Assembly: GCA_943355005.1 (NCBI GenBank) | Contig: CALRDV010000002.1 | Location: 397 to 64,396 of the forward strand | Direction: 5' to 3' | Origin: Patescibacteria group bacterium | Lineage (GTDB): Bacteria; Patescibacteriota; Microgenomatia; UBA1400; MFAQ01 | Length of the DNA: 64,000 nucleotides | Shown here: in pieces, positions 1-64,000 of the stretch | Position numbering within the stretch: position 1 is the first letter of the stretch | Layout of the letters: each line of letters opens with the position of its first letter | The notes under the pieces: model-generated | Seen by the model: the letters and a program-made list of their open reading frames with translations, nothing else | What the model was told of the DNA's origin: nothing | The model's database searches: none | Program-made: the position numbers and the translations under genes

Positions 1-35
1 AGTCCTATAGTTTAACGCAATTACGAACAACATAG

Positions 36-449
36 CTAGGAGCTATTTCTCGGGCCGTAGTCGTCTCGACGACTGCCAAATAACCCCCCAATCACCGCTA
101 AAACCGCCACAAGCGCCCCAATAATCTTAATCACCACTAAAAAATTTCCAGCAAGAATGAACATATATGCAAAATATATCGCCGTGATCAGTCCCACGAT
201 TATTAAAACGATAACCAAAACCATAACGACCATCATCATATTGAAAAATTTTTGTGCCCCCGCCTGAACGTCCAGAGCCTCCTTCGCATCAGTCGTATCG
301 CAATCAAACGATTTGCCAATGCAATTGCGATCATTCCAGGCGCCGTTCAGCTTTGTAATATATTTACTGCTCAACGGCACATCATACCGTTGAATACCGT
401 CGGACACAATCAAGCCATTGTCGCTACGAGCTATTATTGTCCACTTCAT
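36..449 (-). CDS. Small membrane protein with C-terminal TM helices, hypothetical. The likely start is an internal ATG at 449 with AGGAGG 7 nt upstream. The ORF track extends to 575.
   Basis: ORF on minus strand; SD AGGAGG at 459-464 (revcomp) before ATG at 447-449; hydrophobic C-terminus. Confidence 0.5.
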   Translation of the reverse strand: MKWTIIARSDNGLIVSDGIQRYDVPLSSKYITKLNGAWNDRNCIGKSFDCDTTDAKEALDVQAGAQKFFNMMMVVMVLVIVLIIVGLITAIYFAYMFILAGNFLVVIKIIGALVAVLAVIGGLFGSRRDDYGPRNSS

Positions 450-582
450 GTTAATCTGCCTCCTATCTAAATCTGAGTATTTGCCGAAATTATACATGAA
501 TAAACCCAAAAAGTCAATAATTATAGGCTCATTTGTAAACACCAGAACAATCTGAACACTCAGTACTCGAAGCACAAAAAAC

Positions 583-601
583 CCGCCTTTCGGCGGGTTT
601 T
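583..601. terminator. Bidirectional rho-independent terminator-like hairpin (AAAACCCGCCTTTCGGCGGGTTTTTT).
   Basis: GC stem with TTTCG loop, flanked by A-run and T-run; separates the 16S 3' flank from the upstream CDS. Confidence 0.6.
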
Positions 602-737
602 TTGTTTCATTAATTCAAGTGAGCAACAGCTTTTTATCATCTAAAGAGTGGCAAGAGTCAGGTGAATTGTATTTAGACACTCATTCACCAATAGTGTGGC
701 GATTTATCATCGGACTCGTGAAGTCCTTTACTCCTAG

Positions 738-2229
<1,492 letters not shown>

Positions 2230-2473
2230 AAAAAAAATTGAATAGATTTCGTCACTCTCACCACTCTTTATATGACAAAAATTGTAGAAAATATTATTCT
2301 GCTAATAAATATTCTCTGCTGTTGCTTTACTTGTTAATGAACTTGGATATTTTAACAGCCAGTTCGAGCCTCCGCAAGTATGTCTTTTTAGTGACACTTT
2401 TGAAGATCTAACCACTTTCCGAAAACCCAAATCGGTACGTTTATTTTAGCACAACTAATCTCTTACAGCATCT

Positions 2474-2499
2474 GTCATTCCTGGCTTGACCCGGAATCC
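2474..2499. repeat. Type-A palindromic element GTCATTCCTGGCTTGACCCGGAATCC.
   Basis: Inverted repeat ATTCC..GGAAT; family recurs at least 14 times in the window. Confidence 0.85.
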
Positions 2500-2512
2500 A
2501 GTCCCAACACTT

Positions 2513-2551
2513 GTCATTGCGAATCTCGTACTCGAGCTGTGGCAATCCAGG
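2513..2551. repeat. Type-B palindromic element GTCATTGCGAATCTCGTACTCGAGCTGTGGCAATCCAGG.
   Basis: Same GTCATT...AATCC frame with a longer core; 6 copies in the window. Confidence 0.85.
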
Positions 2552-2558
2552 CATTCTC

Positions 2559-2593
2559 GTCATTCCAACCGAGCACAGCGAGTGGAGGAATCT
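2559..2593. repeat. Type-C variant GTCATTCCAACCGAGCACAGCGAGTGGAGGAATC. It is the third of three stacked elements upstream of the 16S.
   Basis: Shares GTCATTCC...GGAATC termini; a related copy is at 9965. Confidence 0.7.
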
Positions 2594-2705
2594 CCCTCTA
2601 CCCACGCTCAAAAACCACCCCATAACTTGACTTTAGCCTCATTCTGTGCTAAACTCTGCCATCAATCGCCGCTAGGCGTGAACCTTAAAAAGAAAGGAGG
2701 TTTCC

Positions 2706-3473
2706 GTGAAAAGAAAAACATTTCTCTGCTGGATGAATGCAGAAGACCAGCCTTCATCGGTTATTAGTGCAAAGCTAGGCAATGCAGAAAAACCATTTTT
2801 CGTTAGATTGACCGGGGGTTGTGGCTTTATGAGCAGATCAGACGGAGAAGAATCCATAAAAGTTTTACTGGACACACTGACCGGTTTCAACGGTGTACTT
2901 CTTTACGGAGGCACGCGCGTTTACGAACCAAGCTCAAGTTCTTTGTCGGAATTTTCCGTTTTTCCAACCATTTTGGAAGTTCCTCCAATGCTTAGAAAAA
3001 TTAACAGGGGCATGATGTCTTTTGGCATCATCCCTCGGCTAACCAACGTTGAGTTCGATGCTGACCTGGGGCTGATCATCAGTAAAAACGATGAAAACGG
3101 CTTTCTAACAGTCATCCACCCCAATCAAGATATCTGCCTCGTCTTACAAAGAGACGTGGATCGAGGTTTCCCTGGAGATAAATATTGGGATATCGAGTGG
3201 CGTTTTTGTCTGGAAGTCGTTAAGTCATTCCTGGAAAATCGAAATAATTCTGGGACGGTTTTGATTTCATATAACGGAGGTGTTTCCACCGGAAAAGAAA
3301 TCGAAGCCTGGGCCAACAACAATTGGCCGGTTATTCTTTTTGAAAACAGTGGCAGAGTCACTACCGAGTTCTGTAGAAATACAGAATGGTTGGCGGCTCA
3401 CCCATCAGTTTTTGTCGCGAAATCTTCAGAAGATGCTCGCGAACAACTCACATTGTTAGGAGGTCTATCTTGA
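2706..3473 (+). CDS. Hypothetical Rossmann-like protein, possibly SLOG/LOG-like (GG-rich motifs LTGGCGFMS, LLYGGTR, NGGVSTGKE). GTG start. First of a tandem paralog pair.
   Basis: Sigma70-like promoter TTGACT(2626)-17-TAAACT; SD AAGGAGG 5 nt before GTG; 255 aa ORF. Confidence 0.6.
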   Translation: MKRKTFLCWMNAEDQPSSVISAKLGNAEKPFFVRLTGGCGFMSRSDGEESIKVLLDTLTGFNGVLLYGGTRVYEPSSSSLSEFSVFPTILEVPPMLRKINRGMMSFGIIPRLTNVEFDADLGLIISKNDENGFLTVIHPNQDICLVLQRDVDRGFPGDKYWDIEWRFCLEVVKSFLENRNNSGTVLISYNGGVSTGKEIEAWANNNWPVILFENSGRVTTEFCRNTEWLAAHPSVFVAKSSEDAREQLTLLGGLS

Positions 3474-4240
3474 ACCATAATTCACTTCTTGTAACAGTTC
3501 CTGGACCGGGCGTACATCTTCGCGTCTCAGACGCAGGTTTCCCGGCAGACATGGTCTATGTTGCCCAAAATGTCGCCGACACTTGCCGCAAACTTGGCAT
3601 CATACCCAGCGTTCATCGCATTGTTGGTGGCATGAACGTTCCAAACCCAGATGCGATGTATGATTACTTTTTGAATGCCTTTGGTGGACTTAACGGAGCA
3701 CTCATCATGAGTGGCGCCACACGTTGCCTAACAGAGTCAGGTTTCACTCCTTCTGTAGCAGAAGTTGTACCATTTGTGAAGAAGTTCTTACCCAACTCTG
3801 TTACCGCTGGTTCTTTTCCCCGCACTGAAGGCATGACTTTGTCAGGTCATGGAACCCTTTTTGTTGGGTCAGAACACACTGTCATCCCGAATCCCGAGAC
3901 CGAACATGTTGTGATCATCCAGAAAGATGGTAATGATGACTCTCTGCATGATCAGTGGAATGCGGATCTTCAGTTCTATCTCGATTACATGCAACTGCTT
4001 CGAGACGAAATGGGGTTCGTGCCGGTTCTAACAGTTTGGGAAGGTGGCGGTGTTTCAGTCAAAGAAGCCACACAGGGAAATGACCGTGGTTTCCGTGTTT
4101 GCGTGGCAGAGGGATCAGGTCGTGCTTGTAACAACCAGCTCTCACCTGCCAACTTCAATGGCAAAAATATACACCATGTTCCCTACAAAAATGGCACCCT
4201 GCAGCGGACTTTAATGCAGGCATGGAAAATCAGCAAATAA
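3470..4240 (+). CDS. Paralog of the preceding gene (about 256 aa from TTG at 3470; the ORF track starts at 3386). Same GG motifs (LIMSGATR, EGGGVSVKE).
   Basis: AGGAGG 6 nt upstream of in-frame TTG at 3470; 4-nt overlap with upstream stop suggests coupling; collinear similarity to 2706..3473. Confidence 0.55.
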   Translation: MNHNSLLVTVPGPGVHLRVSDAGFPADMVYVAQNVADTCRKLGIIPSVHRIVGGMNVPNPDAMYDYFLNAFGGLNGALIMSGATRCLTESGFTPSVAEVVPFVKKFLPNSVTAGSFPRTEGMTLSGHGTLFVGSEHTVIPNPETEHVVIIQKDGNDDSLHDQWNADLQFYLDYMQLLRDEMGFVPVLTVWEGGGVSVKEATQGNDRGFRVCVAEGSGRACNNQLSPANFNGKNIHHVPYKNGTLQRTLMQAWKISK

Positions 4241-4246
4241 AACAAA

Positions 4247-4275
4247 AGACCCCCGCAATCGCGTGGGTCTTTTTT
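4247..4275 (+). terminator. Rho-independent terminator (GACCCCCGCAATCGCGTGGGTCTTTTTTATT).
   Basis: Hairpin plus T-run directly after the stop at 4240. Confidence 0.6.
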
Positions 4276-4343
4276 ATTGATTTACCCCATTCATCCTGCT
4301 AAAATCCACGTATCGCAATTTAAAATTAAGAAAGGAGTCACCA

Positions 4344-4829
4344 ATGGCTCTAATTATCGATATGCCGAAACTACTGGAGATTCAAGCCTCTGGCTTAGCA
4401 ACCAGGGTTTGGAAGTACGCACCAACCTATTGGCGATATTCGACAAGAGAAGATGTTGAATATGGTCTTGTCAGTCGCGGTCTCAATATCAGTCCAAGAT
4501 CAGTAATTGTCCAAACCCTCGAAGGACCCAAGGAAATGGATGAAATTATTTGCATGGGTCTGGATGGAGAACTCTGGCCAACAAGTATAAAAGATTTTTG
4601 CCTTTCAAAAGTTATTTCAGATAAACCCTCCGATATTCCAGGTTGGAGACTAAGTTACAACAAGCCCGACGATCTCTGCTGGGCCATCCAGGTGGATGAA
4701 GATTTTACCGTCACGGCAGGTCACTCAAAACCCCTTTCTCAAAAAGCAGGAGCCTACCTCCTCTTCAAAGAAAAATGGGCATGGCCCGTCGCAGAACTGC
4801 TGTTCCCCCTATACTACAGACCCGTCTAA
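4344..4829 (+). CDS. Hypothetical protein, 161 aa.
   Basis: SD AAAGGAG before ATG; terminator hairpin at 4835-4859. Confidence 0.55.
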   Translation: MALIIDMPKLLEIQASGLATRVWKYAPTYWRYSTREDVEYGLVSRGLNISPRSVIVQTLEGPKEMDEIICMGLDGELWPTSIKDFCLSKVISDKPSDIPGWRLSYNKPDDLCWAIQVDEDFTVTAGHSKPLSQKAGAYLLFKEKWAWPVAELLFPLYYRPV

Positions 4830-4901
4830 AACCAACCCTCTCACGAGGGTCTTTTTTTATCAATTTGACTACCACCCCAAAAATACGATATATTGGTATA
4901 T

Positions 4902-5072
4902 ATGGCCAAAAAAGCTGCCCGAAAAACAACCAAGAAGGTTACCAAATCCACCAATGGCGCAAAACCAGTGATGAAAGCAAAGAAAGAAGAAAGCTACCTG
5001 GCTCTTCTTCTCATCATCCTAGCCGCCTCCCTCTTCTTCTTCTGGCTTGTAGTCAGCACCCAGGGAGTTTAA
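4902..5072 (+). CDS. Candidate small membrane protein, 56 aa (MAKKAARKTTKKVTK...LALLLIILAASLFFFWLVVSTQGV). Not in the ORF track because it is under 60 aa.
   Basis: Lys-rich N-terminus plus one TM helix; TTGACT(4865)-17-GATATA/TATATT promoter-like motifs just upstream; bidirectional terminator at 5094-5126. Confidence 0.35.
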   Translation: MAKKAARKTTKKVTKSTNGAKPVMKAKKEESYLALLLIILAASLFFFWLVVSTQGV

Positions 5073-5093
5073 ATAAGCATCTATTAGATATTA

Positions 5094-5126
5094 AAAAGCC
5101 CGGGCATCTGCCCGGGCTTTTTGTTA
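5094..5126. terminator. Bidirectional terminator (AAAAAGCCCGGGCATCTGCCCGGGCTTTTTGTT).
   Basis: Perfect GC hairpin flanked by an A-run and a T-run, between convergent genes. Confidence 0.7.
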
Positions 5127-5441
5127 CTCACTTCTAACAAAAGTGTGCTTGAGTGATTCCATAAAACTAATTGTTTCTTCAAAATTCAGGACTAAATAGT
5201 TTCTTGAAAACTCCAGCGTATTAAACCTTACGAGAACATCCCCCACCCAAAACTCAGACTGACCTTCATCATCCCCACCCAGCAGATCGATCAAGTCAGC
5301 CTCGTACCCCCCACCACCTTTGCCTGGACCAGCCAAAAAATTTATCTTTACTATACCCTCGATTTCCATAACCTCCACAGAACAGTTATATCCAGCATGT
5401 TTCATTTTGGGCACAAAAAGCGCCCTTTTCACCTCATTCAT
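5124..5441 (-). CDS. Hypothetical protein, about 105 aa from the internal ATG; Gly-rich segment GPGKGGGGYE.
   Basis: GAAAGGAGA SD 5-7 nt before the second ATG (MNEVKR...). Confidence 0.5.
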   Translation of the reverse strand: MNEVKRALFVPKMKHAGYNCSVEVMEIEGIVKINFLAGPGKGGGGYEADLIDLLGGDDEGQSEFWVGDVLVRFNTLEFSRNYLVLNFEETISFMESLKHTFVRSE

Positions 5442-5626
5442 CACAGTTCTCCTTTCAACGAACAAATTTTATGATTTAAATATATCATATCACAAATAAC
5501 CCTATAATACAATTCTTTTAGCCTCATCCTCATTTTTTAGCCTGAAAATCTACCTCGCGATTCATTGTACTACCCAAAGTTATATAATCTAGCTTCACCC
5601 ACTTTGAAATTCAAAGGAGATTACCC

Positions 5627-6409
5627 ATGACATTCATTTTTCATTCCGATTGCACCTGCCCCAGCTGTGGTTTCACCGGCGCAAATATCAAGATCCAAGA
5701 CTCGTATTCCAACTTCCCAAATCCCGAGGGTGTTTTTAAACTAGGGATATTTAGTCATGATGATTGTGGCTACAGCGAAGATCTAGGAAAATTTATAAAA
5801 AGAATTATCTCCGAACAGCGCGTAGGAAGTTATTCCGACAATCTTCTAAAATTAATCTACCAGAGGGAGCTTTTCCTCTCCACCACCCAGGATCACTACA
5901 AGCAGCTTGCCAAAGCGATCCAAAAAATAAATTCCCTGGTCAATGGATTTTTCTACACTACAGTCCTTACTGTCAACGACATCCCACTTGACACCACTTG
6001 CCCGCTTTGCGACGAAGTCCAACTTCAGGCAGCTGAGGATGAGATGGTCTGTAGCCATGGTCATTACAAAGTACCGGTTAAGTATTATCTCGAAGCCAAG
6101 TTAACTGCCTTGGGCTGTGAAGTCAAATCGGTTTTGGGAGATACAGAATCCACTTACGAAGTTTCCCAAGAAATATCTTTTACGCCAATAGCCAGTAGCT
6201 TCATATTACCCATATTTAGTACCGGAAAAGCCAAACTGACTAATAAGAAGATCGGCAATATTGTCTATCGTTTTCACGATGGTGAAAGAAAACTTGTCAT
6301 CAGCACAGGAGAACTTGCCGGTGCCTCTTACCTAATTTTTGTTGACTTGATCAAGTATCACTTCCAAGGTCAATTTAAAATCATTATCAAAAACGAGTCT
6401 GACTCGTAA
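5627..6409 (+). CDS. Hypothetical protein with N-terminal Cys4 zinc-ribbon (CTCPSC...CPLCDE...CSHGH).
   Basis: SD AAAGGAG; 260 aa ORF; terminator hairpins at 6427-6452 and 6461-6481. Confidence 0.6.
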   Translation: MTFIFHSDCTCPSCGFTGANIKIQDSYSNFPNPEGVFKLGIFSHDDCGYSEDLGKFIKRIISEQRVGSYSDNLLKLIYQRELFLSTTQDHYKQLAKAIQKINSLVNGFFYTTVLTVNDIPLDTTCPLCDEVQLQAAEDEMVCSHGHYKVPVKYYLEAKLTALGCEVKSVLGDTESTYEVSQEISFTPIASSFILPIFSTGKAKLTNKKIGNIVYRFHDGERKLVISTGELAGASYLIFVDLIKYHFQGQFKIIIKNESDS

Positions 6410-6480
6410 CTCTCCAAACAAACAAACCTTCCCAACCAGGAAGGTTTTTTTACAAAAAATTCCCCCGGCTAGCGGGGGTC

Positions 6481-6708
6481 TTAAAACCAAGGTAATCCAA
6501 ACAAAGGTCCTCGATATTCCAAATATTGGTTCTCAAACATATGGACACCGTTATCATAAACCTTCAAAAATGCATACAGAATCAGGTATTGCTCCAAGAA
6601 CTGAGTCACTTCTTCGGTTTTATCACAGCAAAACACCGGCTGATCCAGATATGTGACCAAAAACCTTTTTTCTTTATCTATCTCAATCACCTTAGGAGTA
6701 TCAGACAT
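6481..6708 (-). CDS. Small hypothetical protein, about 75 aa, downstream of mnmA.
   Basis: GGAGGT 5 nt before the internal ATG (MSDTPK...). Confidence 0.4.
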   Translation of the reverse strand: MSDTPKVIEIDKEKRFLVTYLDQPVFCCDKTEEVTQFLEQYLILYAFLKVYDNGVHMFENQYLEYRGPLFGLPWF

Positions 6709-6742
6709 TTTTACCTCCAATTCAGAGTACGCTCAAATCAAA

Positions 6743-7900
6743 TTATACAATTACCCCGCCACCCAAACACTCTCCGCCTTCTGTGTAGAATACTGCACTC
6801 TGTCCGGCCGCGATTCCTCGAATATCTTTATCCAGGATTATCGTCAGCCCATCTCCCATTTCCATCCCCCTTGCGCCAATTAATTCCCCACCATGACGAA
6901 TTCTCACCAAGAGATCATCCATATTCCATTTAGTTTTCGATATTTTATTTATCTCCCCCACCTCAAACTGATCCTCCATGGCGTCATCGGATTCTCCCAC
7001 CACCAATTCATTTTTTTTCGCATCTTTGGAAATCACATAAAATATTGGCGTCTCATTGTCATTGCGAGTTTCGTACTCGAACCGTGGCAATCCAGGAATT
7101 ATTTTATCCTTAGATAATTTTTTTTGAGCCGTTGGATTCATTACCCATCCACCTCTTTGTCCAATGGTATAGAACCACACTCCATCATGAGTTCCCACCT
7201 CATTTCCCTCGGTATCCAACACTTTTCCAACTTGCTTCTTTAATCTTCTGGCCAGAAATTCTTTCACTTCCACATTCCCTACGAAGCAAATTCCCTGACT
7301 ATCTTTGCGGTCGGCCACACTAAGCTTTGCTTCTTTAGCCAATTCTCGCACTTTACCCTTTTCAAAGTCTCCAAGGGGAAAAAGCACACGAGCCAGCTCT
7401 TTCTGAGTCAATTTCCATAGAAAATATGTTTGATCTTTATGTTTATCTTTCGGTATCAGAAGACGTCCCCCGGCCAGTTTTGCATAATGTCCTGTCGCAA
7501 TAAAGTCAAAGCCATTCTCCATCGCCCAGTCAAGGAAAAGTCCAAACTTAATCTCACTGTTACACAATACATCCGGGTTCGGAGTTCTCCCGGCTTCATA
7601 CTCCTCATAAAAATATTTAATCACTCTTTGGTTATATTCTTCGGAGAAATCCAAAACCTTAAAGGGAATTCCCAATTCCAAGCAAGTTTGCAAAGCCATC
7701 TGTCTATCCTCATCGGCTCTACAGCCATTTTTCTTTATCCATTCTTCCCTTGTAATACCATCTTTTTCAATCTCACTTTTCGGTGGCCAGCAATACAAGT
7801 GAACTCCAGTCACGTCATAACCCGCCTTTTTCAAAAGCAACGCACTTACGGCGCTATCCACGCCTCCGGAAATCCCTACAGCCACTTTTAATTGATTCAC
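6743..7900 (-). CDS. mnmA: tRNA-specific 2-thiouridylase MnmA (GTG start), carrying an in-frame type-B repeat insertion (peptide IIPGLPRFEYETRNDNETPIF).
   Basis: N-terminal PP-loop SGGVDS, conserved MnmA core, ORF uninterrupted through repeat 7058-7096. Confidence 0.85.
   Translation of the reverse strand: MNQLKVAVGISGGVDSAVSALLLKKAGYDVTGVHLYCWPPKSEIEKDGITREEWIKKNGCRADEDRQMALQTCLELGIPFKVLDFSEEYNQRVIKYFYEEYEAGRTPNPDVLCNSEIKFGLFLDWAMENGFDFIATGHYAKLAGGRLLIPKDKHKDQTYFLWKLTQKELARVLFPLGDFEKGKVRELAKEAKLSVADRKDSQGICFVGNVEVKEFLARRLKKQVGKVLDTEGNEVGTHDGVWFYTIGQRGGWVMNPTAQKKLSKDKIIPGLPRFEYETRNDNETPIFYVISKDAKKNELVVGESDDAMEDQFEVGEINKISKTKWNMDDLLVRIRHGGELIGARGMEMGDGLTIILDKDIRGIAAGQSAVFYTEGGECLGGGVIV
7058..7096. 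repeat. Type-B element inside mnmA (GTCATTGCGAGTTTCGTACTCGAACCGTGGCAATCCAGG).
   Basis: Repeat family member; translated in frame. Confidence 0.85.
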
Positions 7901-7937
7901 AGGCTATATTTTACGCTAAAAACACGTTCACGTTATA

Positions 7938-8624
7938 TTATAAATTTTCAAATATCACACCTAGCCCACCTTTTGGCAAAAATCTCAAATCATCAGTCAT
8001 GAACCTTGGCATATCGGCATTAATAATGTCACCGGCGGCTTCACAGCCTAAAACCGTTCTTTCTCTTAGATGTTTCCCAATTCCATTTGTACCCTGTCTT
8101 CGAACGCCCTCTTGTTGATCTTCGGCCGCCATTATCCACATTAGTTTATTCACAACAGAAAAAATTGCCTCCATCCTCACAATAGTCTCCTTTTTCCAAT
8201 CGCCACCTGGCGTCTTCCCATCACCACAATATTTGTTGGGAACAAAACCAAATCCTATTTTGGGTAATCGCTTCACATAACTTTCAATAAAGTCTTGTAT
8301 CTCGGAATCTTCAACCAAGGGTTTAACCCCCTCACCAAAAATACTTCCACCTGGCACTTTATTAAGCTCCAAGACTACTTTTTTCATCAACTCTACAATC
8401 CTTTCTTCACCAAATTTTTCAAAAACAGTTTTAGCCTGTTCACTTAGATTTGCCTTTCCTTCAATATTAGTAAAATCAATCCCTGTTTTTTTAAGTAGTT
8501 CTCTTTTCCAAACCCTCTCTGGTTCACCCAAGAAAACAACTTCACCAGTCTTTATTTTTTCCTCCACCAGGTTTCCAATGAACCTCAGTTGCTCCTTAAG
8601 CTCAGTAGGTTGTTTTTCCATCAT
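7938..8624 (-). CDS. Hypothetical protein, 228 aa; paralogous to 8674..9342 (shared ...N.L..IMAxxD... region).
   Basis: ORF; local similarity VNKLMWIMAAEDQ vs LNELTYIMASSDE. Confidence 0.5.
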   Translation of the reverse strand: MMEKQPTELKEQLRFIGNLVEEKIKTGEVVFLGEPERVWKRELLKKTGIDFTNIEGKANLSEQAKTVFEKFGEERIVELMKKVVLELNKVPGGSIFGEGVKPLVEDSEIQDFIESYVKRLPKIGFGFVPNKYCGDGKTPGGDWKKETIVRMEAIFSVVNKLMWIMAAEDQQEGVRRQGTNGIGKHLRERTVLGCEAAGDIINADMPRFMTDDLRFLPKGGLGVIFENL

Positions 8625-8673
8625 GCCAATATTATATCCCTATCAGAATCAAAACAAAAAAATCTTACAAATT

Positions 8674-9342
8674 TTAATTCTTCCCTAATACTTTTACCAA
8701 AGCCTCTAAGCCCTTATCAGAAATTCCTCTAATATGCTCTCTGTATTCAGGTGTGCCATACCTTTTAGAATTTTCAGGAAAAGTCGCTCCACCGCTCTCT
8801 AGTCCTTTAATGATTTGAGACCTCAGATTGTCTGTAGCTGAAGATTCATTTTGACGAATTTTTGCCTCAAGTTCATCTGAAGATGCCATAATATAAGTCA
8901 ATTCATTTAAAATTGACATTATCATCTCAATATTTTTAGTGGTATTTTCCTGCCAATTTCCCTCATTTTCCGCTGATAAATATTTCTGTGTCGAAAAATC
9001 AAAAACAAACTTATCCGATTGTTCTGACATAAACTGTCTAGTGAAGTCTTCAATCCCTGGCAATTTGACATCACTATAAACCTGTTTAATAACATCAATC
9101 ACCATTTCAGATGTTTTGTCTTTTCCAAATACTCTTACCAGATTTGCTGCATCCTCAGCTGCACTTCCAAAAATAATTGCCGATTCCAACTTTGCTCCAT
9201 TATCCACCATTGCAGCCCTTAAACTATTTCTTTCTGGCTCTTTTATTATTATGTCATCAGCAGCCGCAACAGCTTTCTCCATATTTTGAGCAATAAATCC
9301 TAAAGCTTCGGGTGATAACTCAACTTTTGGTTCTTGATTCAT
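8674..9342 (-). CDS. Hypothetical protein, 222 aa (paralog of the preceding gene).
   Basis: ORF; paralogous motif. Confidence 0.5.
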   Translation of the reverse strand: MNQEPKVELSPEALGFIAQNMEKAVAAADDIIIKEPERNSLRAAMVDNGAKLESAIIFGSAAEDAANLVRVFGKDKTSEMVIDVIKQVYSDVKLPGIEDFTRQFMSEQSDKFVFDFSTQKYLSAENEGNWQENTTKNIEMIMSILNELTYIMASSDELEAKIRQNESSATDNLRSQIIKGLESGGATFPENSKRYGTPEYREHIRGISDKGLEALVKVLGKN

Positions 9343-9360
9343 ATCGCAATTGTATATCCT

Positions 9361-11061
9361 TCATTTAAAAATTTCCATATTTCTCTCACACAGCTCATAC
9401 CCCGGCCTCTGCACCAGGCACTCTTCAAACTTTTTCTTCGCCTCTTCCTTTTTTCCCGTCCAAGAATAATAAAGTCCCCAGTTATTTAGTAGCTCTGGAT
9501 ATTTCGGATATATTTCATCCGCTTTCTCCATAAATTTTTTGGCATTCTCCAAATCATTCTTCATCAGATATATCGCCGCCTTATTACTCTGCGCCATCAC
9601 ACTTCCTGTCGCCACCCCACCATCATGCAAAAACAGTCTCTCTTGAGACAACCAGTCCAAATTCCTGACAAATGTCCTCCCCGCCAACAAAAATAATATT
9701 GCAATAAATATCGGTGCAGAAGAATAGCCAAACAACCGCACGGACCATGTACATGAGAGCCGAAGGGGATCCCGCTTTTCAGCGGGACGAAACAGTAACG
9801 CGGGAGTACGGTTTTTGGCGGTCTTCGAACCGATTAACATTGCAATCATCACCACCCCCAAACTAGGCAAAAACCAAAGTCTCTCTCCAAATATAGTTCC
9901 AATCGGAAACAAAATATTCCCGGTAATCAATATCGGACCCCAAAACATCACCATCCCCACCATCGTCATTCCGAGCGACCTGCCCGCTGTGGCGGGAGTC
10001 GAGGAATCCCCCTCCACCCCATCAGTCATTCCGGGCTTGACCCGGAATCTATATAAATAAATACAACTTAATGCAATCATCACCAGCCCCACCACCACCC
10101 TCCAATCAGTCCAGCTCTCCACCAACTTAATTTGGTTATACGAATAGTCATAGCTAAGATTTATTGGAAAGAGAACTTTCCCGACTCCAAAAGGAATCAA
10201 AGCTATCCCGTTTATCATTCTTTTTTCCGCACTAACAAACTTAAGAGGATTCTCCACCATCGTCGCTCTTGTTTCCATTCCACCTCCACCCAGCACCAGT
10301 AGCCTCATCATCCCAAATCCCAACATTGCCATTATCACCAGTATCATCGCCGCTGTCTTTTCACTTGCGGAAGTTCCATTCGATGACTTGTCATTCCCGA
10401 CCTGATCGGGAATCCATCCGGAGACTCCACCACCTCTAATAAATATCAAATACATTAATATCACCACTCCCACCACCGCCGTCTCTTTCGACAGCATCGC
10501 CAAAAACAAAAATAACGCACTCACATCCCATCTATTCTTAAAGTTTTCCAGAATAGCCAAAAGCATAAATCCAAGTGAAAGCATCTCCGCCCTTCCCACG
10601 ATATTATTCACCACCTCGGTATGAATCGGCATCACCACAAACACCAACGCCCCCCAAAACGCCAACTTCTCTCGCCATTTGTCATTGCGAATCTCGTAGT
10701 CGAGCCCTGCCTGCCGGCAGGCAGGTGTGGCAATCCAGGAACCATCAAGAAACTTTCTCATCACCCCATACACCAGCCAACACACCCACGAATATAGCAG
10801 CACATTACCAAGCCGAAATCCCCAAGCCCCCTTACCGGTTATTAAAGAATTCAAATAGAAACTAAAGCTCGTCATCGGTCTATACAGAGATTTCTCCTGA
10901 TCCAAATAGTAGTACGGTCTCGTCCACACTTTTATCAAGCTTTCCACTCTTCCCATCCCCGGATCTCCCGCAATCACTTTTAGGTCGTCCTGCACAAATC
11001 CACCAAAAATACTCACAAAATACAAAGCAAACGCAGATAAGAAAATTACCCAACCCTTCAT
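9361..11061 (-). CDS. Multi-pass membrane GT-C-like glycosyltransferase with C-terminal TPR repeats (TMTC/PMT-like; DD motif in first loop). The ORF stays intact across five repeat-element insertions.
   Basis: N-terminal TM helices with FVQDDLKV motif, C-terminal TPR (AIYLMKNDLENAKKF...YYSWTGKKEEAKKKF); repeat-derived peptides LDYEIRNDK, WIPDQVGNDK, KPGMTDGVEGDSSTPATAGRSLGMT. Confidence 0.65.
   Translation of the reverse strand: MKGWVIFLSAFALYFVSIFGGFVQDDLKVIAGDPGMGRVESLIKVWTRPYYYLDQEKSLYRPMTSFSFYLNSLITGKGAWGFRLGNVLLYSWVCWLVYGVMRKFLDGSWIATPACRQAGLDYEIRNDKWREKLAFWGALVFVVMPIHTEVVNNIVGRAEMLSLGFMLLAILENFKNRWDVSALFLFLAMLSKETAVVGVVILMYLIFIRGGGVSGWIPDQVGNDKSSNGTSASEKTAAMILVIMAMLGFGMMRLLVLGGGGMETRATMVENPLKFVSAEKRMINGIALIPFGVGKVLFPINLSYDYSYNQIKLVESWTDWRVVVGLVMIALSCIYLYRFRVKPGMTDGVEGDSSTPATAGRSLGMTMVGMVMFWGPILITGNILFPIGTIFGERLWFLPSLGVVMIAMLIGSKTAKNRTPALLFRPAEKRDPLRLSCTWSVRLFGYSSAPIFIAILFLLAGRTFVRNLDWLSQERLFLHDGGVATGSVMAQSNKAAIYLMKNDLENAKKFMEKADEIYPKYPELLNNWGLYYSWTGKKEEAKKKFEECLVQRPGYELCERNMEIFK
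9713..9836. repeat. Copy A of an about 90-125 bp dispersed repeat (GGTGCAGAAGA.TAGCCAA....TTTTTGGCG.GGT.TTCGAACCGAT), in frame inside CDS 9361..11061.
   Basis: Aligns with 13960-14072 and, at the termini, with 49734-49822. Confidence 0.75.
9965..10009. repeat. Type-C element GTCATTCCGAGCGACCTGCCCGCTGTGGCGGGAGTCGAGGAATCC, in frame in a CDS.
   Basis: GTCATTCC...GGAATCC termini with internal palindrome. Confidence 0.8.
10025..10064. repeat. Type-A element plus TATATAAATAA extension, in frame in a CDS.
   Basis: GTCATTCCGGGCTTGACCCGGAATC followed by TATATAAATAA, as at 12944 and 15437. Confidence 0.8.
10390..10415. repeat. Type-A element GTCATTCCCGACCTGATCGGGAATCC, in frame in a CDS.
   Basis: Identical core to the copies at 12919, 15412 and 47065. 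Confidence 0.85.
10681..10739. repeat. Type-B element with a nested 20-bp perfect palindrome (CCTGCCTGCCGGCAGGCAGG), in frame in a CDS.
   Basis: Equals the 2513 copy plus an internal palindromic insertion. Confidence 0.8.
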
Positions 11062-11189
11062 CTCTTAATTGTAATCTGAAACAATCTACTTAAGGTTTCT
11101 GTTTCCTCGTCGCCATCCTCACCTGCTCTCCAAACTCGTTACTTTACTCTTATGCAACATACCCCAATGTAACATGAATTACATATTTG

Positions 11190-11639
11190 CTACTTAAAAA
11201 TTATTTTTTCAATTCCATTACCAAAAAGTTTGTCAACCGCCTCAATCCCCTCTGCTCTTATTCTACTTTCGGCTGTTTCAGTACCAAACTTAACCTCTTT
11301 AATTGCTAATTGAAATGCATCTGTATACACACTCATTAATCGCCTAAATTCATCTTCACCATATAATGCTTTTTTTTGCTTACCCCACTCTTGATCTACA
11401 ACACACGTTTCAGCATCGGTGAAATCTCCTTTAAAAAGCAATTCAGAGGCCTTATTAGCCTTATCAACTATTTGTTTACGAGTTTCGTCTTGCGGAAAAG
11501 AATCTGGGTGCATTATTCCAATACCTGCAAAAAACGCCTCTCTCACATCTCTTTTGCTACTAAAGTCGGGTGACGCAACAATTTCATCTTGAATCTGTTC
11601 CGCAATCCCTTTATTTTCTACAACTGCATCTAAAGCCAT
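11190..11639 (-). CDS. Hypothetical protein, 149 aa.
   Basis: ORF; shares an identical about 30-bp upstream leader with the next gene. Confidence 0.5.
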   Translation of the reverse strand: MALDAVVENKGIAEQIQDEIVASPDFSSKRDVREAFFAGIGIMHPDSFPQDETRKQIVDKANKASELLFKGDFTDAETCVVDQEWGKQKKALYGEDEFRRLMSVYTDAFQLAIKEVKFGTETAESRIRAEGIEAVDKLFGNGIEKIIFK

Positions 11640-11668
11640 ACAAAAATTCTACAACAAATTACATCAAT
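11640..11668 (-). promoter_or_regulatory. Duplicated leader/promoter (revcomp GATGTAATTTGTTGTAGAATTTTTGT immediately before ATG); TAGAAT -10-like motif 6-7 nt from the start codon.
   Basis: Near-identical copy at 11912-11940 in front of gene 11681..11911. Confidence 0.5.
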
Positions 11669-11680
11669 AAACAATTTTAT

Positions 11681-11911
11681 TTATCTTCTACCTTCCGGAC
11701 TGAATCCAGGTATAGCCTCAACACTGACACTTTTACCTTCTCTTCTAAGTTGTGCATCAACGCCTATTTGATTTTCTCTATCTAGCGCCCGTCTTTCTCG
11801 CACAGCAGCAGCATCTTCCCTTAATTTTTTCTCCCAAGGGCTTAAATCATTTAACGACGCCATTCTTTCTGCATATTCCTTACGCAATTGAATAGGTCCT
11901 TTTACAGTCAT
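11681..11911 (-). CDS. Small hypothetical protein, 76 aa, Arg/Glu-rich.
   Basis: ORF preceded by the duplicated leader. Confidence 0.45.
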   Translation of the reverse strand: MTVKGPIQLRKEYAERMASLNDLSPWEKKLREDAAAVRERRALDRENQIGVDAQLRREGKSVSVEAIPGFSPEGRR

Positions 11912-11940
11912 ACAAAAATTCTACAACAAATTACATCACT
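11912..11940 (-). promoter_or_regulatory. Second copy of the duplicated leader/promoter.
   Basis: Identical 28-30 nt to 11640-11668. Confidence 0.5.
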
Positions 11941-11969
11941 TACCTAATCAGATATCTGTCATCTGAGAC

Positions 11970-12923
11970 CTACCTCACCATCTCCCTCGCCACATTTATT
12001 TCCGGGAATGCTTTTTCAAACCACTTGAATTGTGCAGTTCTATTCACTTCAAAGATTCTCCACTGCTTAGCCTCTTCATCCCAAGCCACATCCAGCCCTG
12101 CAAAATCAGCCTTAAGAACTTTCGTTGCCTCGACACTTAGTCTTTGCAATTCTGCCATCTGCTCTTTACTAAACTTCGGTTTAATTTTCGATAGCTCTTC
12201 CTGCTGAGATAGCACTTGGAACTTATCTTTTTGTCTGTGTTTCATCATCCCCAATATCTCTCCATTTAGCACCAACACTCTATACCATCTTCGTACTTTC
12301 AAAACAGGCTGAATCAAGACGTCTCCCTCACTATATTTCTGAGAAAGTTTTACCAGGCGGGTCAGTGATTCTGCTAGTTTCACATTTTTTCCATGAGATC
12401 CAAATCTCGCCTTGACCATTACCGGCACAAATTCTCCTTTCCGTTTAGATAGTATTTCCAAATATCTTTTCCATCCTCTAGCCCCACGGAAAGATACAAA
12501 CGGAATTACCGGTAGTCCCGCTTCAGCCAGCAATATTCCTTGTTCAAGTTTCCCCATAAGTGGAAACATCTTAAAGCTTTCCCCATTGATCACAGAAATA
12601 TCTCTCTCTGAATTTTTCGTTTGCTCCAAGAACTCCAAAATCACCGACTTCACCCCTAGCATACTTTCCCCACCTCTTTTAGTCGCGGCTCTCGGGATAA
12701 TCAAATCATATTCACTCAGTTTTTTTCCGGTTCCCAAATCTACAATTGGCTTACCCATCTTGCTTACACCAATTCGCACATGTTCATAGTTCACCTTATC
12801 CACGGAATATCCCAAATTACTCGCCTCTTCGGCTAATCTCTTGGGTTCATACTCCCCTCTAAATCTAGTCAATATTAATATCTTTTTCATTACTTTTCTT
12901 GATGTCGTCTTAATATCTGTCAT
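11970..12923 (-). CDS. ATP-grasp ligase, RimK/alpha-L-glutamate-ligase-like. The true start may be the internal ATG at 12890 (MKKILIL); the extreme N-terminus of the track ORF overlaps a repeat element.
   Basis: ATP-grasp signature regions (…EFVPVMVKARFGSHGKNV…, …FAGLDVAWDEE…WRIFEVN); about 300 aa. Confidence 0.7.
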   Translation of the reverse strand: MTDIKTTSRKVMKKILILTRFRGEYEPKRLAEEASNLGYSVDKVNYEHVRIGVSKMGKPIVDLGTGKKLSEYDLIIPRAATKRGGESMLGVKSVILEFLEQTKNSERDISVINGESFKMFPLMGKLEQGILLAEAGLPVIPFVSFRGARGWKRYLEILSKRKGEFVPVMVKARFGSHGKNVKLAESLTRLVKLSQKYSEGDVLIQPVLKVRRWYRVLVLNGEILGMMKHRQKDKFQVLSQQEELSKIKPKFSKEQMAELQRLSVEATKVLKADFAGLDVAWDEEAKQWRIFEVNRTAQFKWFEKAFPEINVAREMVR

Positions 12924-12958
12924 TCCCGACCTGATCGGGAATCTATATAAATAATTCC
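12919..12958. repeat. Type-A element plus TATATAAATAATTC extension.
   Basis: GTCATTCCCGACCTGATCGGGAATC TATATAAATAATTC. Confidence 0.85.
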
Positions 12959-12974
12959 TTAATTTGATTTTTAA

Positions 12975-13000
12975 TTTTTTGGCGCGGTTCGAACCGATAA
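12975..13000. repeat. Partial copy (3' terminus) of the long repeat: TTTTTTGGCGCGGTTCGAACCGATAA.
   Basis: 25/25 identity to 14047-14071. Confidence 0.7.
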
Positions 13001-13013
13001 AATATTTTGAATA

Positions 13014-13922
13014 TCATTTTGAAAATTTCTTCACACAATACTCAAGTATTAATCTCGCTGCATTGGTTTTAGTCCTCTTCTCAAACACTTTAAATTGCGG
13101 CGCCTCATTCACTTCAATTATGTAAACTTTTCCGGTTTTGGAGTCTCTCACCAAATCTGTTCCCGCCACTTCTACCCCCAGCACTTGAGCCGCTCTCTCT
13201 GCCGTCTCCACCACATCGCTTGGCAGTTCCACCACCATCGATTTACCCTGACTGCGATTCAAGATTAGCTTCTCTTCTTTTACTTGTCTCTTAAAACCTC
13301 CAATGCATTTATAGCCCACTGTCATCAACCTAAAGTCTCCATCATTTCGAATATATTCCTGAATCAAAAATCCCCTAAAAATTGGCATTTTCTTATTTTC
13401 TGCTTTTGCCTTTTCTTTTCTGTTTTCCAATACATGTTTTAGTTTTTCCAGATCACTCAGTTCTCTCACCCAAAAAGTGCCCATGCCATGCCTTCCCCCG
13501 GCCGAAAGTTTAACAATCGCTGGAAGTTCCCAATTTTTAAGTTCCCTTTCCAGATCCTTAAAGGTTTCTACGTAAGCAGATTTAGGATAAAGCACCCCGG
13601 CATCCAGCAGTTGCCAAGTCATCACAGATTTAAATCGTCTCAAGGGTCCTTCGGTTTTCAAATATTCATCTACCGCCGGGATATTATGTTTACGTGCATA
13701 AAGTTGCAGTAGTTTGCTCCATTCCAGTTCAGATCCCACAGACCGGAAGTACCAGCCATCGAAATCTCTCATATCGGTTTCTCCAAACATAATTCTGTCA
13801 CCTACCACCCGAAGTTTTCTGTACTTTACAGGCACCAGTTCAATCCCCAAATCCACCGCCTCCTCCTGGAATCTTTTTTCACTTTCATCAAACGTCAATC
13901 TATGTAGGTATGCTATTTTCAT
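13014..13922 (-). CDS. ATP-grasp ligase, RimK-like (second paralog).
   Basis: ATP-grasp motifs (…AIVKLSAGGRHGMG…, …VAGTDLVRD…YIIEVN); 302 aa. Confidence 0.7.
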   Translation of the reverse strand: MKIAYLHRLTFDESEKRFQEEAVDLGIELVPVKYRKLRVVGDRIMFGETDMRDFDGWYFRSVGSELEWSKLLQLYARKHNIPAVDEYLKTEGPLRRFKSVMTWQLLDAGVLYPKSAYVETFKDLERELKNWELPAIVKLSAGGRHGMGTFWVRELSDLEKLKHVLENRKEKAKAENKKMPIFRGFLIQEYIRNDGDFRLMTVGYKCIGGFKRQVKEEKLILNRSQGKSMVVELPSDVVETAERAAQVLGVEVAGTDLVRDSKTGKVYIIEVNEAPQFKVFEKRTKTNAARLILEYCVKKFSK

Positions 13923-13959
13923 CTCAGTTAATTAAATCATTATTAAAACATCTTTGAAG

Positions 13960-14072
13960 GTGCAGAAGACTAGCCAACAAACCGCACGGAAGCTGTACAT
14001 AGGAGCCGAAGGGAATCCCACTATTGCGGGACGAGATAGTTACGAGTGAGTACGGTTTTTGGCGCGGTTCGA
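13960..14072. repeat. Copy B of the long dispersed repeat (intergenic).
   Basis: Collinear with 9713-9836, with the same termini. Confidence 0.75.
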
Positions 14073-14095
14073 ACCGATAAGAAGTTTTCATATTT

Positions 14096-15400
14096 TTATT
14101 TTCTAATCTTTACGAGCCCTGGATCCACCACAAACTCTCTCAGGTCACGGCGCCCAATTAATAATTGTCTTCTCAAGTTTTTACGGTCAGTCACATTAGC
14201 TCTGGTTTTGATTATTCTCCCCTTAAGTTTTATTGTTAAGGCGATCAAAGATCTTTCTTCTATCCCCAAAGAATTTTTTACTTTCTTAGTCCACAGAATA
14301 TTGTCCGCAGTTAACAAACCCAGCTCTTTAGCCATCTGTGCATCAATAGAAGTACTCTTTGCCCCCGTATCAATTTTGGCCCGAATTTCTATCATCTTTT
14401 TTTTGCCATTTCTTACACTTACATTCTCAAATATCCCAATTACCGGCTTCTCTTCTCCTGTAAATTTTACCCGGCTGGCAAACTTACTAGCAAACAAAGC
14501 CTTTCCAATCTTCACACCTTTGATGGCATCATCCACTTCAAGCCCCTCAACTCTCTCCAATCTTCTCCTGAGTCCTGTCATATTAGCGAGTTGGATAGAG
14601 AGTCCAGGCTGGTCATTCAATTCCAGCACCACCGGTCCTTTTTCCTCATCAATCAGCATATCCACCGAAAGATAATTAAGCTTCGAAATCATTTGAGTTT
14701 CCACTGCCATTCTCAAAATCTGATTCCAGTAAGGTACCGAAATTCCATTCACTTTTATATTAGTGTCCGGGAAAAGTTTTACTGAAGTATTTTTGTAAAC
14801 CCCATGAGTAGTAATTCCTGTAGCCATATCAATTCCCAAGCCAATAGCCCCTTGATGAAGGTTGGCTTTTCCATTGCTTTCATCGGTCGGCAGCCTTAGC
14901 ATCGCCATCACCGGGATTTTGTTATAGACAATCACTCGAACATCGGGAGCACCTCCCACCGCGAGCTTCTTAAACTTCGGATGAATCTTAATCCTCTCCT
15001 CTATCATCGCCTTATCCGGCAGATTATTATGAGAGAATTTTCCCTCGGCAATATCCTGAGAATGTAATGTTAAATCATCGGCAGTGAGATATTTACCATC
15101 GACAGTCAGGAACAATCCCTTTTCTTTTGCGGGCTTTTTTATAAGAAGAATACCTTGACCACCAAATCCCTGAACCGGCTTGATAGCAAAACCATCTGTC
15201 AACTTAGTCCAATTAAAAGCTCTTGCTTCGTTAACATTATGAATAATTCCCAATAACCTAGGATGCCCAACATTAGCTTTCTTGAGCATTTTCTTAGTCA
15301 AAAGCTTATCATCGGCCTTTTGACGAGCATTCTTCTTATTAAAAGAAAGATAATCTGCCGATCTGGCGTTTAGTCCTAATATGTCATTAAATCTTGGCAT
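14096..15400 (-). CDS. Alpha-L-glutamate-ligase-like ATP-grasp domain fused to a C-terminal retropepsin-like putative ATP-dependent Zn-protease domain (PF05618-like, RAKIDTGAKSTSID).
   Basis: N-terminal ATP-grasp (…FAIKPVQGFGGQGILLI…, LELNDQPG); C-terminal about 140 aa with a DTGA aspartyl-protease-like motif; 434 aa. Confidence 0.65.
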   Translation of the reverse strand: MPRFNDILGLNARSADYLSFNKKNARQKADDKLLTKKMLKKANVGHPRLLGIIHNVNEARAFNWTKLTDGFAIKPVQGFGGQGILLIKKPAKEKGLFLTVDGKYLTADDLTLHSQDIAEGKFSHNNLPDKAMIEERIKIHPKFKKLAVGGAPDVRVIVYNKIPVMAMLRLPTDESNGKANLHQGAIGLGIDMATGITTHGVYKNTSVKLFPDTNIKVNGISVPYWNQILRMAVETQMISKLNYLSVDMLIDEEKGPVVLELNDQPGLSIQLANMTGLRRRLERVEGLEVDDAIKGVKIGKALFASKFASRVKFTGEEKPVIGIFENVSVRNGKKKMIEIRAKIDTGAKSTSIDAQMAKELGLLTADNILWTKKVKNSLGIEERSLIALTIKLKGRIIKTRANVTDRKNLRRQLLIGRRDLREFVVDPGLVKIRK

Positions 15401-15411
15401 TATTTTTCATT

Positions 15412-15450
15412 GTCATTCCCGACCTGATCGGGAATCTATACAAATAATTC
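15412..15450. repeat. Type-A element plus TATACAAATAATTC extension.
   Basis: GTCATTCCCGACCTGATCGGGAATC TATACAAATAATTC. Confidence 0.85.
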
Positions 15451-15451
15451 A

Positions 15452-16318
15452 TTATTTATTCAATAATTTCCGGAATCTCCAAATTTCTGATAATCTCAAA
15501 CCTTTGTATTTTCCAATCAAAATATCTACCACCAGTATCAAAATTACGGAAATTTCCGGCTGTAACAATACTTGTGTCTGTATCCAAGGAGAACTTATTA
15601 GTTTGTAAGCAATAAAAGCCAAAACTACAGTTTCAAGCGTCATGGAGACAGAAGTAGCCAAACTTCTGGTAATCTGTGCTTCGACAAAAGTTTCAGCCAA
15701 AAGTACAAAGATCATAATTGGGAAAATACCGACAGTCATCAATTTATCGAGTCCTATCATTGGCGACATGATTAAAAGTGCCAAAACAGCAATGGAAATC
15801 AGCCAAATCAAAACCGCCAGTTTAGGTAAATATGGAATCTTTATCTTCTTAATAGCCATACGTCCAAACACTGCTGCCAAAAGAATAAAAGATAGCAAAA
15901 CTAGTCCCACTACTCCACCGGTAGAAACAAAGGCCACCGAAAGTAAAGCTGGCACAATCATTCCAAAGCCACTCACACCTACCACCTGCCTCGAAAATGC
16001 CACCAAGGCTGCGACCAAAGGAAACAGGAATAAAAGCACCAAAGTGTTAGGAGAAACCCCGTCAGCCACAGCTTTTCTAATGGCGAGCTTCAAGGTGTTA
16101 CTCACCCACCAGCCGGTAACCTTTTGAGTCTTCATCAGTTTAACCAATCTATCTCCCTCTTCTTTAGGTACGGTTAAATCAATATCTGAAGGTGTTGGAG
16201 TGGCCGAAACCAAAGCTGTTGGGGAGATTACAGGCACGACAGTTTTTTCCACAGCAAAAGTTCCGAAAGGAAGAGCTAAAAACAGGAGTATTGCCAGAAA
16301 CATCGCTACTTTTTTCAT
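15452..16318 (-). CDS. Signal-peptide plus about 7-TM membrane protein. Possible partner of the ATP-grasp/Zn-protease system.
   Basis: N-terminal signal sequence, multiple hydrophobic helices; immediately upstream of and co-oriented with the ATP-grasp genes. Confidence 0.5.
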   Translation of the reverse strand: MKKVAMFLAILLFLALPFGTFAVEKTVVPVISPTALVSATPTPSDIDLTVPKEEGDRLVKLMKTQKVTGWWVSNTLKLAIRKAVADGVSPNTLVLLFLFPLVAALVAFSRQVVGVSGFGMIVPALLSVAFVSTGGVVGLVLLSFILLAAVFGRMAIKKIKIPYLPKLAVLIWLISIAVLALLIMSPMIGLDKLMTVGIFPIMIFVLLAETFVEAQITRSLATSVSMTLETVVLAFIAYKLISSPWIQTQVLLQPEISVILILVVDILIGKYKGLRLSEIWRFRKLLNK

Positions 16319-16393
16319 GTCCCATATTTTACCTCAGAATACCCTCCACCGCCACTCGTCAAGACGGCCAAAACATTCTATAGTCATATTAGG

Positions 16394-16987
16394 ATGAAAA
16401 AATCAATTTTCACCATAATTTTTGCCCTAGTTACGATTCCGGTGATTTTTATCATCGCAATCACTCTCACACACCTAAACTCCAAAGCTTTTCAAGTAGT
16501 AATTGAGCCTATTCCCCTCAAACCCACAGTTTTTGTTGAACCCACTCCAAATCCGACAATCTTTGTAAGAGAAACTCCCCAACCAACCAAAGATTTAACA
16601 ACAATCTCTCCCATACTCCCCACCACCTCCCCCGTTTCGAATATGTCGAACATCATCAGTGTCTCACCGACTCCGACTTCTACTACCAACTCCGCCCCGA
16701 CAGTTACCACAGACTCTCTCCCACCTGCAACTCTAGGAAGTTCGTATTACACCACCATCAAAGCTTCAGACAATAATCTTTCTGATACTTTAGAAATGTC
16801 TATTTCAGGTCTACCGTTTGGACTCGTCCAAGGACCATGCAGCACACCTCTTAGTGGCGGCGAAATTATTTGTACTATCACAGGAGTTCCTTTTGACTCA
16901 GGAATCTACACTATTCAACTTAAAGTTTCAGATGGTCACATCAGTAAAGTATCCAAAAATATTACTCTAATGATTAAGTCAAACTAA
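16394..16987 (+). CDS. Membrane-anchored surface protein with Pro/Thr-rich linker and C-terminal He_PIG-like (putative Ig) domain.
   Basis: N-terminal TM anchor; PT-rich low-complexity region; C-terminal YTTIKASDNN...GEIICTITGVP...IQLKVSDGH. Confidence 0.6.
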   Translation: MKKSIFTIIFALVTIPVIFIIAITLTHLNSKAFQVVIEPIPLKPTVFVEPTPNPTIFVRETPQPTKDLTTISPILPTTSPVSNMSNIISVSPTPTSTTNSAPTVTTDSLPPATLGSSYYTTIKASDNNLSDTLEMSISGLPFGLVQGPCSTPLSGGEIICTITGVPFDSGIYTIQLKVSDGHISKVSKNITLMIKSN

Positions 16988-17012
16988 ATCCCGCCTTTCG
17001 GCGGGATTTATT
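16986..17012 (+). terminator. Rho-independent terminator (AAATCCCGCCTTTCGGCGGGATTTATTC).
   Basis: GC hairpin with TTTCG loop then T-rich tract. Confidence 0.6.
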
Positions 17013-17032
17013 CTTACTAACTCTCGTTTCTA

Positions 17033-17845
17033 TTATTGTGCTTGAGAGAACATATCGTCATGCATCTCCCAGAACTTACCTTGCTCTCCTGCACACAAAG
17101 CGGCTTCAGCAGCTTTTTGAGCACTGGCATGGAAGGATAAAGGGAAACTCTTGTACTCCAAGCTAATCTTTCCGGCATACTTCTGCATTATGGCAGTCAT
17201 GGTCGGAAACGCTCTTTCACAGAAAGGACATTCAAAATCTGTAAACTCTACTACTTTGATTTTGGCATTCTTTTCACCAGATACATATCCTGGTGTCAAA
17301 TTTAACTTAACTCTTTTTCCTGCTTCACCTAAAGCAAGTGCAGCCTTGTCCCCACTACCATCTTTTAATTCGGCATCAATTACTGCTTCAAAAGAAGATT
17401 GAGGTTGCGCACCTACCAGCATTACACCATTAATGAAGAAGGATGGAGTTCCGGAAACTCCCAAATCAGCACCCTCTTTTTGTTCTACAGATACTCTGGC
17501 TGCTGTAGTGCCACCATCCAGACACTGGTCAAATTTATTTCCATCCAAGCCGAATTTCCTTGCACGCACTTTCAAACTGGCTACATCAAGCTTTCTCTCT
17601 GGAGCAGCGTTGGGATTGGCTGCGACCGGAGCAGGAGCTGTAGTACCTTGAGCTTTTTTCAATCCTTCGACTTGCGCCGACAATCTACCTATATAGAATG
17701 ATGCCACGATAAGCAGCACTATCATCATCGGAGTGTAGTATGCAGTCAGATTTTTACTACCCATTTTTGTAACTTCAGCCATCATAGTTTCGGGCATGGC
17801 CATCTGTGCCCTTGTTTTTATTTTTTTAACGGATTTTTTTACCAT
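17033..17845 (-). CDS. DsbA-like thiol:disulfide oxidoreductase (thioredoxin fold, CPFC active site) with N-terminal membrane anchor. The track ORF extends to 17944.
   Basis: FTDFECPFCERAF motif; TM helix near the N-terminus. Confidence 0.7.
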   Translation of the reverse strand: MVKKSVKKIKTRAQMAMPETMMAEVTKMGSKNLTAYYTPMMIVLLIVASFYIGRLSAQVEGLKKAQGTTAPAPVAANPNAAPERKLDVASLKVRARKFGLDGNKFDQCLDGGTTAARVSVEQKEGADLGVSGTPSFFINGVMLVGAQPQSSFEAVIDAELKDGSGDKAALALGEAGKRVKLNLTPGYVSGEKNAKIKVVEFTDFECPFCERAFPTMTAIMQKYAGKISLEYKSFPLSFHASAQKAAEAALCAGEQGKFWEMHDDMFSQAQ

Positions 17846-17956
17846 AGAGAAATGATACCAGACTATTCTTAAAATAAAAGTTTTTTCATAGACCAAACTA
17901 TTCATTGAGCTCAACACCTTGACATGTATTAAAATTAATATCATACTGAAATCACA

Positions 17957-19537
17957 ATGATTACAAAAAGTAGATCCTCCTTCGGTAGAATTCCGGCATC
18001 TCAGTTACGAACCATCTTAATTATTGTCGCCCTCGCCGTAGTCCTACCTCTCATAATATTAGCCGCTAAATATTCTCAAGATCTTCGCTCCAAAGCTTCT
18101 TACTCTTGTGTGGGCAAAGTCGATGATGTTGTCTACGATTCTCCTTGTCAAATTTCAGAAGAAGTTGAGGTTGGTCAGGGAGGAGGTAACCAAACTGGTG
18201 CTGAAGCAGGCTCTGGCAACTACCGTGTCACCAAGACGGGTACCGACCAGCCAAGAGTCAGTCCCATCATTGTCACCACATCACAGACAAACAGGATTGA
18301 TAGAATTACCAAAGGATACAAAGTTGCCGATATTAAATGTAAGGGTGGTTATACAGAAAAAATTACGAGCACCACGTGTTTGACCACCACTGCTCTTAGT
18401 GCCAAAGCTGTAAAGATTTGTAATGACCACGCCGTCTGTGACGAACCTGCTCCTGAATCATGTGGCAAAGAAATCAAGAAATACACCATGGGAGCAACCT
18501 GTCCAAATGTTTCTGATAACGGCGAAACAAAATACAAAACCATGAGCTTCACTTGTCTTGATGGTTTTTTCATGGACAATTATTCCTTAGGATCCGGCTC
18601 TTGTTCCACCTCAGAAGCACTTCTAAACTCAGCTGTAAAAGTATGTAAAGGACATCTCTTACAAACCAAAACTTTTGGAGCAAAGTGCACTTTACCTAAT
18701 ACCAATAGCGCTAGAATTGAAGTTGCTGCCAAATCCATTTCTTACACTTGTACCGATGGTTACAAATCTACCTATACACCAAGCATGTGCACATCTCAGT
18801 CTGCATTACTTGCCAAAGCCAATAGCGACTGCGGCTCCAGACTTACTTGTCCCGATACGTCACCGTCCCCCACATCACTTACCCCTAGAGCTACCAGCAC
18901 ACCTATGCCTCCTGTCACTGCAACTCCTAGTACTACACCCACCCCCACCTCAATATCTTGCAATACAATCACTGCAACCAGATACACCATTTCCGGCCCT
19001 TGTCCCCAATACCAGGACGACAGAAGTAATCTAATTTTCTATCACTGCGGTAATGAGTCTCAATCTAGAAGCTTCGGTAGTCCAGGACTGTGTTACACCA
19101 GAAGAAGTCTTATCGACAATGCCACACTTGAGTGTCGACGAACCTGCAATGCTTCAAATCCAACACCGACACCCACTGCCACAGCTACTCCGACAGCAAC
19201 TTCTACCCCACGAGTAGTAACGCTCACACCAGTAACAAATCAGTTACCGGTCTTGAAGACTGTTACGTTGTTCCACGGAAATGTAGGCAAAGCATACACA
19301 GTTAACGTTACAGCCTATGATCCAGATTCTGAGAACATGACCGTGGAATTCTCTTCATTGCCATTCGGCATTTACAATACAGGCTGTAGAGACGCTTCTG
19401 AGCCAGGGGCGATGGCAAGAATTAGCTGCAATCTCTCGGGCACACCCACAACTGAAGGCACTACCCAAATCATTGTTACACTTAAAGATGGTGTAAACGT
19501 TGTAAAAAAATCTCTTTATCTCGTAGTTGATCGATAG
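17957..19537 (+). CDS. Cys-rich secreted/anchored surface protein with PT-rich linkers and C-terminal He_PIG-like domain (paralogous domain to 16394..16987).
   Basis: Signal anchor; about 30 Cys in repeated CxxxxC contexts; C-terminal YTVNVTAYDPDSENMTVEFSSLPFG... Confidence 0.6.
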   Translation: MITKSRSSFGRIPASQLRTILIIVALAVVLPLIILAAKYSQDLRSKASYSCVGKVDDVVYDSPCQISEEVEVGQGGGNQTGAEAGSGNYRVTKTGTDQPRVSPIIVTTSQTNRIDRITKGYKVADIKCKGGYTEKITSTTCLTTTALSAKAVKICNDHAVCDEPAPESCGKEIKKYTMGATCPNVSDNGETKYKTMSFTCLDGFFMDNYSLGSGSCSTSEALLNSAVKVCKGHLLQTKTFGAKCTLPNTNSARIEVAAKSISYTCTDGYKSTYTPSMCTSQSALLAKANSDCGSRLTCPDTSPSPTSLTPRATSTPMPPVTATPSTTPTPTSISCNTITATRYTISGPCPQYQDDRSNLIFYHCGNESQSRSFGSPGLCYTRRSLIDNATLECRRTCNASNPTPTPTATATPTATSTPRVVTLTPVTNQLPVLKTVTLFHGNVGKAYTVNVTAYDPDSENMTVEFSSLPFGIYNTGCRDASEPGAMARISCNLSGTPTTEGTTQIIVTLKDGVNVVKKSLYLVVDR

Positions 19538-19560
19538 AGATTATTCGATAGTAAATACAC

Positions 19561-19592
19561 AAAAAAACTCTCCCGCGGGAGAGTTTTTTGTG
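19561..19592. terminator. Bidirectional terminator (AAAAAAACTCTCCCGCGGGAGAGTTTTTTG).
   Basis: Perfect hairpin flanked by an A-run and a T-run, between convergent genes. Confidence 0.7.
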
Positions 19593-19638
19593 TATTCATG
19601 ATTGCCAAACTCTTAGGTGGGGGCAGAAATCACCAATA

Positions 19639-22092
19639 TCAGGCAACCACAAAGTTAATTGTTTTTCCTTTAATATAAATTATCTTTTTAATTTCTCCAG
19701 CCAATAAATATTTCTCCAATTTTTCAATCTTCTTAACTGTATCTACAACAGCTTCCTCAGAGGCATCATTCTCCACTTCTATTGTCTCTCTCATTTTTCC
19801 ATTTATTTGGACAGAAATAGTTATCACATCGGTCATCAAATATTTTTCCTCAAATTTCGGAAATTCTTGAGCATGGACACTAAACTCTCCACCCAATAAA
19901 TTCCAAAGTTCTTCTGTTACAAAAGGAGCAAACGGAGCCAGCACCTTTACGACTCTGCCCAAATCTTCACTGCTTACCTCCGCTCCACTACGAAGCAACG
20001 CGTTTGTTGTCTCCATTAGTTTCGCAATTACTGTGTTGAACTTAAATTGAGACAAATCTTCTCCAGCACCTTTTATTAATTTATGAATCAACCTGGAACT
20101 CTCCAAGTCGGTAACCACATACTTTCCGGCGTTCTCAGTCACAAGCCTAAATATTTTCTCGATAAATCTTCTAACGCCCACCAGTGATCTTTCATTCCAC
20201 GCCATAGTCGAATCAAATGGTCCCATAAACATCATGTAGGTCCTCAGGACGTCCGCTCCGTAGGTTTCGGCCACTACATCGGGTACGATTACATTCCCCT
20301 TACTTTTACTCATTCTGTTGCCATCTGGTCCCAGCAGTACCCCATGAGACAGTCTCTTTTTATATGGCTCAGGATAAATTTTTGGCACCACCCCCAAGTC
20401 CCACAAGAACTGATAGATAAATCTTGAATAAAGTAAATGCAAAGTGTTATGTTCATCTCCACCCACATAGACATCCACCGGCATCCAGTACTCCATTTTT
20501 TCTTGACTGGCTAACATTTCTCTATTTTTTGGGTCACAATATCGAAGAAAATACCAGTCACTTCCGGCCCAGTTTGGCATCGTGTCGGTTTCTCTTTTTG
20601 CTTTTCCACCACAATTCGGACAAGTCGTCTCGACCCATTCTTTTATATTGGCGAGTGGTGACTCTCCTGTGTCGGTCGGCTGGTACTTCTCGACCTCCGG
20701 CAAAACCACTGGCAAATCTTTTTCTGGAACTGGTATCCACGACCCTGTCATTCCGGGCTTGACCCGGAATCCATCCCCCTCCGGTACACAATTCTCACAC
20801 CAGATCATCGGAATGGGCTCCCCCCAATAATGCTGTCTAGAAAAAATCCAATCCCTTAAGTGGTATGTCACTGCTTTTTCTCCAAAGCCCTTTTCTTCTA
20901 TAAGACTGATTATCAAATCATCCGGCACAAATTCAGAATCTATCGGCAAATTATATTTATCGGCAAAAGCCTTATCCCTATCATCGTGTGCTGGCACCGC
21001 CATAATCGCTCCGGTTCCGTAACCCATGAGAACATAATCACTTATCCAAATTGGAATTTCTTTATTGTTAAGCGGATTTACGGCATAAATTCCCGTAAAG
21101 ACGCCTGTCTTCGCTCTGGTGTCATCAGTTCGCTCAATCTCACTCCTCCCCTTCACCTCATCAAGGTATCTTTTAATGTCATTCCTGGCTTGACCAGGAA
21201 TCCATCCAATTAATTCCGAATTCTCCATCAAATGCTTCACCATCGGATGCTCCGGAGCCAATACCAAGAAAGTTGCCCCCGGTAAAGTATCCGGTCTCGA
21301 AGTAAACACCTCAAGAATATCAGTTTCACTCTTCCTCCCTGTCATTCCGGGCTTGACCCGGAATCCATCTGGAGTTTTTATTTCAAATTTTATCTTTGCC
21401 CCCTCTTTCTTCCCTATCCAATTAACCTGTGCCGCCTTAACTTTTTCGATAAAATCAGTATCTTTCAAACCTTCGAGCAATCGATCTGCATAATCCGTGA
21501 TTTTCACTACCCATTGTGAGATAGTTCTCTTTTCCGTTTCAGATCCGCATCTTTCACATTTACCATCAATCACCTCTTCATTAGCCAAACCAATTTTATC
21601 TTTGGGGCACCAATTAATCGGCATCTCTTCTTTATGAGCCAATCCTTTTTCAAAAAGTTTTACAAATATCCATTGCGTCCATTTGTAGTAGTCCGGCATT
21701 GTTGAGTTCACTTCTCTATCCCAATCAAAAGAAAATCCCAGTTTCCTCATCTGCATCCGGAAATTGTCAGTCACTTCTTTGGTTATTTCTTTTGGATTTT
21801 TTCCGCTCTTTATCGCATAGTTCTCCGTTGGAAGCCCGAATGCGTCCCATCCCATGGGGAACATCACATTTTTTCCCATCATCCTTTGGTATCGGGCATA
21901 GACATCGGCTCCAGTCATAGCAAACCCATGTCCCACATGTAGCCCGCTTCCGGATGGATAAGGAAACTCGGTCAGCATATAGAATTTTTGTTTATCTGCT
22001 TCAAAGTCCAGACCTTTATAGCCGGCAAAACCGTCATACTTACCTATCCACTTCTTCTCAATTTCCTTAAAATCATAGCTTGCCATACGCAT
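19639..22092 (-). CDS. leuS: Leucyl-tRNA synthetase with three in-frame type-A repeat insertions. The likely start is MRMASYDF (ATG at 22092 or 22086); the track ORF start at 22110 is the SD translated.
   Basis: Class I HMGH/KMSKS motifs (…PSGSGLHVGHGF…, …KMSKSKGN…), conserved LeuRS N-terminus YDFKEIEKKW; inserts GFRVKPGMTGRKSE, WIPGQARNDIKR, GFRVKPGMTGSWIP. Confidence 0.9.
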   Translation of the reverse strand: MRMASYDFKEIEKKWIGKYDGFAGYKGLDFEADKQKFYMLTEFPYPSGSGLHVGHGFAMTGADVYARYQRMMGKNVMFPMGWDAFGLPTENYAIKSGKNPKEITKEVTDNFRMQMRKLGFSFDWDREVNSTMPDYYKWTQWIFVKLFEKGLAHKEEMPINWCPKDKIGLANEEVIDGKCERCGSETEKRTISQWVVKITDYADRLLEGLKDTDFIEKVKAAQVNWIGKKEGAKIKFEIKTPDGFRVKPGMTGRKSETDILEVFTSRPDTLPGATFLVLAPEHPMVKHLMENSELIGWIPGQARNDIKRYLDEVKGRSEIERTDDTRAKTGVFTGIYAVNPLNNKEIPIWISDYVLMGYGTGAIMAVPAHDDRDKAFADKYNLPIDSEFVPDDLIISLIEEKGFGEKAVTYHLRDWIFSRQHYWGEPIPMIWCENCVPEGDGFRVKPGMTGSWIPVPEKDLPVVLPEVEKYQPTDTGESPLANIKEWVETTCPNCGGKAKRETDTMPNWAGSDWYFLRYCDPKNREMLASQEKMEYWMPVDVYVGGDEHNTLHLLYSRFIYQFLWDLGVVPKIYPEPYKKRLSHGVLLGPDGNRMSKSKGNVIVPDVVAETYGADVLRTYMMFMGPFDSTMAWNERSLVGVRRFIEKIFRLVTENAGKYVVTDLESSRLIHKLIKGAGEDLSQFKFNTVIAKLMETTNALLRSGAEVSSEDLGRVVKVLAPFAPFVTEELWNLLGGEFSVHAQEFPKFEEKYLMTDVITISVQINGKMRETIEVENDASEEAVVDTVKKIEKLEKYLLAGEIKKIIYIKGKTINFVVA
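20747..20772. repeat. Type-A element inside leuS.
   Basis: GTCATTCCGGGCTTGACCCGGAATCC; translated as PGMTG... on the minus strand. Confidence 0.85.
21178..21203. repeat. Type-A element inside leuS.
   Basis: GTCATTCCTGGCTTGACCAGGAATCC; translated WIPGQARND. Confidence 0.85.
21341..21366. repeat. Type-A element inside leuS.
   Basis: GTCATTCCGGGCTTGACCCGGAATCC. Confidence 0.85.
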
Positions 22093-22113
22093 AATTTTAA
22101 CACCCTCCATATC

Positions 22114-22150
22114 GTCATTGCGAGGAGGTACTCCGACGTGGCAATCTACC
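22114..22150. repeat. Type-B variant in the leuS 5' region (GTCATTGCGAGGAGGTACTCCGACGTGGCAATCTACC).
   Basis: GTCATTGCGA...GTGGCAATC frame. Confidence 0.75.
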
Positions 22151-22175
22151 GGCTCAACACACTATAATTACCTCA

Positions 22176-22931
22176 ATGCAAACAGTCATAGATGGAATTC
22201 TTACGAACTATGAAGTTTTCAATCCAAAGGCCAAGAGCACCCTTGTTATCCTTCATGGCTGGGGTTCATCCCTTCAGTTTTGGGTTCCCATAGCGAAAGA
22301 TCTACATCCAAATTTCAAGATTGTCCTCCTCGACCTTCCCAGTTTTGGAGCTACTTCTCCTTTGCTGGGTGACCCCAATATTCCGGACTATACTAACTTT
22401 GTTCATAGTTTTATAAAAAAAATAGAAATAGTGAAGTGCACTTTGGCAGGACACTCCTTCGGTGGTCAAATTACTTTAGATTACGCACTCAAATTCCCTG
22501 ACACCCTAGAGTCTATAATTCTTATTTCTCCTGCTGTTGTGAGAGAGAGGTCTAAAGAAGCTAAATTAAAGATTCAATTAGCCAAAATTCTAAGACCAAT
22601 TTTTTCAATCTTGCCCAGACACAGTTTTGAAAAATTTTTAGGCTGGTACACTCCCAGAGATTACAGCGATTCCACAGAATACCAAAGAGGTGTATTAAAA
22701 AAAATCGTTATTTACGACCTAAAACCTCATTTGATACGAGTAACTGTTCCTACCGATATCATCTGGGGTAGTGAGGACTTCGTCATTCCTTACATGGGAA
22801 AATACCTCGCCGAAAATATTAAAAACAGCAAGCTTCACGTAATTTACGGCGCTAACCATCTTCTATATCTAAGTCATCCTAAAAAATTAATTGAAATACT
22901 TAACGGAATATTGGAAAGAATCTATGCTTAA
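22176..22931 (+). CDS. Alpha/beta-hydrolase fold protein. Apparently leaderless: TATAAT at 22163 sits 7 nt before the ATG.
   Basis: HGWGSS and GHSFGG nucleophile-elbow motifs. Confidence 0.7.
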   Translation: MQTVIDGILTNYEVFNPKAKSTLVILHGWGSSLQFWVPIAKDLHPNFKIVLLDLPSFGATSPLLGDPNIPDYTNFVHSFIKKIEIVKCTLAGHSFGGQITLDYALKFPDTLESIILISPAVVRERSKEAKLKIQLAKILRPIFSILPRHSFEKFLGWYTPRDYSDSTEYQRGVLKKIVIYDLKPHLIRVTVPTDIIWGSEDFVIPYMGKYLAENIKNSKLHVIYGANHLLYLSHPKKLIEILNGILERIYA

Positions 22932-24315
22932 TCCGATAAAGTCACACATAACTATCCTTCAGCAAGAGGGTTACTCCACCACCCGCTTTCTTAAATGGTG
23001 GATTCGTCATCCCTTTACCTACATGATCTCGACCAAGAAACCCTTAGTTTACACTCCAAAAGTCAAAAGATTGATAAATCTCTCCTATATTATCTTTGGT
23101 TCTTTGTTAATATTCTCCACTCTAAACAAAATATTATTTGTTACACCAATTTCATTACTTATATTTTTAGTCGAACCTTTTATTTTTATTTTTGTCGCAA
23201 TTATAGTCATCACACCGTTCGAGAAGATTCATCGTAGAAGAACTATCCGCAGAATCCGTAAGGAAATTCTTGCAAACCAAAATTTGAACGTTATTGGTAT
23301 CACCGGTTCTTTTGGTAAAACTTCAGTAAAGGATTTTCTATTCACGATTCTATACAGCTATCAAGAAACCCTAAAAACTCCTGAGAGCTACAACACTATT
23401 TTTGGTATTGCCAAGGTTGTGGACTTTGAATTACTAAAGAGAACCAAAATTTTTATCTGTGAAATGGGCGCTTATATTCGTGGTGAGATCGCCGAACTTT
23501 GTCGTATCGTTCCTCCTAAGTATGCCATCCTCACTGCCATCGGTACCCAGCATCTCGAACGGTTTAAATCTCTAAAGAACACCACTCTTGCCAAATTCGA
23601 ATTAATTGACTCCGTCGACCCTAGTCATGCCTTGGTCAATCTTGATAATTCGTTTATAGCCGACCGCCTTACGGACCCCAAATATCACAGCGTCAAAACT
23701 TACTCTCTTTTTAATCCCAAAGCAGATTTCTTTGTTGAGAAATACTCTCTTTCTCCTCAAGGTCTGAGTTTCACCCTGGTTCACAAAGATTTATCCTATT
23801 CCTATACCTCTACTCTCTTTGGCACCAGTAATCTTTACAATCTCGCGGCAGCCATTTCCATGGCCATGATGCTAAAAGTCCCGAAAGCAATTATTTCTAA
23901 TCAGGTTGCCAAAATCTCTTCTTCCCCTCACCGTCTGGAATTAAAAAAGATAAACAAAGCTACGTTAATCGACAATGCTTTTTCCAGCAATGAAGAAGGA
24001 TATGCTACTTTGATAAATGATCTCTCCAAACTCCCGGGCAAAAAAGTCCTTATTACACCGGGCATTGTCGAACTGGGTATCTGTACCGTCGAAGTTCACC
24101 AAAAGCTTGGTCAACTTTCCTCTTCGGTCTTCGATAAATTTATTCTGGTCGGCAAATCTCTCCGCACTCTCAGTTTTGAGCAAGGCCTTAACTCCTCACC
24201 AAATAAATCCGTCACCTACACCTCCAACTCCACCAATCTCTGGCCCCTCATAGAAGAATTATCCAACGACTACGACTGGATCCTCCTCGAAAACGACCTC
24301 CCCGACACCTTTTAA
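22924..24315 (+). CDS. Mur-ligase-family protein (MurF-like) with an N-terminal about 120-aa transmembrane region.
   Basis: P-loop VIGITGSFGKTS, Mur ligase middle and C-terminal regions; ATG overlaps the upstream stop (ATGCTTAA). Confidence 0.65.
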   Translation: MLNPIKSHITILQQEGYSTTRFLKWWIRHPFTYMISTKKPLVYTPKVKRLINLSYIIFGSLLIFSTLNKILFVTPISLLIFLVEPFIFIFVAIIVITPFEKIHRRRTIRRIRKEILANQNLNVIGITGSFGKTSVKDFLFTILYSYQETLKTPESYNTIFGIAKVVDFELLKRTKIFICEMGAYIRGEIAELCRIVPPKYAILTAIGTQHLERFKSLKNTTLAKFELIDSVDPSHALVNLDNSFIADRLTDPKYHSVKTYSLFNPKADFFVEKYSLSPQGLSFTLVHKDLSYSYTSTLFGTSNLYNLAAAISMAMMLKVPKAIISNQVAKISSSPHRLELKKINKATLIDNAFSSNEEGYATLINDLSKLPGKKVLITPGIVELGICTVEVHQKLGQLSSSVFDKFILVGKSLRTLSFEQGLNSSPNKSVTYTSNSTNLWPLIEELSNDYDWILLENDLPDTF

Positions 24316-25460
24316 ACCTTTCCACCTTTCAGTCCTTTATTTGCAAACCCCGACAAAATATTACTTTCAAAGGTACTAATCAGTTTCTTCTTGCTTTCTT
24401 TTTCCTCAATAGCTAGCTCCACCAGCTTTGTCACCAAGTCTTTAAACTTCACCCCACTCGCTTCCCAAAGAAAAAAGGCTAGCGATCCTGGCATGGTATT
24501 TATTTCATTAAAGTAGATCTTCCCTGTTTTAGAAACCATAAAGTCCACACGGGCAATTCCCTTTCCTCCAATAGTCCGGAAAAAATCTTCAGCCTGTTTC
24601 TGAATTTTATTTATCACGTTTTTACTTTGTTTCGCGGGGATTAATCTTTGAGCTCCTGCCATCCCCTGTTGTTTTTTTTGACCTTCATATTTATCGGAGA
24701 AAGAAAGTACTTCCCCACTCGCCACCGGCTGTTCTGTGACGGAAATTGTATAAGGACCATTCCCCATGATAGAAATATTTACCTCGGCAAAATCTTTCAA
24801 ACCCTCTTCAATCATCACCCGGTTGTCATAGCAAAAAGCCACTTCGAGAGCGTCCTCCAAATCTTTTTCTTTATTTACTCTAGCTAGTCCAATACTGGAT
24901 CCAAGACCAACAGGCTTGATCATCACTGGATATTTAATTTTCTTTTTATCTTCCTTAGTTATTTTTTTGTCTTTTGTCACTAGTACATCGCCGAGTACCT
25001 CAATCCCAATCGACTTCGCTATTTTCTTGGCCAAGTATTTATCAATCTTCACCCCACTTGCGGTCACCCCGCACCCAACATAAGGAATACCATTCATCTC
25101 AAGAAGCCCTTGTAAAGTTCCATCCTCACCCCCATGTCCATGAATCACCGGGAATATTACTTCAGGCTGATTACCGGCGTCTCGATACCCGAACAATCCT
25201 TTGACCATCAGTCTTCCACCCCGTTCAGGAGACAGAAAAGCTTCTTTTCCTATTAGCGTTAGTTTCTTCAAATTCTTATAGCTCTCAGGTCTCATAAATT
25301 TTGCATTCCCCAGAAACCACTTCCCTGTTTTCGCAATGTAAAGTGGCATTACTTCATAGCCGGCTTCCTTCAGGGCATTCATCACCTGCAGTGCGGTGAC
25401 TACCGCCACATCATGCTCCGGACTTACTCCTCCATAGATTACTCCAATTTTTGTCATCAT
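24312..25460 (-). CDS. ddl: D-alanine--D-alanine ligase.
   Basis: MMTKIGVIYGGVSPEHDV…, ATP-grasp core, …HGGEDGTLQGLLE…. Confidence 0.85.
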   Translation of the reverse strand: MMTKIGVIYGGVSPEHDVAVVTALQVMNALKEAGYEVMPLYIAKTGKWFLGNAKFMRPESYKNLKKLTLIGKEAFLSPERGGRLMVKGLFGYRDAGNQPEVIFPVIHGHGGEDGTLQGLLEMNGIPYVGCGVTASGVKIDKYLAKKIAKSIGIEVLGDVLVTKDKKITKEDKKKIKYPVMIKPVGLGSSIGLARVNKEKDLEDALEVAFCYDNRVMIEEGLKDFAEVNISIMGNGPYTISVTEQPVASGEVLSFSDKYEGQKKQQGMAGAQRLIPAKQSKNVINKIQKQAEDFFRTIGGKGIARVDFMVSKTGKIYFNEINTMPGSLAFFLWEASGVKFKDLVTKLVELAIEEKESKKKLISTFESNILSGFANKGLKGGKV

Positions 25461-25466
25461 ATTATT

Positions 25467-26087
25467 TTATTCTATTAACATTCCTCTGCCGGCGAAAAAC
25501 CTTTTAAAGTCTTTTTCGGAGATCTCGAAGTTCTCCTGAGACTTTTTGTAGAAACCAGAAGGGTTATGTAAAAACAAAGACTTCTTTTCATCATCAAACC
25601 CGGTTATCAGCACGAGGTGTCCACCCTTCTTTTCTGTCAGTTCCTCTTTTTCCCGAATCGAGTGATGCACCGAAACAATAAAATAATTTCCTTTTTGTAC
25701 TTCTTTTTTGATTTTTCCGATTGTCAAAAAACGCCTCATCACCCTTGCTTTAATTCCAAAGTCTTTATCCAAAAATTTAACAAACGGGTCATAAAATAGC
25801 CCGTCAACTTTACTTCCATTTGGTTTGTATCCACCATATTTCTCACAATCTTTTGCCAGTGCTATTGTTTTATATTCCTTTTCAAATTTATCAGCAAGAA
25901 TCATTTTCAAACATGCCATACCACAGATATTCCAGCTCCACAATTCATACTCTTTCAAATTTTTCGCCCCAGACTGTTTCCATTTAGGGTCTTTCTTGGC
26001 CGATATTTTTCCTACAACGATATCCTTGACTAATTCCTGACTTTCCCATTGTGAATAATATGGAATTATTCTTAAAATCTTAGTCAT
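25467..26087 (-). CDS. Papain-like C39-type peptidase domain protein (PYYSQ…CGMACLKM motif).
   Basis: Peptidase_C39_2-like N-terminal motif; 206 aa. Confidence 0.5.
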   Translation of the reverse strand: MTKILRIIPYYSQWESQELVKDIVVGKISAKKDPKWKQSGAKNLKEYELWSWNICGMACLKMILADKFEKEYKTIALAKDCEKYGGYKPNGSKVDGLFYDPFVKFLDKDFGIKARVMRRFLTIGKIKKEVQKGNYFIVSVHHSIREKEELTEKKGGHLVLITGFDDEKKSLFLHNPSGFYKKSQENFEISEKDFKRFFAGRGMLIE

Positions 26088-27396
26088 CTACTCTTTCAAT
26101 AATTGCCCCAAGACTGGTATAAGTTTCAAAGACGTTTGGATATCTTCTTCGAAGAATATCCACTCCATGAATCTCGGTTGTCACAGGATCAGCGAGTGCC
26201 GCAATAAAGATTGCTTTACAAGCTTGAATTACACCAGGAGAAACTACCACACCGCCTCTAAACTTCACCGGACCAGTCACAATCACTCTTTCTGGATCTG
26301 AAACAAAGATATCGGCTCCCATGGCATTTAGTTCCCTCACAAACTCCAATCCAGATTCATACATCCAGTTTTTAAGCAATAGCCTCCCTTTTGTTTTACT
26401 GGCCAATACTGCCATTACAGGGATCGCGTCCACCGGGAAACCTGGCCAAGGTCTAGGATAAAGTTTTGGTAGTCCGGGAGCAGCCAAAGGCACCCCTGAA
26501 TTCACCGTATCAATTTCTAGTTCCCCGTTTCTACTAACAATTAAATCCAATCCATCTCGTTCCACTTTTACATTAAATATTTCAAACCAGTTAATCATGC
26601 CGTTTACAATTTCCGGCACATTGGCTCCCCGGATTCGAATTTTTCCATCAGTCACCGCCGCCGCTACCATGAGTCCGGCAATATCCACAAAGTCCGGACC
26701 AGGTTCATAAATCGCACCTTTTAGTTTTTTATTTCCATGAATGGTTACTTTATTCGAGCTTATTCCCTCTATTTCTGCTCCCATATTTTTTAGCATCCTC
26801 AAGAGTTCATTTACATGCGGTTCGCAAGCTGCATCGGTAATTACAAACTCAGCACCTGTCCCGGCTGCATACATCATTAAGTTTTCAGAGGCGGTAACAC
26901 TAGCTTCCAGTTGCCATATATCAAATGATTTTGCCGATTTTTTAGGAGCCGTAAATTTCACAAAGCCATCGGTATATTTAAACTCAACTCCGGCTTTATT
27001 AAAAGAATCTAGGTGAGCAGAAATAGACCTCATCCCCAAATCACATCCTCCTGGCACAGGAATTTCTGCAACCCCAAATCGAGCAAGTAGTGGTCCGGCA
27101 AACATAAGAGAAGCTCGGAACTGTCCACCAAGTACTTGATCTACCTTGTGAGAATTTACTTTCGCACAAGTTATTTTTATCTCCCCCGTCACGCTCTGAT
27201 CTATCTCCGCACCAAGCAATCTTAATATCTGAAGAATCTTTGTCACATCACTTGTGCCGGGGACATTTTTATAAGTCACCGTTTCATTGGTAAGAATTGA
27301 AGCAGGCAGTACTGCCACCAGTGAGTTCTTATTTGGAATTGGTGTTACGGTTCCTTCGAGCTTTCTCCCTCCGGTTATTTTAAGTACTCCATTCAT
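26080..27396 (-). CDS. murA: UDP-N-acetylglucosamine 1-carboxyvinyltransferase.
   Basis: About 438 aa with a MurA-like N-terminus (ITGGRKLEGTV...SKNSLV); EPSP-synthase-like fold. Confidence 0.85.
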   Translation of the reverse strand: MNGVLKITGGRKLEGTVTPIPNKNSLVAVLPASILTNETVTYKNVPGTSDVTKILQILRLLGAEIDQSVTGEIKITCAKVNSHKVDQVLGGQFRASLMFAGPLLARFGVAEIPVPGGCDLGMRSISAHLDSFNKAGVEFKYTDGFVKFTAPKKSAKSFDIWQLEASVTASENLMMYAAGTGAEFVITDAACEPHVNELLRMLKNMGAEIEGISSNKVTIHGNKKLKGAIYEPGPDFVDIAGLMVAAAVTDGKIRIRGANVPEIVNGMINWFEIFNVKVERDGLDLIVSRNGELEIDTVNSGVPLAAPGLPKLYPRPWPGFPVDAIPVMAVLASKTKGRLLLKNWMYESGLEFVRELNAMGADIFVSDPERVIVTGPVKFRGGVVVSPGVIQACKAIFIAALADPVTTEIHGVDILRRRYPNVFETYTSLGAIIERVDD

Positions 27397-27414
27397 AAAA
27401 TTTAATTAATCAAA

Positions 27415-28479
27415 TTAATAATTAAAGTCACCCATATAGATTATCTCGTCCGCTAATTCTACTCCTACAGTTTCTCTAGCCCGCTTTACTATCTCATTTC
27501 TCACGGCCAAGTAATCCTTTGCGGTCGCCGCACCAGTATTAACGATAAAGTTATGGTGTTCAGAGCTTATCATCGCTCCACCCACGTTGAAGCCTGTCAT
27601 ATTTAGAATATGCTCTACTATATATCCGGTGGCAGTCGTCGGATATCCAAGTATCTCTTTCGCCGATTCGGAAATATTTTTAAACACACACCCGGCCGAG
27701 TTTACCGGCTGGCATGACTTTCTTTTTCGCCACTCCTCTGCCACATATCTAGCCCTGTCTAAGTCTCCCTTCTTTAAAGACAAAACCACTTCCAAGACTA
27801 TCTCTCCGGTTTTTTGTATTCTCGATTTATCATATTCAAATCTCATACTCTTGGCGGGAATTTTCAAAACATCTCCTTGCTTGGTAAGAACCACTACACT
27901 GGAGACTATTTCTGAGAATACATGGCTTCCTCCGTGAATATTATTAAATACAGCCCCTCCCAAGGTACCGGGGATTCGGCTATACCACTGCAATCCGGAT
28001 ACTCCGATATCAAACATTTGCATCATGGCCACCTGAAGATTTACCCCACTATCTATTGCCACCTCAATATCCGGATATTCACTTTCGTCATAATTTAAAT
28101 CACCAAAGTCATACTTCATTGTTCCTTCCTTTGCCGCCATCCACCTCGCCTCCCCAACGACTTCGTCATTGCGAGCGTACTCGCGTGGCAATCTACCTGC
28201 ATCAGACTTTATTTCTATTTTTCCCCCTTTATTTTTTATCACCAATCCTCGAATTCCCAAGTCACTTACCAGAACATTACTTCCTCCACCTATTACTGTC
28301 ACCGGCACTCCGAATGTTCTAGCCAGTCTGACCGCTTTAATTAATTCTCCTGAATTGGTGGATTCGTAAAAATAATCGGCCGGCCCTCCGATTCTAAGGG
28401 TTGTGTGAGAAGACAAGGGCTCGTTCAGTCTCACCCTTTCCTCACCCAAGCTCTTGATTAGTCCGTCTACATTACTCAA
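27415..28479 (-). CDS. murB: UDP-N-acetylenolpyruvoylglucosamine reductase with an in-frame type-B repeat insertion (peptide GRLPREYARNDEVVGE).
   Basis: FAD-binding TLRIGGPADYFYE; C-terminal MurB domain; ORF continuous through repeat 28165-28198. Confidence 0.85.
   Translation of the reverse strand: MSNVDGLIKSLGEERVRLNEPLSSHTTLRIGGPADYFYESTNSGELIKAVRLARTFGVPVTVIGGGSNVLVSDLGIRGLVIKNKGGKIEIKSDAGRLPREYARNDEVVGEARWMAAKEGTMKYDFGDLNYDESEYPDIEVAIDSGVNLQVAMMQMFDIGVSGLQWYSRIPGTLGGAVFNNIHGGSHVFSEIVSSVVVLTKQGDVLKIPAKSMRFEYDKSRIQKTGEIVLEVVLSLKKGDLDRARYVAEEWRKRKSCQPVNSAGCVFKNISESAKEILGYPTTATGYIVEHILNMTGFNVGGAMISSEHHNFIVNTGAATAKDYLAVRNEIVKRARETVGVELADEIIYMGDFNY
28165..28198. repeat. Type-B variant inside murB (GTCATTGCGAGCGTACTCGCGTGGCAATCTACC).
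   Basis: Family termini; in frame. Confidence 0.8.
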
Positions 28480-28493
28480 GCAATCTTATTCTA

Positions 28494-30311
28494 TCAAACC
28501 ACAAGGCATGCCGCATATCTTTTCTTCAGTTCTTCTTCAATTCTCTTCTTTCCTTTATAGTCAACTCTAATCAAAACTCTGATAATAAAACTGTTTTTAT
28601 CATCAACTTTTTCAGAATTACTTCGAACGTCTCCGCCATTTTTACTTATTACAGACATTACGTCTTTTGAAATTCCAATTTTGTTCTCCCCGGTAATAAG
28701 CACTGTCGTATACATTCCAATCAAAACCCCCACCTCATCTAACTTATTTTTTATAAGTTCCAAATCAAATCCATATGCAACTTTATAATATAAATCAGAC
28801 AAACCATCCCAGCACCCCAAGCTCATCAAAAGTCTGTCTATAAGCTGAGTATCCAAGTCTCCCAAATTTAATACACCTCTTTCGCTCAAAACTTTTTCTA
28901 TCAAAATGGTTTTCCCTTTTTGTACCTCTACTTCCTTCTCAGAAAGAGCCAGCTGCCTTTCCATCATTTTTCTTGTTTCATTATTACAAAAGCTTAGCCA
29001 GTGAGCATCCGGCACTGTTTGCTGAATATCAACTACAATTTCAACAGAACTTCCAAAGGGAACCACTACATCCAAACTCATTAACTGACCATCAATTTTA
29101 ATCCCAACAGCTCTCAATCCCAGTAGAGGATTTAGTTTGTACGCTACGTCGATACCTGTGTCAGTCGGTTTCATGAACACCAATTCTTTCTTAGGGGTGA
29201 AAATAAGTTTTCGAACATATTTTTCCGGATTCTGTAGTAAATCAATTTTGTTAATACTGGCCACTCCCCAGCTATTAAAGTTTTCTTTCTTTATAGTTGT
29301 AAAACACATCTCTACATTTCCTTCATCAAATTTATAGGTATCGTGAAGTGCAGAATATCCGTTCACCGCAGGGACACCAAGATAATCATCATGTCTTCTC
29401 TTCTCAATCAAATTACCATATTTCATTCTAATAACTCCCATTGCCTTATAGCAGTTAGACAGATCTTCACTATCGACCAAGACCCTGAAACTGATTACAT
29501 CTGTAATCGCTGAAAAATTACTGGACCAAGTATTTGCCTTCATCGCCAGCTTCTTCTGCTTATTCATTATTTCCCAATAACCCCCAACTTGATGCTCCAC
29601 AATAGCGTCTATTCCGTATTTTGATAGTTCAGTTTTTATCTCCTGCTGAGTACGAAAAATAAACTCCGCGTTTAATCTCGGATCAGAGTCAATCGCTCTA
29701 CGCACTTGCCAATATTTTGCAGGTTCGACATACTGAAACGACAAATCCTCAAGAATATTTTTAACTTGCCACAAGCCAAACGATTCCGCCAAAGGAGCAT
29801 GAAATCGTAAGGTTTCCGCTGAGTTCTTCTTTTGACTCTCTGGTTTCATCCCTTCTTGCTCAAGCATGTTATGCAGTCTGTCAGCAAGTTTAATCAATGC
29901 TACGCCTGGCTCAATTATTGTTAAATTGGTAATTTTTCTAAGACTTGCAAACTCATCCCCACTCCCCTCCGCGTTCTTTAGTTTTGTCGCGCCATCCACT
30001 AGCCTTGCAACTCTTTCTCCAAACAGCTCAAGAATCATCTCAATATTAATTAAGTCTGGATGATCCTCCAAAGTGTCATGCAGTAGCCCGCCAATTACCT
30101 CATCCTCATCGGCTCCCCAACTCGACAAAATACTTGCCACAGCTACGACATGATAAACATAAGGCTCTCCACTAACTTTTCTTTTATCATCTTTATGAAT
30201 TTCTATCGCCAGTTCCAAAGCACAATTGACCCTCTCACTCAAATTCTCCCCAAACTCTTCCGGACGAGATTCATACCTGATTTTAGGTCTTAAGACAAAC
30301 TCACTCTCCAT
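28494..30311 (-). CDS. rel: Bifunctional (p)ppGpp synthetase/hydrolase, RelA/SpoT family (HD, synthetase, TGS and ACT regions).
   Basis: HD motif HVVAVASIL…LHDTLED; TGS-like VFMKPTDTGIDVAY…; 605 aa. Confidence 0.8.
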   Translation of the reverse strand: MESEFVLRPKIRYESRPEEFGENLSERVNCALELAIEIHKDDKRKVSGEPYVYHVVAVASILSSWGADEDEVIGGLLHDTLEDHPDLINIEMILELFGERVARLVDGATKLKNAEGSGDEFASLRKITNLTIIEPGVALIKLADRLHNMLEQEGMKPESQKKNSAETLRFHAPLAESFGLWQVKNILEDLSFQYVEPAKYWQVRRAIDSDPRLNAEFIFRTQQEIKTELSKYGIDAIVEHQVGGYWEIMNKQKKLAMKANTWSSNFSAITDVISFRVLVDSEDLSNCYKAMGVIRMKYGNLIEKRRHDDYLGVPAVNGYSALHDTYKFDEGNVEMCFTTIKKENFNSWGVASINKIDLLQNPEKYVRKLIFTPKKELVFMKPTDTGIDVAYKLNPLLGLRAVGIKIDGQLMSLDVVVPFGSSVEIVVDIQQTVPDAHWLSFCNNETRKMMERQLALSEKEVEVQKGKTILIEKVLSERGVLNLGDLDTQLIDRLLMSLGCWDGLSDLYYKVAYGFDLELIKNKLDEVGVLIGMYTTVLITGENKIGISKDVMSVISKNGGDVRSNSEKVDDKNSFIIRVLIRVDYKGKKRIEEELKKRYAACLVV

Positions 30312-30384
30312 GTCCAGATTTTACTCCTTTAACTTACAGCTGGATACCGCCTAACGAGCCTAAGAGACTGCTATAATCATACCC

Positions 30385-31695
30385 ATGGAACGAACACATA
30401 TTAAAGACGTCCGAGATCATCTTGGACAAGTCACTATCTCGGGATTTGCTCAAACAATAAGAAAACAGGGCGGTATCGCATTTGTGATCTTAAGAGACAT
30501 TACCGGTATCATTCAAACCGTTATTTTAAAGTCCAATACGGAAGCTTTTGAAATAATCCAAAACCTTTCACTCGAATCTGTAATCACCATCAGCGGTGAA
30601 GCAAAAACAAATGCTCAAGCCCCTGGAGGCATTGAAGTCTTAGTCGAGAGTATCGAGGTTCTTTCCAAAGCTGAACCCGAACTTCCCATCCCTGTTGATG
30701 AAAAAGGCGAAGGCGAAACCAATTTAGATACCAGAATGGATTGGCGATATCTTGATATTAGAAAACCGAAAAACGCTCTCGCTCTTAAGATTTGGACCAC
30801 TTTGGAAAATGCTTTTATCCAATTTTGTATCGAAAACGGCTTTATCGAAATTCACTCCCCCAAAACCGTCATCACCTCTACCGAATCCGGATCAGAGCTA
30901 TTTGAAATCAAATACTTTGATACCAAGGCTTTCTTGGCTCAATCTCCTCAATTCTACAAACAAATGGCCATGGCTGCCGGGTTGGAAAAAGTCTTCGAAA
31001 TCGGTCCTGTTTTTAGAGCCAATCCATCTTTTACCTCCCGTCACGATACGGAATTTACCATGTATGACATCGAAATGTCTTACATCAAGTCCCACCACGA
31101 ATTGATGGCTTTTGAAGAAAAAATGATGCATAGAATTCTCTCAGATATCAAAGATTTATATGGAGAAGAAATAAAGCAAGTTTTTGACCAAGAAGTTATT
31201 GTCCCCACACTTCCCTTCCCAAAAATTTCTTTTACAGAGGCCAAAAAAATTCTAGCCGAATTAAATATTCCAAACGAAAAGAAGGACGATTTAAGTCCGG
31301 AAGAAGAAAAAGCCATTGCCAAGTATTTTAAAGATAAGGATGATCACGATTTTGTATTTGTCTATGAATATCCTGCTTCCGGCCGAGCCTTCTATAGCAT
31401 GAGAGATGAAAACAATACTACTATCTCCAAGAGTTTCGATTTACTTTACAAAGGTTTAGAGATCACAAGTGGCGCTCAAAGAGAACACCGTTACGACGTT
31501 CTCAAAAAACAGATTGAAGATAAAGGTTTTGATTTAGTTGCCTTCGAAAGCTATCTCAACTTCTTCAAATACGGCTGTCCTCCTCACGGAGGTTTTGCTC
31601 CAGGTCCGTCCAGACTTTTAATGAAGATTCTTGGTCTCACCAACGTCCGCGAAGTTACTTTCGTTTACCGAGGTGTCAAACGTCTCACCCCATAA
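30385..31695 (+). CDS. aspS: Aspartyl-tRNA synthetase, short archaeal/eukaryal-type (436 aa). Apparently leaderless: TGcTATAAT at 30368-30376 sits 8 nt before the ATG.
   Basis: Class II motifs (…FRAE…, …GGFAPGPSRLLM…), N-terminal OB anticodon-binding domain. Confidence 0.85.
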   Translation: MERTHIKDVRDHLGQVTISGFAQTIRKQGGIAFVILRDITGIIQTVILKSNTEAFEIIQNLSLESVITISGEAKTNAQAPGGIEVLVESIEVLSKAEPELPIPVDEKGEGETNLDTRMDWRYLDIRKPKNALALKIWTTLENAFIQFCIENGFIEIHSPKTVITSTESGSELFEIKYFDTKAFLAQSPQFYKQMAMAAGLEKVFEIGPVFRANPSFTSRHDTEFTMYDIEMSYIKSHHELMAFEEKMMHRILSDIKDLYGEEIKQVFDQEVIVPTLPFPKISFTEAKKILAELNIPNEKKDDLSPEEEKAIAKYFKDKDDHDFVFVYEYPASGRAFYSMRDENNTTISKSFDLLYKGLEITSGAQREHRYDVLKKQIEDKGFDLVAFESYLNFFKYGCPPHGGFAPGPSRLLMKILGLTNVREVTFVYRGVKRLTP

Positions 31696-31711
31696 ACTTA
31701 CACCAACCTAT

Positions 31712-31737
31712 GTCATTCCTGGCTTGACCAGGAATCC
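31712..31737. repeat. Type-A element between aspS and glyQS.
   Basis: GTCATTCCTGGCTTGACCAGGAATCC. Confidence 0.85.
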
Positions 31738-31760
31738 ATTCAATAAATACTACTAAAAAA

Positions 31761-33143
31761 ATGCCAGACAAAACCAAAGAAGCCACACTCGAAAAAATTA
31801 TTTCACTCGCCAAACGTCGAGGTTTCATTTTCCCCGGCTCCGAGATCTATGGGGGTCTGGCGAATACTTACGACTTCGGTCCCTTAGGTACAGAGCTCAA
31901 GCGCAATCTCATTAACCACTGGTGGAAAACTTTCGTCACCGATCGCTCCGACATGTACGGTTTAGACACTTCAGTCCTTATGAGTCCCAAAGTCTGGGAA
32001 GCTTCGGGTCACACCGCTAATTTTACCAATGTCATGATCGACTGTCTCACTTGTCACTACCGCACCCGAGCCGATCACCTAATTGAAGACAATGTCGAAG
32101 GTCTTGGCAATGTCGAAGGTAAACCCCTGGAAGAGCTGGATAAAATTATTGGAGATAACAATATCAAATGTCCCAAATGTGGCAACAAAACCTGGACCAA
32201 GACCAGAAACTTTAATCAGTTATTCGAAACCCAAATCGGTATTATCACCGAAGGCAAATCTACTGCATATCTTCGCGGTGAACTCGCTCAGGGCATGTTT
32301 GTCGACTTCAAACAAGTTCTTGATTCCATTCACCCCAAACTTCCTTTTGGTTTAGCACAGTCAGGCAAAGCTTTCCGCAATGAGATCACTATGGGAAAGT
32401 TCACTTTCAGGACTTTGGAATTCGACCTCGCCGAATTCGAATACTTCACCAAGCCGGAAGATTGGGAAAAACATTTCGAGTACTGGAAAAAAGAAATGTA
32501 CGACTTTGCTTTATCCCTTGGTATCCCGGCCGAGAAACTTCGCTGGAGATCTCACACCAAAGAAGAGCTCAGTCACTACAGTTCCCGCACCGAAGATTTG
32601 GAGTACGAATTCCCTTGGGGTTTCAAAGAAATGTTTGGTCTCGCCTATCGCACCGATTTCGATTTGAAGAATCATATCGAAAAATCCGGAGTCGATCTTC
32701 GTTATACCGATCCTTACACCCAAGAGAAATTTATTCCCCACGTCATCGAACCCACTTTTGGTCTTTCGCGAGTTCTTACCATCATCATGATGAACGCCTA
32801 TTACGAAGACGCCGAAAAGAATCGTGTCGTCATGAAATTTCCCAAAATTCTTGCCCCCCATCAAGTCGCAGTGTTCCCTCTTGTGGGCAACAAAGAAGAA
32901 ATTGGTAATAAAGCTAAAGAAGTTTACGGACTTCTCAAAAAATCTTTCCGCACTGCGCTGGACGAAAGAGGCAACATCGGTAAGAGATACTTTACTCAAG
33001 ATGAGATTGGTACCCCTTTCTGTGTCACCATCGACTTCGATACTTTAGAGGACAACACCGTCACCGTCCGAGGCCGGGATACTATGACTCAAGAAAGAGT
33101 TAATATCTCCGACCTCGCCGATTATCTTCAAAAGAATCTTTAG
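31761..33143 (+). CDS. glyQS: Glycyl-tRNA synthetase, dimeric alpha2 archaeal/eukaryal-type.
   Basis: N-terminal …RRGFIFPGSEIYGGLANTYDFGPLG…; class II core; 460 aa. Confidence 0.85.
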   Translation: MPDKTKEATLEKIISLAKRRGFIFPGSEIYGGLANTYDFGPLGTELKRNLINHWWKTFVTDRSDMYGLDTSVLMSPKVWEASGHTANFTNVMIDCLTCHYRTRADHLIEDNVEGLGNVEGKPLEELDKIIGDNNIKCPKCGNKTWTKTRNFNQLFETQIGIITEGKSTAYLRGELAQGMFVDFKQVLDSIHPKLPFGLAQSGKAFRNEITMGKFTFRTLEFDLAEFEYFTKPEDWEKHFEYWKKEMYDFALSLGIPAEKLRWRSHTKEELSHYSSRTEDLEYEFPWGFKEMFGLAYRTDFDLKNHIEKSGVDLRYTDPYTQEKFIPHVIEPTFGLSRVLTIIMMNAYYEDAEKNRVVMKFPKILAPHQVAVFPLVGNKEEIGNKAKEVYGLLKKSFRTALDERGNIGKRYFTQDEIGTPFCVTIDFDTLEDNTVTVRGRDTMTQERVNISDLADYLQKNL

Positions 33144-34327
33144 AAGTTGTCCTTTTTCTTGAGGATCTGATCAAAAAAACGGAATGTCTTTTCTAAGGAC
33201 TCTGTTTTGATAAATTCCTTTGAACCGTGTGCAGTATTTCCTTCACCACCTCCAAACACAAGCGAAGTTGGTTTTCCCATTGCCTCCCATGCCATCTGAA
33301 GATCAAAATATCCGCTTTTACTTGAGTCTGCATATTCCGCAGTACCGACAATATCCAACGAAATATCCTCAAATTTTTTCAAAGAATTTTTATCTGTATC
33401 CCATGCGCCAAGGTCATGCGTTACCTGAACAATCTCAGGTTGAAATTCAATAGACCGATAAAATTCTTCCAAGACAGCAACTACAGTTCCGGCATTTATT
33501 TCCGGAGATACCGGTCTGATATCAATCACCATTTCTGCGATATCCGGGATCACATTTCCCGCTTGTCCCACCACAGATAACTTATTATTTACAAAAGATT
33601 TTTCTCCCTGATTGGCTCCACCTTGCAAATACGCCAAATTAATCGATGAAGTATTATCACCTTCATCCATGTCCTTGAGGTAATTTTTGACTTCCAAAAA
33701 CCCTTCAATAGCCCCTGTTATCACGTTTAATCCGGTACTTCTGGCAGCATGTCCGGATCTGCCTTTTAAACGCACCCTAAGCTCAATTAGACCACGACAA
33801 CTATTTTTGATTTGTAAATCATTACCATCAGCCGAAATTAAATATTTTGGTTTAATATCCGTGTACTTCTTCACGAAATTTTTCATCCCAAGGAAATAAT
33901 ATTCTTCATCGGCATACAGACAGATCCAATAATTATTGGCTAAAGTATTATTTTTTGCCATCATCATTAGTGAGGCAATTCCGGACTTCATATCCGTCGC
34001 TCCTCTGCCGTAAATTTTGTTGTCAATTTCCATACCGGTTAGTTGATTAATTTCTGCATTTATGGATGGTGCAACAGTATCCGTGTGGCCAACAAACAAA
34101 ATATCGGGTTCACCATTCTTGCAGATCAGATTCATTCGCCCACCGGACAACATCTGTTTTTCCACCACCAAATTAGTGTTACAGTTCATCCAGTCACCAA
34201 TAAAATCCACCAACAGATTTTCATTTTGCTTACCTGGATCCCCTTGGTAGTCCACCCACGAGGGAATGTTAATTAGATCAATGAGAAGTTTATTTAATTC
34301 TTTCATTTTATTTGTCCTTTCTTTCAA
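33140..34327 (-). CDS. M20-family metallopeptidase/deacylase (ArgE/DapE-like).
   Basis: …FVGHTDTV…, …GRGATDMKSG… motifs. Confidence 0.7.
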   Translation of the reverse strand: MKERTNKMKELNKLLIDLINIPSWVDYQGDPGKQNENLLVDFIGDWMNCNTNLVVEKQMLSGGRMNLICKNGEPDILFVGHTDTVAPSINAEINQLTGMEIDNKIYGRGATDMKSGIASLMMMAKNNTLANNYWICLYADEEYYFLGMKNFVKKYTDIKPKYLISADGNDLQIKNSCRGLIELRVRLKGRSGHAARSTGLNVITGAIEGFLEVKNYLKDMDEGDNTSSINLAYLQGGANQGEKSFVNNKLSVVGQAGNVIPDIAEMVIDIRPVSPEINAGTVVAVLEEFYRSIEFQPEIVQVTHDLGAWDTDKNSLKKFEDISLDIVGTAEYADSSKSGYFDLQMAWEAMGKPTSLVFGGGEGNTAHGSKEFIKTESLEKTFRFFDQILKKKDNF

Positions 34328-35183
34328 TAATTCTTGATGTTTCTACAGCAAACAAAGCTTTATCGGTGTTCGCCGGATCAAAAGCAACGATTTCCATCCC
34401 TCTTTTCAGATAGTTGCCAAAGTATTGAGAAGGTGAAGTTTTAATAGTTCTTCCGACTATTACTTTAGCGCCAAGCATGTTTAATCTGTCTAATCTTAAG
34501 TCAAACAGTTTACTTCCAATACCTTTTCCCCGTGTATTCTCGGCCACGGCAAAGTCCAGAAAAACCCCATACCTATTTTCTCCATAGATATCCATTAAAA
34601 CTTCGGATAAACTCATCCCCACCATATCTCCGCTAGTTAGAACTAATTCCTTATACGGAAACCTTTTGTCGGCCTGGAAAACATCACCCACCGAATACGC
34701 CGCAAAGCCTGAGCACTCCCCCGAGACATTACTTACAATTGCTATCTCTCCTCCATAACCCCCTTCCTCTCTAGGCAAAACAAACTTTGATAGCTCCTCA
34801 CCCGCACTTTCACTGGTCCAATAAGGAACCAATTCTTGGCCGTCTATATCCTGCAACATACCCATTGCTGCCATACTCCATAACATATATGGCCAATTGG
34901 GGTTGCTATAGTCCACACCGTTAAATTCTAATATTTTCTTCGTCTCCTGATAAATCCTCCCGTCATTATCATAAGTTCCGAATTGGACAGGCTTGTCAGT
35001 CCGTTTAAGGAGCTCTTTCCAAGATCCTGCCCAATAGCTGGTAGCGTAACTGCGGATAAGGTCTTGAAATTTATCCATTTCCAAAATTTCTTGTCCAAAA
35101 AACTCCACCATAAAGACCTCACCAGTCTCAATTTCTATGGTATTTTTTTGCTTACTTAATTGTTCGATATTATTTTCTTTCAT
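34308..35183 (-). CDS. Protein with C-terminal GNAT N-acetyltransferase domain.
   Basis: Acetyl-CoA binding loop …NTRGKGIGSKL…. Confidence 0.6.
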   Translation of the reverse strand: MKENNIEQLSKQKNTIEIETGEVFMVEFFGQEILEMDKFQDLIRSYATSYWAGSWKELLKRTDKPVQFGTYDNDGRIYQETKKILEFNGVDYSNPNWPYMLWSMAAMGMLQDIDGQELVPYWTSESAGEELSKFVLPREEGGYGGEIAIVSNVSGECSGFAAYSVGDVFQADKRFPYKELVLTSGDMVGMSLSEVLMDIYGENRYGVFLDFAVAENTRGKGIGSKLFDLRLDRLNMLGAKVIVGRTIKTSPSQYFGNYLKRGMEIVAFDPANTDKALFAVETSRIIERKDK

Positions 35184-35308
35184 TTTTTAATAATATTTAT
35201 TAATACAAAAAGACCCCCTGGGCGGAGGTCATATTTGCATTAATTTACGCAATAATCACCTCCGCCAATTATGGGAAAGATGATGCAAATTAATTAGAAT
35301 AATATTTC

Positions 35309-36517
35309 TCATTTTGCTTTAAGTTTTTTAATCGCGTCCGCGACAAAGACAGTTTCTTGTTCTCCGGACTTCATATTCTTTATGGAAACTTTTTTGGCCT
35401 GAACCTCATCTGCACCAATAATTGCCACATAAGGAATCCCCTTCTTATTCGCATACTTTAGTTGCTTATCCATTTTTGAATCATCTGGATACAGCTCGGT
35501 ATTTATTCCTGCAGCCCTGAAAGCTTGTGCTGTCTCCATGGCTATTACTTTCTGATCGGTGGAAAAGGCAACTACCAATACATTAGTTTTAGTCTTGGTC
35601 GTTGGTATAAGTCCCAGCATATCAGCGGCTTCCACGGTTCTATCAAAACCCATTCCAATTCCGGTTGCTGGTATTTTCAAGCCTGTTAGTCTCTCCATTA
35701 AACCATCATATCTTTCACCACCTCCGACAGAGCCGGCAGTATAGTCCTCTATCACCATTTCCCAGATTGGTCCTTGAGAATACGAAAAGGACCTAGCTAA
35801 TGTCGGTTCAAACCTGTAATACTCTTTGCCAAATCCTGATTTCTCTAAATAAGAAATTATTGTATTGATGGACTCATCCGGTTTTATGTTTAGGACTTGT
35901 TCAAAATACTTTTCGGCTTGGACTTTTCCTATCCCCTTATTAATCATATCCTGTATGACTCCGTCTCTACCGATTTTTTTTAGCTTATCGATTGCCACCA
36001 CTGCTTCATATGGTATCCCTTTCATCAAGTCACGACTGTTTAACATTACGACTGGCTTTTTAAAACCCAAACTTATATAAGTATCCAAATTTTCCGCCAT
36101 TACTTCAGCGTCAGCCGTAGGCGAGGCAACACCAAAAATATCAATATCAAACTGTGTCGGCTCACGGTAACGCCCCTTTTGAGGATTTTCAGCCCGGAAT
36201 ACCGACTGACACTGATAACGCCTGAAGGGCATTGTCAACGAGTTCAGATTATTTGCCACAAAACGACAAGTCGGCACAGTTTGGTCATACCGGAGCATGA
36301 CCTCACGCCCACCATTATCTATAAATTTATAGAAAAGCTTTTCATCTTCTCCGACCTCACCTTGAAAAAGTGAGAAAGATTCAAGTGTTGGAGTTTCAAT
36401 TGGTTCATATCCCCACCGCTCCGCCACCTCAACCATCTTGCTTTTAACCCACTGGCGCTTCCTAGCCTCTTCAGGCATAAAATCTCGAAACCCCTTTAAT
36501 GTTTGTATGTTGTTCAT
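35309..36517 (-). CDS. hisS: Histidyl-tRNA synthetase.
   Basis: …GFRDFMPEEA…, class II core plus C-terminal anticodon-binding domain; 402 aa. Confidence 0.85.
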   Translation of the reverse strand: MNNIQTLKGFRDFMPEEARKRQWVKSKMVEVAERWGYEPIETPTLESFSLFQGEVGEDEKLFYKFIDNGGREVMLRYDQTVPTCRFVANNLNSLTMPFRRYQCQSVFRAENPQKGRYREPTQFDIDIFGVASPTADAEVMAENLDTYISLGFKKPVVMLNSRDLMKGIPYEAVVAIDKLKKIGRDGVIQDMINKGIGKVQAEKYFEQVLNIKPDESINTIISYLEKSGFGKEYYRFEPTLARSFSYSQGPIWEMVIEDYTAGSVGGGERYDGLMERLTGLKIPATGIGMGFDRTVEAADMLGLIPTTKTKTNVLVVAFSTDQKVIAMETAQAFRAAGINTELYPDDSKMDKQLKYANKKGIPYVAIIGADEVQAKKVSIKNMKSGEQETVFVADAIKKLKAK

Positions 36518-36551
36518 AATCTTTATATTAATAATACCTCCTTACCCCCCA

Positions 36552-36582
36552 AAAACGAAAAATCCCGCCTGAGCGGGTTTGT
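36552..36582 (-). terminator. Terminator hairpin (minus-strand sense AACCCGCTCAGGCGGGATTTTTCGTTTTT) after gene 36714..37856.
   Basis: GC hairpin plus T-rich tract. Confidence 0.55.
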
Positions 36583-36713
36583 GACGTTTAGTTGAATAAG
36601 TACGTTAAACCAGCCCAAGTGAATGGAAAGTATGGCTACGATGAGACTTAAGTGTCACCTTATTCATAGGAGTATTCTATCATAACTGTCAAATTAGCCT
36701 CGAATTGGAAATT

Positions 36714-37856
36714 CTAAGCCACCAGTTCCAAATATTTTTCAATCGCGATAGAAAGTATCTCCAAACTTTCAACATCCACCCACTCGCCATTTTTTGCATG
36801 ATGACTTCCGGAGACTGCGGAAGTCGCCAATACTTTAGATCCATATTTATAAAAATGCCTTCCGTCAGTTGCACCATGCATGTTTAAGAAGCCTACTTCT
36901 TTTTTTAATACTTCTTCAATGGTTTTTTTCCATAGTACGACCTGATCATCATCTCGATCGGTTAGACATCCTTCACCCATGCCATGACTAATTTTCTCAC
37001 CCTCTCTCTTATTAGTCTCAGTTACTATCGTGCATTCATTATCCTCACACAGTTTTGTAAAGTCTGCGATACCTTCCTCGAAACTGAAATCTTCTAATGG
37101 CCATCTCCAGCTAAACCAAGCATCCACATCGGATGGAATTGAATTCTCTGAATTTGCACCGGTTTTAATTACAGTCAACTCGAACGTTGAATGCCAATCA
37201 TTATCTTTAGTGGCAACTGAGTACTTTTTTCTCATTTCTGAATATACGTTCAAAAGTCTATTTACCGGATTCTCTATTTCAAAAGCTCTCGATGCGTGCC
37301 CACCAACTCCACTTGCCCGAACATGAAAATGGTGCGGTGCTTTCTGAGACTCGACAATATCAAAGTCATAAGTACCGTCAGGAACAAATACCAACTCAGC
37401 TCTTAACCCTTGCTCCAGAACAAATCTTGCACCATTAAAACCACCAACCTCCTCATCTCCGGTCAACAGTAGTCCCACACTCCCATCTCCACCTTTTTCA
37501 ATGTAACTTCTCAGTGATACCATCATTGCTACATCATGTCCTTTCATATCTCCTGATCCACGGCCGAATATTTTCCCGTCTTCAAGTCTTGAAACAAATT
37601 GGTCTTCGTCGGCATCAACTACATCTATATGACCACTCAACAAAATTCTTACAGGACCACCTTCATTCGTCTCATTTATCCATAGTCTGGAAAATACTCC
37701 ATTTTTTTCAAAATCAACTACTTTTAAACCAAGTCCATCCAAATAACTACTCACCAGATCAAGTGCCGCTAAAACCTCCTTTTGATTTTTTGACTCAGAT
37801 GGTATTGAGACCAATTCTGAAGTCAATTTAACGATTAAGTCTCTTTTTTCTGTCAT
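36714..37856 (-). CDS. M20-family metallopeptidase/deacylase (second copy, ArgE/DapE-like).
   Basis: …LSGHIDVV…, …GRGSGDMKG… motifs. Confidence 0.7.
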   Translation of the reverse strand: MTEKRDLIVKLTSELVSIPSESKNQKEVLAALDLVSSYLDGLGLKVVDFEKNGVFSRLWINETNEGGPVRILLSGHIDVVDADEDQFVSRLEDGKIFGRGSGDMKGHDVAMMVSLRSYIEKGGDGSVGLLLTGDEEVGGFNGARFVLEQGLRAELVFVPDGTYDFDIVESQKAPHHFHVRASGVGGHASRAFEIENPVNRLLNVYSEMRKKYSVATKDNDWHSTFELTVIKTGANSENSIPSDVDAWFSWRWPLEDFSFEEGIADFTKLCEDNECTIVTETNKREGEKISHGMGEGCLTDRDDDQVVLWKKTIEEVLKKEVGFLNMHGATDGRHFYKYGSKVLATSAVSGSHHAKNGEWVDVESLEILSIAIEKYLELVA

Positions 37857-39325
37857 TTTAGTCTGTTAGCTATTTCTAATTCAAGATATCCAATTAACTC
37901 TTCCACTTCATTAAAGTCAGTCCAAGGGTGCATTGCTACAAATCTAAATGCTGATCTACCATTATCCACCTCATCGTTAGTCGAAACATAATAACCATAT
38001 TTTGTATCAACTGACTGTTGCACTTCTCGTACGAGCTGATTGTATATTTCCTTACTCAAATTAATATTGCCAGACAGTCCTATTAACAAGGTATTTAACT
38101 CTGGAACATGAAGCGGTCTAAGTAATTCGGAATCAAAAACTCTTTGATAACAATAACTTGTTAACTCTAGAGTATGCTCCAACAGAGCAACAATCCCTTC
38201 TTTTCCTAGAAGTTTTTCAGTAGCCCAAGTAGCCATAACCCCTGCCGAACCCATGGTTCCTTCAACTCGCGCAGCAAATCCAAAATTCCTTTCCTCCGGA
38301 TCTCCTAACAAACCTTTGTTATCTTCCGGTTGAAGATACCTTGCGCTTTTCTGAATTAAAGCATGATCTTTTCGGCTCTTAAACAAAACAGCGCCGGCTT
38401 CATATGGTACATAAAGCATTTTGTGGGGATCTATCGTAATTGAATCGGCTCTATTAATTCCCTTAAAAAGCTCAGATTTACTTGAGAGAACAAATGGCCC
38501 ACCATATGCTGCATCTACATGCAAATGACTTTTAGTAATTGCTGCCAAATTTGCCAATCCTTCTAAATCATCCACTTCAGCAGTTTCAGTTTCTCCCGCC
38601 AAGGCAATTATCGCCATTACATGTTCCCCTTTTCGGTTAATTTTCCAAATTTCTTTCTGAGCTGCTTCGATATCTGTTTTATATCCTTTTCTTGGCAGTA
38701 AAGTTAAAACCACATTCTCTGTTCCTAGTATCACACAAGCTTTATCTATTGAATAATGTCGCATATCATTTACTAGCACATGCAAAATCGTTCCTGGTTT
38801 CCAGTCCTTAGATTCTTTAAGCTGTTTAATCTTTTTTTCTCTTGCCACCCACAGTGCTGCAATATTTGCCAAAGTTCCGTCGGTAACAATATTTCCACTT
38901 GCTTCTTTCCTGTCGTATCCAAACATGTCAATTAACCAGTCGACAGCTTCTAGTTCCATCTTATGTTCAGACATTGAGACCTCCTTAACAATCGTGTTGG
39001 TATTCATATATGCACCAACTAAACTTGCCAATATACCTACCTTACCTCCCTGGGGATGAATCTGACCCATAAACTTATGATCAAATTTTCTTGTTGATGA
39101 TTCCAAAAACAAAAGTTCCCCCATTATCTCGGTCAACTTATCTGATTCTTGTAATCCACATAACCAGTTTTGAGTATTAAAATCCATTTTTTCCACATCT
39201 CCACCTGTAGCATATATTTGAGCCATCGCCCGTATTGTATCGGCACCTAACTCAGCCATTACTTCCGCAGACTCCGGATTTCTAGGATTTACGAAATACT
39301 CTCTAACCTCTTCAATTTTTTTCAT
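37853..39325 (-). CDS. PLP-dependent amino-acid decarboxylase (group II, Glu/Tyr/Asp decarboxylase-like).
   Basis: …SITIDPHKMLYVPY… PLP-lysine motif; 490 aa. Confidence 0.7.
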   Translation of the reverse strand: MKKIEEVREYFVNPRNPESAEVMAELGADTIRAMAQIYATGGDVEKMDFNTQNWLCGLQESDKLTEIMGELLFLESSTRKFDHKFMGQIHPQGGKVGILASLVGAYMNTNTIVKEVSMSEHKMELEAVDWLIDMFGYDRKEASGNIVTDGTLANIAALWVAREKKIKQLKESKDWKPGTILHVLVNDMRHYSIDKACVILGTENVVLTLLPRKGYKTDIEAAQKEIWKINRKGEHVMAIIALAGETETAEVDDLEGLANLAAITKSHLHVDAAYGGPFVLSSKSELFKGINRADSITIDPHKMLYVPYEAGAVLFKSRKDHALIQKSARYLQPEDNKGLLGDPEERNFGFAARVEGTMGSAGVMATWATEKLLGKEGIVALLEHTLELTSYCYQRVFDSELLRPLHVPELNTLLIGLSGNINLSKEIYNQLVREVQQSVDTKYGYYVSTNDEVDNGRSAFRFVAMHPWTDFNEVEELIGYLELEIANRLK

Positions 39326-39363
39326 ATTTTCTGAGATTATTAATTTTTATATTCAAATTCATT

Positions 39364-39390
39364 ACAAAAAAAGCACCCACATGGGTGCTC
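39364..39390 (-). terminator. Terminator after the tyrS-like gene (GAGCACCCATGTGGGTGCTTTTTTT on the minus strand).
   Basis: 7-bp GC stem plus T7. Confidence 0.65.
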
Positions 39391-39466
39391 ACTTTATAAA
39401 CTAATACGCAATAATAAATCATCGGTATTCAAATACTACACCTATATTAATAATTGTCAACATATT

Positions 39467-40732
39467 TTACAGAATCTTGGCATAACTCCTTTTGCCCTTC
39501 TGGATTATCCCTCCGGATGGAATAACAAAGTCAAAACTATTAATTGTTTGTTCATTAACAGACACTCCTTTGTTTAAAATTAACCGTTTTGCTTCACTTC
39601 TGGAAGGTGCAAATCCAATTTTAACCAATACACTTATTACATCTCTAACTTCCACAGAAAATTCTGGCATTTCAACTGGAACATTTTTCTCGCGCACTGT
39701 CTGTGTAAAATGTTTAAGGGCTGCCACGGCAGCCTGACCACCATGATACTGGTAAGTTAGCTCAAAGGCCAATTCCATTTTTACCTCGATTGGATTAATT
39801 TTTTCTTCTCTAAGCAAATCTATTAGCTCTCTAATTCTTTCCATCGGAATTCCGGTGCAGTGAACAAAATAATCATTCATTTCCTCATCTTTCATGCTCA
39901 TCATCTTCCCAAACATATCTATATTCGTATCCATAATATTTACTACATTCCCCCAACTCGAGCTCATTTTTCTACCATCTAATCCATTTATCAAATTCAT
40001 AGTCATCACCGATTGAGATCTTTGTCCGTATTGTCTCTGAATTTCTCTTCCGGCCAACAAGTTGTATCTTTGATCAGTTCCACCAATTTCCACATCGGCA
40101 CTAACAGCAACCGAGTCATAACCTTGCATAAGTGGGTAGAGTAACTCTCTGGCTGACACCCTTTGTCCACTTGTTAGACGGTCACGAATTATATTTCTCT
40201 GTACAAACTCTGATACTGAGAACATGTCAGCCAACCGACAAACTTCCCCAAAAGAAAGTTTACTTAACCACTCGGAATTAAAATGAACTTCTGTTTTTGA
40301 TAAATCCAATATTTTTCCACACTGCTCGGCATATGTGGCCATGTTTTGAGCTATCTTCTCGGATGTTTGCATCGCCCTACCTGTGGGTTTATCACTTGTA
40401 TCACCGACCTCGCCTGTAAAATCACCGATTATTAGTACTATTTGATGACCCAAATCTTGAAATTCCCTGAGCTTTCGCAGGGGCACAGCTCTTCCAATAT
40501 GAATGAAAGGGCTTGTTGGATCGGTTCCAAATTTAATTCTAAGTTTTTCACCACTTAACAATCTTTCTCTCAAATCATCTCCAATCACCTCATTAACACC
40601 TCTGGTCAACAACGCATCCACTCTTCTTTCCAGTTCTTTTTTTTCATCTTCCACACAACTAGGATCAAAAAAAGCTTTTTCTTTAATCATGCGCTGATAA
40701 TATTCCCTATATTTTAAAAAAGCAAGATACAA
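39467..40732 (-). CDS. Tyrosyl-tRNA-synthetase-like paralog with degenerate HIGH motif (FIHIGRA), KMSSSWGN and C-terminal S4-like domain.
   Basis: …GTDPTSPFIHIGRAVPLRKL…IIGDFTGEVGDTSDK…MQGYDS…KMSSSWGN…; 421 aa; tightly packed with three upstream genes. Confidence 0.7.
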   Translation of the reverse strand: MYLAFLKYREYYQRMIKEKAFFDPSCVEDEKKELERRVDALLTRGVNEVIGDDLRERLLSGEKLRIKFGTDPTSPFIHIGRAVPLRKLREFQDLGHQIVLIIGDFTGEVGDTSDKPTGRAMQTSEKIAQNMATYAEQCGKILDLSKTEVHFNSEWLSKLSFGEVCRLADMFSVSEFVQRNIIRDRLTSGQRVSARELLYPLMQGYDSVAVSADVEIGGTDQRYNLLAGREIQRQYGQRSQSVMTMNLINGLDGRKMSSSWGNVVNIMDTNIDMFGKMMSMKDEEMNDYFVHCTGIPMERIRELIDLLREEKINPIEVKMELAFELTYQYHGGQAAVAALKHFTQTVREKNVPVEMPEFSVEVRDVISVLVKIGFAPSRSEAKRLILNKGVSVNEQTINSFDFVIPSGGIIQKGKRSYAKIL

Positions 40733-40747
40733 AGTACTCTTTTTGAA

Positions 40748-41620
40748 CTATTTCGGACTACAAACATATGCTCCTACAATTAGAGCATGTCCTCTGGTCA
40801 AACAATCATTTAAGTCTGTACCATTTTTTAGTAAATATTCAATCATTTGTCTCGGAATTGTTTTTGACCAATCAATATCATCCATGTAGTTGCTTATCAT
40901 ATTTTCCCAAGTACTTCCATCTCCATACATCCCATACGCTCCCCAATGAATAGATGAATCTTTGGCATCAAAATGAGAATCCTTTCTATTATTTCTGGAA
41001 ATGAACCCATTTGCGACCAATGCATTCACCGAATCGATCCATTCAGAACAAGGGTTAGATTCAAAAGGGTACAGACTAACTTCTTTGGGTAGGCAATTCT
41101 TCAGAGCACCCAACATCATGGGGTTTTGAGTTCTAGTTAGTATTACAGTATCCCTGTTCCAATTGTTTTTTAAAAAATTATTCAAGCATATTTCTCCCAG
41201 CTTTCCCCCTACACCACCAGATCTAACCTTATCAGCCACACCAACAATATCCACATAATATACATTTCGACCCCTCGCATCTAGACTGTATTTTTCACCC
41301 CAAAAACCGTAAAACTTTTCTCCATCAGTTATCAAATTAATTCCGGCGTTTTGAAAGTCGACTAAACTAACTCCATTCAAACTCATGGCCTTTTGAAAAC
41401 ACGCAGATGCCAAAAGAGCTAATCCGATTTTATGTTTTACAGTTACAAAATTTTCGGATTTCAAGAAAACCACACTTAGTCCACTCAAATTACCTACTTC
41501 TAAACCTTTTTGAGAGGCTAGCTTGACTAATTCCTCTATTTCGACCAGATTACCAAGACTATCAATATCAACCACTAATTTGCTTCTTTCCATTTGGGAC
41601 TCCGAATATTCTTCCTTCAC
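40748..41620 (-). CDS. Hypothetical protein, 290 aa.
   Basis: ORF; 15-nt gap to tyrS-like, 1-nt gap to HD gene. Confidence 0.5.
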   Translation of the reverse strand: MKEEYSESQMERSKLVVDIDSLGNLVEIEELVKLASQKGLEVGNLSGLSVVFLKSENFVTVKHKIGLALLASACFQKAMSLNGVSLVDFQNAGINLITDGEKFYGFWGEKYSLDARGRNVYYVDIVGVADKVRSGGVGGKLGEICLNNFLKNNWNRDTVILTRTQNPMMLGALKNCLPKEVSLYPFESNPCSEWIDSVNALVANGFISRNNRKDSHFDAKDSSIHWGAYGMYGDGSTWENMISNYMDDIDWSKTIPRQMIEYLLKNGTDLNDCLTRGHALIVGAYVCSPK

Positions 41621-41621
41621 T

Positions 41622-42350
41622 TTATTTCAAATATTTACATTTTAGCTGATCGGATAAATTCAGGATCCATTTATCTCTCTCGTTATCCTCCAGCTTGTTT
41701 ACTATTTTGTCGGCATTCATTCCCAACCAGGCTAATTCTGATATTTCCTTCATCAACACCATCGACCTTTTAGTATCATCAAAAAACATATTTCCAGTTT
41801 CGTTTAAATTCCTAACTAAGTTATTTGCTGTTTTTGTCATCAAGTGAGATTGTCTGGTTTTAAGATGATTCCTGAGTTCATTTAAGTCACTTTCACTTTC
41901 CAAGACTCTATTTTTCAGCATATTTGTTGTTTTCCATACATGTCTCACAATTCCCAGTGACCCACATTTATCAATGGCGTCGGCGTCATGCACGATCTTA
42001 GACTCCATTGAGCGGTCTGAATTTTCATATTCATGACCAGCCACAGCATCCACTATGCTATCTTTAATATTTTCCTCAATAGGATAATTATCCAAAAACT
42101 TTCTTGTCTCAATTCCAACCCTTTTACTTTCATAGTCGCTTCCGGTGGCCAGGGATACATCATGCACCCAAGCCCCAACAATTGTCACAAAGGGGTTGCC
42201 CCCTTCCTTTTTAAGCAAAAATTTTGCTATTTTATTAACTCTAAACAAATGGGTATTGCCGTAAGATTTTCCTCCGAATGCGTCTTCCCAATCCAGCCGG
42301 ACAGCGTCTCTTCCAATCATATCAATTAGACCAATCTGTGCTTTAGTCAT
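41622..42350 (-). CDS. HD-superfamily phosphohydrolase.
   Basis: …VGAWVHDVS…, …VHDADAIDK… motifs. Confidence 0.65.
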   Translation of the reverse strand: MTKAQIGLIDMIGRDAVRLDWEDAFGGKSYGNTHLFRVNKIAKFLLKKEGGNPFVTIVGAWVHDVSLATGSDYESKRVGIETRKFLDNYPIEENIKDSIVDAVAGHEYENSDRSMESKIVHDADAIDKCGSLGIVRHVWKTTNMLKNRVLESESDLNELRNHLKTRQSHLMTKTANNLVRNLNETGNMFFDDTKRSMVLMKEISELAWLGMNADKIVNKLEDNERDKWILNLSDQLKCKYLK

Positions 42351-44643
42351 TTCTAAAAACTAGCTTAATTCCTAAGTTTAAACAAATATTCGCAAAGTGG
42401 CTTGTACGTGGAATCCTGTGGGATAAATTTATCGCAGAAATTTTATCCTTATTCCTCACCAAACATCTAAATAATTCACCTTGGAACTGATCGATATTAA
42501 TTTTATCGTCCAACATTAAGCCCACAGCAGACTCTTTTATTTCGAGGGCACCTAAATCTTGAAGATTTGATACTTTAAACCATTTCTTAGGATCTTCCTT
42601 GTGAACTTCATTTCGCTCTGATTTTGAATTTAACATTCTTAGTTGCAATATGCGGCTTCCCTTCTGATTTTCCAAAAATTCCATATCTGTCCTGCCTCCC
42701 AATACATGCTCTGCCAAAACAGACAAGTCACCAAACAGCTCAATTGTATCTTGTTTCATCCATCCGTTCGTTAATTCAGCAATGATTTCACCATCGTTTT
42801 TCTCAACCATATCAAACCTCCTATGTCCTCCAACTACATTACCTGGAGTTTCCCCGGTAAAAATTGTCCAATCATCACCATTTCCTTTTGAAAAAACTAC
42901 ACCACCTGCACCTTGATCAAACACATGTATCAGCACTGCAAAAACCGGCTCATCGGATAGACCATGAAGATGTCTGTAACTCACTGCCTTTTCCGAGAAG
43001 AATGAACACAAAACTTTTTTTATAGCTATTCCCAAATCGGCCCTTTTCACACCAACCTCACTTTCGTAAATTCCTGCAGCAGTTCCATTTACCAAGGTAT
43101 CCTCATCAAAAGAAGATGATCTTACAGCCAAGCGATCTCCGCTTACAGACATCAAAACTCGCTCAGAAATTGATTTTGGAAATTCCAACCTCTGTATCTT
43201 TTTTGTTATTTCATTGGAAATCCAAATCTTGTCTTCAATATTTACTGTCTTATTTAAAGTTGAAATCTGTTCGGCAATATTTGAATCCTTCGCCATCCAG
43301 TTATTCAAAGCCTCACTTGTAACCACCACCCCATCTCCTACCAACTCCTTTCCAAATATTTTAATAGCTTCATACAAACCGGCAGCTTTCCCTCCTACCA
43401 GGAAACGATTATTACTCTCTCCCAAGGGGATGGTCGTTTCATTTAATTCCATTTCCACCATTTTTGCCGCGATCTCAGCTACCATTCTGTTTTCTGACTC
43501 TGCCACAGTTTTTAAAAGTTGTTTTTCGATCCAATTATTTTCAAACATCCACAAAGCAAATCTACCTCTGGCTGAAGATGCATCCAAATTCGACAACTGC
43601 GGCAATATTTTTTCCAAAAACTCTTTACGGTGTCCGGGCACTATTTGGCTTGCATCGGCCAATTCTGCAATAATCTGATTTGAAGTTTCACAAACGGCTG
43701 CATATTTCCATCCGGCAGATTTATCAAAATTTTCCTGGTCTTTTTCAATTGTAGTCCAGTTTAAAAATCTAATTAAACCATTCATATCTCTGGCAATCGA
43801 AGCTAAACTCAATTCTTTTGGAAAGCCGTCGACCTTCAATAATTGATTGACTGCATCTCTCTCTTCCAAATCACCCTTTTTCCCTCCGACACTTACTGGA
43901 ATCCACTCCAATGCATTTGCGGCAAAAACAACTTGTTCGATAGTAGTACCCGCTTTTCGCGCAACTCTCATAAGAATAGCCAATTTGTCCAAATCCCGAA
44001 TATTTGAAGTTTCGGTCTCAATTGTGTTCCAGTTCAAATTGTTCCAATCTAATTTATTTGCATGCACCAAATCCCCAAGTGCAGACGGCAAAAGCATTCC
44101 TGCCATATCCAAGAACCCTCCTTGAGTATCTGAATCCTGGTCACCGGAAAAAGGATTACCGGGCGTCTCATTACCGTCACCCACCATCGCTTCAATATGG
44201 TAAAACGGAGCCGCAAAAGCAAAGGCTATTTTCAATCTCCAAAAAAGTTCTGTCAGTCTTTCATTTTTATCCTCAGGTAGCTTTCTTTCACTGAATATTT
44301 TAAATAATCTCCGATCACTTAGTTCGGATATATTTCGCCATTTTTCCAACTCTTCCCATGCCAATACCGGACTACCTTTCATCTTATTTTCCCACTCCTC
44401 TACCACCTCCCAATCCAATAAAGAAACTTCCTGATTAGATTCCAAAAAAGGTATTACTGGTACTGCCCACGTCTTAAAAATTCCAATTGTTTCTCCTGAA
44501 CCCAAAATAACTTTAAACTCATCATCTTCATCTCCAGAAAATAAGTTTACTTTTGTCACTAATCTTTTTCCTCGCTTTAGTTCAGCAATTTTTTTTTCTA
44601 CTAGACTTGAACTTCCCAATTCAATATTTTTATTTTTTTCCAT
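42343..44643 (-). CDS. Large protein with a C-terminal PEP-utilising-enzyme nucleotide-binding domain (PPDK_N/PEP-synthase-like) and an uncharacterised about 400-aa N-terminal region.
   Basis: …VGGKAAGLYEA…, …AVRSSSFDEDTLVNGTAAGIYESEVGV… (compare VRSSAxxED..SFAGQ); 766 aa. Confidence 0.6.
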   Translation of the reverse strand: MEKNKNIELGSSSLVEKKIAELKRGKRLVTKVNLFSGDEDDEFKVILGSGETIGIFKTWAVPVIPFLESNQEVSLLDWEVVEEWENKMKGSPVLAWEELEKWRNISELSDRRLFKIFSERKLPEDKNERLTELFWRLKIAFAFAAPFYHIEAMVGDGNETPGNPFSGDQDSDTQGGFLDMAGMLLPSALGDLVHANKLDWNNLNWNTIETETSNIRDLDKLAILMRVARKAGTTIEQVVFAANALEWIPVSVGGKKGDLEERDAVNQLLKVDGFPKELSLASIARDMNGLIRFLNWTTIEKDQENFDKSAGWKYAAVCETSNQIIAELADASQIVPGHRKEFLEKILPQLSNLDASSARGRFALWMFENNWIEKQLLKTVAESENRMVAEIAAKMVEMELNETTIPLGESNNRFLVGGKAAGLYEAIKIFGKELVGDGVVVTSEALNNWMAKDSNIAEQISTLNKTVNIEDKIWISNEITKKIQRLEFPKSISERVLMSVSGDRLAVRSSSFDEDTLVNGTAAGIYESEVGVKRADLGIAIKKVLCSFFSEKAVSYRHLHGLSDEPVFAVLIHVFDQGAGGVVFSKGNGDDWTIFTGETPGNVVGGHRRFDMVEKNDGEIIAELTNGWMKQDTIELFGDLSVLAEHVLGGRTDMEFLENQKGSRILQLRMLNSKSERNEVHKEDPKKWFKVSNLQDLGALEIKESAVGLMLDDKINIDQFQGELFRCLVRNKDKISAINLSHRIPRTSHFANICLNLGIKLVFRND

Positions 44644-44997
44644 TTTATTGTTTTATTTATAACAAAAAAACCCTCGTCAAACCCCAAAAATTAGGGTTGG
44701 ACAAGGGCCTTTTAAAAAAGACGATACCACCTTGTATTTGTCATCGCCGGAGCGATGACCTTCTCGAACGCTCGTTTACCCATTGGGTGACACGTTCTTT
44801 CTCTATACCGGGAGAACCCGTATCTTGTTACCAAGATCAGCTCAGGAGGGTTAATTCGACAAACAAAGTACGGTTTGCTTTCACCACCCGCAAACTCTCT
44901 AGTGTCACCTTTTCGGTCTACTTTTTCTCCTTCAACGCTTTATTGATTCATTTTAAAGAATAATCAAATGTATCACATCCAAACAAAAAGTCAATAA
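44644..44997. other. About 350-bp non-coding interval with stable hairpins (e.g. GTCATCGCCGGAGCGATGAC). Candidate ncRNA or long leader; not identified.
   Basis: No credible ORF; GC-rich stems; lies between two minus-strand genes. Confidence 0.3.
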
Positions 44998-45330
44998 TCA
45001 TGACAATACACTCATAAGCAAATTATCTCTGCGGTAGTTACGCAAATACATTGGAGAGTCTTGTTCACTTCCAAAATATGGGGGTTCCTTACCAACTCCG
45101 ACACCATCCCAAATATAAGTCTCATCGTTTAATTCAATTTTCAAAAATGAGTGCCACAATCCATACTCATATTCAACCTCTACAGTTTCAAAAACCAAGT
45201 TAATTTCACTTCTAATTAACTCTTTCATGATCAAAAAACACCATTCTCTGCACTTTCCAGGTACAGATACTAATAAAAGTTCGGGGTTTTTTGATATACT
45301 TTCTCGAAAACTACAAAACTCACTTAACAT
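44998..45330 (-). CDS. Hypothetical protein, about 110 aa. The track ORF reaches 45384 but would overlap the divergent gene's start.
   Basis: ORF only. Confidence 0.35.
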   Translation of the reverse strand: MLSEFCSFRESISKNPELLLVSVPGKCREWCFLIMKELIRSEINLVFETVEVEYEYGLWHSFLKIELNDETYIWDGVGVGKEPPYFGSEQDSPMYLRNYRRDNLLMSVLS

Positions 45331-45346
45331 ACGACTATAATATCTT

Positions 45347-47002
45347 ATGTCTGAATCCCAAAATCCAAACACTCCCCCGGCCACAGTCGAGTCCCTAGAC
45401 CTCCACGTTCGCTCCTATCGATCGGCCCTTACCAGTACTCACGAGATCACCATAAACTCCCTGACCAACTCTCACCTCAAGATGGATCCAATCTTGCATC
45501 AGTTTGGTAGCGACCCAAACAAAGTGGACGTCTCAGCCATCGTCTACTCTGTTTTACGTCTACCGGAAGAGATAGATCTGATTCAAAAAGTCATCGCAGC
45601 ACCAACTCCCGACGTATTCTCAAATCACGGTTTTGTTGATGTTCACCTCTGGCCAAACGTGAAAGCCCCCGCCAGAAGACGCAAATACCATTACGATGAA
45701 GTCAAAAGACTTCTTGCTTGTTTCATCATATCTATCTCCGACATTGATGACCTGGTAAACCTACTTATCGCTTTTCAAGTGGAGTGGAACAAGCTTCATC
45801 TCCTGCTCAAGAATCACACCATAGACGAGATACTTACCTCGGAAGAAATTGGCAATCTATCAAAAGCCTTTGGCTCTAACTTTCAAAAACGTTTTGAACG
45901 AATCAAAGATCATCCTTTAGATCTTCGTATTCAATTACTGGCTGGTTCTTGGGTGGATTATTGTAAAGCCACTCAAAAGTGGTGGAGAAGTATTTCCAAG
46001 ATTACAGATAAAAAATTAAAACTCTCCAAGAGATCCGTCTATTTTGTCAGTTCGAATAATCACAGCATTCTCAATCTTATTTCCGGCTTTGCTCTTAAGG
46101 AAAAAGAGAGCATTTTAAAATTCCTCCAAGAGAAAAAGCCTGAGCTCTATCAAGTTTACGAAGCAATCAAAAGTGGTGAGAACCATTTGCCCGAAAATGA
46201 TTTCCTCTATTTCGTCACCAAGTTCTACACTGATATCCCCGAAAACAAAGATGCGAAGAACGCTCTTGAGGAAAAAATAAAGCTTACCACTATACCTAGC
46301 TCCAAATCATTAGATATTAACACTCAAATAATCGCAGTCAAAGATCTTGCTGGTTCCAAACACCTAGATCCAAGGCTCAAAATCACCTCACCTGACAAGC
46401 TCAGTGAATCAGATGCCTTAATCTTTAACATCGACTACCCACTAGGTTTTGCCGCTTATCACATCCTTTCCGAAGTCATGGAAAATGTTCGAGAAATCAA
46501 GGGTGTCTACGTCATGGGCAAAGCTGCAGTACTCAACAGTGAAATCGGCGATATTCAAATTCCTAGATTGGTCTATGACGAACACACCGGTAATTCATAT
46601 ATTTTCCGAAATTGTTTCAACACTTTCTTCCCTTTTGTAAACAATCAAGGTTCCATTCTTACCAATCAGAAAGCTGTTTCTGTTTTGGGTACCTACATCG
46701 AGAACGAAGCTCTCATCAAAAAATACTCAGAGGACAACCTAACTGTCATAGAGATGGAGTCTGGTCCTTACCTTGAAGCCGTCAGTGAAGCCACCTTCGA
46801 TCACCGACACACCACAGACGAAACAGTGGACCTCAGCACCGCCCCATTCGACATCGGCATTGTCGACTACACCTCAGACACACCCTACTCCAAAGCCAAG
46901 AACATGGGAGTCAAAACCCTCACTTTGGACGGCCTAGAACCCACCTACTTGGCCTCTCTAGCCATCCTCCAGCGCATCATCAACCTCGAAGAATCCCGCT
47001 AA
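45347..47002 (+). CDS. Protein with an uncharacterised N-terminal half and a C-terminal PNP_UDP-type nucleoside phosphorylase/nucleosidase-like domain. Apparently leaderless: TATAAT at 45335 sits 6 nt before the ATG.
   Basis: …VMGKAAVLNSEIGDIQIP…, …VIEMESGPYLEAV… (compare MTA nucleosidase VEMEATAIA); 551 aa. Confidence 0.55.
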   Translation: MSESQNPNTPPATVESLDLHVRSYRSALTSTHEITINSLTNSHLKMDPILHQFGSDPNKVDVSAIVYSVLRLPEEIDLIQKVIAAPTPDVFSNHGFVDVHLWPNVKAPARRRKYHYDEVKRLLACFIISISDIDDLVNLLIAFQVEWNKLHLLLKNHTIDEILTSEEIGNLSKAFGSNFQKRFERIKDHPLDLRIQLLAGSWVDYCKATQKWWRSISKITDKKLKLSKRSVYFVSSNNHSILNLISGFALKEKESILKFLQEKKPELYQVYEAIKSGENHLPENDFLYFVTKFYTDIPENKDAKNALEEKIKLTTIPSSKSLDINTQIIAVKDLAGSKHLDPRLKITSPDKLSESDALIFNIDYPLGFAAYHILSEVMENVREIKGVYVMGKAAVLNSEIGDIQIPRLVYDEHTGNSYIFRNCFNTFFPFVNNQGSILTNQKAVSVLGTYIENEALIKKYSEDNLTVIEMESGPYLEAVSEATFDHRHTTDETVDLSTAPFDIGIVDYTSDTPYSKAKNMGVKTLTLDGLEPTYLASLAILQRIINLEESR

Positions 47003-47022
47003 ACAATCACTCTCAGACACTC

Positions 47023-47047
47023 GTCATTCCTGCGAAGGCAGGAATCC
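47023..47047. repeat. Type-A element GTCATTCCTGCGAAGGCAGGAATCC.
   Basis: Family termini. Confidence 0.8.
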
Positions 47048-47064
47048 ATCAAATAAACTCCAAT

Positions 47065-47090
47065 GTCATTCCCGACCTGATCGGGAATCC
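47065..47090. repeat. Type-A element GTCATTCCCGACCTGATCGGGAATCC.
   Basis: Identical to the 10390 copy. Confidence 0.85.
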
Positions 47091-47117
47091 ATATGGAACA
47101 TTTTATCAATTTTAGAT

Positions 47118-47137
47118 AGTTGGCGGGCTTCGAAACA
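47118..47137. repeat. Partial long-repeat terminus (TTGGCGGGCTTCGAAACAAG).
   Basis: Matches the GGCG.GG.TTCGAAC 3' terminus of copies A-C. Confidence 0.5.
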
Positions 47138-47156
47138 AGTAGAAATTAAAGAGATA

Positions 47157-48374
47157 TTATTTTATCAATTTCAAATACTTCCTCTTCCCGATTCTCACCA
47201 CGTTTTCCCCTGGATTTAATTCCAAGTCGGTAGTACCATCAATTCTTTTTTCATTGAGATAAATGGCTCCCTCCTTAAGAAGTGTTTTGAATTCAGTATT
47301 ACTTGTTACCATTCCATTGGCCATTGCATAAGCAACCAGCGAAGCCTCAGCACCCAAAACCGGCACGGCAAACTCCACCTTAATCACTGGTGCATCTTCA
47401 CCTGCCACTTTATTTACCACTGTTTTCTGAAAATACTCTTCTGCTTGGCTAACTGCTTCTACCCCGTGAAGCTCAGACACAATAATTTTCGCAAGTTCTT
47501 TTTTGAGATTCATGGGGTTCTCTCCTTGAGCCAAACGCTTTTTGGCTTCTTCAATTACTTCAGCCGAAGCATTAGTCCCCATTTCAAAATACACAGCCAA
47601 GACATCATCGCTCGTCGACATTATTTTTCCATATATTTCTTCAGGTGAATCCTCAATCCAGATTGCATTCCCCCAACTCTTACTCATTTTTCTCCCATCG
47701 GTTCCAGGCAAGAATCCATTTGCCATGACAAAAGATTCTTTGTTTCTAAGATTTTTTTGCAGTGTTCTGCCCGCTTGCATATTGAAGGTTTGGTCCGTAC
47801 CACCCAGCTGCAAATCTGTATCCATGATGTAACTATCGTAACCTTGCATCATAGGGTAGAACACTTCTGGGAGAGCAATTCTTTTCCCCTCTGTCCACCT
47901 CTTTTTGATCAGTTCACGGCCAATGAAGTCATTTAGCGAAAAATTTTGAGCAAGTTTTAGAACATCACCAAAATTTAATTTTGAAAGCCACTCACTATTG
48001 TGAACCACTTTCACCGTTTCAAAATCTAAAAACTTCGCTGCTTGCCTTTTGTATGTCTGGAAGTTTTCTTCAATTTGCTCGTCGGTCAAGATTGGTCTTT
48101 CTGCTTCTTTGTCTGAAGTATCTCCCACCTTTGCTGTAAAGTCCCCGATCAAAAAAGTCACATTGTGCCCCATGTCGGCCAAGATTTGGAGTTTTCTTAG
48201 AGGAAAAGCATGTCCCAAATGAATTCTTGTCGCCGTCGGATCGATTCCCAAATAGACATTCAATTTCTTGTCAGAATACAAAACTTTTTCCAGCTCATTT
48301 CGGCTAGGAATTATATTTTCAACCCCTCGGGTCAAAAAACTCTCAATTAATGCTTTCTTCTTATCTTCATCCAT
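47157..48374 (-). CDS. tyrS: Tyrosyl-tRNA synthetase (canonical HLGH, KMSKS, C-terminal S4-like domain).
   Basis: …GIDPTATRIHLGHAFPL…LIGDFTAKVGDTSDK…MQGYDS…KMSKSWGN…; 405 aa. Confidence 0.85.
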   Translation of the reverse strand: MDEDKKKALIESFLTRGVENIIPSRNELEKVLYSDKKLNVYLGIDPTATRIHLGHAFPLRKLQILADMGHNVTFLIGDFTAKVGDTSDKEAERPILTDEQIEENFQTYKRQAAKFLDFETVKVVHNSEWLSKLNFGDVLKLAQNFSLNDFIGRELIKKRWTEGKRIALPEVFYPMMQGYDSYIMDTDLQLGGTDQTFNMQAGRTLQKNLRNKESFVMANGFLPGTDGRKMSKSWGNAIWIEDSPEEIYGKIMSTSDDVLAVYFEMGTNASAEVIEEAKKRLAQGENPMNLKKELAKIIVSELHGVEAVSQAEEYFQKTVVNKVAGEDAPVIKVEFAVPVLGAEASLVAYAMANGMVTSNTEFKTLLKEGAIYLNEKRIDGTTDLELNPGENVVRIGKRKYLKLIK

Positions 48375-48391
48375 ATCAATATTCTATCATC

Positions 48392-48422
48392 GTCATTACG
48401 AAGTAATCCGTGGCAATCCAGG
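48392..48422. repeat. Type-B variant in the tyrS 5' region (GTCATTACGAAGTAATCCGTGGCAATCCAGG).
   Basis: GTCATT...GTGGCAATCCAGG. Confidence 0.75.
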
Positions 48423-48430
48423 TTTTGTAA

Positions 48431-49696
48431 TTAAATAATTCTGTTATTAACCTCATTAATAACTTTCTCGGCAAACCCCTCGAGTGTCATGACACCCAAA
48501 TCTTTTTGACCTCTTTGTCTCACCGATACTTGACCACTTTCGGCTTCTTTTTCACCGATGATTAGCATGTAAGGCACTTTCGACGCCTCAGCATTTCTAA
48601 TCTTCTTCCCTAGAGAATCAGCGTCCATGTTCAATTCCACCCTTATCCCCTTAGATTTAAGTTCTTTTACTATTTTTTGCGAATACTCCATCGTTTTTTC
48701 CGAAATAGGCAACACAGCCACTTGGAAAGGTGATAGCCACACCGGAAGCGCCCCATTAAAGTGCTCGAGTAGAAAGGCTGCAATCCTTTCAACTGCACCA
48801 ATGCTGGACCTGTGAATCACTAAAGGCAATTTTTCTTCTCCATCCTTATCCACATATTTCAGATCAAATCTCGTCGGCATGACGAAGTCATACTGAACTG
48901 TAAAGGCCGTTTCTTCTGCTCCATTAATTTTCTTCATCTGGATATCTATCTTGGGACCATAGAAAGCCGCTTCCCCTTCTGCTTCCACAAAAGCACTCTT
49001 TCTTTCATTCAAGACTTCACGCAAGATTCCCTCTGATTTATCCCAGGATTTATCATCATCAAAATATTTTTTCTTGTCATTTCTATCTCCCAAAGACAGT
49101 CTATAAGAATAATCCTCACCCATCTTAAGTCCAAATATTCCAGCCATGTACTCAATCAGTTCCAGTGCGTGAGCAATTTCCGATTTTGCCTGGACTTCAT
49201 CAGCACAGATAATATGTGCGTCTGCCAAACAAAAACTTCTTACTCGAGTAAGTCCTGTAAGCACTCCGGAAAGTTCATAACGATATAGTTTCGCCATCTC
49301 AGCAATTCGCATAGGCAGTTCGCGGTAGCTTCTTGGTTTAGACAGATAAAGTTCAAAGTGATGAGGGCAAGTCATAGGACGAAGCATAAATTCTTCATCA
49401 TCCACTTGTATCGGCGCATACATTGTCTCTTTGTAATAAGGATAATGTCCAGATTTCTTATATAAATCCAGTTTGGCAATATCAGGCGTATACACATGTT
49501 GGTAGCCCCACTCGATTTCCGTATCCACGACAAACCTCTCCAGTTCACGTCGGAAAGTGGCACCTTTAGCCGTCCAAAGTGGCAAACCTTTCCCCACCGT
49601 CTCTGAGAAAGTAAACAAATCCAGTTCCCGACCAATTACCCTATGATCTCTTGGATCTAGATTTTCTTCAACAATGTTTTTATTTTTATCTTCCAT
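48431..49696 (-). CDS. thrS: Threonyl-tRNA synthetase, minimal form (catalytic and anticodon-binding domains only; no N-terminal TGS or editing domains).
   Basis: …RDHRVIGRELDLF…, class II core, C-terminal anticodon-binding domain; 421 aa. Confidence 0.8.
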   Translation of the reverse strand: MEDKNKNIVEENLDPRDHRVIGRELDLFTFSETVGKGLPLWTAKGATFRRELERFVVDTEIEWGYQHVYTPDIAKLDLYKKSGHYPYYKETMYAPIQVDDEEFMLRPMTCPHHFELYLSKPRSYRELPMRIAEMAKLYRYELSGVLTGLTRVRSFCLADAHIICADEVQAKSEIAHALELIEYMAGIFGLKMGEDYSYRLSLGDRNDKKKYFDDDKSWDKSEGILREVLNERKSAFVEAEGEAAFYGPKIDIQMKKINGAEETAFTVQYDFVMPTRFDLKYVDKDGEEKLPLVIHRSSIGAVERIAAFLLEHFNGALPVWLSPFQVAVLPISEKTMEYSQKIVKELKSKGIRVELNMDADSLGKKIRNAEASKVPYMLIIGEKEAESGQVSVRQRGQKDLGVMTLEGFAEKVINEVNNRII

Positions 49697-49733
49697 TTTT
49701 CTTTATATTTTAATAAAAATTTAAATCGTGATA

Positions 49734-49822
49734 GGTGCAGAAGACTAGCCAAAATCGAGCGCAGGGATGCCCCCGTACTCGGAGCGAGCCGAGCACTGAT
49801 TTTGACGGGCTTCGAACCAAAC
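49734..49822. repeat. Copy C of the long dispersed repeat (conserved termini, divergent middle), upstream of thrS.
   Basis: 5' GGTGCAGAAGACTAGCCAA and 3' GGGCTTCGAACC match copies A and B. Confidence 0.65.
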
Positions 49823-50002
49823 GATTTTAATTTGCAAAACAAAAAACTACCTTAACATTTGCAGGACCCCGCCTCGTTGGCGGGGGGTTCCATCCTGCTT
49901 GCTGGTAGCCGACTTAATTAGAGCTCTGGCGCTCATTTCCTGTTCCTCCGGGTTGGTAGCCCATCACCGAAACAATTTACTTCTAATTCTATTCTACCAC
50001 TA

Positions 50003-51478
50003 TCAGTCTTTTTTCACCCTTAATGGCGGGAATAGAACACCTTCTCTACCCGAGATATCTTCCAGGAACCAGAAAAGCCTTTCTGAGTGGCCCCAGCCGG
50101 ATGTCGGTGGCATACCGTACTCCAACATTTCCACAAAGTCGGCATCGAGCATCTGTGCCTCTTCATCCCCGGCTTCTCTGTGCCCTTGCTGTTCTTCAAA
50201 TCTTTGCTTCTGATCTTCAGGGTCATTCAGCTCCGTGTACCCATTCCCCAGTTCACTACCGGCGATAATCACATGGAATCTTTCTGTTAGCTCCGCACTC
50301 TCAGGTTTACTTTTGGCAAGCGGAGACATAAACTTCGGCTCATTAATTAGATATGCTGGACCTGCAATTGTTTTTCTGATTACTTTCCAGCAGTTATCAA
50401 TCAGTCTACTTCTATTAATCGCCCCTGTCAGCGCTACTCCGTGTTTCTTGACCACAGCTAGCATTTCGGCTTCGGTGGACTTAAAGATATCAATTCCTAG
50501 TTTCTCTTTGATAATTTCCACATAATCAATCTCCTTCCAATCATCTGCCAAGTCGTACTCCATCCCTCGGCTTACAAATTTAGTTTTTCCGTAAACTTCT
50601 AGAGCAATATACCTGTAAAGCTCTTTTACCAGCTCCATATTGTCTCGATAATCTGCATACGCCCAATACCATTCACACTGGTAGTATTCAGGCAAATGCT
50701 CATCATCCATTCCCTCATTCCGAAAATTAGGACCAATCGTATAAATTTTCTCAAAACCTGCTCCAATTAGTCTCTTCTGATAGAGTTCGGTGGATATTCT
50801 CAAGAAAAAGTCCTGGTCAATCGCATTCATATGAGTCACAAATGGTTTGGCATCAGCTCCTCCGGTCACACTTTCCAATACCGGTGTTTCCATTTCAATA
50901 AACCCTTTATCTTTCAGATATTTTCTAGTCACTTCCCAAAACTTTGACTTTCTTTCAAAACGTCTCATCTTCTCCTGATCCATCAGAAGATCCAGATATC
51001 TTTTCCTAAAGGCTTCGTCTGGATCCACAATCCCAGCCCATTTATCAGGCAAGGGTAATCTTGCTTTTGTCAGTATTTTAATTTCTTTTACTTGTAGAGA
51101 GACCTCACCTGTTCTCGTTTTTACGACAACTCCTTTCGCTTGAATAATGTCACCAATATCCAAAAGTTCCAGGTCTTCAAATCCGAGAATCTGTTTTTCA
51201 TTATCAGTCGGACCCATCATGTCTTCCCGGATAAACAGCTGGATTCTCCCAGTCTGGTCTTGAATCTGACCAAAAATCAACTTTCCATGTTCCCTCCAAG
51301 CCATGATTCTTCCGGCAAGAACCATTTCTTTGCTTTCATACTTCTCGAAGTTATTTACGACCTCTTTGTTTTCGGCCTCTTTTTGAGACCTTGCAGGATA
51401 CAAATCAATACCCATGAGTTTCAGGGTATCTATCTTCTTTTCTCTTTCCTTTAGAATTTCTTCCAGTCTGCTTGCCAT
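50003..51478 (-). CDS. lysS: Lysyl-tRNA synthetase, class II.
   Basis: N-terminal OB fold, class II motifs, …ELGNGYTELNDP…; 491 aa. Confidence 0.85.
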   Translation of the reverse strand: MASRLEEILKEREKKIDTLKLMGIDLYPARSQKEAENKEVVNNFEKYESKEMVLAGRIMAWREHGKLIFGQIQDQTGRIQLFIREDMMGPTDNEKQILGFEDLELLDIGDIIQAKGVVVKTRTGEVSLQVKEIKILTKARLPLPDKWAGIVDPDEAFRKRYLDLLMDQEKMRRFERKSKFWEVTRKYLKDKGFIEMETPVLESVTGGADAKPFVTHMNAIDQDFFLRISTELYQKRLIGAGFEKIYTIGPNFRNEGMDDEHLPEYYQCEWYWAYADYRDNMELVKELYRYIALEVYGKTKFVSRGMEYDLADDWKEIDYVEIIKEKLGIDIFKSTEAEMLAVVKKHGVALTGAINRSRLIDNCWKVIRKTIAGPAYLINEPKFMSPLAKSKPESAELTERFHVIIAGSELGNGYTELNDPEDQKQRFEEQQGHREAGDEEAQMLDADFVEMLEYGMPPTSGWGHSERLFWFLEDISGREGVLFPPLRVKKD

Positions 51479-51548
51479 AGCCTTAATTTTAACATCACAT
51501 ATGCTAAACTCTAATCTAAATACTCTTTAACAACACACTGGAGGCTCA

Positions 51549-51959
51549 ATGGAACTTTCCACGATAGATGACAAGCTACTGCTCTACTTTAGTCAATTTG
51601 ACCACGGATTACTTAGCGATCCAAAGAATAATCCATTTATAAGAGTTACTTTGTACAATCTTTCCCCAATCAACCCTCACGGAAATAGTTTTTTCCGATA
51701 TGTTACCAAGCCGGGAATTCCCGCCGAACACACCGAGCTTTCGACCACGAACATGGCTGCTTCTCTAACTCTCGAGTCACTCTACCTCATGCAAAAGCCC
51801 GCAAAAGTTAGACCAATCAAAGAAAATGTTGGTACTTGTCGAGGTATAGCCATAGGAAAGAATCAGGTAATTATCATTACAGTCATCTCAAACCCTGATG
51901 ATTCTCAGTTCTTGTGCCAGACAATCATCAAAGAAATTCAAACTTTATCCGGACAATAA
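51549..51959 (+). CDS. Hypothetical protein, 136 aa.
   Basis: SD GGAGG 5 nt before ATG; strong terminator at 51968-51992. Confidence 0.5.
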   Translation: MELSTIDDKLLLYFSQFDHGLLSDPKNNPFIRVTLYNLSPINPHGNSFFRYVTKPGIPAEHTELSTTNMAASLTLESLYLMQKPAKVRPIKENVGTCRGIAIGKNQVIIITVISNPDDSQFLCQTIIKEIQTLSGQ

Positions 51960-51967
51960 CCCAAACC

Positions 51968-51993
51968 AACCCCGGTATCACCGGGGTTTTTTA
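51968..51993. terminator. Terminator hairpin (ACCCCGGTATCACCGGGGTTTTTT), shared with the end of convergent argS.
   Basis: 7-bp GC stem plus T6. Confidence 0.7.
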
Positions 51994-53703
51994 CATCTTA
52001 TCCACCGTCTCAATTCCCAGAAGTTCCAATCCACTTTTAATCGCAAGCCCGGTAACCACTACCAGTAGCAGTCTCATATTTTCTTCCGGTACCCCAATCA
52101 CCCTATTTCTGTCATAAAATCCATTAAACTTTTGAGCCAGTTCAAACAAAGTTTGGCAAACTAGATGTGGAGCATAATTCTTGGCCGCCGACTCCACCAT
52201 CTCACCTTCGCCAATTCTTAGCACCAGCCATCTGGCTAATTTTTTTTCATCTTCATTCAACATTACTTCGCCATCTCGACCGTAGTGGAGAGATCTCACA
52301 CCATCAATGCCCGCCTTTTCCAGAACCCCCTTTGTTCTAACGTAGACATACTGTAAATACGGCCCACTATTCCCTTCCATACTCAGGGCCTCTTCCCATC
52401 TAAAAACATAGTCCGATTCCGGCGATCTTCTTAATTCGTTATACTTCACCGCTCCCAGCCCAATTTTCTCCGAAATTTCTTCCGATACCCTTTCCTTGGC
52501 AATTGCTCTAGCCTCTTCACCGGCTCTATCGAGAAGTTCTTCAAGCTTTACGGTTCTGCCTTTTCTGGTGCTCATTTTTCCTTCAGGCAATGTCATCATT
52601 CCGTGCGCTACGTGCTTATATTGCACATCACCTGCTTCATTCCAAAGCTTTTTTACAATATCGAATACTTGTCGAAAGTGTAAGGTTTGTTCCGCACCCA
52701 CTTCGTATATATACAAGTCGGACTTAAGCTCAGAATCATCCAGTCTTTTTCTTATGGTTGCCAGATCCCGTGTAATGTAAGTTGTTGTCCCGTTACTTTT
52801 TTGTATCATTGCGGGCGGCATATACTCTTTTCCGTCTTTTTCAAACTTCACAATTATTGCTCCTCCTTCACCCGGTTCGGCCACACCGGACTCCACAGCA
52901 TCTTTTATTATCTCCGGCATCATGTGCTCATAAGAGCTTTCACCGTACTGGTGATCGAACTTCACCCCTAGTTTTTTATAAATCACTTCGAATTCTTTCA
53001 TAGAAACATCAATACATTGTTTCCATATCTTTCTGGCAGATTCATCTCCCTTTTCCAGTCGCGCAAAAGCTTCTCTCGCCTTATCTTTTAGCTCCGGATC
53101 TTCTTCTATTTTCTTATTAAAATCGACATAGAGCGTTTCCAGATCAGACACCAACATGCTTGACACATCCAAAGAATAATCTTCTACGGCGGCAATGATC
53201 ATCCCAAACTGTGTTCCCCAATCCCCCAAGTGGTTGTCGTTGGTCACCTCTGCTCCACAGTGCCTGTAAAGATTCATTAGCGCCTGACCAATAATCGTAG
53301 ACCTTAGGTGTCCTACCGAAAATCTTTTGGCTATATTCGGTGACGAATAGTCCACCAGCACCCGTTTGCCACTCATAAATTCACTATCGGCACAGTGCCC
53401 ATCTTTCTGAAGCATTTCATTTAATCCTTCAATTAACACCTCATCCTTAATCCAAAAATTAATAAATCCCGGACCAGCTACCTCTATTTTTTCAACCACC
53501 TCCATCAACCTTTCATTCTTGTTTATTTTTTCGACTACCTCGTTTGCTAACTCTCTCGGATTCTTTCCCAAAGTTTTAGCCATCACCATAGCAATATTCG
53601 TGGCATAATCTCCCATTTTTTCGTCACCCGGATGATCCACCGAAAAATTATGCCCTTCAAAAATTTCCTTAATCGCTTTTTGTATTGTTTCTTTTATCTT
53701 CAT
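51991..53703 (-). CDS. argS: Arginyl-tRNA synthetase.
   Basis: …SSPNIAKRFSVGHLRSTIIG…, class I core; 570 aa. Confidence 0.85.
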   Translation of the reverse strand: MKIKETIQKAIKEIFEGHNFSVDHPGDEKMGDYATNIAMVMAKTLGKNPRELANEVVEKINKNERLMEVVEKIEVAGPGFINFWIKDEVLIEGLNEMLQKDGHCADSEFMSGKRVLVDYSSPNIAKRFSVGHLRSTIIGQALMNLYRHCGAEVTNDNHLGDWGTQFGMIIAAVEDYSLDVSSMLVSDLETLYVDFNKKIEEDPELKDKAREAFARLEKGDESARKIWKQCIDVSMKEFEVIYKKLGVKFDHQYGESSYEHMMPEIIKDAVESGVAEPGEGGAIIVKFEKDGKEYMPPAMIQKSNGTTTYITRDLATIRKRLDDSELKSDLYIYEVGAEQTLHFRQVFDIVKKLWNEAGDVQYKHVAHGMMTLPEGKMSTRKGRTVKLEELLDRAGEEARAIAKERVSEEISEKIGLGAVKYNELRRSPESDYVFRWEEALSMEGNSGPYLQYVYVRTKGVLEKAGIDGVRSLHYGRDGEVMLNEDEKKLARWLVLRIGEGEMVESAAKNYAPHLVCQTLFELAQKFNGFYDRNRVIGVPEENMRLLLVVVTGLAIKSGLELLGIETVDKM

Positions 53704-53728
53704 ATTCGTTATTTTTCACTCACCATTC

Positions 53729-53769
53729 GTCATTGCGAGTTTCGGTATTCCGAACCGTGGCAATCCAGG
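53729..53769. repeat. Type-B element in the argS leader, between the T-box terminator and the start codon.
   Basis: GTCATTGCGAGTTTCGGTATTCCGAACCGTGGCAATCCAGG. Confidence 0.85.
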
Positions 53770-53771
53770 CA

Positions 53772-53983
53772 AATAATAAACCCCTCACCCAAATCAAGAC
53801 AATTAATCTTAACTCAAGTCAGGGGTCTTTCGACGGTACCACCCAGTCTTTAACTCTTTGTGCTATTACGGGCTACCCCGGCGGCATTTCCTCCGCAAGC
53901 TCAGAGACGCGACTCTCTTCACAGCTAGGTATATTTTACACCACAAAAAATCCCCCATTTCTGAGGGATTAAATATCCATTTA
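53772..53983 (-). promoter_or_regulatory. T-box riboswitch leader upstream of argS. The T-box core (minus-strand RNA) is ACUGGGUGGUACCGUCG at 53828-53850; a terminator/antiterminator region follows at about 53775-53827, and the upstream region contains an AGAGA element.
   Basis: Exact GGGUGGUACCG core match; downstream hairpin plus U-rich tract; position in front of an aaRS. Confidence 0.6.
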
Positions 53984-54247
53984 CTATTTATCTTCTGGAG
54001 CAGGAATACCACCCGGAAGTGGCAATTCAAGGACACCTCTCCCTAATGCTTGAAATATTTCTTCTTTGGTCGTATAACCTTCAATCGCATTAATCAGGTC
54101 TAAAGCAACATAAAACGGAGCCTTTTCAAGATTTTGCCGACTCAAAAAGTCTAAAGATAGACCTGCCGCATGAAGAAAGGAATATCTCTCGGATACACTT
54201 CGCATCATGTGTCTAGTTAACCAATTTTTCAACAGCCTCTTGTCCAT
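53984..54247 (-). CDS. Small hypothetical protein, 87 aa (MDKRLLKNWLTRHMMRSVSERY…); tandem paralog of the next gene.
   Basis: SD GGAGG 5 nt before ATG; terminator at 53945-53975. Confidence 0.5.
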   Translation of the reverse strand: MDKRLLKNWLTRHMMRSVSERYSFLHAAGLSLDFLSRQNLEKAPFYVALDLINAIEGYTTKEEIFQALGRGVLELPLPGGIPAPEDK

Positions 54248-54262
54248 TTTTCCTCCAAAAAC

Positions 54263-54526
54263 TCAGTTTAAGGGCAAAACAATTCCCTCAGGTAAAGGCT
54301 CGACTTTAAGAGCTTCAAAGACCACAGAACCCGCCTCTTTTCCCATCCAATCAATGATGCCATTTTGGGGACCACAAAGCTGCGAAGCAATTAACCGAGG
54401 TGAAGCATCCAAATTAAATTGCGCCAGATATCTATACTCAACTCCAACCTTCAAAAGCAACGCATATCTTTCGGATGTACTTCTCATCATGTGAGCTATC
54501 ACCAACTTCTCCAAATCTTTATCCAT
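54263..54526 (-). CDS. Small hypothetical protein, about 87 aa from the internal ATG (MDKDLEKLVIAHMMRSTSERY…); paralog.
   Basis: SD GGAGGT before ATGATG; shared HMMRSxSERY motif. Confidence 0.5.
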   Translation of the reverse strand: MDKDLEKLVIAHMMRSTSERYALLLKVGVEYRYLAQFNLDASPRLIASQLCGPQNGIIDWMGKEAGSVVFEALKVEPLPEGIVLPLN

Positions 54527-54599
54527 CATACCTCCAATCAATTTTTCAGGTTCAGATTGGAATATCATATCATTATAGGTTCAACACTACAAGATGAAG

Positions 54600-55571
54600 T
54601 TACCACCCCGAGACTTTTCCGGTTAGGAATTTCTCTGCGTCTAGGGCAGCTTGACAGCCCATACCAGCTGCAGTAATTGCTTGCTTATACTTAAAGTCAA
54701 CCACATCTCCACAGCCAAAAACTCCTTGGACTGAAGTCATTGTTGGATACCCTTCAAGCCAAACCAAATCATTTCCACAAGTAATTCCTGTCTTCAAAAA
54801 TCCCTTTTCATCCAGTTCCACTTGACCTCTAAACAAATCGGTCGCCGGAAAATGTCCAATAGCCAAGAACAATCCCTCAGTCGGCATTTCTACCAACTCA
54901 TTTGTTAATAGGTTTTTAATTTTTACCCCTTCAAGTTTTTTTACCCCTTTTACTTCCACAACTTCACTATTCCAAATAATTTTAATCTTCTGGTTTATCA
55001 GCACCCGATCTTGCATTATTTTGCTGGCTTTAAGCTCAGCCCGTCTGTGGACTAGATGTATTTCTTTTGCATATTTTGTCAAAGCAAGAGCGTCTTCCAT
55101 GGCGGCATCCCCTCCACCAACTACCACTGTCACTTTATCCTTGAAGAAAGCCGCATCACAAACAGCACAAGTACTTACTCCACGCCCCATCAATTTCTCT
55201 TCACCTAAACCCAACATCTTAGATGATGCTCCTGTAGAAATTATCACCGCTTTTGCGTGGATTTCATTCTCCCCAACCCAAACTTTTTTTACCTCCCCTG
55301 TCAGCTCAACTTTAGTCACATCTTCATAACGGACTTCGGCACCAAACTTCTTAGCCTGCGCTTCCATGCTTTGCATCAAGTCGGGCCCCAAAACACCATC
55401 CACAAATCCCGGGAAATTTTCCACAGCTGTCGTATTCATCAGTTGCCCTCCGGCTTTAATTCCGGCCAACACCAAGACAGTCAAAGTTGCCCTGGATAAA
55501 TACAAAGCCGAAGTGTATCCGCTCGGCCCACCCCCAATAATTACAGCGTCCCACAGTTTGTCTTCAACCAT
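54600..55571 (-). CDS. trxB: Thioredoxin reductase.
   Basis: FAD motif VIIGGGPSG; redox CAVC. Confidence 0.85.
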   Translation of the reverse strand: MVEDKLWDAVIIGGGPSGYTSALYLSRATLTVLVLAGIKAGGQLMNTTAVENFPGFVDGVLGPDLMQSMEAQAKKFGAEVRYEDVTKVELTGEVKKVWVGENEIHAKAVIISTGASSKMLGLGEEKLMGRGVSTCAVCDAAFFKDKVTVVVGGGDAAMEDALALTKYAKEIHLVHRRAELKASKIMQDRVLINQKIKIIWNSEVVEVKGVKKLEGVKIKNLLTNELVEMPTEGLFLAIGHFPATDLFRGQVELDEKGFLKTGITCGNDLVWLEGYPTMTSVQGVFGCGDVVDFKYKQAITAAGMGCQAALDAEKFLTGKVSGW

Positions 55572-55892
55572 TTACTTTATTGCTTTATCAATCATTTGAA
55601 TGTAGGCATCCTTGCCTCCAAAACCCACCTGTCGAGCCAATTCTTTTCCCTTCAAAAATAGTATGACGGTAGGAATACTCATCACTCCATAGTCCCCTGC
55701 TACCTTCGAGTTTGCATCTACATCCACCTTACCTACAATAATTTTACCTTCATAAGTTACGGAAAGCTCATCTACAATCGGCGATACGAGGCGGCATGGG
55801 CCACACCAGTCGGCATAAAAGTCCACCATTACCGGTTTGTCGGCTTTAAGGACGTCTGTGTTAAAGTTTTGGTCTGAAAATTTTTGAACCAT
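55572..55892 (-). CDS. trxA: Thioredoxin.
   Basis: WCGPC active site; 106 aa. Confidence 0.85.
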   Translation of the reverse strand: MVQKFSDQNFNTDVLKADKPVMVDFYADWCGPCRLVSPIVDELSVTYEGKIIVGKVDVDANSKVAGDYGVMSIPTVILFLKGKELARQVGFGGKDAYIQMIDKAIK

Positions 55893-55936
55893 TTTTTTAT
55901 TTATAAATATTAAAAATAAATTGCATTAATAAATAT

Positions 55937-56164
55937 TTAGAGAAATCTCTTCAATAATTTAGCATATTCTTCTTTGTTACAGCTGTCCATGGCGTCAGCC
56001 AAAAGTGCCTTGGCCACACTTTTAAGGGAGCTCATCGAAGCCACTACTTGGGTCACAACCGCTTCACACTTCTTATCATCGGCAATCATTTTTTCTATTC
56101 CACCCACTTGCCCTTGAATTCTTTTTAGTGCTACTTGGAGTTTTTTCTTTTCTTCAACAGTCAT
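55937..56164 (-). CDS. CsoR/RcnR-family metal-sensing transcriptional repressor (about 75 aa from the internal ATG; the track ORF extends to a TTG at 56200).
   Basis: …LKRIQGQVGGIEKMIADDKKCEAVVTQVVA… matches the CsoR core. Confidence 0.55.
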   Translation of the reverse strand: MTVEEKKKLQVALKRIQGQVGGIEKMIADDKKCEAVVTQVVASMSSLKSVAKALLADAMDSCNKEEYAKLLKRFL

Positions 56165-56201
56165 ACCTCTAATATACCCCCCATGGTATGTCCATGTCAA
56201 C

Positions 56202-56753
56202 CTAGAAATTTAAAGACAACAATCCAAAGATAATAGACACTAATATGACAAACCACCTCTTCTCTTCCGGATTCACCACCCGTTTAATTTGCCAAAACCA
56301 AAGATCAAACCTCTCGTGGTTCCAGAAATAATCAAATATCAAATCAAAAACTAAATGAATTCCTATACCCAAAATGAAACCTCTGCCAAAGCTACTCGAG
56401 ACACTTGTTACCGCTAGAAGTGCCAAAACTAAATAAACCACCAAGAACAAGAAACTTCTCATTACAAGCTCCTTCTGCTCATGTCTTTCACTTAGTAGAG
56501 TCAATACCCCCTCAGAAAATTTATTTTGACCAAACAAATCTTTTAGCCTCATTCCCAGCGCCTCATTTGGCTTCATAAGAAAGCTGTATATAAATCTATC
56601 GGTAAATACGAACAGGAACCCAATTACAGCACCCAATAGCCACCACAACAAATCCAATCCAAACACAAAATTTCTTGTTATTATCTTAAAAAGAATCAAA
56701 AAAATCAAAAAACCAAACAATACCAATTGATGCAAAGTAACTTTATCTCTCAT
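56202..56753 (-). CDS. Integral membrane protein, hypothetical.
   Basis: Multiple TM helices; 183 aa. Confidence 0.5.
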   Translation of the reverse strand: MRDKVTLHQLVLFGFLIFLILFKIITRNFVFGLDLLWWLLGAVIGFLFVFTDRFIYSFLMKPNEALGMRLKDLFGQNKFSEGVLTLLSERHEQKELVMRSFLFLVVYLVLALLAVTSVSSSFGRGFILGIGIHLVFDLIFDYFWNHERFDLWFWQIKRVVNPEEKRWFVILVSIIFGLLSLNF

Positions 56754-56796
56754 ATCTCAATTAATTCTAGCACTTCAAAGTACTCCAAAGTACTGA

Positions 56797-58044
56797 TTAG
56801 TCCCACGTCTTTATCTCCACTTGAGGCAATCTTAATTTCTTCGGAGTAACTAAAAGTAAAATTATCGCCACAATAACCATGAATACTCCCATAATTGAGA
56901 ATGTCATTCTTTCTCCTACCACCTGGGCAATTCCACCTGCCAATATCGGACCCAGAATATACGCGATGCTAATTGTCGAACTAGACAAACCCACCATATG
57001 TTTACCCTCTTTACCCATTCTCTGAACAATGTCTGAATAAACAGCATCAATCATCGGCCAAGCCACTGCAAGCGCCGTACCCGTAAGCAAAGACACCGCC
57101 AACATGAACCAGTAAGAGCTAATGACCCCCATCAAACTTAGAAATATACCGGCAATCAGCATTGATATTTCAGCAATTTTCTTTTTCCCTTTATATACAC
57201 CCCATCTTGCCACTACTACGCCGAAAATTACCATTGGAAGCATATAAAACGGCAGAAACATTCCACCCAACCAGTTTTGCTTTGCCAGATTGTCCGACAA
57301 CACTGTTCCTGTAGTCCAAAAAGTCGCATCAATGAGACCCATGACCATACTCACCATTAGTATTGGCCATACGTGTTCCAGCAATACCCACCAAAGTTTC
57401 AGCTCGCGCAAGATATTAACTTTCTCCTCATTTTGCTCTGAAGTCGTTTTTTTTGAATTTCTACCCATTACCAGCCAAATTACGTATCCCAAGAAAACAA
57501 AGAAGGCCGCCGTCAACACTGTTTCAGTATTCCCTTTTGTTAGAGCAATATAGCTCCCAATAATCGGACCCAAGAAATATGCCAAACTTCTAAAAACCCC
57601 CATTATTGCCCAAGCACCGGATCTTGCCGTTGCTGGAACCGCCTCGGAAACAAACTGTTGTCCACCAAACCCCAAAAATTCATAATAAATCCCCCATACC
57701 GCCATAGCTATCAAGAAAAACACCACCCAAGGTAAGACGATAGACCAAAGCAAAACACCACAAAACACCAAACTTGTCCCTATTGCCATCAGCATCAGCT
57801 TCCTGGTTCGAACAAGCTTGAGAAGTTGAGGAAAAACCAAGTCTGCTCCAAATCCCACCAACGATGAAAACGAGAGAATTAATCCCATTACCAAAGAACT
57901 ATGGGTAGAGTCTTGAACAAACGAAGGAACCCAATCACTCAAGATACCATCGCCCAAATATATAAAGAAAAGCATTAAGGACAAAACCAAAACTCTTCCC
58001 CAAAAACCTCCAAGCAAGTTTCCTATTTGAAATTTTCTATTCAC
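56797..58044 (-). CDS. MFS transporter.
   Basis: About 12 predicted TM helices; 415 aa. Confidence 0.65.
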   Translation of the reverse strand: MNRKFQIGNLLGGFWGRVLVLSLMLFFIYLGDGILSDWVPSFVQDSTHSSLVMGLILSFSSLVGFGADLVFPQLLKLVRTRKLMLMAIGTSLVFCGVLLWSIVLPWVVFFLIAMAVWGIYYEFLGFGGQQFVSEAVPATARSGAWAIMGVFRSLAYFLGPIIGSYIALTKGNTETVLTAAFFVFLGYVIWLVMGRNSKKTTSEQNEEKVNILRELKLWWVLLEHVWPILMVSMVMGLIDATFWTTGTVLSDNLAKQNWLGGMFLPFYMLPMVIFGVVVARWGVYKGKKKIAEISMLIAGIFLSLMGVISSYWFMLAVSLLTGTALAVAWPMIDAVYSDIVQRMGKEGKHMVGLSSSTISIAYILGPILAGGIAQVVGERMTFSIMGVFMVIVAIILLLVTPKKLRLPQVEIKTWD

Positions 58045-58080
58045 CTTTTTATCATACTAGAATTTTTTATGCCAAATTTA

Positions 58081-58127
58081 GTCATTCCGGGCTTGAATCG
58101 GCCGCTGGTACCCGAAGGGGTGAATCC
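58081..58127. repeat. Type-A element with internal insertion (GTCATTCCGGGCTTGAATCGGCCGCTGGTACCCGAAGGGGTGAATCC). It supplies the C-terminal codons and the stop of the upstream CDS.
   Basis: Family termini; overlaps the 3' end of ORF 58082..58432. Confidence 0.75.
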
Positions 58128-58432
58128 ATCCGGATTTTTCTTTCAACTATTTCCTCTTTAATTTGTTTCAGTTTCCACATAAACATTTTTCCTTTACTTC
58201 TGGCTCCGGCATCCATCACAAAACTTTTGGCCCGTTCCACCAGCTCTCTGGGGTTGCTTTTCACGATTCTCATGTATATTGCTGTGTGAGCCACGTCATC
58301 CAAAGCCAAGGCCAGCCTGTAGGCATAGTCCTGCCATTCCCTACTTATTCTCTTTTGCTTGGTCTCGTCTATCTCGTACTTATCCAAGATCTTCGTCATC
58401 GAACTAAAACCTATTTTATTCATCTTTAACAT
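58082..58432 (-). CDS. Hypothetical protein, 116 aa. Its last about 16 residues (…RMDSPLRVPAADSSPE) are encoded by a repeat element.
   Basis: ORF; the C-terminal tail maps onto repeat 58081-58127. Confidence 0.45.
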   Translation of the reverse strand: MLKMNKIGFSSMTKILDKYEIDETKQKRISREWQDYAYRLALALDDVAHTAIYMRIVKSNPRELVERAKSFVMDAGARSKGKMFMWKLKQIKEEIVERKIRMDSPLRVPAADSSPE

Positions 58433-58481
58433 TTTAACCTAAATACAAAACGTCCTGCGATAAATGTAAAATATCTTAAAC

Positions 58482-60296
58482 ATGCCAAAATTACAAAAAT
58501 CCCTATCGAGCTTTAAACAATTCCTCGTTACCTATCGTTCAACCTTAAATCTAGTGTGGCAACTAGACCGTTCATCCTTTATCAAAATAACCATCGTCAA
58601 CGCGCTCAATGGTGCATTAGTCTACCCATCTTTACTAGTCAGCAAGCTACTTATTGATTCTGTTATGGATGCCATCGTCTCTCATAATGTTGCCGGAGGT
58701 GTCAGAATGATGATATTGGCTTCGATCGGAGGACTTGTTATAGATCGCATACAGCAAGTACTTCAAGGAATCGATCGAATCCAAAGCCGAGTCCTTTCTT
58801 CGACTCTTCAAGAAAAAATTCAATTATCGATTGCTCGGAAAATTAACCAGCTACCTATTTTAGTTGCTGAAAATCCTGAGTCGAGAGATTTGATGCAAAA
58901 AGTGTTAGACAAATCAGGTAACTCTATCTGGTCATTCATCATTCCTATATCCACGCTACCAGAAATTATTTTTACCATTATCTCTACCGCCATTCCAATT
59001 TTCTCTTTCCAGCCCTGGATAGTAATTCCTTGTATTCTTCTAGCCATTCCTAACATTATTGTAAACATCGGCTCTTCCAAAGCGTGGCATGCCCTATCTG
59101 ATGAATACTCTCCCCGCTGGAGAATTTATCGAGCTTTAGAAGACTTTGCTGTCAAAGGCAAATACTTATACGAGAACAAAATTCTGGGTCACATTGAGAC
59201 ACTACTCAACAGAAGGTTAAAAATGGCAACCGAATACTATAACACCACGAAAGTAATCGAGAAAAAATATACTATTAGAGGACAGGTTCTCTCAGTTCCC
59301 CTTTCGTTATTTCAAACCGGTTCGAGACTCTATTTATACTATCTTGCCATCATTCAAACATTAACTTTAGGTACAGCAAACATTACGAGCACTGCCATTG
59401 ACCGCTTCATTGGAAACGTTAGTCGATTAATCAGACAAGCTAGCGACATTTTTCAAAACTATCTATTTATCTCCGATTATGAGCAATTTATGTCCCTTCC
59501 GGAAGAAGATCAAATCACTGGAATTAAGCTTCCAAATAATTTTTCGGAGGGCATCGAATTTAAAGATGTTTGGTTTAAATATGACCACTCACCCAATTGG
59601 ATCCTTAAAGGTGTCAGTTTCAAAGTTGATCCGACGGACAATATCGCCATAGTAGGAGAAAACGGTGCCGGAAAAACTACTCTAATCAAGCTTCTCTGCC
59701 GATTTTATGAACCTCAGAAGGGTGAAATATATGTAAACGGCCAAAATATCCAAAATTACAACCTTAAAGATTATCGTCATGCCATTTCAGCTCTCTTCCA
59801 AGACTTTGCCCAATACCCTTTTTCAGTCGAAGACAATATTCGTTTTGGAGACGTAGGAAGAAAGAAAATCAAAAAAGATATTAGGCTAGCGGCTAAGCTC
59901 ACAGGCATAACAGATTTTATTAAATCCCTTCCACTTCAATACAAAAATCCTCTTGATAAAGAATTCGAAGGCGGTATCGAACCCTCCAAAGGACTCTGGC
60001 AAAGAATTGCACTTTCCCGCATCCTCTACCGCAATGCCCAGATCTTGATCTTAGACGAACCAACCTCCAATGTTGATCCCAAATCTGAAGAAGAAATCTT
60101 TGCAGATGTTCTAAGAGTTGCCAAAGAAAAAATGATTTTCTTGGTCTCTCACCGCTTTAGCACGGTCAGGAAAGCCGACAAAATTTTGGTTCTGGAAAAT
60201 GGTCTGGCTGTAGAATATGGGTCGCACGAACAACTAATGAAACAAAACGGTCGATACAAAGAGTTGTTCTCACTACAAGCTCAAAGTTATCAGTAG
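58482..60296 (+). CDS. ABC exporter, fused permease and ATP-binding domains.
   Basis: N-terminal 6-TM region; Walker A GENGAGKTTL; Walker B ILILDEPTSNVD. Confidence 0.8.
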   Translation: MPKLQKSLSSFKQFLVTYRSTLNLVWQLDRSSFIKITIVNALNGALVYPSLLVSKLLIDSVMDAIVSHNVAGGVRMMILASIGGLVIDRIQQVLQGIDRIQSRVLSSTLQEKIQLSIARKINQLPILVAENPESRDLMQKVLDKSGNSIWSFIIPISTLPEIIFTIISTAIPIFSFQPWIVIPCILLAIPNIIVNIGSSKAWHALSDEYSPRWRIYRALEDFAVKGKYLYENKILGHIETLLNRRLKMATEYYNTTKVIEKKYTIRGQVLSVPLSLFQTGSRLYLYYLAIIQTLTLGTANITSTAIDRFIGNVSRLIRQASDIFQNYLFISDYEQFMSLPEEDQITGIKLPNNFSEGIEFKDVWFKYDHSPNWILKGVSFKVDPTDNIAIVGENGAGKTTLIKLLCRFYEPQKGEIYVNGQNIQNYNLKDYRHAISALFQDFAQYPFSVEDNIRFGDVGRKKIKKDIRLAAKLTGITDFIKSLPLQYKNPLDKEFEGGIEPSKGLWQRIALSRILYRNAQILILDEPTSNVDPKSEEEIFADVLRVAKEKMIFLVSHRFSTVRKADKILVLENGLAVEYGSHEQLMKQNGRYKELFSLQAQSYQ

Positions 60297-60794
60297 TTCT
60301 GTGATTGCTCCACCAATCACTTCATTTAATACTTTCTTTTCTTCTTTGCCAAAGTCATCCAGTACGTAATCCGCCCCCGATAGATTGGTCGGCACTTGTT
60401 TTCTGTTATCTACTCCCAGTCGAACCCGTAAGAAGTTCATCGAACCTAGATACTGCTCTACCGAATTCACTCCGTTGTGAACCTTAGGGCCCACCCCCAT
60501 CTGAATTTTTCTCTCTCCAAGCGAAATATCCAAATCATCGTGGACCACGATGACATCGGACGGAAGAAGTTTATAGAAATCCACCAGTCTTCTGACGGCT
60601 CGCCCAGAATCGTTCATAAAAGTCTGAGGCTTTACCAGCAAGAAACCATCTTTTTCCATAATTTCCGCTTCAAATTTTTTACTCATAGAAAACTTTCCCT
60701 TCTCTAGCATTCTATCGACAAAAATAAAGCCGGCATTATGCCTGGTACTTTTATATTTTTCTCCGGGATTTCCCAGTCCTACTATTAATTTCAT
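60273..60794 (-). CDS. pth: Peptidyl-tRNA hydrolase.
   Basis: MKLIVGLGNPGEKYKSTRHNAGF. Confidence 0.85.
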   Translation of the reverse strand: MKLIVGLGNPGEKYKSTRHNAGFIFVDRMLEKGKFSMSKKFEAEIMEKDGFLLVKPQTFMNDSGRAVRRLVDFYKLLPSDVIVVHDDLDISLGERKIQMGVGPKVHNGVNSVEQYLGSMNFLRVRLGVDNRKQVPTNLSGADYVLDDFGKEEKKVLNEVIGGAITELLITLSL

Positions 60795-60820
60795 TTTTTA
60801 TTATCGTTTATAATTCACTT

Positions 60821-61381
60821 GTGAAAATCACCCTTCTGGTTATTTTAACCTTACTTATCCTATTATATATACCACTAAACCGTCAGCAGCCCATTTACTC
60901 GTTCAAACTCAGCCTGGACGATCGTATTCCATTCCTGCCTTGGACAGTCTGGGTCTATTACCTCTACTACTTGGTGTTTCTAGTTAGTATTTTTCTCCTA
61001 TGGGATTCTCTTTTTATAATTCCTTACCTCACTACTCAAACAGTCAGCACAGCCATCGCCTCGCTAATCTGGAAAATTTTTCCCAACGGTGTTGTCAGGC
61101 CAAAAATAGAAAAGCTGGAAACTTACAGCCAAATAATCCTCCACCATCATTACCAATACGACAAAGACTGCAACGGTCTACCTAGCGGACATGTCATGCA
61201 AACCTTTATAGCCTGTCTTTTCCTATCAAGCCTATATCCTCAACTTTGGATTATTTTTTATTTCATCCTCCTAGCTGTTAGTTTTTCCACTCTTACTACC
61301 AAGCAGCATTACTTTGTGGACATGATTACCACCCTTTGTCTCACTCCCGCTTTGATAGAACTAAGCAAGTTGGTATTTTAA
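60821..61381 (+). CDS. PAP2-superfamily membrane phosphatase. GTG start; TATAAT at 60809 sits 6 nt upstream (leaderless-like).
   Basis: PAP2 motifs …RP…, PSGH, …HYFVD. Confidence 0.6.
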   Translation: MKITLLVILTLLILLYIPLNRQQPIYSFKLSLDDRIPFLPWTVWVYYLYYLVFLVSIFLLWDSLFIIPYLTTQTVSTAIASLIWKIFPNGVVRPKIEKLETYSQIILHHHYQYDKDCNGLPSGHVMQTFIACLFLSSLYPQLWIIFYFILLAVSFSTLTTKQHYFVDMITTLCLTPALIELSKLVF

Positions 61382-61402
61382 GCATATGTGTATAATCGAT
61401 TT

Positions 61403-62281
61403 ATGTCAGACAAGCAGCCTTTTTTCTCTATTATTATCCCGGCCCTAAACGAAGAAAAGTATCTTCCCTTATTGCTTGCAGATCTGGCGAAACAATCTTC
61501 ACAGGACTTTGAAGTTATTGTGGTAGACGGTCAGTCTACAGACAATACTGTCGAAAGGGTAAAAACCTTCAAAGACAAACTACCCTCCTTGAAGATTCTA
61601 ACCAGCAAAATTAGAAATGTTTCCGTTCAAAGGAATTTGGGGGCTGAAAATGCTACCGGCAAATACCTACTATTCAACGACGCTGACAATGGACTCCCAG
61701 AGTACTTTCTTGAAGGTGTTAAATATCAATTACACGTCAAACCGTTCGATTTGTTTACAGCTTGGTTTAACCCAGATTCTCAAGAGACACTCGATAAAGC
61801 CACCGCCACTTACATGAACATCATTATTGAAGCAGCTATGCTCTTAAATCAGCCGGCTGCTTATGGAGCTTTAATAGGATGCAAGAGGAGTATCTACAAA
61901 CACATTGGAGGCTTCAATCCGGAAGTCGGTTTTGCTGAAGATACCGAATTTGTTAACAGAGGCTACAAGAAAGGACATACCTTTGGTGTTATTCATGAAC
62001 CCAGATACGTCTATTCCTTTCGAAGATTCAGAAAAATTGGCAAACTGAAGCTTATCCAAAAATACGCCATTCTAAACCTTAAATTTCTAACAAATCAGAA
62101 GGTAGATCAAAAAAAGGAGTACCCCATGGGAGGCGGATATCTTGAAGAAGAAGCCAGGATTACTACAGATCTCACTCAGCTAATCAAATCAACCTTCAAC
62201 AAAAAAGGTAAACGAGGCAAAAAAACAAACACCATAGATCGCATCAGGGCACTTCTAAGCTTGGAAGAGAACCAGCCTTAA
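61403..62281 (+). CDS. Family-2 glycosyltransferase. Likely ATG start at 61403 with TGTGTATAAT 6 nt upstream; the track ORF starts at 61388.
   Basis: …FSIIIPALNEE…, …VIVVDGQSTDNT…, DAD motif. Confidence 0.7.
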   Translation: MSDKQPFFSIIIPALNEEKYLPLLLADLAKQSSQDFEVIVVDGQSTDNTVERVKTFKDKLPSLKILTSKIRNVSVQRNLGAENATGKYLLFNDADNGLPEYFLEGVKYQLHVKPFDLFTAWFNPDSQETLDKATATYMNIIIEAAMLLNQPAAYGALIGCKRSIYKHIGGFNPEVGFAEDTEFVNRGYKKGHTFGVIHEPRYVYSFRRFRKIGKLKLIQKYAILNLKFLTNQKVDQKKEYPMGGGYLEEEARITTDLTQLIKSTFNKKGKRGKKTNTIDRIRALLSLEENQP

Positions 62282-63243
62282 GCCAGCATAAGCTGGAGCC
62301 CCAAAAACATCACGAACACTCCTATGAGGACTGCCCCTTCCCATCTCTCCAACTTGTGCTTGGATTTAGTAAACAACCAAAACAATCCCAAGATAGTAAT
62401 CAGGAAGACTCCAGCAACCCCTCTTTGTAATCGGTCGACATAAGCAATGGGATTTATTATTGCGATAATTCCCAAGATTAGGGTTGAATTAACCACCACA
62501 CTTCCTAACACATTTCCCAGCACCAATGAAATCTCTCGTTTCTCTGACGCCACTATTGAGAGTACGAGCTCAGGCAAAGTTGTACCAATTGCAATTACCA
62601 CCATCCCAATCCAAAAAGGACTGACATTAAGTGTTGTGCTTACTCTTAACACCAAATTAATAAGCATCCACGAACTGGCGGCGAGGATTACAAAGGCCAA
62701 AAGTAAAATCATCATGTGAGCCACCCACTCGACCTTTGTTTTAATATGGTGAACTGTTTGCTTTCTTCCGGAATGTTTCAAGTGCTTAAGAGTGTTGCTT
62801 CCTCCCTTGATCGAAATATAGGCATAAACGAAGTATAAGAAAATTAACAGGATACCATCCCATCTCGACAATGTCCCATCCGATATCAAAAGGAATGGTG
62901 CCATAACCAAACCAATCGAAATCCAAAGTTCTTTAGATAAATAGTCACCTACTACAGGAATAGAGCCAAAAACCAAAGCTGCCCCACCAATGATCCAACT
63001 TAAGTTAGCCAAATTAGCTCCAATTATATTTCCAAGTGCGATCTGAGGCTGGCCATTAATAGAGCTGGCTACACCCACGAACAACTCCGGCAATGAGGTT
63101 GAAATTGCTACCAGCAAAGTAGCCAGCATCAACTTGTTTACCTTCATTTCATAAGCAATTTTTTCAAAAACATCTACCGCCACTCCGGAAGAGACTACAA
63201 GAATAATTATCAATAAAGTCCCAGTTAAAATATCCACTAACAT
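62278..63243 (-). CDS. Ca2+/cation antiporter (CaCA/YrbG-like).
   Basis: Two alpha-repeat motifs, GNIIGANLANL and GNVLGSVVVNSTLILG. Confidence 0.7.
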   Translation of the reverse strand: MLVDILTGTLLIIILVVSSGVAVDVFEKIAYEMKVNKLMLATLLVAISTSLPELFVGVASSINGQPQIALGNIIGANLANLSWIIGGAALVFGSIPVVGDYLSKELWISIGLVMAPFLLISDGTLSRWDGILLIFLYFVYAYISIKGGSNTLKHLKHSGRKQTVHHIKTKVEWVAHMMILLLAFVILAASSWMLINLVLRVSTTLNVSPFWIGMVVIAIGTTLPELVLSIVASEKREISLVLGNVLGSVVVNSTLILGIIAIINPIAYVDRLQRGVAGVFLITILGLFWLFTKSKHKLERWEGAVLIGVFVMFLGLQLMLA

Positions 63244-63270
63244 ACCTTTATTTAACCATACTTAGGCCAT

Positions 63271-63912
63271 TCACTCTACCGTTTTCTTCTTACGTTTCGA
63301 TACTTCTATCAAAATAGGCACAACTGAAATTCCAATTATAAGAACCACCATATAATGGAAATTTTCTTTAAAAAACGGTAGATTCCCAAAAGCATACCCT
63401 CCCATTAAAAACAACGTAACCCAACTAATTCCACCAATTATGTTAAAAGATATAAAGCGTCCATAATGCATCTTACTTATACCAGCCACAAAAGGAGCAA
63501 AGGTTCTTACAATTGGCACAAATCTGGCAAAAACTATCGCCTTCCCACCATGTTTTTGATAAAACTCTTCCGCCTGATCAAGATACTCTTTTTTAAAAAA
63601 CCGACTTCTTCCGTCGAACACCTTACGTTCTAGTTTATCCCCTATCCAGTAATTAACAGTGTCCCCAACCACCGCTGCGGCTACCATTAGAACATAAAGA
63701 AAGACAATATTAAAAGAACCTGAAGCCGCCAAAGCTCCTGCTGCAAATAAGAGTGAATCTCCCGGCAAAAAAGGGGTAATTACAAGTCCTGTTTCCATAA
63801 AAATTATTAAAAACAAAAGACCATAGGTTAGTGCACCATACTGAGCAATAATCACAGCCAAATTCTTATCTATATGTAAAAAAATATCTAAGAGGTTTTG
63901 CAAAATTTCCAT
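63271..63912 (-). CDS. DedA-family membrane protein.
   Basis: …TPFLPGDSLLFAAGALAASG… motif. Confidence 0.7.
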   Translation of the reverse strand: MEILQNLLDIFLHIDKNLAVIIAQYGALTYGLLFLIIFMETGLVITPFLPGDSLLFAAGALAASGSFNIVFLYVLMVAAAVVGDTVNYWIGDKLERKVFDGRSRFFKKEYLDQAEEFYQKHGGKAIVFARFVPIVRTFAPFVAGISKMHYGRFISFNIIGGISWVTLFLMGGYAFGNLPFFKENFHYMVVLIIGISVVPILIEVSKRKKKTVE

Positions 63913-64000
63913 TATTCAATTCTACCTCATCTTTTACTAAACAATGCATAATCAAAAACATACTGATACCCAACATACTTTCCTCCTTTTCCGGAAACTT

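Follow-up and report, generated by a model that had tools for sequence, protein, structure and literature searches.

The (–) strand of a Candidatus Collierbacteria contig (Patescibacteria or candidate phyla radiation, CPR, tiny uncultured bacteria) carries four co-oriented genes that, by the homology of their products, form one operon-type module, the Patescibacteria form of the Rlo system. The genes predict a 7TM membrane protein, a fused ligase-protease and two RimK-family ATP-grasp ligases, here called ligase 1 and ligase 2. In Pseudomonas aeruginosa, the homologues of the 7TM, ligase and protease triad are RloB, RloC and RloA, and the triad is also related to RimK and RimB; the nearest NCBIfam models are named RloB, RloA1-3 and RimB. 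All four Pfam families (PF14402, PF14397, PF05618 and PF08443) scored above their cutoffs. On balance, we favour a membrane-docked machine that would make and trim poly-α-glutamate-like peptides as the function of the module. The window referred to below is the whole 64-kb stretch of the contig that was analysed.

The four genes and their products

An ORF check and HMM searches bore out the coordinates and domains that a sequence-only reading had proposed for the four same-strand genes, and all six minus-strand ORFs were present where that reading had placed them. None of the six proteins matches a PADLOC model of a known anti-phage defence system at E ≤ 0.01.

The first gene (15452..16318, – strand) predicts a 288 aa RloB-like protein, identified by its helix layout and by PF14402 7TM_transglut (89.3 bits, cutoff 25), in keeping with the 7TM partner that had been proposed. 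The NCBIfam RloB model NF052267 gave 57 bits against a cutoff of 900, aligning only at positions 313–507, and the first 312 positions of the model have no match in this protein. The N-terminal transglutaminase domain of RloB is absent. Residues 1–22 form an N-terminal hydrophobic signal/anchor, and ~65 extracytoplasmic residues precede seven helices located at residues 90–272 (nt 15503–16051). Across 38 sequences, the ~65 aa extracytoplasmic segment and charged residues within the helices are conserved, and the basic C-terminal tail, GKYKGLRLxEIWRFRKLL, is invariant. No relative of the 7TM protein with a solved structure was found, and because its AF2 model is poor (pLDDT 58) the helix count alone was taken from it. 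The C-terminus is predicted to be cytoplasmic, since the ligase comes after it in natural 7TM fusions, and the basic tail and loop charges agree with this orientation.

The second gene (14096..15400, – strand) predicts a 434 aa protein in which an RloC-type ATP-grasp domain (residues 5–303; 14492..15388, – strand) is followed by a compact retropepsin-like aspartic peptidase domain of the RloA/RimB type (residues ~318–433; 14102..14449, – strand). PF14397 ATPgrasp_ST scored 224 bits (cutoff 31.4) over residues 19–285, and TIGR02291 scored 278.7 bits over residues 5–303 and model positions 10–313 of 317, just below its hypothetical-equivalog cutoff of 314.2. K74 with the Gly-rich loop and the metal-binding motif D247...E260-x-N262 are invariant in the ATP-grasp domain. 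The best PDB fold matches of the AF2 model of this domain are ArgX/LysX, RimK, cyanophycin synthetase and PsnB, the first three of which extend C-terminal carboxylates on peptides or proteins.

PF05618 covers the C-terminal ~120 residues of the fused protein with 42.6 bits (cutoff 27), so the protease assignment, which the sequence-only reading had offered as its own point of refutation, passed. Of the proposed ATP-grasp fused to a PF05618 Zn-protease, the fusion stands and the zinc enzyme does not; the name 'Zn-protease' is historical and misleading, as the domain is aspartic and retropepsin-like. A profile of the domain matches the RloA-type structures 9g58/9g59 and 2pma (E ~2e-5), and pLDDT is ~84–91 over this region of the AF2 model. 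The catalytic D344 (codon 14369–14371) lies within KIDTGA, and IGRRDL is found near the C-terminus. K342, D344, R383 and R406, each invariant across 55 family sequences, align to RloA K46, D48, R114 and R137 (9g58), whose importance for polyglutamate cleavage has been shown by experiment (PMC12239564). Between DTG and the R114 equivalent, the domain is ~27 aa shorter than RloA and 2pma; the region affected is flap-proximal and includes the RloA R92 position, so specificity could differ from that of RloA. The equivalog cutoffs of RloA1-3 (31 bits versus 210) and of RimB (NF052261, 24.7 bits versus 200) were not reached. No hydrophobic segment was detected in the fused protein (maximum KD19 hydropathy 0.92) and it has no signal peptide, so a cytoplasmic location is predicted for the protease. 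Lengths of the best 120 homologues span 363–460 aa; the ATP-grasp is present in all of them and the protease domain in most.

The remaining two genes predict RimK-family proteins. Ligase 1 (13014..13922, – strand; 302 aa) matches PF08443 RimK with 60 bits, keeps the ATP-grasp motifs (VK...GG loop; AGTDLV...IIEVNEAP) and was aligned to Pseudomonas RimK 7qys; its orthologues lie directly after the fused gene in Collierbacteria. Ligase 2 (11970..12923, – strand; 317 aa ORF) matches PF08443 with 42 bits and the Rimk_N pre-ATP-grasp N-domain PF18030 with 33 bits, and shares only ~29% identity with ligase 1 over 115 residues. Its alignment with E. coli RimK is full-length yet weak and begins at residue 13, orthologues align from residue 10–15, and the annotated ATG (12923) sits within a copy of the palindromic repeat described below. 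Because these alignments begin at residue ~12–13, M12 at 12890, which gives 306 aa, is probably the true start. The earlier count of three RimK-like ligases is correct for ligases 1 and 2 but not for the fused enzyme, which is of the RloC type (PF14397/TIGR02291). Among RimK models, both reach only the cutoff of the Pfam RimK domain and fall far under the subfamily and equivalog cutoffs, scoring 85.6 and 63.7 bits with TIGR00768 (cutoff 143.4) and 40.6 and 19.5 bits with NF007764 (cutoff 331).

Spacers and surroundings of the module

Repeats between the genes had also been described, and a repeat search recovered two families. A 25-nt palindromic repeat (GTCATTCCCGACCTGATCGGGAATC; 15412..15436, + strand) fills the 51-nt spacer between the 7TM and fused genes. 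An identical copy (GTCATTCCCGACCTGATCGGGAATC; 12919..12943, + strand) occupies the spacer before ligase 2, where it provides the upstream in-frame ATG at 12923. This element occurs 10 times in the window, against 0 expected by chance. The second family (D4/D5; core TTTTTGGCGCGGTTCGAACCGATAA; 14026..14088, + strand) lies within the 173-nt spacer that follows the fused gene; one element pair is made up of 14056–14088 and a short copy at 12976–13008 after ligase 1, and a related copy at 9782–9844 is inside a TMTC-like gene. The four genes lie end to end or overlap in related genomes, as in locus L003 (6261–7127, 7131–8432, 8438–9346 and 9346–10263). The spacer that is 51 nt here is 3–20 nt in these genomes, so its repeat is a secondary insertion, and the intergenic repeats are later insertions into an ancestrally compact operon.

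Two small ORFs of 76 and 149 aa (11190..11911) are immediately downstream on the same strand. The duplicated leaders previously ascribed to them were seen as a 36-nt direct repeat (34/36 identical; 11631–11666 and 11903–11938) with a start codon in each copy, such that each ORF has its own promoter-like leader ending in the start codon. The position of the ORFs would fit a RiPP-like pathway with their products as precursors or substrates of the ligases, as had been suggested; some ATP-grasps modify ribosomal peptides, and PsnB is among the fold neighbours. This pathway is nevertheless very improbable. The 76 aa ORF recurs in just 1 of 80 related loci and no more than two weak relatives (E 1e-7 and 3e-3) were found for the 149 aa ORF, a lack of conservation that largely refutes it, and the predicted proteins end in ...EGRR and ...IIFK, C-termini that are basic or hydrophobic and not acidic. 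Orthologous operons are too compact to hold a conserved small ORF, and a conserved precursor peptide gene beside the ligase, as in graspetide-like RiPPs, was not found. Not conserved and apparently equipped with their own leaders, the small proteins are unlikely substrates, and the two ORFs are separate lineage-specific genes outside the module.

LeuRS is upstream and MnmA downstream of the module in many loci, and genes for Ddl and a Mur ligase are located ~7–9 kb from it. No MATCAP-like or transglutaminase-like gene was found in the window. A search with an approximate E. coli S6 as the query revealed no rpsF in the 64-kb window, nor is one adjacent to the module.

These surroundings bear on whether the module modifies ribosomes as RimK and RimB do; RimB/RimK and a RimBK hybrid have been characterised in S6 polyglutamylation (Little et al., JBC 2025, PMC11957791). 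Such a system would explain two genes with RimK-family domains, one with the RimK N-domain, a RimB-like protease domain that is cytoplasmic like RimB, and a position among translation genes, but simple synteny would seem to account for the LeuRS and MnmA neighbours, and the S6 search was negative. Moreover, equivalog scores are low (41 and 20 bits versus 331 for RimK, 25 versus 200 for RimB), the protease is joined to an RloC-type rather than a RimK-type ligase, and the module has an obligatory 7TM membrane partner that is absent from Rim. Some lineages also have a MATCAP-like peptidase and no RimK-like gene nearby. A role in ribosome modification is unlikely.

Linkage and domain fusions in related genomes

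The 7TM gene adjoins the fused gene upstream in 63 of 66 related loci, and tblastn recovered it in the remaining three (66/66). This co-occurrence is far beyond chance, and the expectation that the 7TM, ligase and protease linkage would recur in other genomes held in the gene-neighbourhood analysis. The triad had been called recurrent but functionally uncharacterised; recurrent it is (63/66 loci), but its counterparts RloA, RloB and RloC have been characterised (PMC12239564). Where enough downstream sequence was available (53 loci), at least one extra ATP-grasp is encoded within 5 kb downstream in 49 and at least two in 38, a MATCAP-like peptidase follows in 12, and one or both of these enzymes are found in all 53.

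Domain fusions connect every component of the module. The 7TM protein is fused to the RloC-type ligase in P0223 and P0248, and a transglutaminase, 7TM protein and ligase are combined in P0255. Ligase and retropepsin are fused in ~51 of 150 representatives and ligase, retropepsin and MATCAP in ~43 of 150, while P0140 joins ligase and retropepsin to a second ATP-grasp. The ligase-protease fusion is the standard architecture across Patescibacteria. In some relatives, a membrane-anchored transglutaminase-like protein is encoded beside the 7TM gene. Accessory enzymes differ by lineage and include the MATCAP-like peptidase, a methyltransferase, a YdjC fusion and a racemase-like gene, so the product may be more complex than plain polyglutamate.

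The YdjC-like carbohydrate deacetylase domain, fused to the ligase-protease in one representative, raises the question of whether the ligases add amino acids to a precursor of a cell-wall or surface glycopolymer (a peptidoglycan stem or polysaccharide), with the 7TM protein as flippase or acceptor scaffold. The Pfam name of PF14397, 'sugar-transfer associated ATP-grasp', the cell-shape and beta-lactam phenotypes of Rlo mutants and the Ddl and Mur ligase genes nearby would fit. However, no glycosyltransferase or lipid-carrier gene is linked in 80 loci, the conserved partners are peptide-tail peptidases (retropepsin and MATCAP-like), and the polyglutamate-binding residues of RloA are conserved, making a glycopolymer substrate improbable.

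Comparison with known systems and proposed pathway

The closest parallel is the Rlo system of Pseudomonas, which has a role in hypo-osmotic tolerance, cell shape and biofilm, and in which RloB was reported to be 96% proteobacterial (Lormand et al., mBio 2025, PMC12239564). Shared features are a PF05618 DTG retropepsin with conserved polyglutamate-binding Lys/Arg residues, a PF14402 7TM protein, a PF14397/TIGR02291 ATP-grasp, the 7TM-then-ligase order and tight operon linkage. The Pseudomonas retropepsins cleave polyglutamate, and deletion of rloB or rloC suppresses loss of the proteases (PMC12239564), indicating that RloB and RloC act upstream of the protease. In contrast to the secreted, stand-alone RloA, the protease here is on the C-terminus of the ligase, without a signal peptide and ~27 aa shorter near the flap. 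The 7TM protein lacks the transglutaminase domain, which is periplasmic and inactive in RloB, two RimK-family ligases are added, and the host is a Patescibacteria lineage. Because the protease is secreted in Pseudomonas while its counterpart shares a polypeptide with a cytoplasmic ligase, the spatial arrangement cannot be carried over directly.

RimK-RimB likewise pairs a cytoplasmic retropepsin, fused in RimBK, with an ATP-grasp of the alpha-L-glutamate ligase family, to which the two extra RimK-family ligases also belong, and its ligase and protease have the same polyglutamate chains as substrate. RimB has a stimulating effect on RimK, and detection of free poly-alpha-glutamate required both (PMC11957791). 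RimBK carries its protease N-terminal to a RimK-type ligase whereas here the protease is C-terminal to an RloC-type ligase. Rim has no 7TM partner, and in the module there is no link to rpsF and the RimK-like proteins score far under the cutoff for a RimK equivalog. In the tubulin tail code, ATP-grasps (TTL/TTLL) write tails on acidic C-termini and MATCAP/TMCP metallocarboxypeptidases erase them (PMC10499314 for the peptidases). A PF08014 MATCAP-family domain is beside or fused to the ligase-protease in relatives of the module but not in the window, and the likeness is one of functional analogy and shared domain families, not orthology. LysX/ArgX, which the modelled ligase domain resembles most closely in structure, join an amino acid to the C-terminal Glu of the small protein LysW, but neither a LysW-like carrier nor genes of lysine/arginine biosynthesis are linked to the module and sequence scores are far below the LysX cutoff. 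The Pgs/Cap poly-gamma-glutamate system of Bacillus combines membrane-associated glutamate polymerisation, surface delivery and an associated hydrolase/transpeptidase. It uses unrelated enzyme families (Mur-ligase-like PgsB, not ATP-grasp) and a gamma linkage, and is comparable by analogy only.

A ligase and protease for one polymer in a single polypeptide could look futile. On the same cytoplasmic side, they would make sense in a purely cytoplasmic glutamate/polyglutamate buffer, in which the 7TM protein, as a sensor of membrane tension or osmolarity, would toggle the fused enzyme between polymerisation of free glutamate (fewer osmolytes) and hydrolysis of the polymer, with nothing exported. 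The osmotic phenotypes of Pseudomonas Rlo mutants, the argument that polyglutamate synthesis drains the glutamate pool and shifts osmolality (PMC11957791) and loss of the extracytoplasmic transglutaminase domain from the 7TM protein are in line with this. Against it, secreted proteases act on the pathway product in Pseudomonas, where this product must therefore reach the periplasm, and the 7TM protein, whose sensor function is putative, retains a conserved extracytoplasmic segment and conserved charged helix residues. The membrane-anchored transglutaminase-like protein of some relatives also speaks against a buffer, which we regard as unlikely, though less so than the other alternatives above.

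In the favoured membrane-docked pathway, the cytoplasmic ligase-protease would dock on the cytoplasmic face of the 7TM protein, probably at its C-terminal tail. With ATP, the ATP-grasp domains would attach amino acids, most likely L-glutamate via alpha-peptide bonds, to a carboxylate primer, giving an acidic oligo- or poly-peptide. Labour may be split among the three different ligases, for example between priming and elongation or between different residues. The added amino acid, the primer and the product are inferred, and the activities of RloC-type ligases and RloB-type 7TM proteins are putative in Pseudomonas too. The retropepsin domain, as a putative homodimer with a basic polyglutamate-type channel, would cut the chains and so set their length and release, mirroring RimB, which trims polyglutamate and is needed for efficient production of free poly-alpha-glutamate by RimK. 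The 7TM protein would then pass or present the product at the cell envelope, and the module may in this way contribute to envelope or osmotic homeostasis.

Gene content and relationship to the Rlo and Rim systems

Every open reading frame (ORF) listed in the sequence-only reading was found, all on the minus strand, and the proteins of the window share 80-88% identity with those of Candidatus Collierbacteria (Microgenomates, Patescibacteria/CPR). The domain assignments made there, including a protease domain fused to a ligase, were upheld by Pfam/NCBIfam-type domain searches and then sharpened. The 7TM gene (15452-16318, minus strand) predicts a PF14402 '7TM_transglut' protein (89 bits) with an N-terminal signal or anchor followed by seven helices, and its match to the NCBIfam RloB model is limited to the membrane half (positions 313-507). 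An AF2 model of this protein was too poor for a fold search (pLDDT 58, pTM 0.37), and a profile search of the PDB gave no match. The fused gene (14096-15400, minus strand) predicts a 434 aa protein with an N-terminal ATP-grasp ligase domain at residues about 5-303 (PF14397, 224 bits; TIGR02291, 279 bits) and a C-terminal retropepsin-like domain (PF05618, 42.6 bits), which the RloA1-3 and RimB models match more weakly. Two genes for RimK-family ATP-grasp ligases follow, ligase 1 (13014-13922, minus strand; PF08443, 60 bits) and ligase 2 (11970-12923, minus strand; PF08443, 42 bits), the latter also containing the RimK N-domain. Both score far under the curated RimK equivalog cutoff, and as their identity is only ~29% across 115 residues, they are old paralogues and not the result of a recent duplication. 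All three ligases retain the ATP-grasp lysine/glycine loop and the D...E-x-N metal motif, none has a hydrophobic segment, and the ligase-protease is predicted to be cytoplasmic.

Ligase 1 is 280 aa in the public gene call and 302 aa in the ORF; since orthologues align from residue 1 of the ORF, the true start probably lies upstream of the deposited one. For ligase 2, the annotated ATG falls within a repeat copy, and M12 (12890) is the likely start, as alignments with orthologues and with E. coli RimK begin at residue about 12-13.

In fold, the fused ligase comes closest to ArgX/LysX, RimK, cyanophycin synthetase and PsnB, enzymes that extend the carboxylates of peptides or proteins. For the fused protein, the AF2 model is confident in the beta-rich protease domain (pLDDT about 84-91) and in the ATP-grasp core. 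Foldseek returned ATP-grasp matches only among the top 50 listed; for the protease domain, a profile was run against PDB sequences. This profile matches the RloA-type structures 9g58/9g59 and Legionella 2pma in two blocks (E about 2e-5). The segment between the blocks is ~27 residues shorter than in RloA/2pma, indicating a reduced flap region. Using 9g58 numbering plus 20 for the published RloA positions, RloA K46, D48, R114 and R137 align to K342, D344, R383 and R406 of the fused protein, and these four are invariant in 55/55 family members. In RloA, D48 is catalytic, K46, R114 and R137 make pseudosymmetric contacts with polyglutamate, and mutation of R114 or R137 abolished function (PMC12239564).

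The Pseudomonas aeruginosa operon encodes a secreted retropepsin (rloA), an inactive transglutaminase joined to a 7TM domain (rloB) and an ATP-grasp protein (rloC) (PMC12239564). The three RloA paralogues, which cleave runs of at least 8 glutamates, act redundantly: tolerance of hypo-osmotic conditions and of beta-lactams, normal shape and biofilm formation all require them, and the protease-less phenotype is suppressed by deletion of rloB or rloC (PMC12239564). RloB was reported as 96% proteobacterial, and fusions and Patescibacteria are absent from that paper (PMC12239564). The module had been described as functionally uncharacterised; it is not an orphan, being a variant of Rlo that is related to Rim. 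This variant is distinct and found throughout the clade: its protease is fused and predicted to be cytoplasmic, its 7TM partner is reduced, and it has extra ligases. It differs from the P. aeruginosa system in that the protease there lies on the other side of the membrane, whereas that of the fused protein is predicted to be cytoplasmic. Decoration of a wall or glycan precursor by the ligases, suggested only by the name of the Pfam family and by the phenotypes seen in Pseudomonas, is quite unlikely.

The polyglutamate tail that RimK adds to ribosomal protein S6 is trimmed by RimB, a retropepsin of the cytoplasm; RimB also stimulates RimK, and free poly-alpha-glutamate was detected only with both present (PMC11957791). 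A RimB-RimK hybrid, with the protease N-terminal, occurs in some orders (PMC11957791). In the literature searched, no paper makes a relevant connection between RimK-type systems and Patescibacteria. An S6-modification system of the RimK/RimB type is unlikely here, given that the proteins fall short of the RimK/RimB equivalog cutoffs, that a membrane protein is the obligatory partner and that a link to rpsF is absent.

Conservation, domain fusions and accessory enzymes in related genomes

Gene neighbourhoods were compared, by tblastn and clustering of called ORFs, in 80 loci from species-representative genomes encoding a relative of the fused protein. The 7TM gene is immediately upstream on the same strand in 63 of the 66 loci with enough upstream sequence and was found by tblastn in the remaining three, confirming the expectation that the ligase/protease/7TM cluster recurs in other genomes. 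Within 5 kb downstream, at least one extra ATP-grasp gene is present in 49/53 loci and at least two in 38/53. A PF08014 MATCAP-family metallopeptidase gene with an intact HExxH is present in 12/53, and one or other type of gene in 53/53. Record titles place the loci in Microgenomates, Parcubacteria/Paceibacteria, Moranbacteria, Jacksonbacteria, Dojkabacteria and Peribacteria. Other recurring neighbours, LeuRS and a DsbA-like gene upstream and MnmA downstream, look like ordinary synteny. Many loci, L002, L006 and L010 among them, are titled 'uncultured Pseudomonadales', 'Gammaproteobacteria', 'Spirochaetia' or 'Woesearchaeota' on a CPR-type locus. These records show Collierbacteria-like synteny and 50-88% identity, and their taxon labels are probably wrong. 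The Pseudomonadales and Gammaproteobacteria titles were treated as unreliable because the proteins are 60-88% identical to those of Collierbacteria, with shared synteny.

Nearly all of the best 120 database matches to the fused protein are about 430-460 aa, with the ATP-grasp domain in all and the protease in most, and by this measure the ligase-protease fusion is the norm in the clade. Among 1.8 billion representative proteins, 2141 relatives were found, of which selected ones were scanned with Pfam and the best 150 with local HMMs. These HMMs were built from our own alignments and are narrower than the Pfam models, so that the architecture counts are approximate: among the best 150 of 2141, 46 are ligase alone, about 51 ligase and retropepsin, and about 43 ligase, retropepsin and MATCAP (about 800 aa). 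A further 7 join the 7TM domain to the ligase, and single proteins combine transglutaminase, 7TM and ligase; ligase, retropepsin and a second ATP-grasp; or ligase, retropepsin and YdjC. Each component of the window's cluster is joined to an RloC-type ligase in some protein, which is strong evidence that the components form one physical and functional unit. Where a 7TM domain is joined to a ligase, the ligase comes after the last helix, which puts the C-terminus of that domain on the cytoplasmic side; its basic, invariant tail, GKYKGLRLxEIWRFRKLL, and the positive-inside pattern both fit. The RloC-type ligase is thus covalently linked here to a protease that retains the polyglutamate-binding residues and, in other lineages, to the 7TM protein, a RimK-like ligase or a MATCAP-type carboxypeptidase. 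Taken together, these architectures point to an acidic peptide as what RloC makes at the membrane, with ligase and protease acting as one unit.

The accessory genes vary. In the Paceibacteria-like related loci L057-L077 (e.g. L062, 9263-10225), a MATCAP-family (PF08014) metallopeptidase gene with an intact HExxH follows the fused gene, and in many metagenomic proteins (P0131 and P0143 among the representative relatives) the MATCAP domain is joined to the ligase-protease, giving a triple-domain protein of about 800 aa. One ligase-protease-MATCAP protein, EKD49309.1, is annotated 'ketopantoate hydroxymethyltransferase'. Just upstream of the 7TM gene, loci L065, L068, L071-L074 and L077 (e.g. L068, 3440-5383) encode a 640 aa membrane-anchored transglutaminase-like protein with Cys, His and Asp at the expected motifs, an apparently intact triad, and a 118 aa four-helix holin-family protein accompanies it. 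Some lineages may therefore have a separate protein in place of RloB's transglutaminase part. In three Collierbacteria-like genomes (L006, 11426-12112; L020, 7723-8415; L048, 2787-3500), a 228 aa protein with ACNT and GCTE motifs is encoded directly after the second RimK-like gene; its match to Asp/Glu racemase is weak (25 bits against a cutoff of 31) and hints at involvement of a D-amino acid. No S6, transglutaminase, MATCAP-like or racemase-like gene was found in the 64-kb window. In the related loci, neither the 257 aa family C54 nor the extension at the C-terminus of the 590 aa RimK-like family C19 has a Pfam match. The six proteins of the cluster and small ORFs in the window gave no match to the PADLOC models for known anti-phage defence systems. 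As accessories (the MATCAP-like peptidase, methyltransferase, YdjC fusion, weak racemase-like gene and separate transglutaminase-like protein) vary between lineages, the product may be more elaborate than polyglutamate.

Repeats and small ORFs

Short repeats of two families lie in the spacers between the module genes. One family is a 25-nt palindrome, GTCATTCCNGNCNTGANCNGGAATC, with 10 copies in the window, all in one orientation (0 expected by chance), at 2474-2498, 10025-10049, 10390-10414, 12919-12943, 15412-15436, 20747-20771, 21178-21202, 21341-21365, 31712-31736 and 47065-47089. Two identical copies lie in the 7TM/ligase spacer (15412-15436) and ahead of the last ligase (12919-12943). 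Five of the 10 are within coding sequence, three in LeuRS and two in a TMTC-like gene, and those in LeuRS coincide with in-frame insertions absent from orthologues (…DGFRVKPGMTGRK…, …GWIPGQARND… and …GDGFRVKPGMTGS…). The second family, with the core GGTTCGAACC, is found directly after the stop codons of the fused gene and ligase 1, and also inside the TMTC-like gene (14026-14088, 12976-13008 and 9782-9844). A further family, beginning TTGTCATTGCGA, lies at 2511-2555, 7056-7100 and 10679-10723; it and the GGTTCGAACC family were classed as D3-D5. In related genomes the module genes abut or overlap, as in locus L003 (6261-7127, 7131-8432, 8438-9346 and 9346-10263), so the module repeats are later insertions into a compact operon.

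The 'duplicated leaders' noticed in front of the two small downstream ORFs proved to be a 36-nt direct repeat (11631-11666 and 11903-11938; 34/36 identical). Each copy ends with the ATG of one of the minus-strand genes 11190-11639 (149 aa) and 11681-11911 (76 aa) and has a TAGAAT hexamer 6 nt ahead of that ATG. The ORFs themselves are unrelated to each other. From the repeat, it looks as if each small gene has its own, duplicated promoter, possibly giving a leaderless mRNA. A promoter and terminator scan of 11000-17100 found no more sites than in shuffled sequence. The first 42 codons of the 76 aa ORF are duplicated too in L002, the closest relative. Among the 80 related loci, the 76 aa ORF recurs in one only and the 149 aa ORF has two weak relatives. 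The suggestion that these small proteins are ligase substrates was rejected for this lack of conservation, which essentially excludes their tailoring by the module and leaves it highly improbable.

Downstream, 7938-8624 and 8674-9342 (minus strand) encode two acidic paralogues in tandem (228 and 222 aa; ~25% identical). Neither has a family match, and in a few related loci they are again found downstream of the module. A complete 16S rRNA gene of bacterial type occupies 738-2235 (minus strand; Rfam, 1374 bits), and several short ORFs listed there are artefacts of it.

Proposed role of the cluster

The fused enzyme would dock on the cytoplasmic face of the 7TM protein, where the three ligases may build an acidic chain, probably of alpha-linked glutamate, on a primer. 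A dimeric retropepsin domain would cut and release the chains, in the manner of RimB with RimK, which would make the fusion a productive synthase and not a futile cycle. The 7TM protein would then pass or present the product at the envelope. This overall mechanism, a membrane-docked ligase-protease that builds and trims acidic chains for presentation by the 7TM protein, is judged slightly more probable than its negation; the family identification, taken alone, is far firmer. A cytoplasmic protease is also compatible with a non-exporting glutamate or polyglutamate osmotic buffer gated by the 7TM protein, though this is fairly unlikely.

A broader reading takes in the variable partners found in other Patescibacteria, namely up to three or four ATP-grasp ligases, the retropepsin endopeptidase, a MATCAP-family carboxypeptidase and sometimes a methyltransferase or an active-looking transglutaminase. 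Together these could constitute a bacterial 'peptide-tail code', in which ligases write mixed amino-acid tails and endo- and carboxypeptidases erase them. Such a code is speculative and fairly improbable, and so, to the same degree, is its supposed target, a specific membrane or envelope protein or a partner of the 7TM protein. If true, the system would not be a simple polyglutamate synthase but the counterpart in prokaryotes of the TTLL/MATCAP tubulin-tail system, and perhaps the source from which that system evolved.

The CPR form of the Rlo system provides natural 'Rosetta-stone' evidence on its biochemical job, and a single soluble 434 aa ligase-protease may suit in vitro work better than the three-compartment Pseudomonas system, making Rlo chemistry more directly testable. 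The findings extend the Rlo system to CPR: modules of this type are not essentially proteobacterial and are conserved in genome-reduced Patescibacteria, whose retained genes tend to matter.

Follow-up and report, generated by a model that had tools for sequence, protein, structure and literature searches.

Rickettsia palindromic elements (RPEs) were reportedly described by Ogata and colleagues in 2000 and 2002 as repeats lying in frame in conserved essential proteins, where they are said to be tolerated in loops. Classic RPE-1 elements are 100-150 bp long and code for 30-50 residues. The GTAG-type REPs and the REPINs have RAYT, an HUH Y1 transposase, as their partner, and REPINs are lineage-specific and vertically inherited.

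CGTC-tagged REPs are defined by a CGTC head that is often TGTC (CCTC is also accepted), an 8-9-bp stem whose first two positions are A and T, and, mostly, a CCA tail, with a loop of 4 nt in family 1 and of 5 nt in families 2-4 (Di Nocera et al. 2013, BMC Genomics 14:522, PMC3733652). They occur mostly as head-to-head dimers, an arrangement that is typical rather than defining. CGTC-1 is dRS3, and two RPEs of R. conorii, RPE-6 and RPE-4, have been equated with CGTC-1 and CGTC-4, respectively. The repeats have been described from five phyla, the Candidate Phyla Radiation (CPR) not being among them; no transposase has been found for them, and their mobility has never been demonstrated. Intragenic copies code for the peptides VIPAKAGI, WIPWSNHGMT, VIPWLDHGI and DSRFRGND (intragenic table, Additional file 3). 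In-frame copies occur in many R. conorii genes and in the glycyl- and isoleucyl-tRNA synthetase genes of E. litoralis, such that copies in aminoacyl-tRNA synthetase genes were already on record for Alphaproteobacteria, and R. conorii proteins containing RPE-1 are expressed in vivo (all PMC3733652).

A related system operates in Neisseria, in which NTS and the nuclease SsnA modulate transformation (Chenal et al. 2025, Nat Commun 16:2388). Ssn proteins are small GIY-YIG ssDNA nucleases of ~94 aa with a single domain (cd10448) that bind only the GTCAT strand and cut a few bases upstream; cleavage by SsnA depends on the three bases that precede the palindrome, and binding on the C that directly follows it. 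NTS are rarely intragenic (2% in N. meningitidis), and an expression for Ssn-related motifs (SRMs), HGTCWYN(0-2)YYVSBRHN(0-5)WNVSBRGN(0-2)RNCYNB, was built by hand from 29 genomes (Chenal et al. 2025).

Hairpin repeats in frame in leuS

We analysed a 64-kb stretch of a CPR genome, hereafter the window, in which an initial annotation had reported three copies of a 26-mer at 20747, 21178 and 21341 inside the leucyl-tRNA synthetase gene leuS, with the reading frame unbroken. A search for the exact pattern GTCATTCC-N11-GGAATCC recovered all three on the + strand (20747-20772, 21178-21203 and 21341-21366), and leuS is indeed one uninterrupted ORF. The features of the locus are as follows.

19639-22110, - strand: leuS, an intact 823-aa leucyl-tRNA synthetase ORF that hosts three elements
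21340-21368, + strand: leuS copy 1, with head TGTC, stem ATTCCGGG, loop CTTGA and tail CCAT
21177-21205, + strand: leuS copy 2, with the stem variant ATTCCTGG/CCAGGAAT
20746-20774, + strand: leuS copy 3, 33 nt of which are identical to copy 1 (GATGGATTCC...GGAATGACAGGG, coding strand)
22113-22148, + strand: CGTC element of a second family, CGTCATTGCGAGGAGGTACTCCGACGTGGCAATCTA, in the leuS leader, 3 nt upstream of the leuS ORF

Gene callers place the leuS start six codons later, giving a protein of 817 aa, and a 255-kb contig carries a called protein of that length with 100% identity to the product. It is a full-length LeuRS (E = 5e-188 versus T. thermophilus LeuRS 1h3n) in which the catalytic motifs and domains are all intact. 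On the - strand, copy 1 reads GFRVKPGMTG (aa 249-258) and lies within an insert of ~14 aa where the editing domain (CP1) begins, in its first hairpin; copy 2 reads WIPGQARND (aa 303-311) and occupies a loop inside the editing domain; and copy 3, which again reads GFRVKPGMTG (aa 447-456), falls in a loop immediately past the first CxxC of the zinc-binding motif. These peptides had been said to stand beside conserved LeuRS sequence, as we also found, the first two inserts flanking SRPDTLPGATFLVLAPEHP. In an AlphaFold model of the protein (mean pLDDT 84.6), values fell below 50 only at the N-terminus and in inserts 1 (aa 252-260) and 3 (aa 446-450).

As single-stranded DNA, each leuS copy is predicted to form an 8-bp stem with a 5-nt loop, at z-scores of -3.0 to -3.8 relative to shuffles. 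The initial annotation had the 26-mer open in two frames on one strand and one on the other, which is incorrect: each strand has two open frames, making four of the six, and the closed frames are stopped by a TGA that comes from the loop (CTTGAC) when the + strand is read and from AATGAC when the - strand is read.

In the alignment to T. thermophilus LeuRS 1h3n, each of the three segments falls opposite a gap, and most of 120 LeuRS orthologs (from Collierbacteria, Shapirobacteria and other Microgenomates) are without them, with typical lengths of 771-777 aa versus 823 aa in the window genome. The alignment to orthologs that had been proposed as a check therefore bears the annotation out, in that the segments are indels that coincide with the palindromes. 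Orthologs with the peptide and without the palindrome, which had been named as grounds for rejecting the idea, were not seen: codon-by-codon reading of four ortholog loci (L001-L003 and L126) found the peptide only where the palindrome was present. Independent NCBI, ENA and JGI assemblies of related organisms contain in-frame elements at the same three LeuRS sites, and the inserts are always multiples of three in length. The in-frame insertion of a hairpin repeat into LeuRS is real and confirmed. Moreover, the kind of element at the three sites differs by lineage (ATTCC type, TGTCATTGCGAG type or a GC-rich hairpin), and the sites are, as far as the sequences tell, recurrent insertion hot spots.

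The closest LeuRS ortholog, P0002 (83% identity), is without inserts 1 and 3 and has, at a position identical to that of insert 2, an element with a different but fully compensated stem, ATTCCCGA/TCGGGAAT. The more distant P0057 has a decayed copy of the element at site 1, and thus provides no counter-example to the coincidence of peptide and palindrome. A recombined leuS segment was considered as the source of the inserts shared with P0057 and rejected, as sliding identity showed no tract extending past the insert; given the lack of such a tract, loss in P0002 and independent insertion into one and the same site are indistinguishable. Neither a target-site duplication nor an exact empty site could be made out for the leuS insertions; with the nearest genome only 83% identical in LeuRS, the empty sites are too diverged for a firm reading.

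The element family in the window and in other genomes

With up to two mismatches allowed, the 26-mer matched the window ten times, always on the + strand, versus 0.08 matches expected from shuffles, and an eleventh copy, with a 4-nt loop, lies at 47022. A search with three mismatches returned mostly noise (102 matches versus 81 expected). The unit is ~29-30 nt long and consists of an unpaired T/C-GTC head, an 8-bp stem starting with ATTCC, a loop of 4 or 5 nt, and an unpaired CCA(T) tail. The head of the 11 ATTCC-type copies is TGTC in nine, CGTC in one and AGTC in one, and the tail is CCA in eight and CTA in three; the 8-bp stem, ATTCCNNN/NNNGGAAT, is perfect in 10 of the 11 (the copy at 2473 has one mismatch), and the loop is 5-nt CYTGA (CTTGA or CCTGA) in ten and 4-nt GAAG at 47022. 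A second, longer subfamily of the TGTCATTGCGAG type is also present, second-family copies having CGTC or TGTC as their head. The 64 kb contain about 20 elements, nine of them in the coding sequence of LeuRS, MurB, MnmA and a TMTC-like protein. Those outside the leuS locus are listed here with the TMTC-like ORF.

2473-2595, + strand: three clustered elements, at 2473, 2512 and 2558, upstream of the 16S rRNA gene (738-2235, - strand)
7057-7094, + strand: second-family element inside mnmA (6743-7900, - strand), reading PGLPRFEYETRNDN
9361-11061, - strand: ORF of a TMTC/TPR-like membrane protein, host to several elements
9964-10010, + strand: long CGTC-headed imperfect palindrome in the TMTC-like ORF, adjoining the 26-mer at 10025 (pair 9964-10052)
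10025-10050, + strand: 26-mer copy in the TMTC-like ORF, reading FRVKPGMT
10389-10417, + strand: 26-mer copy in the TMTC-like ORF, reading WIPDQVGND
10680-10737, + strand: second-family element TGTCATTGCGAATC...GTGGCAATCCA enclosing a CCTGCCTGCCGGCAGGCAGG palindrome, also within the TMTC-like ORF, reading IATPACRQAGLDYEIRND
12918-12946, + strand: intergenic 26-mer copy whose GGAATGAC gives the ATG of a RimK-like gene according to ORF and gene callers
15411-15439, + strand: intergenic 26-mer copy flanked by two - strand genes
28164-28195, + strand: second-family element inside murB (27433-28452, - strand), reading GRLPREYARNDE
31711-31739, + strand: intergenic 26-mer copy flanked by two + strand genes
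47022-47092, + strand: head-to-tail pair between convergent genes, made up of a 4-nt-loop unit (47022-47049) and a 5-nt-loop unit (47064-47092)
53728-53767, + strand: second-family element just upstream of an ORF (51991-53703, - strand)
58080-58132, + strand: disrupted copy, with the 5' half AGTCATTCCGGGCTTGA, ~24 unrelated bases and GAATCCATCC

The in-frame elements of MurB, MnmA and the TMTC-like protein, too, stand where solved homologues have nothing; the murB element lies within a segment of ~40 aa, and the mnmA element within one of ~22 aa, that have no counterpart in solved MurB and MnmA structures. Rfam matched nothing in the window except the 16S rRNA, and no tRNAs were found there.

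Using a pattern in which the inner 3+3 stem bases were left free, we found the hairpin in at least 120 genomes from many phyla, with compensatory variation in the stem. Perfect complementarity was seen in 118 of 132 copies from about 120 genomes (2 would be expected), through 18 different triplets, and the maintenance of complementarity across phyla suggests selection on the hairpin. C-CA was the commonest tail among these 132 copies, and inverted partners are common in other phyla. The hairpin repeat is not CPR-specific. The initial annotation had known of no equivalent in a CPR-like genome, and with respect to the CPR this statement stands, since a literature search combining CPR or Patescibacteria with REP terms found nothing relevant and hence no paper tying these bacteria to such repeats; the element family itself is both known and widespread.

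Relation to CGTC REPs, NTS and Ssn nucleases

In head, stem, loop and tail alike, the window elements agree with the definition of CGTC REPs, the ten copies with a 5-nt loop fitting CGTC-2 and the 4-nt copy at 47022 fitting CGTC-1. Like CGTC-1 and CGTC-2 repeats, they are interspersed, lie mostly between unidirectional or convergent genes, are sometimes intragenic and in frame, and code for similar peptides, the copy at 47022 translating to exactly VIPAKAGI. They differ in that CGTC REPs are mostly head-to-head dimers, whereas the window contains no such dimer, only one-way singletons and one head-to-tail pair (47022/47064), with no copy on the - strand; in addition, the intragenic share is high (9 of about 20), and the longer TGTCATTGCGAG subfamily is extra. 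On sequence evidence, the leuS repeats belong to the known CGTC-tagged REP superfamily, which includes Neisseria dRS3/NTS and short RPEs, and because this family is known and very widespread, the finding adds one more host lineage to an established phenomenon. What is new here are local features, namely the ~20 one-way elements in 64 kb, the nine that lie in genes, and the LeuRS hot spots.

The likeness to RPEs that had been pointed out is more than an analogy, given that RPE-6 and RPE-4 are classed as CGTC REPs (Di Nocera et al. 2013); the probable family link is drawn from this published equation with CGTC-1 and CGTC-4 and from identical or similar coded peptides (VIPAKAGI, WIPW..GMT). As with RPEs, palindromic repeats lie in frame in conserved protein genes and are missing from orthologs, but the window units are ~30 nt versus 100-150 bp for RPE-1, and the host is a CPR bacterium rather than an alphaproteobacterial endosymbiont. 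A MITE would be expected to have TIRs bounding an internal segment and a directly duplicated target; the window unit is a single hairpin throughout.

With regard to NTS, the copy at 47022-47049 differs from the NTS consensus CGTCATTCCCGCGMAVGCGGGAATCYRG at 3 of 28 positions, two of which form a compensatory pair (0 such matches expected), and a related genome (L126) has a match with 2 mismatches; Chenal et al. (2025) allowed 1. The window copies are close relatives of NTS, not canonical NTS. The published SRM expression, which we treated as a search heuristic and not as a definition, gave 0 matches in the window, and as it is too narrow for the window variant we worked instead from the NTS consensus and the definition of CGTC REPs. 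The bases critical for SsnA do not vary: all 11 copies have GTC ahead of the palindrome and C directly behind it. Window copies and NTS have in common the conserved flanks (C/T)GTCATTCC...GGAATCC, and the same hairpin variant flanks ssn homologues elsewhere, CPR included. In contrast to NTS, most window copies have a loop of 5 nt rather than 4, nearly half of the window elements are intragenic (versus 2% in N. meningitidis), and an ssn gene was not found in the sequence searched for the window lineage. That search, by tblastn, covered the window, the next 10 kb and ~75 kb of four related Collierbacteria loci, and Pfam annotation of gene calls in the window (9.6-64 kb) and 10 kb past its right end likewise revealed no GIY-YIG protein and no transposase, Y1 included. 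The 10-kb contig extension contained no hairpins.

To look for partner genes, we clustered the ORFs lying up to 1.5 kb from the hairpin at 120 loci. The only recurrent neighbour was a small GIY-YIG family, found at four loci by ORF clustering and at five by tblastn. At 4 of the 120 loci (L018, L033, L077 and L087) the hairpin has an ssn homologue no more than about 150 bp away, and at another (L040) the matching 25-mer is inside the ssn-like match itself. L077, from a CPR bacterium (Peribacteria), has a hairpin, 35 nt, a 94-aa GIY-YIG gene and an inverted hairpin in succession; PF01541 was confirmed in its protein, in which Y6, Y17 and E64 correspond to the residues that were mutated in SsnA of N. 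meningitidis.

Origin and possible function of the leuS hairpins

The best overall explanation, which we regard as very probable, is that the leuS 26-mers are CGTC REP copies tolerated in open-frame loops, presumably translated, each a putative Ssn site. Copies occur dispersed across the Collierbacteria-like genome, and those seen in coding sequence fall in an open frame and a residue-tolerant loop and leave the ORF intact; the copies that persist would be the tolerated ones. The inserts would be transcribed and translated as 9-16 extra residues. By analogy with the findings of Chenal et al. (2025), the hairpin may act as single-stranded DNA, as a recognition site of Ssn; on the same analogy, hairpin-ssn-hairpin units may resemble insertion sequences, with orphan hairpins as their non-autonomous relatives.

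Variation of LeuRS loops at these positions in many lineages might suggest that the segments are ordinary lineage-specific loops whose palindromic DNA is coincidental or a by-product of the peptide. However, the 26-mer is also found between genes, elsewhere in coding sequence and across phyla, LeuRS itself contains it in two reading frames, it occurs 10 times versus 0.08 expected, and most orthologs lack the segments; the probability left to this idea is practically negligible. The sequence comes from a metagenomic assembly, with the rRNA operon at the contig end, but artefacts of assembly or binning are extremely improbable as the source of the copies, given an intact ORF, a protein recorded from two sources (255-kb contig), and the agreement of NCBI, ENA and JGI assemblies of relatives on three sites, in frame. 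Short hairpins with an unpaired head, together with a strand bias that recalls single-strand transposition, call to mind GTAG-type REPs or REPINs moved by RAYT, or the ends of IS200/IS605-type elements. The resemblance extends to a short tagged hairpin in high copy number that is thought to be handled as ssDNA by a dedicated single-copy enzyme, yet the window hairpin, unlike REPINs, is nearly identical across phyla. Its head is T/C-GTC and not GTAG, the gene calls (window 9.6-64 kb and 10 kb beyond) include no Y1 transposase, and the only gene recurring beside the hairpin in 120 loci is of the GIY-YIG kind, not HUH Y1, all of which makes such an origin highly improbable. It is also very unlikely that the elements are spliced or skipped in the manner of introns, inteins or bypass sequences, or that leuS is a decaying pseudogene. 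Although a stable hairpin would be expected in the mRNA as well, the 16S rRNA is the sole Rfam match, the units are only about 30 nt long and without intron or intein features, and splicing would not require lengths in multiples of three and open frames; the intact catalytic motifs and domains of LeuRS, and the expression in vivo of R. conorii proteins bearing RPE-1 (PMC3733652), argue in the same direction.

Partly overlapping with the explanation we prefer is the idea that the hairpins are kept for a host function rather than tolerated as selfish insertions, whether as Ssn marks through which integration of incoming DNA is limited or as RNA or DNA hairpins acting in expression or replication. 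Consistent with it are the complementarity kept across phyla via 18 triplets, the differently compensated stems of the window genome and P0002 at the same position of LeuRS site 2, the single orientation of the window elements and of almost all in related loci, and the modulation of transformation by NTS and SsnA in Neisseria. Against it, the elements are patchy among close relatives, the closest ortholog lacking inserts 1 and 3; some copies have decayed (at site 1 of P0057 and at 58080 in the window); and both stem variants of site 2 are multi-copy subfamilies in the window genome, such that replacement by another copy explains the apparent compensation as well as selection does. We consider a host function unlikely, if still deserving of real weight. 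Slightly more doubtful is a stronger form of tolerated CGTC REP insertion, in which Collierbacteria-type CPR bacteria would have an active ssDNA system tied to replication that repeatedly targets loops of LeuRS, MurB and MnmA. Such a system might include an Ssn-based filter on incoming ssDNA, which is conceivable because CPR bacteria depend on DNA uptake, and, if active, would furnish a steady supply of new surface peptides in essential enzymes.

The presence of the elements in this genome extends the range of CGTC REPs, dRS3/NTS and short RPEs to the CPR, in whose very small genomes the repeats take up a large part of the coding sequence in essential genes. Unexplained 'CPR-specific insertions' in conserved proteins, and odd annotated starts, can stem from such elements, and masking them is advisable when sequences are aligned, phylogenies built or structures predicted. 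Their length of ~30 nt and near identity across phyla make them a sensitive marker of horizontal exchange, and their one-way orientation and recurrent hot spots offer a clean system for studying the spread of Ssn-type hairpins.

All 20 window elements share one chromosomal orientation, as do almost all those in related loci, and the copy at 31711 keeps it despite the reversed transcription of its neighbours. Across 120 genomes, hairpin orientation showed no bias relative to local GC skew (66 versus 55). The orientation bias is specific to the lineage of the window genome.

The predicted ssDNA substrate of Ssn in the CPR is TGTCATTCCGGGCTTGACCCGGAATCCAT. The strand open to cutting by Ssn would be the C-rich one, which under the usual GC-skew convention is the leading-strand template.

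Palindromic elements within leuS and its orthologs

The leucyl-tRNA synthetase (LeuRS) gene occupies a single open frame (19639-22110, minus strand) specifying 823 amino acids, with every expected Pfam domain present and E = 5e-188 against T. thermophilus LeuRS. Its best database relatives belong to Candidatus Collierbacteria, Shapirobacteria and 'Microgenomates', which places the genome in the CPR/Patescibacteria. The initial annotation had described three palindromic repeats, GTCATTCC-N11-GGAATCC, lying in frame within this gene, and we found the feature to be real and its interpretation essentially right: the copies begin at 20747, 21178 and 21341 on the plus strand of the window and leave the frame unbroken.

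Elements in leuS
20746-20774, plus strand, copy 3 (insert 3)
21177-21205, plus strand, copy 2 (insert 2)
21340-21368, plus strand, copy 1 (insert 1)

Each copy forms a hairpin, its stem 8 bp long and its loop 5 nt. The window contains ten copies of the 26-mer with at most two mismatches, all on the plus strand, against 0.08 expected from shuffled sequences, and an eleventh, at 47022, has a 4-nt loop. In LeuRS the copies are read as GFRVKPGMTG (residues 249-258), WIPGQARND (residues 303-311) and GFRVKPGMTG (residues 447-456). One detail required correction: each strand of the 26-mer offers two open frames, rather than two on one strand and one on the other.

When aligned to T. thermophilus LeuRS, the three segments coincide exactly with gaps, 12, 9 and 15 residues long, as anticipated for lineage-specific indels. 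Of the 120 closest orthologs, most have a length of 771-777 residues and none of the three segments, while about 15-19 have an insert in at least one of the sites. Peptide segments occurring without the DNA palindrome would have spoken against insertion; in the DNA of four related genomes the peptide was always accompanied by the palindrome. In an AlphaFold model of LeuRS (mean pLDDT 84.6), confidence falls below 50 only at the N-terminus and at residues 252-260 and 446-450, the latter two stretches corresponding to inserts 1 and 3; insert 2 is of intermediate confidence and continues into a helix. By alignment to structure 1h3n, insert 1 falls in the editing domain, at its first hairpin; insert 2 is also within that domain, and insert 3 comes right after the first CxxC of a zinc motif.

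The closest ortholog (P0002, 83% identity) lacks segments one and three, and at site 2 reads RWIPDQVGNDIK, which derives from another stem variant of the element at the identical nucleotide position. A more distant ortholog, P0057, has elements at all three sites, one of them decayed and one read in the other open frame, after which a 14-nt partial duplication brings the sequence back into frame. Elsewhere the same sites hold either another palindrome with a TGTC head (TGTCATTGCGAG...GCAATC, coding for IASVRNTETRND or similar peptides) or a GC-rich hairpin. Because differing palindromes occupy the same three sites in other orthologs, these positions are recurrent insertion hot spots. The related leuS locus L003 carries at site 3 an unrelated GC-rich hairpin, GGGCGGAC-gcgggg-GTCCGCCC, read as DTGGRGGPPLQG, and site 3 thus accepts several kinds of palindrome.

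Inserts 1 and 3 occur at the same nucleotide positions in the window and in the distant P0057, and are missing from the closer P0002. This pattern could equally have arisen by repeated insertion at the same sites or by loss in P0002; sliding identity revealed no recombined leuS tract between the window and P0057. Separately, the intergenic region that divides leuS from a divergent plus-strand gene at 22176 holds a second-family CGTC element (22113-22148). It is 3 nt upstream of leuS and could affect the expression of that gene.

A CGTC-tagged repeat family found across phyla

This element is a member of a family that has been described before and is very widespread. The 'CGTC-tagged REP' superfamily of Di Nocera et al. 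2013 (PMC3733652), defined earlier than the work of Chenal et al. 2025 (PMC11893778), is characterized by a CGTC or TGTC head, an 8-9 bp stem starting with A-T, a 4-5 nt loop and a CCA tail, and the copies in the window have all of these features. In that classification, CGTC-1 is the dRS3 repeat of Neisseria, and CGTC-1 and CGTC-4 are the Rickettsia palindromic elements RPE-6 and RPE-4 of R. conorii. The likeness to RPEs that had been noticed from the sequence is therefore borne out: copy 47022, which has at most three mismatches to the consensus of the Neisseria hairpin repeat (NTS), encodes VIPAKAGI, the identical peptide listed for intragenic CGTC-1 copies of R. conorii (PMC3733652). The window elements and RPEs are probably related by common descent. 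In-frame CGTC-1 dimers have also been reported in the glycyl- and isoleucyl-tRNA synthetase genes of Erythrobacter litoralis (PMC3733652), so that in-frame elements, including those in synthetase genes, were already on record. The suggestion that no equivalent was known in the CPR holds in that our literature search found no CPR report of such repeats, but not for the element family itself, which is known and very widespread. What is new here is the CPR host lineage, the density in coding sequence, the insertion hot spots and the strict orientation.

We scanned one genome per species with the pattern GTCATTCC-NNN-CYYGA-NNN-GGAATC, leaving the inner six stem bases free, and obtained at least 120 matching stretches from many phyla. 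Among the matches listed are Ignavibacteria, Bacteroidota, Campylobacterota, Beta- and Gammaproteobacteria, Dehalococcoidia, Nitrospirota, Elusimicrobia, Spirochaetes, Planctomycetes, Cyanobacteria, several CPR groups and a Methanosarcinales bin. Since the free inner stem bases are perfectly complementary in 118 of the 132 copies in the matches listed (2 expected), with 18 different triplets, the hairpin is either under selection or faithfully copied, and is no CPR invention.

The archaeal match (L082, 367-391) is a bacterial-type hairpin on a contig binned as Methanosarcinales; either a genuine transfer or an error in binning could account for it. Bins of Thermodesulfovibrionales and Nitrospirota contain sequences identical to the Neisseria NTS consensus (L070, 7792-7819, and L086, 333-360), in both cases as inverted partners of 5-nt-loop hairpins about 20-30 nt away; the 4-nt- and 5-nt-loop types thus form mixed dimers. 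Eight loci, mostly Bacteroidales (L007, L013, L033, L057, L058, L074, L089 and L097), have upstream of a complete hairpin a tandem array of 5' halves that are cut short, such as GTCATTCCCGGCYYGACC-TCTTC with a period of ~23 nt. These arrays resemble the outcome of nested insertion or of partial duplication that has recurred.

Proposed association with Ssn nucleases, and strand orientation

Chenal et al. (PMC11893778) defined the Neisseria NTS, CGTCATTCCCGCGMAVGCGGGAATCYRG, as an extended dRS3 repeat, and showed that SsnA, a 94-residue GIY-YIG nuclease, binds it solely as single-stranded DNA, and solely that strand, cutting a few bases upstream. The arrangement NTS-ssnA-NTS resembles an insertion sequence, and related motifs occur in many bacteria (PMC11893778). 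Among the 120 loci listed, four (L018, L033, L077 and L087) have an ssn homologue at a distance of no more than about 150 bp from the hairpin; in a fifth, L040, an ssn-like match contains the matching 25-mer. L077, from the CPR group Candidatus Peribacteria, has the order hairpin, 35 nt, 94-residue GIY-YIG gene, inverted hairpin. Its ssn homologue (6650-6931) contains an in-frame TGA and is intact solely if TGA is read as glycine, which fits the alternative genetic code of that group. The protein retains Y6, Y17 and E64, the residues mutated in Neisseria SsnA. Ssn-type proteins of 94-97 residues from Ignavibacteria, Bacteroidota, Omnitrophota, Absconditabacterales and Francisella tularensis matched the Peribacteria query at 64-89% identity, suggesting that these small genes spread horizontally often; such identity across phyla fits the near-identity of the hairpin.

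We found no ssn homologue in the window or the 10 kb that follow it, nor in related Collierbacteria (about 75 kb), and the published degenerate expression for the Ssn-related motif matches none of the window copies. For the Collierbacteria lineage, the link between these hairpins and an Ssn nuclease is therefore inferred.

Heads of the form NGTCATT[CG]C occur at 22 sites in the window, all on the plus strand and none on the minus, and 20 are followed by a palindrome. The GC skew of the plus strand is -0.26 throughout, and in 10 of 11 cases from related Collierbacteria loci the C-rich strand is likewise the one with GTCAT; the 120 other genomes listed do not follow this rule. The usual GC-skew convention would make the GTCAT strand the leading-strand template, which of the two strands is the less exposed in single-stranded form. 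Because the copy at 31711 keeps the chromosomal orientation although it lies between plus-strand genes, the bias suggests a tie to replication and not to transcription. Its cause could be an insertion mechanism with a fixed direction, or selection that keeps the cleavable strand from being exposed.

Further elements in the window

Other elements and their host genes
2512, 7057, 10680, 22113, 28164 and 53728, plus strand, second family, [CT]GTCATTGCGAG...GTGGCAATC[CT]A
2558 and 9964, plus strand, long ATTCC-type units
7057-7094, plus strand, second-family unit in mnmA, within a segment absent from solved MnmA structures
28164-28195, plus strand, second-family unit in murB, within a segment absent from solved MurB structures
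10680-10737 and 9964-10010, plus strand, elements in the TMTC-like ORF 9361-11061

Apart from the second family and the two long units, ATTCC-type units number 11 in the window. Of the roughly 20 units in all, nine fall inside coding sequence (three in LeuRS, four in a TMTC/TPR-like membrane protein and one each in MurB and MnmA), in contrast to N. meningitidis, in which 2% of NTS are inside genes (PMC11893778). Conserved proteins other than LeuRS also carry in-frame second-family and long ATTCC-type palindromes, read as GRLPREYARNDE, PGLPRFEYETRNDN and IATPACRQAGLDYEIRND.

At 12918-12946, an ATG within the element's GGAATGAC is taken as the start of a RimK-like gene (ORF 11970-12923, minus strand; 317 residues) both in the ORF list and in the public gene call. 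The true start is more likely MKKILILT, eleven codons downstream, and the 12918 hairpin would therefore fall in the leader. A cluster of three CGTC-type elements (2473-2595) sits upstream of the 16S rRNA gene (738-2235), at a distance of 240-360 nt. The window forms the terminal part of a contig of 255 kb, which stops just past the rRNA gene. Lastly, a disrupted copy at 58080-58132 overlaps the 3' end of ORF 58082-58432 (minus strand); its 5' half and tail are split by ~24 unrelated bases. Either this copy has decayed or its loop has received an insertion.

Follow-up and report, generated by a model that had tools for sequence, protein, structure and literature searches.

What role does a second, divergent TyrRS play when its gene closes a row of genes headed by a PPDK_N-domain protein? 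We analysed a 64-kb stretch of DNA (64,000 nucleotides, hereafter the window) from a Candidatus Collierbacteria genome. A sequence-only reading had reported two TyrRS genes in it, one of them (TyrRS2) lying within four tightly packed minus-strand genes at 39467-44643. These ORFs were all present and verified, and the motifs were as reported, FIHIGR and KMSSS in TyrRS2 against IHLGH and KMSKS in the other copy, TyrRS1. Pfam and NCBIfam searches agreed with the PPDK_N and TyrRS assignments; the HD assignment is weak, coming only from an NCBIfam match of 32 bits. The unit is larger than four genes, with a T-box upstream and a decarboxylase/M20 pair (36714..39325) downstream (Table 1).

Table 1. 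Features of the TyrRS2 region and of TyrRS1, in window coordinates.
Feature	Position	Strand	Basis
M20-family (ArgE/DapE-like) amidohydrolase, 380 aa	36714..37856	-	PF01546 and PF07687
Group II PLP-dependent amino-acid decarboxylase, 490 aa	37853..39325	-	PF00282, E 1.6e-35
Leader ORF, MIYYCVLVYK...	39312..39422	-	read from sequence
GC-rich hairpin and U-tract, putative attenuator terminator	39364..39390	-	terminator scan
Promoter-like site of decarboxylase operon, TTGACA-16-TAGTAT	39433..39460	-	10/12 consensus match, best in the region
TyrRS2, CPR 'clade B' TyrRS, 407 aa	39467..40690	-	TIGR00234, clade placement
290-aa protein, lineage-specific insert	40748..41620	-	1 nt after HD gene
HD-domain phosphohydrolase (weak assignment), 242 aa	41622..42350	-	NCBIfam PRK10119 phosphohydrolase, 32 bits
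Dikinase-like protein, 766 aa	42343..44643	-	PF01326 PPDK_N, E 5e-20
Intrinsic terminator of T-box expression platform, then U7 tract	44665..44713	-	RNA fold
T-box leader RNA (tRNA-sensing riboswitch)	44700..44944	-	Rfam RF00230
Putative sigma-70-like promoter, TTGACT-16-TACATT with TG	44967..44994	-	consensus match only
TyrRS1, housekeeping Collierbacteria TyrRS, 405 aa, HLGH and KMSKS	47157..48374	-	TIGR00234, 334.5 bits

TyrRS2 is most likely a competent TyrRS

As mechanically called, the TyrRS2 ORF covers 39467..40732 with a TTG start at 40732. The real start is almost certainly the ATG at 40690, since P0001, an orthologue with 81% identity, has 407 aa. The frame is intact and full length, and includes an S4-like C-terminal domain. 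In an NCBIfam profile search, the tyrS model TIGR00234 scored 298.5 bits (cutoff 113.8). The best PDB matches were TyrRS entries (6bqy, 6byq and 1h3e), with bacterial TyrRS matches spanning nearly the whole length, and the Tyr-pocket motifs YPLMQGYD, GGTDQ and GDTSDK were all preserved.

The altered HIGH motif had been taken as a degenerated one, a view that the homologues contradict. All 120 best homologues of TyrRS2, from other CPR bacteria, have H-x-G-R/Q and 113 have KMSSS; TyrRS2 retains 112 of 120 clade-invariant positions, and its dN to the nearest orthologue is 0.129 compared to 0.118 for TyrRS1, with dS saturated. The gene is under purifying selection, and H-x-G-R and KMSSS are lineage features rather than decay. 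Active human TyrRS likewise has KMSSS (PMC7613620). When the paralogs were placed by clade, TyrRS2 fell into the CPR 'clade B' TyrRS. TyrRS2 is most likely a catalytically competent enzyme of a type found widely among CPR bacteria, and the data agree with an ordinary tRNA-charging role under conditional expression.

TyrRS1 is inherited and TyrRS2 probably acquired

TyrRS1 and TyrRS2 share 40% identity over their full length. TyrRS1 sits within a conserved ArgRS-LysRS-ThrRS-TyrRS1-HisRS backbone, and its homologues are closely spaced in identity between 100% and 64%; several carry a Collierbacteria label. TyrRS2 has a single close relative (81%), the next being at 63% and lower, elsewhere in other contexts. 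It is absent from the sister Collierbacteria islands L009, L025, L027 and L063, a further one (L013) has a TyrRS of another clade, and only two of seven Collierbacteria-type islands carry it. The GC content falls to 0.37 over the island. The interval between TyrRS1 and HisRS varies among Collierbacteria, holding toxin-antitoxin genes, DUF6909, tRNA_edit and extra HisRS paralogs. From these comparisons, TyrRS1 is the inherited housekeeping copy and TyrRS2 an accessory gene, of probable lateral acquisition.

The four genes follow one T-box leader

The T-box, the sole one in the window, stands upstream of the PPDK_N gene, with the putative promoter from a consensus scan directly 5' of its start. 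It scored 91.3 bits against RF00230 (E 9e-21, model positions 1-219 of 219), 1.7 bits under the Rfam gathering score of 93, and is hence missed at Rfam's threshold. Homologous T-boxes 5' of the orthologue scored 100.6 (L001), 96.5 (L040), 89.9 (L012), 84.1 (L013), 83.0 (L009), 82.0 (L010) and 76.6 bits (L048). The region 44655..44735 folds at -29.5 kcal/mol (z = -4.96), and the terminator overlaps the 3' half of the T-box, as expected of a terminator/antiterminator switch.

The specifier is UAC (Tyr) in the T-boxes of at least 17 distinct relatives. In the window, the 3' strand of the specifier loop is GAAUUAAC, one A more than the relatives' GAAUUAC, and the antiterminator bulge is UGGU. The codon presented could be UAA or AAC (Asn) instead of UAC, and with this extra A the Tyr specificity of the window T-box is therefore not proven. 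The extra-A variant recurs in four diverged loci (the window, L001, L009 and L025), which are interspersed with UAC lineages in the tree of the dikinase-like PPDK_N protein (hereafter dikinase).

The HD gene overlaps the dikinase gene by 8 nt and is translationally coupled to it; the nearest PDB entries of its product are uncharacterised HD hydrolases. The 290-aa protein gave no Pfam or NCBIfam match. One orthologue was seen, at the same position in L009 (65% identity); there is marginal similarity to GNAT-like neighbours (E 0.03-0.05) and a single ankyrin-like repeat near the C-terminus. We infer that TyrRS2 is co-transcribed with the upstream genes only because the gaps are short (57 nt) and a convincing terminator is absent.

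A Tyr-Tyr leader precedes the decarboxylase and M20 genes

The apparent 'terminator' after TyrRS2 is best read as part of a conserved Tyr-Tyr leader-peptide attenuator. The leader ORF has tandem Tyr codons at 39411..39416, and short ORFs with YY, YYY or YYYY lie 5' of the orthologous decarboxylase gene in L001, L009, L025, L027, L063, L013, L010, L011 and L035, at a per-locus chance of 0.013-0.037. The hairpin is placed between the leader ORF and the decarboxylase start codon, and the window's leader ORF reads through it. The region 39362..39425 folds at -20 kcal/mol (z = -4.86). Related loci have a hairpin at the equivalent position, its stem differing in sequence, and the TATTGAC box of the promoter-like site is conserved in an alignment of five loci.

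The decarboxylase fell below every NCBIfam equivalog cutoff (PanP 154, MfnA 137 and DABA decarboxylase 134 bits), and its PDB neighbours are of mixed specificity, leaving its substrate not assignable. In 15 of 34 lineages it is found together with the dikinase. The M20 gene overlaps the decarboxylase stop by 4 nt and is co-conserved with it; the best PDB match of its product is an uncharacterised M20 protein, 2rb7.

By predicted structure the dikinase resembles rifampin phosphotransferase, PEP synthase and HpeI

The dikinase comprises an all-alpha N-domain (1-403), an ATP-grasp PPDK_N domain (~404-700; PF01326 match at residues 415-587) and a C-terminal mini-domain, whose motif IPRTSHFANIC contains an invariant His749. 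The 'swivel' domain at the C-terminus did not match Pfam PF00391. An AF2 model (pLDDT 89, pTM 0.91) gave the rifampin phosphotransferase ATP-grasp domain as best Foldseek match (5hv1, E 1e-11), with PEP synthase (2ols) and HpeI (9goj) also among the top matches, and it is by this predicted structure that we liken the dikinase to these three enzymes. The N-domain had no PDB match (best E 0.2), hence no substrate hint. With 60 homologues, 13 loci in 185,579 species genomes and 96 matches among 1.84 billion representatives, the family is rare; it is new, confined to CPR bacteria and has a novel N-terminal fold.

HpeHI phosphorylates phenolic hydroxyls with sub-micromolar KM values (PMC12167813). 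By analogy with the structural relatives above, the dikinase may phosphorylate a hydroxyl on some small molecule related to tyrosine, perhaps even tyrosine's own phenol group, and the partner phosphatase would take the phosphate off the product. If nothing separated their action, a kinase and a phosphatase encoded together in one operon would run a futile cycle. In some lineages the partner is of the PP2C type. PP2C phosphatases are known as protein phosphatases, with which a protein substrate of the dikinase fits better than a small molecule.

The island recurs across 34 lineages

We counted island genes across the 34 lineages with a dikinase gene. The gene after it usually encodes a phosphatase of one of three folds, depending on lineage (HD, PP2C/SpoIIE or His_Phos_1), and the island core is this new, unstudied family usually paired with a phosphatase. 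A T-box motif lies 5' of the dikinase gene in 23 of 34 lineages, two of which also have a poly-Tyr leader ORF, and a poly-Tyr leader alone in a further five (for example MKDNQRKLNSYYYYYYDLFRGD). The proposed link between a TyrRS paralog and phosphotransfer genes was borne out, with all four window genes behind one T-box leader and a TyrRS gene within 8 kb of the dikinase in 19 of 34 lineages. As to synteny of the four genes, the dikinase-phosphatase-TyrRS association recurs, but the 290-aa gene was found in two lineages only. Island TyrRS genes span three clades (B, C and E) in different lineages, those of clade C having canonical HIGH and KMGKT. Besides TyrRS, the dikinase is often near the PLP decarboxylase and M20 hydrolase; other neighbours include prephenate dehydratase or dehydrogenase, an ELFV amino-acid dehydrogenase and an EamA transporter. 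In five lineages, genes for a tRNA-Tyr(GUA) whose variable loop is short stand immediately 5' of the island; the 64-kb window has no tRNA gene.

A probable starvation-induced TyrRS and its alternatives

We consider it fairly probable that tyrosine starvation induces TyrRS2 as a second TyrRS and that the island around it serves tyrosine homeostasis. TyrRS2 would have entered as the last gene of an operon headed by the T-box leader, in the order dikinase, HD phosphatase, 290-aa protein, TyrRS2. Given this leader, with UAC (Tyr) in relatives, the operon would be transcribed when uncharged tRNA accumulates, and TyrRS2 would act as an inducible back-up for a constitutive TyrRS1. The dikinase operon would form one arm of the conserved island, and the decarboxylase and M20 hydrolase, with their own promoter and attenuator, the other. 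The attenuator geometry suggests read-through only when Tyr-tRNA is plentiful, and we infer from the leader sequences that two RNA switches sensing tyrosine-tRNA govern the island.

TyrRS2 could instead be an insensitive or resistant target that sustains translation when TyrRS1 is blocked by a tyrosine analogue produced by the island or accumulating there, be it tyramine (decarboxylase) or a phosphorylated tyrosine derivative (dikinase), or by an external TyrRS inhibitor; its altered HIGH and KMSKS motifs would contribute to the insensitivity. The recruitment of clades B, C and E to the island in different lineages suggests that a dedicated enzyme has been needed repeatedly, and the dikinase's nearest structural relative, rifampin phosphotransferase, is an antibiotic-inactivating kinase. 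An altered HIGH motif in IleRS2 is reported to confer mupirocin hyper-resistance (PMC10485003). However, the motifs are common to the 120 best TyrRS2 homologues and the two nearest context-read relatives outside the lineage, P0002 and P0003, are not located near such an island, so an island-specific adaptation does not explain the motifs. With clade C enzymes keeping canonical motifs, four sister islands without a second TyrRS and no inhibitor-biosynthesis core enzymes seen, we regard a resistant copy as unlikely. More doubtful still is that TyrRS2 feeds a tRNA-dependent side reaction, supplying Tyr-tRNA either to a transferase, for which the 290-aa protein or, in other lineages, the GNAT-like neighbours would be candidates, or for on-tRNA modification by the dikinase, a parallel to the kinase-plus-PLP-enzyme pathway of PSTK/SepSecS. 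The island does bring together kinase, PLP enzyme and aaRS, the marginally GNAT-like 290-aa protein adjoins TyrRS2, a GNAT-like gene overlaps TyrRS_C in L010, and tRNA-Tyr genes neighbour five islands. Against this, the 290-aa gene is so restricted, many islands lack a second TyrRS, the island tRNAs (anticodon GUA) read ordinary Tyr codons, the window holds none, and T-box control is standard regulation for ordinary aaRS genes.

The suggestion that TyrRS2 supplies a missing TrpRS activity, like that of a decaying pseudogene, is highly improbable. It draws on the non-canonical HIGR/KMSSS and on the lack of a trpS gene in the 64-kb window. We rejected both forms: trpS models scored 15-23 bits (cutoffs 177-597; TIGR00233, 21.9 against 176.75) compared to the tyrS score above, with the Tyr pocket preserved, and the intact frame with its S4-like domain, the purifying selection and the clade-wide motifs speak against decay. 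That TyrRS2 is a redundant recent transfer without special role, landed in a variable tyrS1-hisS hotspot, we hold to be about as doubtful as a side reaction. The variability of that region among Collierbacteria and the presence of TyrRS2 in so few of their islands favour it, but the gene has kept the same position in two genomes with dS saturated and dN as low as in TyrRS1, and selection is also suggested by the TyrRS genes of clades C and E that were recruited independently to the island elsewhere.

TyrRS2 is an apparently intact tyrosyl-tRNA synthetase of a CPR clade

The ORF list bore out two TyrRS genes in the window and a unit of four closely spaced minus-strand genes, as the sequence-only reading had described, and profile searches upheld the families to which it had assigned the genes of the unit. 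The HD protein gave a weak NCBIfam match, to a generic phosphohydrolase model only, and the 290-aa protein has no relative in Pfam, NCBIfam or the PDB; it shows marginal GNAT-like similarity and a single ankyrin-like repeat. TyrRS2, the last gene of the unit, is 40% identical over its full length to TyrRS1, the housekeeping copy. It scored 298.5 bits against the tyrS equivalog model TIGR00234 (cutoff 113.8; TyrRS1, 334.5 bits), its Rossmann-fold catalytic domain matched PF00579 (E 6e-63), and its top PDB matches are the TyrRS entries 6bqy, 6byq and 1h3e. Its start is most likely the ATG at 40690, giving 407 aa, the length of the closest orthologue.

Features of the window and short tRNA genes of related loci
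Feature	Coordinates	Strand	Remarks
PPDK_N protein (dikinase), 766 aa	42343..44643	-	ORF list
HD protein	41622..42350	-	8-nt overlap with PPDK_N gene
290-aa ORF	40748..41620	-	ORF list
TyrRS-like ORF (TyrRS2)	39467..40732	-	ORF list
Second TyrRS gene (TyrRS1)	47157..48374	-	ORF list and profile search
T-box leader	44700..44944		upstream of dikinase gene
Group II PLP decarboxylase	37853..39325	-	island
M20 hydrolase	36714..37856	-	island
LeuRS	19639..22110		window aaRS cluster
Asx/LysRS-type	30385..31695		window aaRS cluster
Gly/ProRS-type	31761..33143		window aaRS cluster
ThrRS-type	48431..49696		window aaRS cluster
LysRS-type	50003..51478		window aaRS cluster
ArgRS	51991..53703		window aaRS cluster
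hisS (HisRS)	35309..36517		window aaRS cluster
hisS leader region	36564..36667	-	upstream of hisS
Second His-rich ORF region	35212..35300	-	between hisS and GNAT-like gene
GNAT-like gene	34308..35183		overlaps second M20 hydrolase
Second M20 hydrolase	33140..34327
DUF6909 gene, 551 aa	45347..47002	+	between TyrRS1 and island
ATP-grasp gene cluster	11970..16318	-
tRNA-Tyr(GUA), locus L010	9417-9489
tRNA-Tyr(GUA), locus L011	7833-7903
tRNA-Tyr(GUA), locus L034	2820-2893
tRNA-Tyr(GUA), locus L035	7108-7179
tRNA-Tyr(GUA), locus L042	7449-7521

The signature motifs of TyrRS2 are FIHIGR and KMSSS, compared to IHLGH and KMSKS in TyrRS1, and differ from canonical HIGH/KMSKS, which had been read from the sequence alone as degeneration of HIGH. 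The best 120 relatives of TyrRS2 are TyrRS of other CPR/Patescibacteria lineages at 52-81% identity, the few named ones being Parcubacteria, Saccharimonadales, Portnoybacteria or Minisyncoccales. H-(I/L/V)-G-(R/Q) is found in every one of the 120, with R in 113 and Q in six (one homologue escaped the search pattern), and KMSSS in 113. KMSSS is also the motif of the active human TyrRS (PMC7613620). Since the clade shares HIGR/KMSSS and the human enzyme has KMSSS too, the deviation is a clade signature rather than decay, and no sign of inactivity.

Outside these motifs, TyrRS2 retains 112 of the 120 positions that are ≥95% conserved within its clade. The tyrosine-pocket motifs YPLMQGYD, GGTDQ and GDTSDK, which we take to correspond to Tyr169, Gln173, Asp176, Gln195 and Asp78 of the B. 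stearothermophilus enzyme, are conserved, and a C-terminal S4-like tRNA-binding domain was recognised by matches to PF01479 (S4) and PF22421 (SYY_C-terminal). Relative to the orthologue in Ca. Collierbacteria GW2011_GWC2_44_18, dN is 0.129 for TyrRS2 and 0.118 for the housekeeping copy; synonymous sites are saturated for both copies, so that dN alone is comparable and a dN/dS ratio is not. Collectively, these features show TyrRS2, as judged from its sequence, to be an intact clade B TyrRS under purifying selection.

The possibility raised earlier that TyrRS2 supplies TrpRS activity is contradicted by the model scores. TyrRS2 and TyrRS1 both passed the tyrS model and failed every trpS equivalog model, TyrRS2 with 21.9 bits against TIGR00233 (cutoff 176.75) and 15-23 bits against the others (cutoffs 451-597). 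On the motifs, pocket, S4 domain, dN and model scores, we set aside both a TrpRS substitute and a pseudogene. A cyclodipeptide-synthase-like paralog is also rejected on the full TyrRS architecture, including the tRNA-binding domain. What stood of the original interpretation is the operon link between TyrRS2 and its neighbours; degeneracy, TrpRS function and non-housekeeping chemistry were not supported. On the present evidence H-x-G-R/KMSSS is the normal signature of a large CPR TyrRS clade, which is useful for aaRS annotation, and the clade B motifs bear on class I catalysis without the second His and second Lys.

TyrRS1 is the inherited gene and TyrRS2 probably an acquired accessory copy

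Homologues of TyrRS1, several of which bear the Collierbacteria label, span 100% to 64% identity in a dense series, and the gene lies in a conserved backbone, ArgRS-LysRS-ThrRS-(toxin/antitoxin)-TyrRS1-...-HisRS-M20-...-GlyRS. TyrRS2 has only one close relative. Neighbour-joining placement of both paralogs, a check proposed with the sequence-only reading, put TyrRS2 within CPR clade B, far from TyrRS1, and GC content is 0.37 over 38-42 kb compared to ~0.41 elsewhere in the window. It follows that TyrRS1 is the inherited housekeeping gene and that TyrRS2 is probably an accessory gene gained by lateral acquisition. The nearest TyrRS2 relatives outside Collierbacteria whose context was read (P0002 and P0003) lie in ordinary contexts, beside GlmS and an SNase gene, with no dikinase gene adjoining them. 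The association with the dikinase is therefore a property of the island, not of clade B.

The dikinase gene is the centre of a conserved island

Synteny around the unit, another of the proposed checks, was compared among 34 lineages of the dikinase (loci clustered at <90% identity), in which the neighbours of the dikinase gene form a conserved island. A recognised phosphatase gene lies directly downstream of the dikinase gene in 23/34 lineages, and most of the remaining 11 are on contigs too short to show the next gene. The phosphatase fold varies, being HD in most lineages, PP2C/SpoIIE in eight (L014, L015, L017, L037, L038, L039, L043 and L065) and His_Phos_1 in L018. A TyrRS gene is found ≤8 kb from the dikinase gene in 19/34 lineages; a group II PLP decarboxylase is present in 15/34 and an M20 hydrolase in 10/34. 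Genes for prephenate dehydratase or dehydrogenase, for an ELFV amino-acid dehydrogenase and for an EamA transporter also recur nearby. The EamA-family gene, which is not APC-family, accompanies the islands of L010, L015, L034, L035 and L042; there is no transporter in the window's own island.

The clade of the island TyrRS differs between lineages. A clade A TyrRS is the local housekeeping gene, clade B is found in the window and in L001, clade C is monophyletic and island-associated with HxGH and K(M/I)GKT motifs, and clade E enzymes are Bacillus-like. The Collierbacteria islands L009, L025, L027 and L063 have no second TyrRS and simply adjoin TyrRS1. That TyrRS genes of several clades were recruited again and again offers a natural experiment on the reasons why duplicate synthetases persist. 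Five lineages also carry tRNA-Tyr(GUA) genes, 0.1-2.1 kb upstream of the dikinase operon, which are 71-74 nt long with G1-C72, A73 and a variable loop of 4-5 nt, whereas a long variable arm is the norm for tRNA-Tyr in bacteria. Three of these islands (L010, L011 and L035) have clade C and D TyrRS genes downstream of the short tRNA-Tyr gene. The main value of the locus lies in the conserved, doubly tRNA-Tyr-sensed island around TyrRS2 more than in the paralog itself.

The dikinase combines an ATP-grasp domain with an N-terminal domain of new fold

The dikinase matched PF01326 (PPDK_N) over residues 415-587 with 72.4 bits (cutoff 27). An index of 5.8 billion proteins yielded 60 full-length homologues; 13 loci were found among 185,579 species genomes, nearly all of Microgenomates-type CPR, and 43 metagenome loci carry the gene. 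The AlphaFold model (pLDDT 89, pTM 0.91) has three parts. The N-domain (residues 1-403) is an all-alpha unit of ~400 aa, N-terminal to the ATP-grasp domain, with no Pfam domain and no PDB match (best Foldseek E 0.2, probability ≤0.08), and its profile found 96 proteins among 1.84 billion representatives, nearly all with the same architecture. It is not a known dikinase substrate-binding domain (PEP/pyruvate TIM barrel or RPH/HpeH-type), and the dikinase has the substrate domain of no known subfamily. For the ATP-grasp domain, the nearest structures in Foldseek were rifampin phosphotransferase (5hv1, E 1e-11), PEP synthase (2ols), HpeI (9goj) and PPDK. The last 65 residues are modelled as a small alpha/beta unit, which holds an invariant His749 and a near-invariant Thr747 in a T-S-H motif (IPRTSHFANIC); the swivel domain PF00391 gave no Pfam match here even at E 10.

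The ATP-grasp domain is common to the island dikinase, rifampin phosphotransferase, HpeHI, phenylphosphate synthase and PEP synthase, and the invariant C-terminal His would correspond to the phosphohistidine of small-molecule dikinases. The island dikinase thus has the ATP-grasp domain of these enzymes and probably also their phospho-His element. Its domain order is different, with an N-terminal substrate domain followed by the ATP-grasp domain and the His element. The Hpe pathway reportedly has a dedicated phosphatase step too. The island offers a functional handle on this family, whose role is not known and which has ~100 representatives among 1.84 billion.

A T-box leader, with a Tyr specifier in relatives, precedes the dikinase gene

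Upstream of the dikinase gene we detected a T-box leader scoring 91.3 bits against RF00230 (E 9e-21, model positions 1-219 of 219). It was missed by a default Rfam scan because this score is below the gathering score of 93, and it is the sole RF00230 T-box in the window despite ten aaRS genes. Like Firmicutes T-boxes, the leader has a Stem I with AGAGA and GGUGAAAG as its distal motifs, followed by a specifier loop, the GGUGGUA(C/U)C T-box sequence and a terminator. A U7 tract follows the terminator (-29.5 kcal/mol), which overlaps the T-box motif on its 3' side, so that terminator and antiterminator are mutually exclusive. Rfam tests of seven other loci also found orthologous T-boxes before the dikinase gene, with L001 (100.6 bits) and L040 (96.5 bits) above the gathering score, and the T-box core motif is present at this position in 23/34 lineages.

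At least 17 distinct relatives have the specifier loop GAA-U-UAC-(C/A), in which the specifier is the Tyr codon UAC. The loop of the window (44842..44860) is GAAUUAAC, and the same sequence is found in L001, L009 and L025. Compared to GAAUUAC it has one extra A (UAAC), and its codon is ambiguous between UAA and AAC (Asn). The loci with the UAAC variant are diverged and interspersed with UAC lineages in the dikinase tree, so the variant is maintained. The UGGU antiterminator bulge of the window's T-box would pair with A73, which the island tRNA-Tyr genes carry. In contrast to Firmicutes T-boxes, these leaders occur in a CPR host and their first gene encodes a dikinase rather than an aaRS, biosynthetic enzyme or transporter. 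The nucleotide after the specifier codon is C in many of them instead of the usual purine, and the one-base specifier insertion of the window's lineage is also unlike Firmicutes T-boxes. No paper on T-box riboswitches in CPR/Patescibacteria was among the top literature matches. Directly before the TyrRS genes, no T-box or leader was found.

Leader-peptide attenuators of two geometries

Dikinase genes without a visible T-box have a poly-Tyr leader peptide and terminator instead (for example MKVINGKNTYYYYLLFREGGYYVP, MITVAVTKNYYYQIFTL and MKDNQRKLNSYYYYYYDLFRGD). A GGGAGG segment in these leaders complements the terminator's 5' arm, as in a classical attenuator, and the regulatory sign would be that of the T-box. 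The Collierbacteria- and Woesebacteria-type islands examined have no poly-Tyr leader before the dikinase gene and have a T-box in its place. Some PP2C-type islands (L037, L038 and L039) show a T-box and, after its terminator, a short YYY/YYYY ORF such as MKTKLTNTSYYYDFHAGG, which would mean two Tyr sensors in series; in L039 the end of this ORF overlaps the dikinase start codon.

A different leader precedes the decarboxylase gene. It consists of a promoter-like site (TTGACA-16-TAGTAT), a short, nearly leaderless ORF with tandem Tyr codons (MIYYC... in the window), a GC hairpin with a U-tract, and the start codon. The hairpin at 39390..39371, which resembles a TyrRS2 terminator, is part of this conserved leader instead. 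The layout is unchanged when the HD gene or the 290-aa gene stands upstream in place of TyrRS2. The leaders are very short (8-14 codons); those elsewhere include MIYYSLGF, MKYYLDSK, MNYYYMVDILV, MINSYYYFIGSI, MLNSEYYYLSKDNA and MTTGYYYYFSPSF, and their hairpin stem sequences differ between lineages. Promoter and hairpin are conserved across relatives, as in a leader-peptide attenuator; under a strict definition the leader is present in 9/12 lineages, with variant forms in the other three (per-locus chance 0.013-0.037).

In seven of those nine lineages, -2 to 10 nt separate the leader stop codon from the hairpin. The automated hairpin call for L027 looks wrong, and our own reading puts the stop codon at the hairpin there too; the window's leader ORF reads through the hairpin. 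No antiterminator was found in the decarboxylase leaders. A ribosome arriving at the hairpin would block termination, so that the decarboxylase arm would be expressed when Tyr-tRNA is plentiful. In pyrBI, the terminator is likewise occluded by the ribosome. The geometry of the leaders thus suggests that the sign of the decarboxylase arm is opposite to that of classical attenuators.

Like the his, phe and pheST attenuators, the island leaders have a promoter, an ORF of cognate codons and a terminator with U-tract before the gene. The dikinase and hisS leaders also share with classical attenuators the antiterminator segment, GGGAGG versus CCUCCC. In contrast, the decarboxylase leaders are very short and without antiterminator, with the stop codon near the hairpin in most. 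Around a single amino acid, CPR bacteria may have attenuators of two geometries with opposite signs.

Upstream of hisS we observed a promoter-like site (TTGACA/TAGAAT) and a leader ORF, MNKVTLKSHRSHTFHSLGLV, with three His codons, followed by the hairpin CCCGC-TCAG-GCGGG with a U-tract; the minimum-free-energy fold is the antiterminator. A His-codon leader is kept upstream of hisS in L025 (MSKFVLAIHRAHWTPMFGRV), L013 (MMTKFVVDIHHRHVCHLLGGV), L005 (MSKFVFAIHHAYWNHSFGGV) and L009. This looks like a classical His attenuator by which a CPR bacterium controls an aaRS gene. A second His-rich short ORF, MRNIILINLHHLSHNWRR, lies between hisS and the GNAT-like gene, followed after 25 nt by the hairpin GACCTCC-GCCCA-GGGGGTC and a U-tract. 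This stretch may be a His-themed counterpart of the Tyr island. CPR bacteria with very small genomes appear to use both T-boxes and leader-peptide attenuation, for Tyr and His.

Proposed function of the island and comparison with known systems

Three genes follow the T-box, and TyrRS2 lies 57 nt beyond the last of them. We propose that all four share a transcript that is induced by uncharged tRNA-Tyr, and that TyrRS2 would be a starvation-inducible second synthetase beside a constitutive TyrRS1. Bacillus subtilis tyrS and tyrZ are duplicated TyrRS genes, one of which is under conditional regulation. As in that pair, two divergent bacterial-type TyrRS with an S4-like C-terminal domain occur in one genome; unlike that pair, TyrRS2 belongs to a CPR-specific clade with H-x-G-R/KMSSS and is embedded in a dikinase island. 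The unusual TyrRS/tRNA-Tyr identities described in CPR concern archaeal-type enzymes, not the clade of TyrRS2 (PMC5370408).

For TyrRS2 as a proposed inducible second synthetase, the closest precedent is tyrS in the enterococcal tyramine cluster, whose transcription is maximal when tyrosine is lacking (PMC3315439). The TDC cluster of Enterococcus and Lactobacillus (tyrS-tdc-tyrP-nhaC) likewise has a second TyrRS-like gene beside a PLP decarboxylase and tyrosine-responsive control, and a transporter gene accompanies the cluster in relatives of the window locus. The window decarboxylase is not an orthologue of the enterococcal tyrosine decarboxylase (86.9 bits against TIGR03811, cutoff 905), and the TyrP-type antiporter and NhaC are absent from the window's island. 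In contrast to the TDC cluster, the island decarboxylase has a poly-Tyr leader-peptide attenuator of its own, and the T-box-preceded dikinase-phosphatase pair has no counterpart there. A tyrosine-responsive second TyrRS beside a decarboxylase is thus a known theme from lactic acid bacteria; new here are the different decarboxylase family, the different or absent transporter, the two kinds of Tyr sensor and a core dikinase-phosphatase pair without a described counterpart.

The two independent kinds of tRNA-Tyr sensor, the recurrent TyrRS linkage and the prephenate and aromatic-amino-acid genes point to tyrosine, which narrows the search for the dikinase substrate down to a few compounds. A protein substrate for the dikinase-phosphatase pair is in play, and the PP2C partners in some islands would fit it. 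We commit to the reading that the pair would act on a small molecule, because relatives of the dikinase phosphorylate phenols, the regulation points to tyrosine and three phosphatase folds interchange. Phenols are the substrates of two characterised relatives, HpeHI and phenylphosphate synthase, and the behaviour of HpeHI is that of a scavenging enzyme (PMC12167813). That three unrelated phosphatase folds substitute for each other suits a simple aryl-phosphate substrate.

On the small-molecule reading, the dikinase would transfer phosphate from ATP via His749 to the hydroxyl of a tyrosine-related compound and its phosphatase partner would reverse this, while the arm of decarboxylase and M20 hydrolase would use up or convert tyrosine, or a relative of it, when supply is good. 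A narrower version, the most attractive one but of rather low probability, is that the island encodes a tyrosine-handling pathway not described before, in which the dikinase phosphorylates the phenolic hydroxyl of free tyrosine, or of its immediate precursor, with ATP and the phosphatase releases it, for trapping, scavenging or storage. Such 'phospho-trapping' could let auxotrophic bacteria of ultra-small size scavenge or store, with high affinity, an amino acid of poor solubility. Tyr T-boxes and poly-Tyr attenuators would be the switches of the island, and dedicated TyrRS paralogs would serve it, joined in some lineages by tRNA-Tyr genes with a short variable loop; the aryl-phosphate phosphatase could interchangeably be HD, PP2C or His-phosphatase.

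The aaRS cluster and other variable loci

Ten aaRS genes were counted within ~34 kb of the window (19639..53703); HisRS, TyrRS2 and TyrRS1 belong to this cluster, and the gene order ArgRS-LysRS-ThrRS-TyrRS-HisRS is kept in other Collierbacteria. In an island-free Collierbacteria genome (L007, 11630-15466), a peptidase S66 gene lies between two divergent HisRS-like genes (441 and 463 aa), and two genes for GNAT acetyltransferases are found just outside the pair. The neighbourhood of tyrS1 and hisS looks like a hotspot of aaRS paralogs. The DUF6909 gene (E 2.5e-162), on the strand opposite to TyrRS1 and the island, is another variable insert at the site and was seen only in the window and in L063 (5613-7265). 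Another Collierbacteria genome (L005/L006, 3124-5652) encodes an ArgRS with a fused N-terminal B3_4 domain, an 842-aa product. Elsewhere in the window, a minus-strand cluster holds two RimK-like ATP-grasp genes, an ATP-grasp gene (ATPgrasp_ST) with a fused Zn-protease domain, and the gene of a 7TM protein of a kind that usually comes joined to an inactive transglutaminase; this cluster looks like a peptide-ligase or modification module.
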